Shown: one piece after another, positions 1 through 34,540 of the stretch
Layout: each line of letters begins with the position of its first letter
Position numbering within the stretch: position 1 is the stretch's first letter
Program-made: the position numbers and the translations under genes
Notes under the pieces: generated by a model
What the model was told of the DNA's origin: nothing
Seen by the model: only the letters and a program-made list of their open reading frames with translations
The model's database searches: none
Assembly (NCBI GenBank): GCA_001724265.1
Contig: MEDY01000337.1
Span: 1-34,540 of the forward strand
DNA length: 34,540 nucleotides
Source of the DNA: Rhizaria sp. SCN 62-66
Taxonomy: Eukaryota
Direction of reading: 5' to 3'

Positions 1-3000
1 GCGCGCGCGGTCCCGCTCCTCGGCCTCGGCGCGCGCGCATGTCTCCTCCGCGGCCGTCGCGGCCGCCGCCAGCGTCTCGCGGGCCGCTGCCTCGGCGCGC
101 GCGCGCTCGCCGGCCGCGTCGCGTAGCTCGCGTTCTGCCGCAACACGGTCCTCGCGCGCGCGTCGCAGCAGCGCGGCGGCCTCCGTGCCCGCCTTGTGCG
201 CGGCTGCGGCGGCCTCGGCCTCGGCGCGGCGCGTCACGGCCGCGGCGGCCTCGGCTGCAGCGGCGGCGGCGCGGTCGCGCTCCTCGCTGGCGGCGGCCTC
301 AGCGCGCTCCAGCTGCTGCCGCGCGGCGCGCACCACGGTCTCGGCCTCTGCGCGCGCGCGGGCCAGACAGTCGGCGGCCTCGGCCTCGGCCTTGCGCAGC
401 CTCTCGCGCGCGTCGCCCTCAGCCTTGTCGCGCTCGCCCGCCGCCGCCGCCGCAGCGCGCTGCCGCTCATCCTTGCCCGCGCGCGCTGCCGCGGCCGCCT
501 CGGCGCGGGCAGCGGCAACGACGCCGTCGGCCTCGACCGCTGCGCGCCTGAGTCGCTCGTCAGCATGCGCGTCGGCGCGCTCGCGCAGGCGCGCGGCCTC
601 GGCGGCCACCTGCTCGCGGTCCTCGCGCGCGCTCCTGAGCAGCGCCTCGGCCTCGGCGGCCGCGGCGGACAGCGCGGCTGCGGCGTCGGCGTCGGCGCGG
701 CGAGCGCGTTCCGTCGCGGCGGCCTCCGAGGCGGCTGCCGCGGCGCGCGCCTCCCGGGCGGCCAGCTCGCGGTCGCCGCGGGCCTTGGCAGCGAGCGCGT
801 CGGCCTCGGCGCGCGCGGCTGCCAACACGGCGGTGGCGTCGCCGTTGGCCCTGGCCATGACGGCGACTGCGGCATCTTTGGCCGCGGCGAGCGCGGCGGC
901 GCACTCGGCCTCGGTGCGGGCCAGCACGCGCTCGCGCGAGGCCGCCGTGTCGGCGTCGACAGACCGCAGCTCATCCTGCAGCGCCGCCGCCTCCTGCTGC
1001 AGGCGCGCGCGGTCCGCAGCCACCTGCGCCGCCGCGGCCTCGCGCTCCGAATCCACAGCGGCGCGCAGCGCGGCGGCCTGCTGCTCAGCCGCGGCCAGCA
1101 GGGCCCCGGCGGCGGCGTCGGCCTCGGTGACGGCGCGCGCCCTGAGCGCGGCGGCGCGGGCGTCCTCCTCGGCAACTCGGGCCTCGGCGGCCACCACGGC
1201 GGCCGCAGCGGTCTCGCTCTCCCGCGCCGCCGCCGCGCGCGCGGCCTCGGTCTCAGCCGCGGCCCGAGCGCGCTCTCGGTTCGCGTCGGCCGCAGCGTCC
1301 TCGCGCGCGCGCGCCGCGGCCCGCGCAGCCTCAGCCTTGTCGACGCGCGCGCTGTCACGCTCTGCTGTCGCCGCGGCGCGCGCGCGGGTCAGCGCGGCCT
1401 CGGCCTCGGCGGCCACGGCGCGTGCCTGCTCCTCGGCCTGCGCCAGGATTGCGTCGCGCTCGCGCCGCGCGTCGGCAATTGCCGCGGCGGCGTCGGCGCC
1501 CGCGCGTTCGGCCACGTCCAGCGCGCGCTGCCGCACGGCTGCCGTGTCAAGCGCGGCGGCGCGGCGCGCGGCCTCGGCCTCGGCCTTGGCGGCGTCGCGC
1601 GCCTGCGCAGCGGCCACGGCATCGGCCCGCGCCGCCGCCGCCTCTCCGCGCGCGCGCTGCGCGTCACCAACGTCGCGCTGCAGCTCCTGCAGCACCATCT
1701 CCGCGGCCATCACCTGCGCGCGTGCGGCGGTGGCGTCGGCCAGCGCTCGTGTCGCGGCCGCCTGCTCCTGCGCCCGCGAGGCCTCGGCGTCGTCCAGCGA
1801 AGCCAGCACCTCCGCGATGCGCGCGCGGTGCGCGGCGAGCTGGGCCTCCTCGCCCTGCCGCGCTGCTGCGAGCGCGGCCAGTTCGGCGCCCAGCCCGTCG
1901 CGCTGGCGGGCGAGCGCTTCGGCCTCGGCCGCCCCTGTTGCGCCGCGCACAGCCCGCTGAGCCGCTCCAGGCGCGCCGCGGCCGCCGCAGCCGTTTCGGT
2001 CGCGGCGGCCGCGGCGGCCTCGGCCTCGGCGGCGGCGCGCTGCTGCAGCGCAGCGTCGCGCGTGGCGGCGGCCACGGCGGCGGCCAGCTCGTCGCGCGTC
2101 TGCGCTAGCTCCAGCGCCGCGTGGTGCGCCGCCGCCAGCGCTGCAAAGCCCTCGTTCACGTCCTCAGTGCTCGGCGCCGCGGGGGAAGTGCTGTTGGCGA
2201 CCGCGGTAGTCGTGGTGTTGTCGGCGGAGCTCGCGGCAAGGCCGGCGGGCAACTTCCTGCGCGGAGAAACAACGTTGCCGTCGGCGTGGGTCTGGCCGCG
2301 GGCGGCGTGGAACGTGTGGGCCGTGCCAGTGGCAGTCGTAGTGCCGGGCTTGGAGGGCGTGGTGATCTTGCTGCTGCTGTAGAGCGAGTGCGCCTTGACT
2401 GCAGCTTCAGCGTCGTTGCTGCCGGCAGTGGCGTTAAATCGGTCGTGCTTCGGGGAGACGCTGCTGAAGCTCCTGTTCGCCGCAACAGGCTCGGCGTCGT
2501 CAGCGTTAGGCTCAGCGTACTCGCCGTCGTCGCCCTCGTAGTCATCCTCACGGTCACCGAGATGCTCGTCGTCGTAGTCCTCGACATAGTCCTCGTTCTG
2601 CACAGCGTTCCCGTCGCCATCGACATCGCCTAGTGACTCCGCAGCCGCCGAGGGCGAGGGCGGCGGGATGTGCCGGAGCGCGCCCGAGGCTAGCGCGCGC
2701 AGCAGCGTGACACTCTCGCCCACGCGCCGCCGCAGCTGCGTCACCAGCATGCGGTCGCTCGCCGACAACGCGAACCACGCGGCGCGGTACTGCTCCGCGC
2801 GCCGCAGCACCGCGGCCGCCGCGCGCGCACCCGCGGCCTCCGCGGCTGCCTCGGCCTCGGCGCTCACGAACGCCTCGGACGCATCGCCGTCAGCGTTAGC
2901 TGCACTGCGCTGCTTCTGGGCGGACTTGGGCGGTGCGACGGTGCGGGCACGCATGACGACCTTGGCGAAGGCCATGGCGCGGGCCTTGCCGGCCGCCCGC

Positions 3001-6000
3001 GCCGTCTGGTCTTGGTCGCACCAGTCGACACCGCCCACGCAGTCGCTGCGCGCAGCAGCTGCAGCGTTGTCTGCCGCGTCGTCATCCGTGTTCTTGTCGT
3101 CGGCGTCGTAATCGAGAGTAATGATGTCGCCGATCTTGTCAACGGCCTCGTTCGCGAGGCGACCCAACTTGTTCGCGTAGATGACGGCGTTGCGCGCGCC
3201 GGGGTCGCCGACCACGCGCGGCAGGCGGCCCGCCACGCCCAGCGCGAACTCCTCCACCACGGCCCCCAGCAGCCGCAGCGGCACGCTCGCGGACGCCGCG
3301 CCGCCGTCGGCGCTGTCGGCGCCGTCGGCGCTGTAGACGGTGTCGCCGTCGCCGTCGCGGGGGCGCGCGCCGTAGCCGCCGCCGTAGCCGCCGCCGGGAC
3401 TGCGGTAGTCGTGGTCGCCCGGCAGCGCCCAGAGCTGTGGGTCGATGCTGCCCACACTGTGCAGCGCACTCTGCAGCGCGCTGTGGCCCACGCTGTGGCT
3501 CCCGCTGTGCGGTCCGCCGCCACCGTGCTTCTTGCCCTTCGACGGGGACTGCGACTGTGCGAGCCAGTCCGCGAGCGCGGGACGCGCCAGGTCGGCTGCG
3601 GTGTAGACAGCCGGGCCCGAGATCGCGGCGGGCAGCGGGTGCCGCGTCGCGCCGGGGCCCATCCACGGCCGAGGACTCTCGCGGCCTTCGGCGGCCGCCA
3701 GACGCGCGCGCTCGGCCTCCACCTCGGCCGCCTGCCGCGCCATCGTCTCGCGCAAAGGGTCTGGTTGTGAGAAAGAATGAAGGGCTATTTGTGAGTGTTT
3801 AAATTTGATTTGACGATACAATAAGTAAAACACAAATGATGGGATGCAAATAAATAAATGAAAGTCAGTTCGTTTCTTCTTAAGTCGCACCTTGCTCCTG
3901 TTTCTTATCTTCGAACTCAACCTCAGCCTCAGGCTCTGCCTCTGCCTTTGAGTCCGCCTTGTCGTCCTGCTGCGCAGCCTGCTCTGCGGTCTGCTCCCGC
4001 TCGCGCTGCTGCTTCCTGCGGAGCCTCTTCTGGCGGTAGTACTCCTCGCGGCGGTGCTCGCGGATGCAGCCCTCGGTGCGGTCGCGGTAGTAGCGGTGCC
4101 CGCCTTCGGTCGTGAACGAGTCGCGGTGGAACACCTCGAACGACGTCGCGCCGCTCCCCGCGTGGCACACGCACGCGCACTGCTCCGCGCGCCTGAACCG
4201 GCTCTTGCTGCCGCTCGCGGCGGCGGCCGCGGCGGCGGCGGCGGGAGGCCCGCACGCGGCGCAGTGCTCCAGCGCCGGCTCGCGCATCGAGAGCGGCATC
4301 GAGTCGTCGCTCACGTCGCTGCCATCGCAGTCGCCGCCAGCAGCAGCTCCCACGCCAGCAGCGCCGGCGCCAGCGTGGACAATGGGGTCGCTGTCGGTCG
4401 CGACGACGGCGTCGGCGTCGACAGCGTTGTTGTCGTCCACGTCGTTGGCGTTGGCGTTGGCGGTCGCGTCAGGATCATTATCATTATCATTGTCAGTCTC
4501 AGGCTCGGCCTCAGTCTTCGTCTCGCTCTTGTAGTCGTCATCACCATCAGCAACCGCGCCAACAGAGTCCTGCTGCGGCGCGTCTTGTGCCAGCGCCTCC
4601 AGCTCCGCGGCAGTTGCAGCGAAGCTCACCCCAGAGGCGGCGCAGTCGGGCACCGGCAGACGCGTGGTCACGGCCAGCGGGTCTGACTCGGCCTCGGCCT
4701 CTGCGTCGGCCAGCGTGGCGGCGTCGAAGGCGTCTAGCGGCTTTGCCACCGGAGGCTTCGTGCTATCGGCGTTGTCAGCGGCAGCGGCGTCCATGGCGCT
4801 TGTGCCAACGTCCACGCCGTGCTGCGGACTGAGTCCACGCTGAGGGCTCGCGCCTTGCTGAGGGCTCGCGCCTTGCTGAGGGCTCACGCCGTGCTGAGGA
4901 CTGAGGCTGGGGGAGGAAGGCAGCAGCGCGCGCTTGGGTTGCGCACGCGCGTAGGGTCCAGCGAGCTGCGCCACGACCTTGACTGGAGCCAGGCGCGCCA
5001 TGAGCGCGTCGACCGCGGACCCCGCCGCGGCGCCCTGACCCGCGGCACCGTGGCGAGGCGAGTCCGCGGGCGAGCGGCCGTGCGGCGAGCCCCCCGCGGG
5101 GGACAGGTAGGGTGACCGGTACGGCGACCGGTACGGCGACGAGGGGCCCGGAGACCCGCCGCCGCCCACGCGGCCGCCAACAGCGCCCGCGCCAGCCATG
5201 CCCGCGTTGTGAGGCGAGAGCGCGCTGGCGTTGTTAAAGGCCGAGTGCGCCGCGAGGCGGGCACCGTAGTGGTCCGCCGCCGCCGCCCCCGCCGCAGTGG
5301 GCTCCAGCACGGTGGGGGCCGGGGCGGGGGCCAGCGCCAGCGCCGCGGCGGCGTCTGCGCGCGCGGCTGCCAGCTGCACTGTGACGGCCGTGAAGGACTC
5401 GTCCGACGCGGGGTCCGCGTCAGCAGCGGCGTCGGGACTCTTCGCAGCTTCGGCTTCAGCCTCCGTCTTCGCAGCCTCGGTCTCAGCCTGAGCCTCAGCG
5501 ACTGCGACAGCTGCGACAACGTCCTCGTCAGCAGCGGCCGCGCCGGCCTCGCCGTTCGCGGCCTGCGCGTCGCGGAGCACACAGTCGAGGCCCTGGCCCA
5601 GCTTCGTCAGCGCGCGGCACAGCCAGCGGGCCTCGCGCTGCGCCTCAGCGGCCGCAGCGGCCCCGGCGACCGCGGCGGCCTTGGCGGCGGTGTGCGCGAC
5701 CGCGAAGGACTCGGCCGCCTCCTGGACGGACGCCAGCAGCAGCCGCGTCGCCACTGCGCCCACCGGCGTCGCAGCAGCCGCCGCGACAGCAGCGGTCTGA
5801 GCAGCGGCAGCAGCGTCCATGTGGCGGACGGAGCAGAGGCCAAGCGCGCCGCGCGCGCCCCTGAGACAGTCGAAGTACGGCGAGCCGGCGGGCCCCGGGC
5901 CGGCTTCAAGCGGGCGCGAAGCCAGCGCGAGCAGCGAGCGCGCGTAGGGCGCGCACGCGGCGCCGGGGTTGGGCCGCGCGAGCGACAGGAAGCCGCTGGG

Positions 6001-9000
6001 CGGGAGGTGCTCCGACGCGAGCCTGCTGTGGGCCCCGCGGGCCCGGTCCGTCCACTCGCTGTTGTGGCGGGCCACCGCGGCGGGCTCGGCGGCGCGCCAG
6101 CTGTCCAGCGCGCGGCGGCTCGTGCGCGGCTGCCCCGCCAGCCACAGCCCGTGCAGGTTGCGGCTGTACGTCACGGCCGCGGGCACTAGCTGCGCGGACA
6201 CGTTGGCGTGGTTGCAGCGGCGGAAGCGTGGCGGTTCGGCCGCTAGCACCCAGTCCTGGTCGAAGCGCAGGAAGTAGTGCCCATTGCGCGGGTCGCGGCG
6301 CAGCGCGCGGTCCTGCTCCTCTTCGGCGGCCACAGCGGCCAGCGCGGCCGTGTAGCGCGCGTACTCGGCCGCCTCGCGCCGCGCGCGGGCCGCCGCGCGC
6401 TCTGCGTCGCCGCAGTCGTCGCTCTCGCTCTCGCCGCTGTCGTGGCCAGCGAGGGGCGGCGCATCGCCGGAGAGGAAGTCACCGTTAGCCCTCCGCTCAC
6501 CGTCGCTGCCGTCATGGTTGCTGTCGGACGCAAGCGCGCTCTCGGCGGCCTCGGCGAGCGCGCGCAGGTGGTGCGCCAAGCGGGCCTCACGCTGTCGCTC
6601 GCGCTCGGCGCGGCTGTTGTGCGCGTACCCGTAGCACTCGTACACGCACTCGCCGGTGCTGCCGTCGAGCACACTGAACACGCCCGAGTCCACCGCAGCC
6701 CCGATCTCACCGCTGCCATCTGCGCTGTGGGCGCTGTAGGCAGCGTTGGCGGCGTGCGCGTCGTAGAGCGGGACGCGCGCGCCCCAGGCAAAGGCGCTAA
6801 GCGCGTGGAGGTGAGTGTCGCCGCTGATAAAGGGACACGTCTGCGCACAGTCGCTCTCGCCCTGGTCCTGCGTGCGCCAGTAGAACTCGCGGCCCCACTC
6901 AGCTTCACTCTCGCTCTCACTAAACACGCTACCTTCATTGCTGTCCTTGGCGTCGGCGCCAGTTGCCGAGTCAGACTTTCCGGCCTGCTGCTCCTGCTGC
7001 TGGTACTCGAGCTGGCGGTCTGCGCGGCGATCTGCGCTGCGGCGCGCGCGCACGTGCCAGGCGGCCGAGTCCGCGACAGGCCGCGCGCGGAGCCGCAGCG
7101 CTGCGCACGCCGCGTCGAGCCCACCGTAGAGCGCGGCCGCAGACTCCGCGCCCAGCGCCGCCTTGTAGCGTGAAAACAGGCCTGCCGCAGAGTAGGCGCC
7201 GGGCGGGGCCTGCGACTTCAACTGCGACTGAGACTGACTGTGAGCGGTGTCGTTCGAGGTTGCGGTTGTGGCAGCAAGAGTGAGCGGGGCGGGGGGCACC
7301 ACGGTCTCGAGCGCGGCCGCGAGCAGCAGCAGGGTAAGCGAACGCGCCAGCCGCCCGCAGAGCTGGCCCTGCAGGTACGCCGTGGCTTCGATGCTGTGCG
7401 CCAGCTCCGCCAGCTTGTCCAGCGTAACTGCATTCAGGCCAGCGCCAGCGCCAGAGCCAGTGCTAGAGCTTGACTCAGTGGTGTTTGTGCTGTTGCTGTT
7501 GATGGATGCAGAGAGGGCAAGGAAGTTAAGCCGCGTGAGGTTGGCGTTCCGTCTAAGATAGGCCGCCTCTTCGTAGAACTCGGCCAGCTCGTCGCCCGCG
7601 ACAAGCACGTTGCCGCGCCCGTCGGTGATCACGGTTTGAACGTTGTCCTTCGCCTTCGCGCTCGCAATCGGGCTGTTGTTTGCAGTGGTTGCGCTAGCGC
7701 TGGCGTCCCTATTGTCTTTATGCACCTCGTTGGGGCTGAAGAGCGTGATGGCGTTGTTCTTGGCCGTGTACATATGCGACATCAGGCTCGCGGACGGCTT
7801 AACTTTGGAGGCACTGCGCGCAGTCGCTGCGCTCTTGCTCTCGCTCTTGCGGGGCGTCCCAGTGCTCCTGCTCGCGCTGGCCTCAACCTCCGCCTCCGAG
7901 TCAGAGCAGGACTCGCTCTCGCCCTCGCTCTCCTCTGCACCCGCCACACCTGCAGCCTGTGAGCCCGTCACCGTCCCACTCTGCGCATCACTCTGCGCCT
8001 GCGCCTCCGGGTGCGCGCGCAGCCAGTCGTCGCCGTTGACGCCCGGGACGCCGGCGCGCACGAGCTCGAGCAGGAGCCGCTTGCGGAGCGCGGTGGCGTC
8101 TCGCTGGAGCTGCCCCAGCGCCGTGACGGCTGCGTGCAGCGCCGCGGGCGTCAAGAACAGCAAACCGGGCGCCAGCACCGGCAGCGCAAACCCGCGGGCC
8201 GCGGCGGGTGCGGCGCCGCGCGAGACGGGCCCGCCCGCCGCCGTCGCCGCCGCGGGGTCGTCGTTGGCCTGCGGCTGGTCGGCGAAGGGAAAGAAGCGGC
8301 CGTGCGCGGTGAGGGTGGCGATGGCCAGCTCCGTGTGCGCGCGCGCCGCGCGGTCGCCCAGCGCGCCCGCGGCAGCCGCCACGCGCGCAGCGACGCCCAG
8401 CCGGAACTCAAGCTCGCTCACAAGCCCACCGTGCGCAGCCGCAGAGTCGGCCGCTTCGCCATCGCTGTGCGCGGTGGTGCTGTGGCTGTTGTTGTAGTTG
8501 GTGAGCTCCGCTGCGGCCTCGGTGAGCGCGTCGCCCTCGACCAGTCTAAGGGCCTGCTGTAAGTGCCCCACAGCCCGCTGCGCCTCCGCCGCGTCGCGCG
8601 CCCGCTCGCCGGCAGTGGGTGCCACGGGCAGCGCAGACACGCCGTCCGCGCTGGCGGCCGTGGCGTGGCGGCTTAGCTTCCGCAGCGCGCGGGCGGCGTG
8701 ACGCAGGCTGCGGCGCAGCTTCTGCTGCTGGCTCTCCTGCAGCTGCATCGACGCACTGCTGCTGCTGTTCGTGATGTCGCTGCCACTCGTGCCGTTGATC
8801 TCAGCAACGCTCGGGATGACGACCGTGGTGGCGGCGCCCGTGATCTGCGCCCGCGCCGCGGTGAGTGCGGCCGCCGAGGCGAGGATCTGGTCCAGGAAGT
8901 ACCGCGTGTGCCGCGACACGTTGTGGCTATCAGTACCCGCCTTACCAGCAGTACAAGTCGCGCCACTGCTGCCCTCAGCCGCAACCGCGCCGTCACTGCC

Positions 9001-10842
9001 AGTCTCACTGCCGGTATTGGAGTGGCAGCGCGCCTGCGCGCGCGTCTCCCGAGCGAGCACGGCAGGCAGCACTGCGTCCACGACTGCGCTCAGCGCGGCC
9101 AGCCTTGGCGCGAGCCCGCGCGCCACGGCGTCAAGCGCGGCCGCGTTCTGCGCCAGCACGGCCCCCGCGGCGCGCAGACCGCGACGGCGCGGGCCGGCCG
9201 TGTGCCGCCAGAGCGCCAGCCCGCCCGCGACGGCGCGCTCCACGGCCGCCGCGAGCGGCAGCGTTTGCTGAGGAAGATCGGAGTCGCTCGCGGTGGCGGC
9301 GGTGCTGCTATTGAGGGCGGCGTAGAAGCTGTCGTTCATGCTCAGGTTGCAGTAGCTCGCGCCGCTCATGCTAGCGCTGGCGTTAATGTTGTGGGGCAGG
9401 GCGCGGCCCTGCTCGGCGGCGGCCACAACCCGCGCCAGCGACTGCGCGCGGCGGTCCAGCGCGCGACACGCCACCGCCACACTCACGGGCACAGGGGCCG
9501 CAGCAGGCGCGGCCACAAGCCGCTCGACGGCAGCCGCGGCCTCGGCCAGCGCGCCGGAGTCGAGTCGGGCCTGCAGCGGGGACAGCGCGCTGCGCATCAG
9601 GGGCACCGTGAGCTCGGTGCTCGCTGGTGCAATGACGGTCGAGTCATTCTCTGCCTCGGCATCAACCTCAGCCTCCACGTCAGTGTCAGTGTCATTGTCA
9701 GCCTCAGCGTTAACGTCGCCGCTGTCGCCAAGGCGGCGGAGGGCGATGTTGCCGAGGACGATGTGGGAGAGCAGGTACACCTCGGCGTCCACGCTCACGC
9801 CCGGTGGCAGCAGCGGGGGCTCCGTCGCCGCTGTAGTCGTCGCCGCAGTCGTCGTCGCAGCGGCAGAGGCAGCGGAGGCAGCGGGGGCAGCGGCAGTGGC
9901 AGCGGGAGCGGGAACGCTGGCGCTGCTGCCGCTCATATCAGTCGCATGCTCGGCGTCCCTGTCATTCGCCACACTGTGTGTGTCACCATAGGCGCCGTCG
10001 TTGTGACCGTGGGCGCCCTCGTTGTGACGACGGGCGCCCCAGCCCCTCGTCGCGCGCAGCGGCACGAGCGGCGCGGCCTCCTCGGGGTGCGCGCGAAGGT
10101 AAGCCGCCTCGGCCTGCTCGCTAGACACGCTCGCGAACGACTCGGTGCTCCCACGGGCCGCGGTCTGACCGCCGTGGCCGTGGCCGTGAGACTGCGACTG
10201 GAGGGCCCGCGCCTGTCTGCGCGCCTCTGCCCGCGCCAGCGAGCGCGCACGCTGGGCCTGCTCGCGGTCGCTGCGCTGTTGCTGGAGCAGCTCACACTCC
10301 TCGGCGTCGGTGTCATTGTAGCCCTCGCCGTCACTCTCGCCCATAGCCACGTCCTCCGCGTCAGAGTCGGCGTTTGCGGTTGCAGCAGCGTTGGTGTTGT
10401 TGCTGCGAGGCTGCTGCTGCTGTTGTTCGGCGCCGAGGGTGTCGCTGTGGAAGTCCCTCATCTGCCGCGCCACAGCCTGCGAGGCCAGGTGCGCGTGCAT
10501 CGCGCCGTGCCGCAGTGTGCCCACGCTCACAGCGTCCAGGGTGCGGCCCACGTCCTCGCCGTTGACGTCCGTGTTGTTATCGTCGTCGGTGCGGACGGCG
10601 TGGGGGCGCGGCGCGGTGTCGAACCGGTCGCGCGCCGGGATGGCGTGCAGCGGCAGCAGCGGCACCGCCACGGAAGAACCGAGGCCAGCCACCGCGCCGA
10701 GGCCGAGCGCAAGAGACGGGACGGGAGCGCCCGGACTGGTACTGGCCACAGGAGCAGCGTCCGTGTAAATGGTGTTGAGGTTGGCAGCGTTGCTAGGGCT
10801 GGGACGGGGGCCTGAGCCGGAGCCGCGCGGAGAGTGCGACAT
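1..10842 (-). CDS. Giant uncharacterised protein (about 3570 aa inside the window, 3'-partial) with a long C-terminal Ala/Glu/Arg coiled coil
   Basis: ATG at 10842 (MSHSPRGSGSG). Exon 1 is 10842..3891, followed by a phase-1 GT-AG intron 3890..3761. Exon 2 continues in the frame of ORF 1710..3920 (EQ-D-PLRETMARQAAE). Near 1935 the coding-like frame shifts and continues as AAEAEALARQRDGLGAELAALAAARQGEEAQ...AEAEERDRAR to base 1; no stop was noticed in that frame. No family recognised. Confidence 0.8.
3761..3890 (-). other. Spliceosomal intron (130 nt, phase 1) of the giant gene
   Basis: Minus strand reads CAAG|GTGCGA...AT-rich...TTCATTCTTTCTCACAACCAG|ACCCT. Splicing gives codon G+AC (Asp), joins the two long ORFs in frame and removes the TAA at 3880-3882. 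Confidence 0.85.
4813..4902 (-). repeat. Five tandem 18-bp coding repeats encoding SPQ(H/Q/R)G(V/A/L)
   Basis: Translation SPQHGV-SPQQGA-SPQQGA-SPQRGL-SPQHGV; the DNA unit CGCGCCTTGCTGAGGGCT is repeated with variation. Confidence 0.9.
5098..5139 (-). repeat. 12-bp coding repeat encoding SPYR-SPYR-SPYL-SP
   Basis: GACCGGTACGGC occurs twice in tandem on the + strand, plus a degenerate third unit. Confidence 0.85.
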
Positions 10843-11633
10843 GGCGCGCAAAAGAAAGCGAAAACTTAATTAGCGTGCACGCTGCAATATGTGTTAAGTC
10901 GTGTCGTTGAGGCTACGGCGGTGGCGCTGGTGAGGGCGAAAGAGGCCGAGGAACCAAAGGAGCCTGGTGCCGAAGCGGTCTTTGTGATGCCAGGAAAGGA
11001 TACAAGACTGTTAAACAAGAAAACAACTCGCGAAAGTCTTTGTCACTTTTGAGAAATAAGTATGAATACGTTTGTTTACGTTTCGATTGGTTGTGAGCGA
11101 GTAGGGAGAGCGAGAAAGGAAATCGTTGGAAGGTTGGTTAGGAATCGTAGCAGCGAAGGAACTTCATGGTCAAGGACTGCATAGAGCTCCGTCAATTTAA
11201 ATTAGAATTCACCTCAAGGTATTCCCGCCAACAATACACCTTAATTCATAATTATAGTTCCTTAGACATGCTTGCAGCGCACACTTGACACTTTTTTCTT
11301 ATAAGAGTGACATTGTTCCAACGGCTAGCAAAATTGTTGCTCGTTCGCTGCCACTGCAGCTGCAGGTTCTCAAAAAAAGACTTGGGCGCCAAATCGGCCT
11401 TCCTAGACCAGTCATATCTCTATAAACCGTTCGTCAATTCTAATGAAGATATGACATCCAAGATTTATTACACCACCAATCTATAATATTTGAATGCGAC
11501 ACCTTAAGCTAACTTTGTTCCTGTCTATTTTCGAATCCCATCCCAGCCCACCCCACAGAGCTTTCCCTCCCTCTCGCTGACGCGTGACCCTCCTGCAAGC
11601 CCCTGCCTGCTGCTCAGCTGTCTGCCCGTCGTC
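10843..11633. promoter_or_regulatory. Divergent (head-to-head) promoter/5'UTR region between the giant gene and GCP4
   Basis: AT-richer spacer of about 790 bp between two outward-facing start codons. Contains E2F-like motifs TTCCCGCCAA (11222-11231) and GCGCCAAA (11386-11393). Confidence 0.7.
11008..11079 (-). other. Possible 5'UTR intron of the giant gene (72 nt)
   Basis: Minus strand GTAAAC...TTGTTTTCTTGTTTAACAG. No reading frame is available to test it. Confidence 0.35.
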
Positions 11634-14600
11634 ATGTCCCGCGCTGCTCTCCTGCGGGACGTGATCCTGGCACTCCACTGCGGCCCTTCAACCTCGGTCT
11701 CCTACACCTGGACCGCCCTCACCGCCCCCAGCAGCAACAGCAGCGACAGCAACATCACAAGCACTGCTGCTGCGGTCGTTCCAGCTGCTGACAAAGCCAC
11801 TACGAATGTGGCTGCGGCTGCTGCTGGCTCGCTTGCCGGCCCTGTGGCGGCCGGTGACGGCGACGTGATCGTCGCGCGCGTCCCCAGCGGCTACCACCTC
11901 TCGCCCTCCGTCCCCGCTCACAACACAACCCCTAACAGCACTCACTCAAATAACGCTGCAACTGCTGCTACTGCTGTCTCTCCCCCGGGGTCCGCGCTGT
12001 CGCCCGCCGAGCACCACGTGCTGTTGGCCGCGCTGGATGCCGCCTTCCTGGCGCACCGCCTCGAGTGCTTCGTCGCGCGCTACGGTAACCCCGACCCCGC
12101 CTCCTCACTCTGCGCCAAGTCACACGCGGGCGCCGGGCCGCTGAGTCTGGCCGAGGCGGACGCGCTGTGCGCAGGCGCATGGTCCCTGCGCCACGCGTTA
12201 TCCGCTCACAGTCACTCCTCCTCACACAGGCACAGCCACTCAAACTCCGGCTCTGTCTCTGGCTCTGGCACTGGTTCCGTCTCTGGCTCCGGCTCCGGCT
12301 CCGTGCGGCTGCCGACGCCGCCCCGCGTGCGCCCCAGCCCTGCGCTGGCAGCCTTCTGCGCGGGTCTTACGCGCTACCTCGACCTCCACTACCGCCCCGC
12401 GGTCGCCTCCCTGCTCGCGTTGCTGCCGCGCCTCGCCCCCGCCACGCTCTCACACAGTAATCCCAGCAGCAGCAGCAGTCTCCGCCGCAGCAACCCCAGC
12501 AGTCTTTACAGCAGCAACCGCAGGAACAGTAACAGCACGAGCAGCAGCGCAGTGTTCGAATCGGCGTCGTACTTTTTCGGTCCCGCGCTCGCGCAGACCG
12601 GCGCCGTAGCGCGCGCCCTGCTGCCGCCACTGACCGCGCTCGTCGCCCTGGCCAGCGCGGTGGTGGCCCCCGCAGCGCCCGTCGCCGCGCTGCTGCGCGC
12701 GCGCCCCGCGCTGCTCCCCGTCGCGCGCCGCGGTCTAAGTGCCTCCCGTGTAAGTACCGCGGTGGGCGAGTGCTGGCGGCGGCCGCTGCGCGGGCTAGCT
12801 ATCGTACAGAGCATCCATGACGCGGCCGCTCTGCTCCCGCTGCCCGCGCCCAGTGTGGGGGGCAGCGTGGGCGGTGTGGGCGGTGTGGGCAGCGTGGCGA
12901 GTGCGGGTGGGGCTGTGCACTGCGTGCTGCTGAGCGTGGAGACGGCGTTCATCACGCAAATCGCTCTGCTCTGCAGCCGCAGCAGCAGCAGCAGCAGCAA
13001 CGGCGACGGCAGCATTGTCAATAGTAGCAATCACTGCGTCGCTAGTGGGACTAGTTTGGGGTACTTACACGGGGTAAGTACCGGCGGCAGTGCGAGCGTG
13101 GACGTGGTGGCCGCAGCCGACCCGTGGGGAGAGTTGTTCTTCGCCCAGAGTCACGCAAACGCCCACCACGGTCATGGCCACGGCCACGGCCACGGTCACG
13201 GTCAGTTGGCTGCGCACAGGTACCTGAGTGGCAGCAGCAACAACGCAGTGTACGACAGCAACATTACCAGCCGCAACACCGACGGCGACGACAATGACGC
13301 CGACGACGACGCCGATGATGACGACGACGACGACGACGACGATAGCGACTACAGCGGCGTCGTCAGCAGCAGCAGCAGCAGCAGCCGCGGCGGCGACAGC
13401 AGCTTCCACCGCGGTGCGCTGGCCCGCCTGCAGGCCTTGATGCCGCCAGGCACTCTGCACGCCGCCGCCGCGCTCGCCGCCGCGCCCGCCGCGCCGCGCC
13501 TTCGCCCCTCGCGCCTGCCCTTTGCCACCGGCGGGACAGTCACGAGTTCCATCCCGAGTGTTGGCGTAGGCTCCGCGAGCGCGGCGGTGGTGGCGGGCGC
13601 GGCGTCGCTGGTGGTGCCTTTCGCGGCGGCCACGGCGCTGACCGACATCGTGGCGGCGCAGTACTGGCTCACGGTCCTCGCGCCGCCCCCGTCCTCTTCT
13701 GCTATATCGGCCACTGGGCATGGCCACTCTGCGGCTGCGGCGGCGGCCTTTGCGGCGGCTGCGTTCGCGGCCGTGGCCCGTGCGATCCGGGGCGTCACGG
13801 ACCCCTTTGCGCTGCCGCAGCTGCTGCTCTATAGCCAGGATGCGGGCCATAGTAGGGACGCGGGGGTGCGGGCGTGGCTGCGCGCGCTGCTGTGGGCGCC
13901 CGCGGGCGCGGGCATGGGCGAGGTCGCCGCGTGGGCCGACGCGGTGTCCGCGGTCTCCAGCATCATCACAGCTGACGACTGCGCTGCGAGCGGGAAGCTG
14001 TGCGGACTGCTGGGCATCACTACTGGCCACGCTGACGGCAGCGCGCTCAGTCAGCAGCAGCAGCAGCAGCAACAATTGCGTCTACTCCGGTCGATGCCCT
14101 CTGACGCTGTGCTAGCTCGCGTCATCGCGCACGGCCGCGCGCTATGCTTCTCTGCGGACGCCAATCTCAGCAATATCCAGGGCAATGTCGCCGGTACCGA
14201 CAGCGCGGCCAGCAACAGCAACAGCAATATGCTCGTGCCTGTATCTGGCCCAGGCTTTCCCGCCGACTCGAACCCCGCCGCCGCCGCTGATGCTGCTGCT
14301 GCTGCTGCTGCCGACGCGGCCGCAGTATCGGTGTCGGCTGCCGTATCGCTGTCGCCGCTGCGTCTGGTGCGACTTAACTTCCTGTGGCGCGCCGTGGCGG
14401 CTCTGCGCGCCGACGTCTCGCGCGCGCTGCTGACGCCGGAGCACTGCGCGCAGCAGTCGCTCTCTGACTACGGCGATGCTGACGGACAGCTATCACTGTC
14501 GCGGCCGCAGTCGCAGCGGGTGTTCTTCAGCCAGCAGACGCGGTGGCTGCTCGCCGGCGTCCGCGCGCTCGCGCCCCAGTCTAAATATCCAATTAGCGCT

Positions 14601-17600
14601 CGTGGCGTGACTCCGTCTGGCTCAGTGCCGCGCCCTCTGGTGCCCCTGGGTTACTCGAACGCTGCCCCTAGCTCTGACGGCGCAGGCTTGTCTGCGCGCG
14701 ACTGTGGGCTGGCCGCGGCAGTGCTGTTGCTGCAGCGCGTGGCGTTCTGCGGCGAGGGCGCGCTCTGGCAGGCCTTCCTCGCCGCCGCCACCACCGCTGA
14801 CCACGCCGGCACCGGCGTCAATACCGGCGGCGGCAAGGGCGGCGGCGACGGTGACGGGAGCGCGGGGGCGGCGCTCGCAGCTGCGGCGGCTGCGGCGTAC
14901 GCGGCGGCCATCACGACCGCCGCCGTGACCGACGAGACGCACACGCGCGGTGGCGGCAGCTCTGGCGCCGGCGCGAGTTTAAGTGCCTCCGGCGGTGTAA
15001 GTGGGTCTGGGGTAAGTACCTGGGCGCGGCTGGCGCGGATACTTAGCGTCGAATGGGAGAACGCGCTGGCCCTTACATCCAACACGCTGACCCTTACACC
15101 CGCAAGATGTGCACTTAGCGCGCATGCGAATGACAACGGCAACTGCAGCGGCAACGGCAGCGGCAGCGGTGCCGACAGCCCTCGTGACGCAGCGAGCGCG
15201 GCGGCCGAGGCGCGCTACCAGGCCCTGCTGGCGCAGACGGCGCTCACGGTCACGCTGCCCACTGTCGTCTACCCCGGCTTCGCGCACGCGGACTTCCTCA
15301 TCCCGCCGCCCACTTACACCGCTCCAAGTGCCCGCAACAGCGGCAGCGCGAGCGGCCCTCGCAGTACATACAGCGGAACCCGCGGGGGCGCGTTCCGCTC
15401 GCCGCCGCTGCTCACGGTCGTCGGCAGCGGCGCCCACAGCCCCCGCAATGGCGTGCTCAGTCTCGCCGCCGCGGCCCACGCGCGCCGCCGCCGCCTGCCA
15501 CTGCCTCCGTCACCGCACCCGCCACAGTCTCCCAGCAGCAACAGCAGCGGCCACGGCGGCTACGGCGTCTACAACGTTGCAGAGCCCTCGCTGCTGGGCG
15601 TGCGGGTGAGCGCAGGGCTGCTTACCGTGCCGCCGCGCCGCTTCTCGCTGCGGCGCCAGCTCACGGTCACCGCCGCGCTCGCGATGCCCACGGTTACCAC
15701 GGTCACAGCGCCGCACTCAGTCACCGCGGGCGCCGCGGGGGGCGGGCTAAGGGTCCCCTTGGCCGGCGTCAGCGGGTTTGCCGTGCTACTGAGTGACTAC
15801 TTGCCGATGGCCACCCCCGCGGCCGGGCCCGCGGTCGCGGCCGCACTCGGCGCCGCAAGCAGCCAGCTCAACTCCAACGCGGGCAGCGTGAGCGCGGGCG
15901 GCTTGGCGGTGCCGCAGGGCTTGACGGTGCCGCAGTGCTTGTTCGAGTACCCGCCCGTCGCCGGAGGCCTGCTCTCCGTCGAGTTCACCGCAGTCAGCAC
16001 TCCCCCAGGCCGTGTTAATAACGGCCGCCACAGCACCAGTCTCAGCAGCAGCGGCGCGGCTGTGTCGCTCACGGTCGCGGTGTTCCTGCGGCCCGCAGGC
16101 GGCAGCACTGCGCTGCCTCCGCACGGCGCCAGCGCCGGCAGCGGCAGCGGCAGCGCGCCGCGGCTGCTCGCGTCGGTGCTGGTGCCGCCTGGCGCGGCGC
16201 TCACGCAGGCCCTCACATCCCCGTCTAAGGGGTCACAGGGCGCTGAGGTGACCGTGAGCGCGGCCGGGGAGACCCTCACGGTCTCCTGGCGTCCGTCTGG
16301 TGTAAGTACCCCGCAGCAGCAGCAGAGTGTAAGTGGGTGGTTGGGAGTGCTTACGTGCGCGCTCCCCAGCCCCTTACACTGGCTCATCAGGGGCCCCGGT
16401 GCCACTGCGCATGTCACGCTCGCCGCCATCACCGCCACCACAACGGCGACAACGACGCATGCACCCGCTGCTAATGCTGCTGCTGCTGCGGCTGCTGATG
16501 AACTAAGTACCCCCTTAGACTGCGGCGGCGGCGTCGTGCTGCGCGCGCTGTCTCTGTCCGAGGCGCCCCTGCCGCCGCCGCCGCCGCTGCTGGCGCGCGC
16601 GGCGCTGGCCACGGTGGCGACGCTCGCGGACACCGCGCCTGCCGCGGCCCGCGCCCGCACGCGCGGCGCGCTCGCACAGCTTTTCGCGGCCGTGCCACCG
16701 CTTGACGGCGCCACGGCCCTGCTCTCCGTGCCGGCGCCGCCAGCGGACCAGAGCGGCGCCGTGGCCCAATCACACGGCGCAGCAGTGACCGTGAGCGCGG
16801 CGGCGGCGTGCGCGCTGGCGCCGGCGCTGCCGCTGCTGGCGGCCTTCGCGACGCCCGCGCCCGCGCCGCTGCCCGCCGCGGCGGCCGCCTTCGCCGCCGC
16901 GCTGCCGCTGCCGCCGCTGACGCTGGCGCTGCCACTGCCGGCGCTAGCGCCGCTGCTGCTGCCGCCGCAGACGCTGGCGCGCGTGGCGGCCGTGACCGAG
17001 ACGCTGTGTCGCTGGCAGCTCACGCGCGCGCGCGCCGCACAGGCCGCCGTCAGCGCGCGCAGGCTCGCGGCGGCCGTGGCGGCGGGCCGCGGAGCCGCGC
17101 GCGCGCTCTTGGCGGCCTCGTCGCCCGCTGCCGCACTTTACGCCTCCACGAGCAGCGCGGCCGGCGGCGGCAGCAGCAGGTTTGGCAAGTCTCGTCCGCT
17201 GTACGGCGCCGGCGCGGCGAGCGTCCCCGGTGGCGGCGGCGCCAGCGACGGCGGTGCGCCCCCGCAGTCGGTGTCGCTGCTGCTGCGGCGCTTTTGCGTG
17301 CTGCGGCACCGCGTGCACGCCTTCTTCTCCGTGCTTTGCAACCACGCGCAGACGGCCGTGGTCGCGCCCGCCTTTGCCGCGCTGCCATACCCGCTCCGCG
17401 ACAGCGTTACTCAGTCTACATCTTCGTCTCCGTCTGCGCTCACCGCCGCCGCCGCTGCGCCGGGGCTGTCGCTGGCGGGGCTGCGCGCGAGCCTCGAGGC
17501 GGGCGCCGTGGCCGCCGTGGAGGAGGGCTTGTGGGCGCGCGACGCCGCCGTGGCCGACGCGCTGCTCGCCGCGTGCGCCGCGCTCGACACCGCCGCCGCT

Positions 17601-17921
17601 GCCGTGGGCGCCGCCGCCGAGGCGGCCGAGGCGGCGGTGCGGCGTTGGGGCCGGGTCGCGGCCGTGTTTGCCGCGGGTGCGGGCCCGCTGGCGCACCGCG
17701 AGGCGGGCCGCGAGGAGGTCGAGGCCGCGGTCGCCGTGCTGGGCGCGGGCCACGCCGCCTGCGCGCTGCTCGTGCCGGCCGTCTCCGCGGCGGAAGCCGC
17801 CGCAGGGCGCGTCGCCGTCGTTGCCGCGCTCTGGCGTCAGCGCGCGCTGCTCGCGCCCGTCAAGGGACCCGCGGGCAGGGAGGCGCTCGAGAGCCTGCTG
17901 CTGCAGCTGGGCGCACTGTGA
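11634..17921 (+). CDS. TUBGCP4: Gamma-tubulin complex component 4-like protein (Spc97/Spc98 family), 2095 aa, intronless, highly expanded
   Basis: GCP4-like blocks in the expected order: LLRDVILAL (cf. MIHELLLAL), LSPAEHHVL, LAAFCAGLTRYLDLHYRPAV (cf. LRAFCTGLDSVLQPYRQAL), LRGLAIVQSI, DPWGELFF (cf. DQHEEFF), LLQRVAFCGEGALWQAF (cf. IIKDFYLLGRGELFQAF), LRHRVHAFFSVLCNHAQTAVVAPAFAAL (cf. LRNHMAFLVDNLQYYLQVDVLESQFSQL), and terminal LESLLLQL (cf. LAQLLLRL). Confidence 0.82.
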   Translation: MSRAALLRDVILALHCGPSTSVSYTWTALTAPSSNSSDSNITSTAAAVVPAADKATTNVAAAAAGSLAGPVAAGDGDVIVARVPSGYHLSPSVPAHNTTPNSTHSNNAATAATAVSPPGSALSPAEHHVLLAALDAAFLAHRLECFVARYGNPDPASSLCAKSHAGAGPLSLAEADALCAGAWSLRHALSAHSHSSSHRHSHSNSGSVSGSGTGSVSGSGSGSVRLPTPPRVRPSPALAAFCAGLTRYLDLHYRPAVASLLALLPRLAPATLSHSNPSSSSSLRRSNPSSLYSSNRRNSNSTSSSAVFESASYFFGPALAQTGAVARALLPPLTALVALASAVVAPAAPVAALLRARPALLPVARRGLSASRVSTAVGECWRRPLRGLAIVQSIHDAAALLPLPAPSVGGSVGGVGGVGSVASAGGAVHCVLLSVETAFITQIALLCSRSSSSSSNGDGSIVNSSNHCVASGTSLGYLHGVSTGGSASVDVVAAADPWGELFFAQSHANAHHGHGHGHGHGHGQLAAHRYLSGSSNNAVYDSNITSRNTDGDDNDADDDADDDDDDDDDDSDYSGVVSSSSSSSRGGDSSFHRGALARLQALMPPGTLHAAAALAAAPAAPRLRPSRLPFATGGTVTSSIPSVGVGSASAAVVAGAASLVVPFAAATALTDIVAAQYWLTVLAPPPSSSAISATGHGHSAAAAAAFAAAAFAAVARAIRGVTDPFALPQLLLYSQDAGHSRDAGVRAWLRALLWAPAGAGMGEVAAWADAVSAVSSIITADDCAASGKLCGLLGITTGHADGSALSQQQQQQQQLRLLRSMPSDAVLARVIAHGRALCFSADANLSNIQGNVAGTDSAASNSNSNMLVPVSGPGFPADSNPAAAADAAAAAAADAAAVSVSAAVSLSPLRLVRLNFLWRAVAALRADVSRALLTPEHCAQQSLSDYGDADGQLSLSRPQSQRVFFSQQTRWLLAGVRALAPQSKYPISARGVTPSGSVPRPLVPLGYSNAAPSSDGAGLSARDCGLAAAVLLLQRVAFCGEGALWQAFLAAATTADHAGTGVNTGGGKGGGDGDGSAGAALAAAAAAAYAAAITTAAVTDETHTRGGGSSGAGASLSASGGVSGSGVSTWARLARILSVEWENALALTSNTLTLTPARCALSAHANDNGNCSGNGSGSGADSPRDAASAAAEARYQALLAQTALTVTLPTVVYPGFAHADFLIPPPTYTAPSARNSGSASGPRSTYSGTRGGAFRSPPLLTVVGSGAHSPRNGVLSLAAAAHARRRRLPLPPSPHPPQSPSSNSSGHGGYGVYNVAEPSLLGVRVSAGLLTVPPRRFSLRRQLTVTAALAMPTVTTVTAPHSVTAGAAGGGLRVPLAGVSGFAVLLSDYLPMATPAAGPAVAAALGAASSQLNSNAGSVSAGGLAVPQGLTVPQCLFEYPPVAGGLLSVEFTAVSTPPGRVNNGRHSTSLSSSGAAVSLTVAVFLRPAGGSTALPPHGASAGSGSGSAPRLLASVLVPPGAALTQALTSPSKGSQGAEVTVSAAGETLTVSWRPSGVSTPQQQQSVSGWLGVLTCALPSPLHWLIRGPGATAHVTLAAITATTTATTTHAPAANAAAAAAADELSTPLDCGGGVVLRALSLSEAPLPPPPPLLARAALATVATLADTAPAAARARTRGALAQLFAAVPPLDGATALLSVPAPPADQSGAVAQSHGAAVTVSAAAACALAPALPLLAAFATPAPAPLPAAAAAFAAALPLPPLTLALPLPALAPLLLPPQTLARVAAVTETLCRWQLTRARAAQAAVSARRLAAAVAAGRGAARALLAASSPAAALYASTSSAAGGGSSRFGKSRPLYGAGAASVPGGGGASDGGAPPQSVSLLLRRFCVLRHRVHAFFSVLCNHAQTAVVAPAFAALPYPLRDSVTQSTSSSPSALTAAAAAPGLSLAGLRASLEAGAVAAVEEGLWARDAAVADALLAACAALDTAAAAVGAAAEAAEAAVRRWGRVAAVFAAGAGPLAHREAGREEVEAAVAVLGAGHAACALLVPAVSAAEAAAGRVAVVAALWRQRALLAPVKGPAGREALESLLLQLGAL
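13168..13386 (+). repeat. Coding microsatellite cluster: His-Gly repeat, poly-Asp (GAC)n and poly-Ser (AGC)n
   Basis: CACGGC/CACGGT repeats, a GAC run around 13320-13340 and an AGC run around 13365-13385, all in frame in GCP4. Confidence 0.85.
15265..16565 (+). other. Putative degenerate L-type lectin/concanavalin A-like beta-sandwich domain within GCP4
   Basis: Ordered beta-strand-like motifs: YPGFAHADF, LTVVGSGA, GVLSL, LTVTAAL, SGFAVLLSD, LSVEFTA, LTVAVFL, EVTVSAAGETLTVSW, VLTCALPSPL, AHVTLAAIT, VVLRALSLSE. Confidence 0.55.
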
Positions 17922-18308
17922 AGGCTGCTTCATAGACACTCTCACACGCGGTCGCGCGGGAGTATCGCAGCTGCGCCAGCTTCATAATCTTTCAGACTGA
18001 ACCTGTTTGACGATTTTATTGTATATTTAGTTGGTTTAGCATACATATACTTCTTTGATAGCTTTCACAACTCACGGTGCAAGTATCGCCAACAAAGTCT
18101 AGTGCTTTATATTTTCACAGTGCGCAGTCTTAGCGCACAGTCATCGTACAAAGTATGATGGCTAATGATGTCTTATGATAATCATGTGTACTTTGTATAA
18201 TTTAAAGAATGAAAACTAGATACATATTAAATTTCGCGCAGATTTCAAGACTAATGCGCGAATTCCCCTTATAAATTGCCTATTTCAGCATAAATATCTC
18301 CTCTTGTC
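17922..18308. other. Convergent 3'UTR/intergenic spacer between GCP4 and PIG-B
   Basis: 387-bp AT-rich spacer between two facing TGA stop codons. Confidence 0.75.
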
Positions 18309-21300
18309 TCACACATTGTGCCTGTAGGAGCGCGCCCTCGCCACGGCCTCGCGCTCCCCAGGCGCCCACGAGCGCTCGAAAACGAGCATCTCCTTCTCGT
18401 CCTCGGAGTGCGAGTGGAAGAAGGGCGAACCCGCGGTCGGCAGGTAGCCCCACGCACGGAGGAACGGCTTGATTTCGCGCGCCACCGTGTCGAACACCAC
18501 GATGTACGTCGGGGCCAGCTCCACCGCCTTAATGACCCCACTTACGCCAGCGCCAGCGCCAGTGTTCGCCGCGGCAGGGCGGCACAGCGCGAGCGTGTGC
18601 GCGGACTTCATGCCCACCTCGTGCTTGTTGTCGGCGCTGTTGGCGCTTACGACACTGTACGCGCGCGACACAGCGCCCGCGAGCTGCAGCGACAGCGGGA
18701 CACGAGGCACATAGAGCCCGCCGTCGCCGTCGCCCGGCGCCGCGCCGCCCTCGCGCGGCCTGACTTCCGGCGCGGGCGGCCTGACTTTGAGTGCGAAGCG
18801 GAGCCGCGGGTCTTTCTCGATCGCCATCGCGTTGGCGGGCACGACGCCGCGCCAGCCGAGATGTCCGCATTCGCTCACACTGCCGTTACGAGTGTCTACG
18901 GCTGCCGCGGCCGCGTCGGCAGGGGACGGGGGCAGCCCGTAAAGCGCGAGCACGAGCGCGAGCGCATTGTCCTTCAGCAGGTTGGTCTCGGAGTCCTTGT
19001 TGTAGCCGTTCAGCATCGCACCGCCGCCGCTCTTGCCACCGCCGCCATGACTGCTGCCGCTGGTGCCGTCCCTGTTCGCGTGTGCGATGAGCGCGCCCGT
19101 ACTGGGGTCGAAGAGCGGCGCGCACTCGAGCTGCCGCAGCGCGACCCGCACCGTGACGCGCTGCTCGTACTTCGTGGTGGCACCCGTGACCGCGTGTTCC
19201 AGGCCGAGCCGCCTGCGCGCCGCGGCGGGGAAGTGCAGGAAGGAGCGATAGGGAGTCGTGTGGCACGGCAGCAGCAGCGCCACAGAGGCCGCCACCGCCA
19301 CGGCGTCGTACGCGGGCAGCGGCGGCGCGGCAGAGCGCAACAGCGCGGCCAGCGCGACGCTCGTGCTTCCGCTGCCTCTCGGCCTGCTGCCACTGCCGCC
19401 GCCGCTGCCGCCGCTGTTGTCGGCTGCGGCGTCGGCGCTGGCGTCGGCGCTGGCGGAGGTCTCGAGGAGCGCAAGCAGCGCCTGCTCCAGCTCCAGCTCG
19501 CTCATGCCCACGCCGATGCCGCCGCTCTTGCCGATCGCACTGTCACTGCCGCTGCCGCTGTCGCTGCCGCTGTCGCTGTCGGTGTGAGTGTATATCGGGG
19601 TGATGGTGACGCCCATGGGCAGAAGCTCGCTGGCGCCGCTGCTGCCCACATCGAGCTCCGCGTCGGCCTGGTAGTAGCGCCCAGCGCTGCCACCGCCACC
19701 GACCCCGACACCGCTCTCTCCGTCGCCGCTGCCGCTGCTGCTGCTCGCGGAGGTGAAGCGTCTGGCGACGGCGATGCCCGTGGCGGCCTCCAAGTGGCCA
19801 AGGCGCGAGACTACCGCGGCCGCGGCGGCCGCCTCGCCGCGCCGGCTGATCGCGTTGGCGACCGCGGACATCGCCGCGATGGGCGCGGACTGGTGCCAGA
19901 GGCCGAAGTAAGCCGCGGCGGCCCCCGACGCGGCCGCCACGAGCAGCAGCAGCGCCGCGAGGGACGCGCGCGTGACGTAAGGCCCCGCCGCGCCCGCCAG
20001 CGCCGCCGCCGCCGCCGACGCGAGCGAGCCGAGCAGACTGGGCTCATTGCCGCAACCGCTACCGCTGCCGCTACTGTTGCGCGCGTGGCTGTGGGGATGC
20101 GGGCGCGAGGCCTGCGGACGGGGACGCAGGCGCAAACGCTGCTGCTGGCTACGTGCTGCGTCTTTGCTCACATCTGCTGCAGTTGCGGCGGCGGCGCTCT
20201 CTGCGTTAGAGCGCGAGCGCGAGCGGACGCGGATAGGTCGCTTCGAGGGGCTGCCACCCATAGTGAAGGGGCGGGGGCGGGGAGGCTCATTGGCTGCGGC
20301 CTTAACAGCGCTCGTATTTGTAGTTCTGACAAAAAGGGCATCATTCGTCGCAGATGCAAACGACTCCAGCGTCGGGGGTGCAAGCGCAGACGCATTCGCA
20401 CTCGCGGGCGTCGGTGTCGCAGTCATCGAGGCTAGCGAAGACGACGACGACGACGATGACGAGTGATAGAGAGAGACAAAGCCGCTGGCGCTCTTGGTTC
20501 CCTGGCTCGCGCGCGCGCTGCCGCTTCCCGCAGCAGAAACGGTGGCGGGGGCGGGAACAGTGAACGACACCGGCGTGGATTCAACAGCAGCAGTTTTGCC
20601 GAGAGGACGCGGTGTACTCACGAGTGCACTGTTATGCCGCGGCGTGCTCGTAATGGCGGCACGCGTGATCATCGCGGACCTGCGCTCCGCTGCCCGCGCC
20701 GCCGCAGCCACGTGCGCGTCCGCGCTCACGGTCAGTGCCCCCGCCGCTCTTGACTTCGACTGCGCTCTCGCCTTAGGCAGTGCCGCAACGCCGTCCTCTG
20801 TTTGATCATAACCGTCATCATCTTCATCGTTATCATCCTCATCAGCGTCATCCTCATCGCCATCGTTGTCGAAATCAAGCGCAGCCACCGGCTCGTCCTC
20901 GCCGACGCCGCCAGCGCCCGCGTGTTGCGCGTGGTGTGAATGCGAGTGCGCGCGCGGGGAGCTGGACGGCGAGTGCGCCGCCCACAGGTACGCGCCCGCG
21001 GGCGTGCGCGTGACGGCGCCGCGGGGCGTGGCCGCGAACGCAGTACGAAACCGCGCCACCGACACCGCGGCCGAGGCCGCGGCCGAGGCCGAGGCTGAGG
21101 GCGTCGCGCCCCTGACAGGCGCAGTCGCAACGGCCGCGGCAGCGGCAGTGGCGGTGGTTGCAGTCGCTCTGTGCGCAGGCGAGCCCGCGGCGACGAGCTG
21201 CATCGCCGTCGCGGTCTGGCTGGGGTTCCGACTGTGGCTATGGCTATGGCTGTGAGTCGGGGAAGGGGAGCTGGTGGCCACGGTCAGGTGCTTGAACCCA

Positions 21301-23219
21301 GGGGTCGAGGGTGCGGCTTGACTTTGACTACCGACGTGATATTGGGGATCTAAGTAAGGCGCAACGCTGCTGGCTAATGGCGTCCCATGCGTGTACGTGC
21401 CCACAACCCCGGGGCGGCGGCTTAACTTCCCGCCGTGCTCATGACTATCGCCAGCGTCAACGTCGACATCGACAGTGATGGGCCTCAGGTTCGAGTTGTT
21501 TGCCCTATTGCAAGCCCCCTTCGCGCTGCTGTTGCTCGCGGCCGGAGTCTCGTTGAGAAAGCGCGCACAGACGCCGTAAACACAGTTGAACGCACGCAAG
21601 CACGACGACAGCAACGCCGAGCGGCTCTGCGGCTTGTACTGCAGCTGCTGCATTTGCTGTTGCTTGAGCTGTTTCAGCTGTTGCTGCTGCTGCTGGAGCT
21701 CCTTACGTTGGACGAAGCGCACGCAGCGCGCAATAGCGTAGCCGCTAACGGCCATCGCGGGCGGCAGCGAGGCCAGGATGAAGCGGAACTCCTTGTGCGC
21801 GCTGAAGCTGGCCACGACCGCCGGCCACAGCGCCGGCAGCAGCAGCCACGCGCTCGGCCGCCCACGGTCACTGCCACGCCCACGGTTACTGCCACAGCCA
21901 TCGCCACAGTCGCTACCGCTTACGTCCACTGCGTCGTCGTCGTCGTCAGCGCCGGCAGAGCTCGAGCTCGAGAAGGCGTTGCCGTTACTGCAGCCGCTGT
22001 CGTTGTGAGGGAGCAGCAGGAGCGCAGAGCCGAGCAGGACGAAGGGGAGGAAGGCCCCGGTGACTGTGGGCAGCGCGGCCGTAAACATCCAGTGCCAGGG
22101 GTGCGTGCCGTAGAGCCGCGCAACATCCTGGACCACGTTGAGGCGGAAGAAGTTGAGCCAGGAGGCGGTGAACACGCCGTAGTACGCGCGGTCCACGGCG
22201 AGGCCCAGAGTAATGACCGCGATGACAGCCGGGATCGCGCTGGCCAGCAGCAGGCGGCGGCGGGCGGCGGCGGTGGGCAGCGTGGCGAGGCGCAGCAGCG
22301 CGAGGGGCGCCCAGAGCAGCGCGGCCGAAGGCCTGAGCAGCGTCGCCAGGCCCATGAGCAGCAATGCCAGCAGCGCCTGCGGGGCCCGCGAGCGGAAGGA
22401 CTGGGACCGCGCGCGGGCTTGCAGCGCGAGGCAGGTGACCAGATCGGCGGCCGCGGCGCCGTTATCGTCGTCGTCGGCGGCGACGTTGTCGTCGATGCTG
22501 CTGCTGCTACGGACGATGGTGAGGGCGTTCTTACCGTTGTTGTTAAGCTCAGCACTCGCACCAGCACTCGCACTGAGGTGGCCACAGTTAGCTTCGGCGG
22601 AGCCCGGCGCGGCGAAGCCCCAGTAGTAGAGCGCAGCAACGGTGAGCGCGGCCTCTGCGCTGTTGGCGAAGGGCCGCACGTAGGCATACGTGCCGAACCA
22701 GGTGATGAGCTGGCCCACCAGCGCCCACTTAGCCGTCAGCACGTCCCCGCGCGCCCAGATGAGCGCGAGGCGGTACAGGTAGTAGTCGCCCAGGGCCGCA
22801 ACGCAGGCCTGCAGCGCGCGCGGCGCCCAGGCCACGACGGCGGTGCCGTCCAGCCCGAGCGCGGCCAGCACCCAGTAGAGCGCGGCCGTGGGCGCGGGGT
22901 GCAGGAAGGAGCGGATGCGCGCAGGCGGGAGCCATTCCCAGGTGAGGTAGCCCTCGCCAAAGACGGCGGCGTAGGCCACCTCCTGGTTCTGCCAGAACTC
23001 GTCCGGGCTGAAGGCCGTGCGCACGAGCAGCAGTCCGGTCAGCAGCCGGTATGCGAGGGCGAAGAGCAGCACGCGGGACGGCCGCCACGGCGTCTCGGAG
23101 AAAAACTGGGGTCGATATATCGCGGTGGCACAAAAATGCGAGGAAATGTTAGCAAGCAATTTACACAGAAGGCAAATACAGGTTTCTTGTGGTGACATGG
23201 TTTGACGTACGAAATTCAT
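18309..23219 (-). CDS. PIGB: GPI mannosyltransferase 3 (PIG-B/Gpi10, glycosyltransferase family 22), about 1601 aa after splicing
   Basis: Family motifs: RTAFSPDEFWQNQEVAY, GYLTWEW, IRSFLHP, RPFANSAE, YGTHPWHWMF, HKEFRFI, HQSAPI, LLPCHTTPYRSFLH, LRQLECAP, FFHSH, plus multiple hydrophobic TM segments. Model: exon 1 23219..23211 (MNF), exon 2 23105..18309. Confidence 0.93.
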   Translation of the reverse strand: MNFVRQTMSPQETCICLLCKLLANISSHFCATAIYRPQFFSETPWRPSRVLLFALAYRLLTGLLLVRTAFSPDEFWQNQEVAYAAVFGEGYLTWEWLPPARIRSFLHPAPTAALYWVLAALGLDGTAVVAWAPRALQACVAALGDYYLYRLALIWARGDVLTAKWALVGQLITWFGTYAYVRPFANSAEAALTVAALYYWGFAAPGSAEANCGHLSASAGASAELNNNGKNALTIVRSSSSIDDNVAADDDDNGAAAADLVTCLALQARARSQSFRSRAPQALLALLLMGLATLLRPSAALLWAPLALLRLATLPTAAARRRLLLASAIPAVIAVITLGLAVDRAYYGVFTASWLNFFRLNVVQDVARLYGTHPWHWMFTAALPTVTGAFLPFVLLGSALLLLPHNDSGCSNGNAFSSSSSAGADDDDDAVDVSGSDCGDGCGSNRGRGSDRGRPSAWLLLPALWPAVVASFSAHKEFRFILASLPPAMAVSGYAIARCVRFVQRKELQQQQQQLKQLKQQQMQQLQYKPQSRSALLSSCLRAFNCVYGVCARFLNETPAASNSSAKGACNRANNSNLRPITVDVDVDAGDSHEHGGKLSRRPGVVGTYTHGTPLASSVAPYLDPQYHVGSQSQAAPSTPGFKHLTVATSSPSPTHSHSHSHSRNPSQTATAMQLVAAGSPAHRATATTATAAAAAVATAPVRGATPSASASAAASAAVSVARFRTAFAATPRGAVTRTPAGAYLWAAHSPSSSPRAHSHSHHAQHAGAGGVGEDEPVAALDFDNDGDEDDADEDDNDEDDDGYDQTEDGVAALPKARAQSKSRAAGALTVSADAHVAAAARAAERRSAMITRAAITSTPRHNSALVSTPRPLGKTAAVESTPVSFTVPAPATVSAAGSGSARASQGTKSASGFVSLYHSSSSSSSSSLASMTATPTPASANASALAPPTLESFASATNDALFVRTTNTSAVKAAANEPPRPRPFTMGGSPSKRPIRVRSRSRSNAESAAAATAADVSKDAARSQQQRLRLRPRPQASRPHPHSHARNSSGSGSGCGNEPSLLGSLASAAAAALAGAAGPYVTRASLAALLLLVAAASGAAAAYFGLWHQSAPIAAMSAVANAISRRGEAAAAAAVVSRLGHLEAATGIAVARRFTSASSSSGSGDGESGVGVGGGGSAGRYYQADAELDVGSSGASELLPMGVTITPIYTHTDSDSGSDSGSGSDSAIGKSGGIGVGMSELELEQALLALLETSASADASADAAADNSGGSGGGSGSRPRGSGSTSVALAALLRSAAPPLPAYDAVAVAASVALLLPCHTTPYRSFLHFPAAARRRLGLEHAVTGATTKYEQRVTVRVALRQLECAPLFDPSTGALIAHANRDGTSGSSHGGGGKSGGGAMLNGYNKDSETNLLKDNALALVLALYGLPPSPADAAAAAVDTRNGSVSECGHLGWRGVVPANAMAIEKDPRLRFALKVRPPAPEVRPREGGAAPGDGDGGLYVPRVPLSLQLAGAVSRAYSVVSANSADNKHEVGMKSAHTLALCRPAAANTGAGAGVSGVIKAVELAPTYIVVFDTVAREIKPFLRAWGYLPTAGSPFFHSHSEDEKEMLVFERSWAPGEREAVARARSYRHNV
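23106..23210 (-). other. Intron 1 of PIG-B (105 nt, phase 0, stop-free)
   Basis: Minus strand TTC|GTACGT...TGCTAAC (branch point, 23154-23148)...CCCCAG|TTT; AT-rich relative to the exons. Confidence 0.75.
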
Positions 23220-23965
23220 TGTGGCGTGCTGGCACGTGATTATATAGTGATGAAAGAGTGTCAGTGAGTGTCCTCGATTGGAGCAGGCCCAGAGAGCGAC
23301 AGGAAGGTGTTGAGGAGCTGTGACTAGCGCTACCGCAAAGAGACGTGTGTTTAGCGCTGCGAAAAAACGCAAACACTCACAGAGAGCCTTGTTGTGATGT
23401 CTGTTGACTGGCTGGGCGAGGTTAGGTCGGAGCGAAGAAAGAGATTCGAGAGGGCTCGCCGACAACCCTGCAGAAAAATGGGAAGATGCAGGACGACGAG
23501 GACAAAATTTGTATATTCAATATGTGAACATATTTTGTAATCTAATACAATTGATATGAGCGCATTGACGTTCAGAATCTTGTGTAGATAGAAGTGAAAG
23601 TTGACCGACTCGAAGTGACTGTGGGTCAACAGCCCAACGGCCAGCTCGCCCGTTTGCGGCGGGAAATCGCGTGAACTCCCGCTTTATATTATGACTGTCG
23701 TGTAACGCTAATTGAGCTGAAATTACTTTGAATAGATTTTATGTGTTCTCAAATGTCTATATATGTTATTTATGTTTTACTTCCGATTGTAGATCCAGGG
23801 TATTGAGCGTGCGCAGTAGCCCGTCTTTTGCCCTCTCTTCCCTCCCTCCGCTCCCGCCTTCGATTAGCCCTGCCCTGCTCGGCAGCTCGGTCACTTTTCC
23901 CCAACAGAGCGACTCATTTCCTCAAAGCGTGCATTGCCCACGCGTATTCCCCCGTGTTAACAGTC
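23220..23965. promoter_or_regulatory. Divergent promoter/5'UTR region between PIG-B and Nup133
   Basis: AT-richer spacer between outward-facing starts. A central GC-rich patch contains GGCGGGAAA (23658-23666; reverse complement TTTCCCGCC, E2F consensus). Confidence 0.7.
23229..23380 (-). other. Probable upstream (5'UTR) intron of PIG-B (152 nt)
   Basis: Minus strand GTGAGT donor, CACTGAC branch-like motif and GCCAG acceptor 9 nt before the ATG. Confidence 0.5.
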
Positions 23966-26900
23966 ATGTACACTGTGCCCGCCACGCCCTACACGGCGCA
24001 GAAGCCCCCGCGCACCGGCGCCCGAGGCACTGGCCGGGCCACCTCCAAGAAGTACGCCTTTTTCCTTCCACATCATTATTAACAAATCCCTTTCAATTAA
24101 ATCTCAAATATATCTTATATCACAACATATGATCATTCTTTGTCTTGTTAATTTCTCCTTTAACTCATATCCCATCCTCCGCGTCGCGATATTCTTCCCC
24201 CAGGTCCAAGTCCCGCGCCCCCACCGCGGCCGCGCTGCCCGCTTCGCTGGCCCTCTCCGCGGCCTCTGAGTCGCCCCTGGAACTATTCTCCGCGCTGCCA
24301 CCGACTGTGGCGGCCGCGCTGGCGTCCTCCGCTGACGTCGACAGTTCCTCCGCGCGCGTCCTGGCCGACGGCTGGTGCTGCCTCGCCTTCGACTCCACCC
24401 TCCTCGTCTGGCACGCTGCCGCCTCCGCCGCCGCCGCCGCCTCTTCTGCCGCGTCGAACGCCTCCGCTGCTGCTGCTGGCGGGGACGCATACGCGATTGC
24501 GCTGCCACTGGCGCGCAACGTGTCGGAGGACGCGCTGCTCTCTGCGGCGGCGGCGTCTCTGCCTGCCGCGTCCGTGGCTTCGGCCCGCGCCTGTCTCTTC
24601 TCCCCCCTCACCTCGGCCGCCCCCGACGCGGACCCCGCGGCCTCCTCCGCCTCGGGCGCCGCGCCCGCCTCCGCGGCGCTGTCGGGCGCGTGCTACGTGC
24701 ACACGGACGGCCTCGTCCAGTGGTGGTCCCTCGCGCAGAGCCCCCGCGACGGCGCGCTCACGGTCACCGCCTCACACACCGCCAGCATCCCCCTCCGCTC
24801 TGCCAGTCACGGCAATGACGCGTCGCTCACCGCGACGGCGCGCGCGGCCGAGGTGGTGACGGCGGCAGCGGTGCTGGCGCACTCGGGTGCGGCGGCCTTC
24901 GCGCTGGCGGCCACCTCGCACGGCAACCTCCACCTCATCGCCGGCGCCGGCGCCGCCGCGTCGCCCGCCGCCGCCGCCGCCACGCCCCCCACCGTCACAG
25001 AGGTCTCCCGCCCCAGCGCCGCCTCTGCTGCGGGTTCTGGGGCCAGCGGCGGGGGGGCTCGGGGCATCATCTCGTCCGTCTTTTCCTGGCTCTCCAACAC
25101 AACTACACCCGCCAACAACGGCGACGGCGACGACGGCAGCGCCAGCGCCGGCGCCGACGACGGCGGGGCGGCGCTGGCCGCGGCGGGCGCGGCGGGTCGG
25201 GCGCCCTCGGGCGCGGACTCGGTCGCCGCCGCGGCCGTGACCGGCATCGTGACCTGCTTCGCCGTCGCCGAGCTGGCCGCCACGGTCTCCACCGACGGCA
25301 ACGGCGCGGGCAGCGGCGCGGGCGCTGCGGGCGACTCTAACAGCCGCAGCAGCAGCAGCAGCAGTGCGAGTCGGGGTCTCGGCAGTGGCGTCATGGTGAT
25401 CAAATCCCCCCGCAAGCGCTCTTCCCTCTCCAACTACACACATGCCCACTCTCACACCGCTACCACCGCTGCTCATCGTGGCGCTGGCAGCGAGGAGGAG
25501 GAGGATGAGGACGACGTGGCCGCGCGGACGGTGCTGCTGGTGACGCCGGCGCACCTGGTCGCCGTCACGCTGCCGTCCTGGCCCACTCTCCTCGCCGCCG
25601 CGCTCGCCAACAGCAGCAGCCGCCAGAGCAACAGCGGCGACGCGAGCGATGCGGCTTCGAGCGCGGGCGCGGCGGCCGTGGTGTCTGTGACCGCGACGGC
25701 CGCCGTGCCCGCGGCCGCGCTGGCCGCCGCCGTGGCTGTGCGCTGCGGGCTGCCTCTGTCCGCGCTGGGCCCGCTCGCGCTGCTGTCGGCCGACGTCTCC
25801 GCGACCAGGCTTGCCGTGCTCGTCGCCGCGCCCGCGCTGCCGCTCGCGCAGCGCTTCTTTGTGCTGCTACTCGACAAGCTCGCCGCTGACGCGCTGCTGG
25901 CCCCCCACGCTTCCGTCTCCGAGAGCAGTCATAACAGCCAGAGCCAGAGTCAGCGCCAGCGCCAGCGCCAGCCGGCGGGCACCGCCGCTGCCGCCGCTGC
26001 CGCCGCCGTGGCCGCCGTGGCCCAGGGCCCCGCCGCCGTCCCCGACTCCTCCTACTACAACGACGAGGACGAGGACGCCGCCGCGGCTGCTGCGGAGGCT
26101 GCGCGCCGCGCGGGCGAGGCGTGGTTCCTCGCCGCGCAGGCCCACCAGGTGCTGCCGGCGGCGGCCGTGCTCCCCGTCGCGCTGCCCGCCTGGGCCGCCG
26201 CAGAGCCCGCCGTCGCCGCCCGCCTCTCCACTATGGGCGCGGGGAGCGTGTTCCCCGCGCTCACGGTGACGTCGGCCGATGTGCCGTCGCCGGTCGTGGC
26301 GCTATCCCTAGCGGCGGCCGCCGACGGGGGCGGCGCGGCAGCCATGCTCACACAGGTATGTATATCAGGCAAATTTAGAGGGCTATATGCATTGGTTGTA
26401 ATATGATTTAGTTATATCTGTTAATTTAATCGCCTATGGATTTCATATTTCAAAACGAATGTGTGATTCTGTTTTTTTTATTACCCACTCAAACTGCTGC
26501 CTCAACAACTGTCAACCTTTGTTCTTCCCCCTGTCCAGGTCTACATCACGGCGCCGGGCATCGCGTTGGCGCTGCAGGCCCCGCCGCCGGGGCTGGTGCG
26601 CGACACGCACGCCGCCGCCGTGGCCGCCGCCGCCGCCTTCGTCGACAACGACAACGACGCAGATGCTTTCTCTGGCGAGAGCGCGTACGGCGTGCTGCAG
26701 GAGCTGGCGCAGATGGCGCCCGTGGACGTCACGGTCCCGGCCAGCTGCCCCACGCTGGGCGCGGGGGTGGTTTTTCCCTCGCTCGCAGCGGCCGTGGGGC
26801 CGCAGGGGAGCAGGTACGTGGGAGAGACAAGCAGGAAACAAATGATCTCTGTTCATTTCAATTGTTTAGTACTACTGTATGAGGAATTTTCTGTTTAAGT

Positions 26901-29900
26901 CAACGTTAATTTGGCGATATTTAATCCAATATTCAAGAACCATCAACACACCTAACCTCCCATTTTCATCTTTGGCTTCCATTTCGCCTCCCGATTCCCG
27001 CTCGCAGCGACGCGCTGTTGAGCGGCAGCGCGGCGCCGCAGCTGCTGCTGGTCTCTGACGCGGGCGTGCTGGCGCTGCGCTTCGCCGTCGTCTCACCCTA
27101 CACACTCGCGGCCGGCGCACACCCGCCCCGCGTCTCATTGGCCGCCGCCGTCGCCGACACCCGGACCGCGCGCGCGTTGCCCGCCGCGCTCTCGGCCGCC
27201 ACCGCTCTCGCCCACACTGGCGCTGGCACTGGCAGCGGCGCTCCCACTCCCGCTGCAGCATCGGCGGAGGCGGCGGACATGGCGTTCGCGCTGGCCTCGG
27301 TGGCGCCCGGCACGCCCGGACACCGCCTGCAGTCCGCCTACGCGGCCTTCTCGGCGGCCTACGGGACGCCGCTGTCTGCGCCCGCCGCGCTGGCGGCTTA
27401 CGCGGACGCGCGCGCGGCGGCGGCGTGCGGCGCGACGACGCTGTTGGCGTCGCCGGTGCAGCATAACGCGCTGGCGCCGTGGGCCTCGCTGCTGAACCAC
27501 CTGCCCGCCGCCGTGGCCGTGCCGGGCGTGTTGCCGGGCGCCGCGCTGGCGCCCTTCGCAGTCGCCGCCACCGCCGCCACCGCGGGCGTCGCGCCCGGCG
27601 CCGCAGACGTCTTCCACTCCGTCCTCGCCAGCGCGAGTGCTCACCCAGTCAGTAGCAAAGCTGCGAAGGGGTCTAAGGGGTCCTTTAAGGGGTCCAAATA
27701 CGGTCTCATGAATGACATGGACGACGACGACGACTACAACAACAACGACAACGATGACGACGAGGATAGCGGCCTCGCTGCGGGCGACGGCGAGTATTAC
27801 ACGGGCCGCGCGCCCTCCGTCGCGGCAGCGCTGTGCCGCGATCCGCCCGCCGCGGCCCACGGCGTGTCGCATCTTGACGTGCTGGTCTGCGCGCTCAGCC
27901 TCCGCCTTGTCACCGACGAGACGTACACCATGACTGCCACTGGCGCTGGCGCTGGCGCTGCTGCCCGTCGCCGTCGCCCGCAGACCGCGGAGGTCATCGG
28001 CAACGCAAGCGAGGGCGTAGGTGTGGCCCAGTCGCTGCACGCGCGCGCCTGCGCGCACCTCGACCTGCTGCGCCTCCTCCGCTCTCCCTCGCTGCAGGCC
28101 CGCGTCTTCGACCCCCTCAGCCCCAGCGTCGGCGCCAGCAGCAGCGGCAGCGGCGCCGGCGCTAGCAGCGCTGGCGAGGCGCTGGACCTGTGCTCGGTGT
28201 GGTCGCTGCTGTCTCCGCTGGCGCGCCACACGGTCAGCGAGCACGGCATCGCGCTCGCGGCCCTCGACGCCCTCCACGCCACAGTCACCACGCTCACCAG
28301 CGCGAGTCGCAGCGCCGGTCACAGCGCCAGCTCCCACGCTGCGTACAGTAATGGCGACGACGACTCTGCCTCCGCTGCTGCCGCGGCTGCTTCGGCTGTG
28401 CAGGAGAGGCGTGTGCTGCTTGTGGGCGCGATGGCGGCCGCGGTGGCCGCCGTCCCGGCCGTGGCCGCCGCCGCCGAGGCCGCAGTGGCGACGCACGGTG
28501 CGACCACGGCGGGCGTCTTTTTCGCGAACCCGACGCTGCTGCCGCTCTTCATCGCGGCGCTGGCTGCGCGTGCGCATGCCGCCGCCGATGCCGTGCCTGC
28601 CTTCCGCGCCCTCGTGCTCCCGCCCCTCGCTGGCGTTGACAACAACAACAACAGCAGCAGCAGCAGCAGCGGTGCTGTCGGCGGCGCGGGCTCGGCGGCG
28701 GAGGGTAGTGCTGCGGAGGCGGTGACCGACGCGCTGGTGGCCGCGCTGGCGCCCGTGCCCGCCGCGGCCACCGCGACGGCCGCCGCGGCCGCCGCCGTCG
28801 CCTCGGCCGCTGCCTGCGTGGCCACCGCCGCCGCCGCGGTCTCCTCGGTCGCGGCCGCGATCACGGCGCACGCCGCCGCGGTTAGCGCCCTCTTCCTGGA
28901 GACGCAGCGCGCCCTGGGCTTCGCGCCCACGCTTGCGCCCGCAGTGGCCTACGCCGGCGCCGGCGGCGACGCCTCGCTTAGTACGCAGGCGGGGGAGCTC
29001 GCGGTGCCGGTGCCGCTGCTGCTGACCCACGGCGTGCGTCTGGCGATGATCACGCTGGCCACGCACACGCTGCGCGCGCTGCGCGTCGCGCTCGCGCCCC
29101 ATAGTAGCGGGGCGGGGGGCAGCGTCGTGAGCGAAAGCGTGGTGAGCGCGCTGCGCAATGCGCTGGCCGTGGCGCCCCGCACGCTCATCACCGAGTATGC
29201 GGGTTACAACGCGCTCGCCGCCGCTCTCGCCACCACGAGTATTGGCGCCAGTGCCAGTGCCAGCGCCAGCTCTAGCACCGGTGCGCTGCGGCGGGAGCAG
29301 GGCGCGGTGCTGTCGCTGCTGCTCACCGTCACGCACGCGGCCGTGCTTCTTCACCAGCGCAACGCCCTTGCCCTCTCGTCTGCACAGTCTAACTCTCTGT
29401 CGCAGCTGCAAAGCAAGGGTAAGCTGGCCCCGGCGTCTGCCGCCGCGTCCGCCGCCGGGGCGGCCGCGTCGGCCGCAGCCTTCTTCTCCCCCGCGCGCTC
29501 CTTTGCGCTGGCCGCGGCGGCGGGCGACGCGGGCAGTCTGATCGCGCTGGTCGAGCATGCCGTCGGGCAGGCGCTGCTTGCGGCGCGCTCAGTGGTCGCC
29601 GCCGATGCCGCGACCGTGGGTGCGACCCTCGCCGCCGTCGCCGCGGAGCGCCTCGAGCCGCTGCTGGCCACCTACGGGGCGCCCTTCGCGCGCGCGCTCG
29701 TCGAGGCTTACACAGCCGTCCCGGCCGCGACCGTGGCACGCTTCAACGTGCATCCGGCCGCGCCCGCCGCAGTGGCGCTGCCGGAAATCGCCGCAGTCAG
29801 CCGCGCCGCCGCGGGCGCCGCCGCCGTCGCCGCGGCCGCCTACACAGGGCTTGAGAGAGAGATTACTGCCTCGTCCTCCTCTGCGTCAGCTGCGTTGACT

Positions 29901-31628
29901 GCCCACGGCCACTCCGTGCTGTCGGTCGGCGGCAGAGGCGGTGCTGCCGTGGCCGCGGCTGCGGTTCGGATTGTCGCGAGCCGCGGCGCGCTGCGGGCGC
30001 GGCTGCTGCGCGTGTTCCCCGCAAGCAGCTACGCGCCGCGCGTGGTGCGCGAGGTGATGCCACCCAACTACTGCCTCGCGCTGCCCCAATGCGCGCACGT
30101 GCTCGCGCCGCTCGCGCTCGACGCCGGCGCGGACGACGACGGCGAAGACAGCGACAACTGCAGCGGCAGCACCGCGGTGGTGTTGTTCAACAGTCCCGGC
30201 CCCAACAGCAGCGCAACCAAGGGCAAGGGCAGCAAGCGCAGCAGCGCGGTCATGCTCTCCAACGCCGCGACTGCTAGCGCGGTGAGCCGCAGCGTGCGGT
30301 GGGGCGCCCCGCCGCGCGCGCTGCTGCCGTCGGCCGCGGGCGCCGTGGCTCCTGCGTTCCACGCGCTCGTCGAGGCCGCGCTCACGCGCTCCGCCGCGAG
30401 CGCCCCCACGGGTTCCGCCACGGGCACCGGCGTCGCGAGCAGCGCGACCGGCATCGAGGGTTCTGCTCTGGCGCTGTTGTGGCAGCAGCAGGTGATCAAC
30501 GCCCGCCAGTCGACCCGCGCGATCGCCGCCACCGGCACCAGCGCCACCGCCCTCGCGCCCGCCTCGCTCTTCACTGGTGCTGGCTCGATCACGGGCGGCG
30601 CGAGCACTGGCGCTGGCACTGTGGGCGAGCGGGCGCACTGGGCTGCGCTCGCCAAGTTAAGCCGCCTCGCCGCCGCGACCCCCATGTCGGACGACGGCAC
30701 CGGGAGCGACAATAACGGCCCTGCTGCTGCTGCTGCTGACTCTGGTCTGTCTTCGGCGTCGAGCGCCGCCGTGGCCGCCGCGGACCTGACGCTCTTCACG
30801 CTGCAGCTCCAGCACAAGATGGCCCTTACAGGCTACCCCGTGCCCTCCGCCTCCGCTTCCGCCTCCGCCTCCGCCTACGCGGCTGCCGTTACGTCGACTG
30901 GCGACGTGCTGGCGGCCGGCGAGGACTCACCCGCACTGCCGCCGCTGGCGCTGGCCCGCAGCTGCTTGCTGGCGGCCCGCGCCGCCGCCGGCTTCGGCGA
31001 GCAGGGCTACGACGCGCTGCGCCTTGCCGTCTGGCGCGCGCTGCTCGCTGTCGCCGCGCACACCGCGCTCGCACTCGCGCTGGCTCCGAGCCCCGCTGCC
31101 AGTGCGGAGAGCGCGGCGGCCGCTGCGGCGGCGGCGTGCGAGGGCGCTGTCCGCGATGCAGTGTCGCTCGCGGTGGCCGCGGACGCGGCAGCGTGGCGCG
31201 CGCTGGCCGCAGACCGGCGCGGGAGCGCGCTGGGCGGCGGCTGGACCGTCGCCGAGGCCGCCGCGACCGCGGGCGTCACGGAGCTGTTTCTCTTCCAGCT
31301 CGCCGCCGCGCTCGCCGCGCTGGCCAAGGCCGCCGCCGCCGTTTCTGGCAACCACGGCGACGGTAGCCCCAGTCTGGGCGCCGCGTTCCCCTTCTCCTGC
31401 TACGACGGGCTCCGCACCGACTGCCTCGGCGCTGTCGCCGGCTCGGCCGCGGTGGCCGCGGTGGCGGGGGCGGTGCAGGCAGCCGTGGCCGCGCTCTCCC
31501 CGGGCAGCCCGGCAGCGGCGACGGAGCTGCCGACGGAAGTTAAGCCGCTGGCTAAGACCGTGTGGAGCGCGGGATGGGCCCACGTCAAGCCGCTCACCGA
31601 GGAGGAGGTTGACGATGCGCAAGAGTAA
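23966..31628 (+). CDS. NUP133: Nuclear pore complex protein Nup133, about 2377 aa, 4 exons
   Basis: Exons 23966-24051, 24204-26355, 26539-26813 and 27008-31628 join in frame. Nup133-like motifs: LPPTVAAAL, DGWCCLAFDSTLLVW (cf. GGWACLVCKEKLIIW), DGLVQWWSLA (cf. EGSIRYWPSLA), RLQSAYAAF, LDVLVCALSLRLVTD, QSLHARACAHLDLLRLL (cf. QLEDKMKAHSFLMDFI), VSEHGIALAA (cf. LCEHAEKLSA), TAGVFF, LAAAAGDAGSLIALVE (cf. LAEKYCDFDILVQMCE), ALAKLSRLA (cf. GLSKLAALA). Confidence 0.88.
24052..24203 (+). other. Nup133 intron 1 (152 nt, phase 2)
   Basis: AA|GTACGC...AT-rich...TTCTTCCCCCAG|G; restores a Lys codon and the frame of ORF 24145..26406. Confidence 0.85.
26356..26538 (+). other. Nup133 intron 2 (183 nt, phase 0)
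   Basis: CAG|GTATGT...TTCTTCCCCCTGTCCAG|GTC TAC ATC; joins to the frame of ORF 26566..26898. Confidence 0.9.
26814..27007 (+). other. Nup133 intron 3 (194 nt, phase 2)
   Basis: AG|GTACGT...CCTAAC...TTCCCGCTCGCAG|C; restores a Ser codon and the frame of ORF 27018..31628. Confidence 0.9.
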
Positions 31629-32085
31629 GCAAGCAAGCGAGGTCTTCAGGTGCAGTTACGTTGCATGCAGTTTAAATTGAAGTATGTTTAGTGAAGAAAA
31701 GAAGATGGTATTACAAGTATTTTATTCCTACTTACGAAAAACAGACGCTATTTTTGTATTCCCTTCGCCATATCAAATCAAATACACAATCAATGATTGA
31801 TACCCCGAAGTTCTCAGATGGACTTGCAATGTGAAATTTGACCGTATCCAAACGCACGGAATAGTGCGTCACCATCAATGTTGGCATTTAAGCTGAGATC
31901 GGTGATGGATAAAAACTGACTGTAATAATGAAGTATAATGAAATCATTTGGTTGACGAGCGAGATTAATAGTAGCATAAACAGAGGATACGGATGTGAGC
32001 GTCAGCGAGTGCGGCGCGCATTGCACTGACCGGTGGCTGACTGACCCACCCACTCACACACCGCGCGACGTGAGGCGTGTGGCGC

Positions 32086-33564
32086 TCATGCAAGCACGGT
32101 CACAAACAGGATAGCGAACGCGATGACAACCGCGAAGACCTTGATGATGAGCCACTGGTTCGAAGAGAGCCCGTCGAGGTACTTAAGCAGCTCGTTATGT
32201 CCCTCCTCGACGTTGATCATGGTCTCGTCGACGTTCGAGTCGATGCGCATCGTCATCTCCTCCTGCATCAGCACCAGCATGTTGAGCCGCTTGTACATGC
32301 TCGCCACCTCCTCCGTCGTGCTCTGGATCGTCTTAAGCGCCGCCGCGCGCGAGGCCAGGTATTCGTTGCGCTGTCCAGCGCCGCGCTCCACCAGCGTCTG
32401 CGTCACGCCGCCGTGACCGTAGGTGCCGCCGCTGCCGCCGCGGGATCCCTCGTTCTCGCTCGCCGTCGTGTCGCCGCCGCCGTAGCCGCCGCTGCTGCTG
32501 CTCAGCAGCGCTGTGAAGGCCGGTAGCCCCACCCCGCGACCGCTCGTGCCGCTGCCCGCGGCGCCGGTGTGGCTCTGCTGTCCAGGGGCGCCGAGCAGCC
32601 GCGAGTGCACGCCGCGGCCGGCGGCAAGCCCGCCGCTCTCGGCGTCGCCGTCCTCCTCGTTGTACTCGGCGCCCGTCACCCCCACCCCCGCGCCGCCAGT
32701 GTCCGTGTCGGTCCCGTCCCCGGCTCCAGCGCCGAGAGAGTCGCCGCCAGCGGCCCCGCCGGCGGCCTGCTGGAGCCGCTGGCGCAGCTTGCCGAAGTGC
32801 GAGAGCCCGCGGTGGCGGAGCTCCTCGGCGCCGCCGCCGCCACCGGGGCCCGCGTGCTCGAAGGCGCCGCGCCGGTCGCTCTGATCGCGGAGGTGCTGCG
32901 AGCGCTGTATCAACAGGTCGCCGAACGCCTTGGACTGGTCCGCGAGCCGCACCTTGAGATCGTTGACAATCTGCTGCGAGTTCTTGACCGCCTGCTGCTG
33001 CCGGGAGCCCCCGCCCGCGGCCGCGGCGGCCAGAGAGGCGCCGAGGGAGTCGATCGAGCGGCTGGTGCTGAGGAGATCCTGCTTGATGTCGACGGTGAGG
33101 CGCGAGATCTCGGCCGACGCGTCCGAGAAGGGCGCGCGCGAGCGTACCAGCGCCGTGAGGCGCTCGATGCGCTCCGTGGCCAGCACCATTCCCGTCGCGA
33201 TCGCGCGCGCTGCGCGATTGAAGGCGCGCGCGCGCTCCACGGCCGGGTCCGCGTTGTCGGCGGCGGCGGCGGCGGCGCGGGGCGAGAGGCCGCCGAACGC
33301 GGACGAGTCCGAGGACGGGAGGGAAGAAGTCAGCGCGAGGGTCGCCGGGGCGGGGCCAAAGCTGTAGGGGTTCGCGCCGGGCTGCTGGGCCGACGGCGGC
33401 AGCATGTGGTTGTAGGCCAGCGACGGCTGCGGCTGCTGCTGCGCGTGCTGCTGCGCGGCGCTGTTGGTGCCGGCGTGCTCGCGGGCGTAAGCCAGCGCCA
33501 GTTGGTGAAAGTCCGCGGTGCGGTCGCGGGAGTTCTTGCCCGGGGCAGGGCCGAGCATCAACAT
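32086..33564 (-). CDS. STX5: Syntaxin-5 / Sed5 / SYP3-type Golgi Qa-SNARE, about 492 aa
   Basis: N-peptide RDRTADF; Habc region (FNRAARAIATGM...IERLTALVRSRAPFSDASAEISRLTVDIKQDL); SNARE motif SRAAALKTIQSTTEEVASMYKRLNMLVLMQEEMTMRIDSNVDETMINVEEGHNELLKY; C-terminal TM anchor WLIIKVFAVVIAFAILFVTVLA. Start placed at ATG 33564; alternatives are 33558 and 33756. Confidence 0.93.
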   Translation of the reverse strand: MLMLGPAPGKNSRDRTADFHQLALAYAREHAGTNSAAQQHAQQQPQPSLAYNHMLPPSAQQPGANPYSFGPAPATLALTSSLPSSDSSAFGGLSPRAAAAAADNADPAVERARAFNRAARAIATGMVLATERIERLTALVRSRAPFSDASAEISRLTVDIKQDLLSTSRSIDSLGASLAAAAAGGGSRQQQAVKNSQQIVNDLKVRLADQSKAFGDLLIQRSQHLRDQSDRRGAFEHAGPGGGGGAEELRHRGLSHFGKLRQRLQQAAGGAAGGDSLGAGAGDGTDTDTGGAGVGVTGAEYNEEDGDAESGGLAAGRGVHSRLLGAPGQQSHTGAAGSGTSGRGVGLPAFTALLSSSSGGYGGGDTTASENEGSRGGSGGTYGHGGVTQTLVERGAGQRNEYLASRAAALKTIQSTTEEVASMYKRLNMLVLMQEEMTMRIDSNVDETMINVEEGHNELLKYLDGLSSNQWLIIKVFAVVIAFAILFVTVLA

Positions 33565-34185
33565 TGCGGGCGGTAGGGCGCAGGTGCCAGTCGCGAGCTT
33601 GGGTGACACAGCAACGGGGGCTGGGAGGGAGATGGAAAGGGGAGACGAAGACTCTGACGTCGGCAGGATAGAACGAGGCGAGGATTCAGTTTGTGAGAAA
33701 ATAGGTAAAAACGAGAATGAAATAAATACACATGTCGTGCATAAGCAATAAAACATTACACGATTATGTCTGTGAGAGGCAAGATGCGCATCGCTAAATT
33801 GCCCCGAGTCAGATCTTGTTCGCCCCCGCAGCCAGCCACGAAAATCCTTTGCATCGTCATCAATTCACATTACTTCCCACGTCATTCGGAACAACAGTGC
33901 CAATTCAGCATACAGATTTGCAGACATATAATGTAAGATGAATACACTCTTATAATTTGCTTTGTATTTCTCAGGCGACCCATTATGTCGCCATAATCTT
34001 CAGTATCATTCGTCAAGCCTCTCGCCGAATATTTCCACCATCACGTTTTCCACCATCATCAACCACCTACCAGGCCAAAACACAGCAACACACCATGATA
34101 AGCGCACAGACAGACAGAGAGACGATGAGCCAACAGTGACCATTAATCCCTCGCGCAACTGCCTTAAACGCCAACCGCAGCACAC

Positions 34186-34215
34186 TGCTCATCAAACCCA
34201 TGCTCATCAAACCCA
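34186..34215 (+). repeat. Perfect 15-bp tandem duplication TGCTCATCAAACCCA x2
   Basis: Directly visible; lies in the probable 3'UTR (GU-rich on the minus strand) of the EEP-family gene. Confidence 0.9.
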
Positions 34216-34276
34216 AACCTCACACAAATCTACACCCTCACAAACCCATCACCAAGCAAGACACTGTTTCGTTGAC

Positions 34277-34540
34277 TTACTTGTTGTTGCCGTTCTGGCA
34301 GTAGGGCACGAAGGTGGAGAAGGTGGCGAGCAGCCCGTAGTGGCTCGAGGGGTGGATGACGTTGCCCATGACGGCGTTGGCGGAGCGCGGGCGGAAGGGG
34401 ATCATGCGGTCCTCCTCGTCGCCCTTCTTCGGCGGCTCCACGCACAGGTAGTCGGGCCCCGGGCAGCCCACGAGGACGATCTCGCGCGGCTTCATCACCG
34501 TCGAGCGGAAGAAGATGCGGTCCACGCGCGTCGGCTGCGA
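34277..34540 (-). CDS. 3' end of an exonuclease/endonuclease/phosphatase (EEP) family protein, TDP2-like (5'-partial)
   Basis: Open from the window edge: SQPTRVDRIFFRSTVMKPREIVLVG...HPSSHYGLLATF. Resembles the TDP2-type C-terminus RFDRIFFR...P..L.LLG...FPSDHWGLL. Strong G/C-ending codon usage. Confidence 0.7.
   Translation of the reverse strand, partial: SQPTRVDRIFFRSTVMKPREIVLVGCPGPDYLCVEPPKKGDEEDRMIPFRPRSANAVMGNVIHPSSHYGLLATFSTFVPYCQNGNNK

Follow-up and report, generated by a model that had tools for sequence, protein, structure and literature searches.

The GCP4 subunit of gamma-TuRC, the gamma-tubulin ring complex, of stramenopiles, alveolates, and rhizarians (SAR) likely carries, inserted within its GRIP2 domain, an L-type lectin domain that may serve as a metal-free docking surface on the ring. 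This insert has likely been inherited by the GCP4 copy in the stretch of DNA analyzed here (the window, 34,540 nucleotides, the whole of contig MEDY01000337.1 from Rhizaria sp. SCN 62-66). Insert-bearing GCP4 is a real variant, widespread in SAR and apparently undescribed.

The host gene, a probable TUBGCP4 orthologue, occupies positions 11634..17921 on the plus strand of the window as a single open frame of 2095 aa enlarged by low-complexity loops. The genome (34.9 Mb, with coding regions of ~70% GC) encodes proteins padded with Ala/Ser/Gly/Gln-rich loops. This padding, which touches other genes too, is the lineage's only peculiarity and makes the window protein three times longer than human or vertebrate GCP4. 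The GRIP1 region (aa ~6 to 1020, 11649..14693, with approximate borders) consists of helical blocks with long low-complexity loops between them. GRIP2 starts at 14694..15260, where alignments place a GCP4-type motif at aa ~1036 to 1049 and a beta-strand at aa ~1203 to 1208 that leads into the insert. The remaining GRIP2 (aa 1761 to 2095, 16914..17918), placed by alignment and by a block at aa 1889, comprises the returning beta-strand and the helical bundles that would bind gamma-tubulin; hhalign puts the same segment there weakly (E = 0.15).

The original prediction had called this protein a gamma-TuRC subunit, GCP4. We scored it on a GCP4-core profile built as a gap-tolerant chain of 17 automatically chosen blocks. 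The window protein scores -86, compared with -187±6 for 12 shuffles and -156±10 for 12 block shuffles; three other long open reading frames of the window score -154 to -190, and the same genome's well-conserved GCP2 scores +132. GRIP1 and GRIP2 are thus recovered in order with a z of ~17 against shuffles (0/12 as high) and ~7 against 30-aa block shuffles (0/12). GCP4-core blocks in GRIP1 fall at aa 6, 120, 236, 383, 620, and 813, and since the first lies at residue 6, the window protein has no N-terminal extension, as in GCP4. Most conventional searches were silent: Pfam gave no match, to the Spc97/Spc98 family included, for the window GCP4 or five pieces of it; PDB sequence searches with it returned only tag-like and low-complexity matches; family-profile hmmsearch and hhalign found nothing significant; and neither a word-indexed homologue search with its GRIP2 end nor a related-locus scan gave a match. 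A GCP4 homologue used as the query against the genome detected neither the window GCP4 nor any other GCP4. In the ESM Atlas, aa 906 to 2095 matched a Spc97/Spc98-family cluster best (0.94, 193/256 features; 417 members, Oomycota commonest, 1041-aa representative), which at a recognition of 1955 is a lead only.

Elsewhere in the genome, genes assigned from their features as GCP2 (contig C175), GCP3 (C206), and a GCP6-like gene (C19) were located. The last (L014, positions 90-9050, plus strand) is read in frames of 1808 and 1177 aa with one stop between them, probably an intron or an assembly slip. A GCP5 family search of the genome found none, and its controls gave no signal either. The assignment of the window protein to GCP4 rather than GCP2, GCP3, or GCP6 is indirect: those genes are located elsewhere, the genome search turned up no other GCP4, and the insert site is shared. 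Together with the block chain and the lack of an N-terminal extension, this makes GCP4 the probable identity of the window protein, in a strongly diverged form swollen by low-complexity stretches. By orthology, it would bind gamma-tubulin and fill ring spokes 9 and 11.

The window's insert (aa ~1210 to 1644, 15261..16565, plus strand) reads as a degenerate L-type (legume/ConA-like) lectin beta-sandwich, based on the strand chain, on alignments, and on the fold of the family. It has about 13 predicted strands, separated by Ser/Gly/Ala/Pro-rich loops, and is followed by an Ala/Pro-rich linker of ~117 aa (16566..16913, plus strand) from the last lectin strand to the GRIP2 return, far longer than its counterpart in homologues. 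Ten motifs cited in the original prediction were looked up, and all are present in one frame. From the left anchor at aa 1194 (15213), they run through a G-x-L-x-L strand at aa 1273 (15450), VSGFAVLL at aa 1379 (15768), VEFTA at aa 1449 (15978), VAVFL at aa 1481, AHVTLAAIT at aa 1592 (16407), and VLRALSLS at aa 1635 (16536) to the right anchor at aa 1762 (16917), all on the plus strand. The lectin-type motifs looked up are collinear, in the predicted order, in a single open frame. Two details needed adjustment. The ~430 aa that had been placed between the anchors correspond to the lectin-like part (aa ~1210 to 1644), and the gap from anchor to anchor is 554 aa with the linker included. The F-x-F-x-x-F with which the family insert opens aligns at V1211/Y1213/F1216, a few residues earlier than the predicted F..F.

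Homologues were collected in two ways. A degenerate GCP4 motif retrieved 95 metagenome loci, many of them redundant. Their translations are of two kinds, one with a short loop and one in which the same strand leads on into lectin-like sequence. Of the 95 loci, 44 match the insert profile, 35 match the downstream GRIP2 alone, 12 match the upstream part alone, and 4 have no match. A profile built from eight carriers reaches 550 bits on GCP4 chains, compared with 165 on GCP2/3, 108 on GCP6, and 92 on GCP5, and breaks at human GCP4 residue ~419 when aligned with vertebrate PDB chains, which have no insert. The predicted location in a GRIP2 loop is thus borne out. The same profile was searched against 1.84 billion representatives, and 171 sequences were examined; 155 with both anchors were scored, 16 lack an anchor, and 40 further GCP4 rows, mostly fungal, lie outside the scored set. 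Loop length is bimodal, at 154 to 572 aa in 56/155 and ≤78 aa in 99/155 with none between; the sample is carrier-enriched by construction, so these fractions give no estimate of prevalence.

Among 30 proteins looked up, the insert-bearing GCP4s that have a species name come from the oomycetes Peronospora belbahrii and Pythium insidiosum (stramenopiles), Vitrella brassicaformis (an alveolate), and Plasmodiophora brassicae (a rhizarian). These four species cover all three branches of SAR. Several AT-rich carriers appear ciliate-like. The insert is absent from the GCP4s of Spironema sp. (a hemimastigote), Chromosphaera perkinsii, Rhipicephalus, Didymosphaeria, and Escovopsis, and from loci that appear plant-like, green-alga-like, and choanoflagellate-like. 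The GCP4 of Phytophthora boehmeriae was considered as a non-carrier and rejected as a gene-model artefact, because the first ~25 insert residues are kept before the sequence jumps. The suggestion that similar fusions exist in other protists was therefore correct, and the description of the insert as lineage-specific was not: named members of all three SAR branches have it, as do many other protist GCP4s.

The fold of the insert was examined at the level of the family. Matches to PF00139 or PF18483 at E ≤0.001 occur in 14/53 carriers, and in 5/53 the score is at or above the PF00139 cut-off. All four named carriers are without a lectin match in Pfam, which makes the domain easy to miss. An AlphaFold2 model of Plasmodiophora GCP4 (pLDDT 92.5, pTM 0.89) was built from an alignment of 60 insert-bearing GCP4 rows that included no free lectin and excluded the window sequence. 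In it, the insert is all-beta (residues ~352 to 540) and lies between GRIP2 strands 346 to 350 and 550 to 554; the high pTM would fit a fixed pose of the insert on the GRIP body. Foldseek ranks GCP4 chains first for the model (E = 1.7e-23). When the insert was compared with L-type lectins by VIA-align, it matched the legume-lectin domain of M. jannaschii, ERGIC-53, Emp47, an Entamoeba lectin-like domain, peanut lectin, and VIP36 with Z of 18.4 to 18.9 and rmsd of 2.3 to 2.9 Å over 169 to 181 residues; other ConA-like folds scored lower, at Z of 17.2 and below. The predicted structure supports the conclusion that the family insert is an L-type lectin beta-sandwich of ~190 to 260 core residues.

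The statistics for the window's own copy are weaker. A gap-tolerant block chain from 53 carriers gave z of 2.3 to 3.5 against residue shuffles over nine settings, with 0 to 1 of 40 shuffles reaching the score per setting. Against 15-aa block shuffles, z was 1.4 to 2.7 over nine settings, with 0 to 4 of 40 reaching the score. In a separate block-chain run, 0/100 and 2/100 shuffles reached it. The strand order of this copy alone thus appears to exceed chance, though modestly. With 16 blocks and a gap weight of 0.5, the optimal chain reproduces the originally proposed register, starting at the second strand and continuing through the final one. If block width is limited to 8 columns, the C-terminal half stays in place but the N-terminal half moves out of register. 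MAFFT behaves the other way round: in most runs it aligns the first 6 to 7 strands, whereas the placement of the C-terminal half varies from run to run. A local insert HMM (HMMER) was not significant on the window insert, with 56/300 shuffles as high, and Pfam and PDB sequence searches with the insert returned nothing. Single-sequence AlphaFold2 was uninformative (pLDDT 31, a few hairpins). In the ESM Atlas, the insert alone matched unnamed and SPRY clusters (0.79 to 0.84), and aa 906 to 2095 matched legume-lectin clusters (0.76 to 0.77) next after the Spc97/Spc98-family cluster; recognition was below 2300 for both queries, and the legume-lectin matches are leads only. Because its strands are collinear with the family and the orthologue has the insert at the identical site, we consider it quite likely that the window insert is homologous to the family insert and still folded. 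The predicted lectin-like beta-sandwich is thus established at the family level by the Plasmodiophora model, and it would extend to the window copy by its site and its collinear strands.

We examined the history of the insertion with a GRIP-core tree computed without the insert (46/56 carriers and 34/99 non-carriers, quick LG+G4, unrooted). Fourteen carriers group with Plasmodiophora in one starred clade, a second starred clade unites 26 with Vitrella and the oomycetes, and 32/34 non-carriers form one group at 93. Presence of the insert requires 5 changes on this tree, compared with 25.9 for shuffled labels, and at least 3 are forced by starred branches. A 604-aa GCP4 on an AT-rich contig (L069, positions 105-1916, minus strand) is sister to carriers and lacks the whole domain cleanly; it is a natural deletion, a clean loss beside carriers. 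The P0062 GCP4 is also cleanly without the domain. Two long-branch carriers, P0139 and P0166, are placed among non-carriers, and P0139 (ENA), whose insert has the most canonical lectin motifs of all GCP4 inserts, may be either a carrier from outside SAR or a SAR lineage that the tree misplaces. The simplest reading of the tree, though not proven, is a single early gain in SAR followed by losses. According to this reading, the sandwich would have been inserted between two GRIP2 beta-strands, most likely once, and all three SAR branches would have retained it, apart from some losses. The window copy would be the inherited domain, stretched to ~435 aa by low-complexity loops typical of its genome.

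Recent capture from the three free lectin genes of this genome was considered and set aside as unnecessary, because the insert site is shared across SAR. A free legume-lectin protein of this genome (L011, contig C125, positions 490-2790, minus strand) has its strands spread apart by low-complexity loops, which indicates that this genome pads lectin folds generally. Two frames of 4373 and 3769 aa (L009 on C79 and L010 on C59) encode a legume-lectin domain followed by filamin/Ig repeats and are likely giant surface proteins.

If the insertion is as old as this, it is a candidate for the kind of rare genomic change that informs deep eukaryote phylogeny, and it would give SAR a new molecular marker with which to test the placement of telonemids and other orphan lineages; no telonemid, haptist, or cryptist is among the named GCP4s compared here. 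The Rab1A paralogy is described as a rare genomic change common to stramenopiles, alveolates, and rhizarians (PMC2817417, consulted in part), and the GCP4 insert is likewise found in all three branches. The Rab1A change is a gene duplication, whereas the GCP4 change is a domain insertion represented so far by four named SAR species, with losses.

Human GCP4 (TUBGCP4, PDB 3RIP) has the same GRIP1 and GRIP2 and no N-terminal extension and is the best match of the family both by profile and by Foldseek. Where carriers have a folded beta-sandwich of 190 to 260 aa, a vertebrate-like GCP4 (a 669-aa homologue) has a 28-aa loop. The legume lectins (PF00139, PF18483), ERGIC-53/VIP36/Emp47, and the M. 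jannaschii protein (7exo) share the fold and strand order of the insert. However, L-type lectins are secreted or lumenal, whereas the insert lies within a cytosolic protein, has mostly lost the ligand residues, and shows 8 to 19% identity, a rare case of such a fold being re-used in the cytosol. GCP5 and GCP6 carry long insertions. These and the Spc98/Spc97 insertions are short or helical/disordered and belong to other subunits, in contrast to a captured globular domain in GCP4. The fungal Spc98/Spc97 GRIP2 insertions are likewise lineage-restricted additions to the GCP core, and that of Spc98 shapes the complex (PMC7658347, consulted in part). We found no description of a lectin or ConA-like domain in GCP4 in the literature, in which subscription journals were thinly covered, and the word "lectin" is absent from the main text of a 2026 preprint on gamma-TuRC evolution (10.64898/2026.08.03.742184). 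The architecture is latent in databases, since automatic annotation already assigns PF00139 within three insert-bearing GCP4s. The gamma-TuRC structures listed are those of vertebrates, yeasts, and C. elegans, with GCP4 taken as a bare GRIP core; if our reading is true, oomycetes, alveolates, and rhizarians have on their nucleation ring a surface that is missing in animals.

GCP4 is placed at gamma-TuRC spokes 9 and 11 in the available part of the same preprint (10.64898/2026.08.03.742184), so that each ring would carry two such domains. The gamma-tubulin pocket is mapped to GCP4 residues 515 to 536 and 617 to 632 (PMC3655011, consulted in part), and the domain would be clear of this binding surface, which sits further along GRIP2. 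The protein-interaction or anchoring role proposed originally is plausible, and we favor docking, ahead of a brace on neighboring spokes, a passenger, and a working lectin. In the mechanism we prefer, which has a little under an even chance of being right, the domain would offer a rigid, metal-free surface for protein docking and so tether the ring to an anchor at the microtubule-organizing center; candidate anchors would be the basal body, a rootlet, or a cortical site. A broader and somewhat more tentative version would have a single capture in the SAR last common ancestor producing a fixed gamma-TuRC module, whose two knobs at spokes 9 and 11 dock on SAR-specific anchors and possibly still read a cytosolic glycan in the best-conserved lineages.

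With the same origin and fold, the domain could instead brace a GCP5/GCP6 spoke or gamma-tubulin and so set the opening or closure of the ring. There is a precedent, in that the fungal Spc98 GRIP2 insertion is described as bridging to Spc97 and fixing the spoke angle (PMC7658347; PMC8099430; both consulted in part), although the fungal inserts are only 30 to 40 aa and may lie at another site than the GCP4 insert. The rigid pose suggested by the pTM, together with a signature of the family's own near the last strands (L 42, E/D 40, G 44, A 40, and G 50 of 56), would also suit a brace. However, most eukaryotes assemble the ring without the domain (99/155 scored GCP4s lack it), and L069, a close relative of carriers, lost it cleanly. 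We consider a brace rather unlikely and docking the better reading.

It is improbable that the domain is a functionless passenger, perhaps decayed in this genome to a largely unfolded loop. Fast divergence, with only a minority of carriers keeping a Pfam match, the clean absences in L069 and P0062, and the weak statistics for the window copy all point in that direction. Against this, the domain has been kept across three deeply diverged branches with a near-invariant core (W 49, F 49, G 50, and W 52 of 56 inserts), and the window copy has kept its alternating hydrophobic strands in order even as its loops have expanded.

The canonical ligand residues of an L-type lectin are an Asp that binds sugar and precedes the central-strand Gly, and Ca/Mn ligands consisting of a Glu, an Asp two residues on, and a His. 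Among the 56 inserts, Asp is present in the sugar column in at most 6 and is not among its four commonest residues. The metal columns have Glu in 30, the second metal Asp in 7, and His in 6. In the window copy, Ser and Thr occupy the two Asp positions, the metal His is absent, and the metal Glu alone is kept. The loss of sugar- and metal-binding acids that had been predicted is therefore mostly confirmed, and across the family the fold is conserved whereas the canonical sugar site mostly is not. These counts also bear on the possibility that the domain still binds carbohydrate in some lineages at least, such as an O-linked sugar borne by centrosomal proteins in the cytosol. P0139, P0069, and P0075 keep near-canonical Gly-rich and Glu-x-Asp/His segments, and the metal Glu survives in the 30 inserts noted above, but the other ligands are rare, the window copy has lost both Asp residues, and cytosolic calcium is low. 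We regard such binding as quite improbable.

The reading frame itself leaves very little room for an artefact. The insert has 0 in-frame stops over 434 codons, compared with 11 and 8 in the other plus-strand frames, its GC3 is 0.82 (0.79 to 0.91 in the flanks), and its codon-position GC is flank-like. Contigs from a polyA run, 98 to 99% alike, lie inside the insert (15345-15647 and 16159-16466) and in both flanks, and 4/6 differences within the insert are synonymous in this related run. The run may contain DNA, because DNA just upstream of the start codon is covered too; one contig, probably DNA, spans the 5' insert junction, and no RNA contig of this run spans either junction. Run X2 and the uncovered parts of run X1 were excluded as expression evidence. 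Joints listed in the RNA data were rejected, since they derive from repeats. A chance read-through of an intron or of an assembly artefact is a very unlikely account of the segment, given the open frame, the flank-like composition, the contigs within the insert and over its 5' junction, and the transcriptome-derived homologues that contain the insert (e.g., P0006), even with neither junction bridged by an RNA contig and a run that may hold DNA.

Several observations concern other genes. Rhizaria are described as carrying a polyubiquitin insertion (PMC6133090, consulted in part). Among five ubiquitin loci of this genome, no polyubiquitin monomer junction was seen; an additional Met-Ser opens three of the five and also a fourth, whose unit is divergent. 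The Met-Ser resembles the rhizarian insertion but, given the lack of a junction, offers no more than a hint of rhizarian affinity. One locus (L112, contig C681, ~1500-2100, plus strand) encodes a ubiquitin unit that contains an in-frame TAG and is joined to a C-terminal segment dissimilar to ribosomal tails; it is possibly a pseudogene or a mobile-element remnant. Within the window, a 2329-aa frame at 3880-10869 (minus strand) has no Pfam match, ends in a short Cys/His-rich stretch, and lies in divergent orientation to GCP4 across a lower-GC gap of ~0.8 kb. On the other side, a 1735-aa frame at 18309-23516 (minus strand) encodes an Alg9/PIG-B-like mannosyltransferase domain (PF03901, E = 6e-66) and, after it, a mostly low-complexity region of ~1100 aa. 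Two long frames at 24133-31628 (plus strand; 757 and 1567 aa) have no Pfam match and, judged by eye, presumably form one intron-split gene resembling the nucleoporin Nup133. At 32086-33864 (minus strand) lies a SNARE-domain protein (PF05739) that by eye is syntaxin-5-like.
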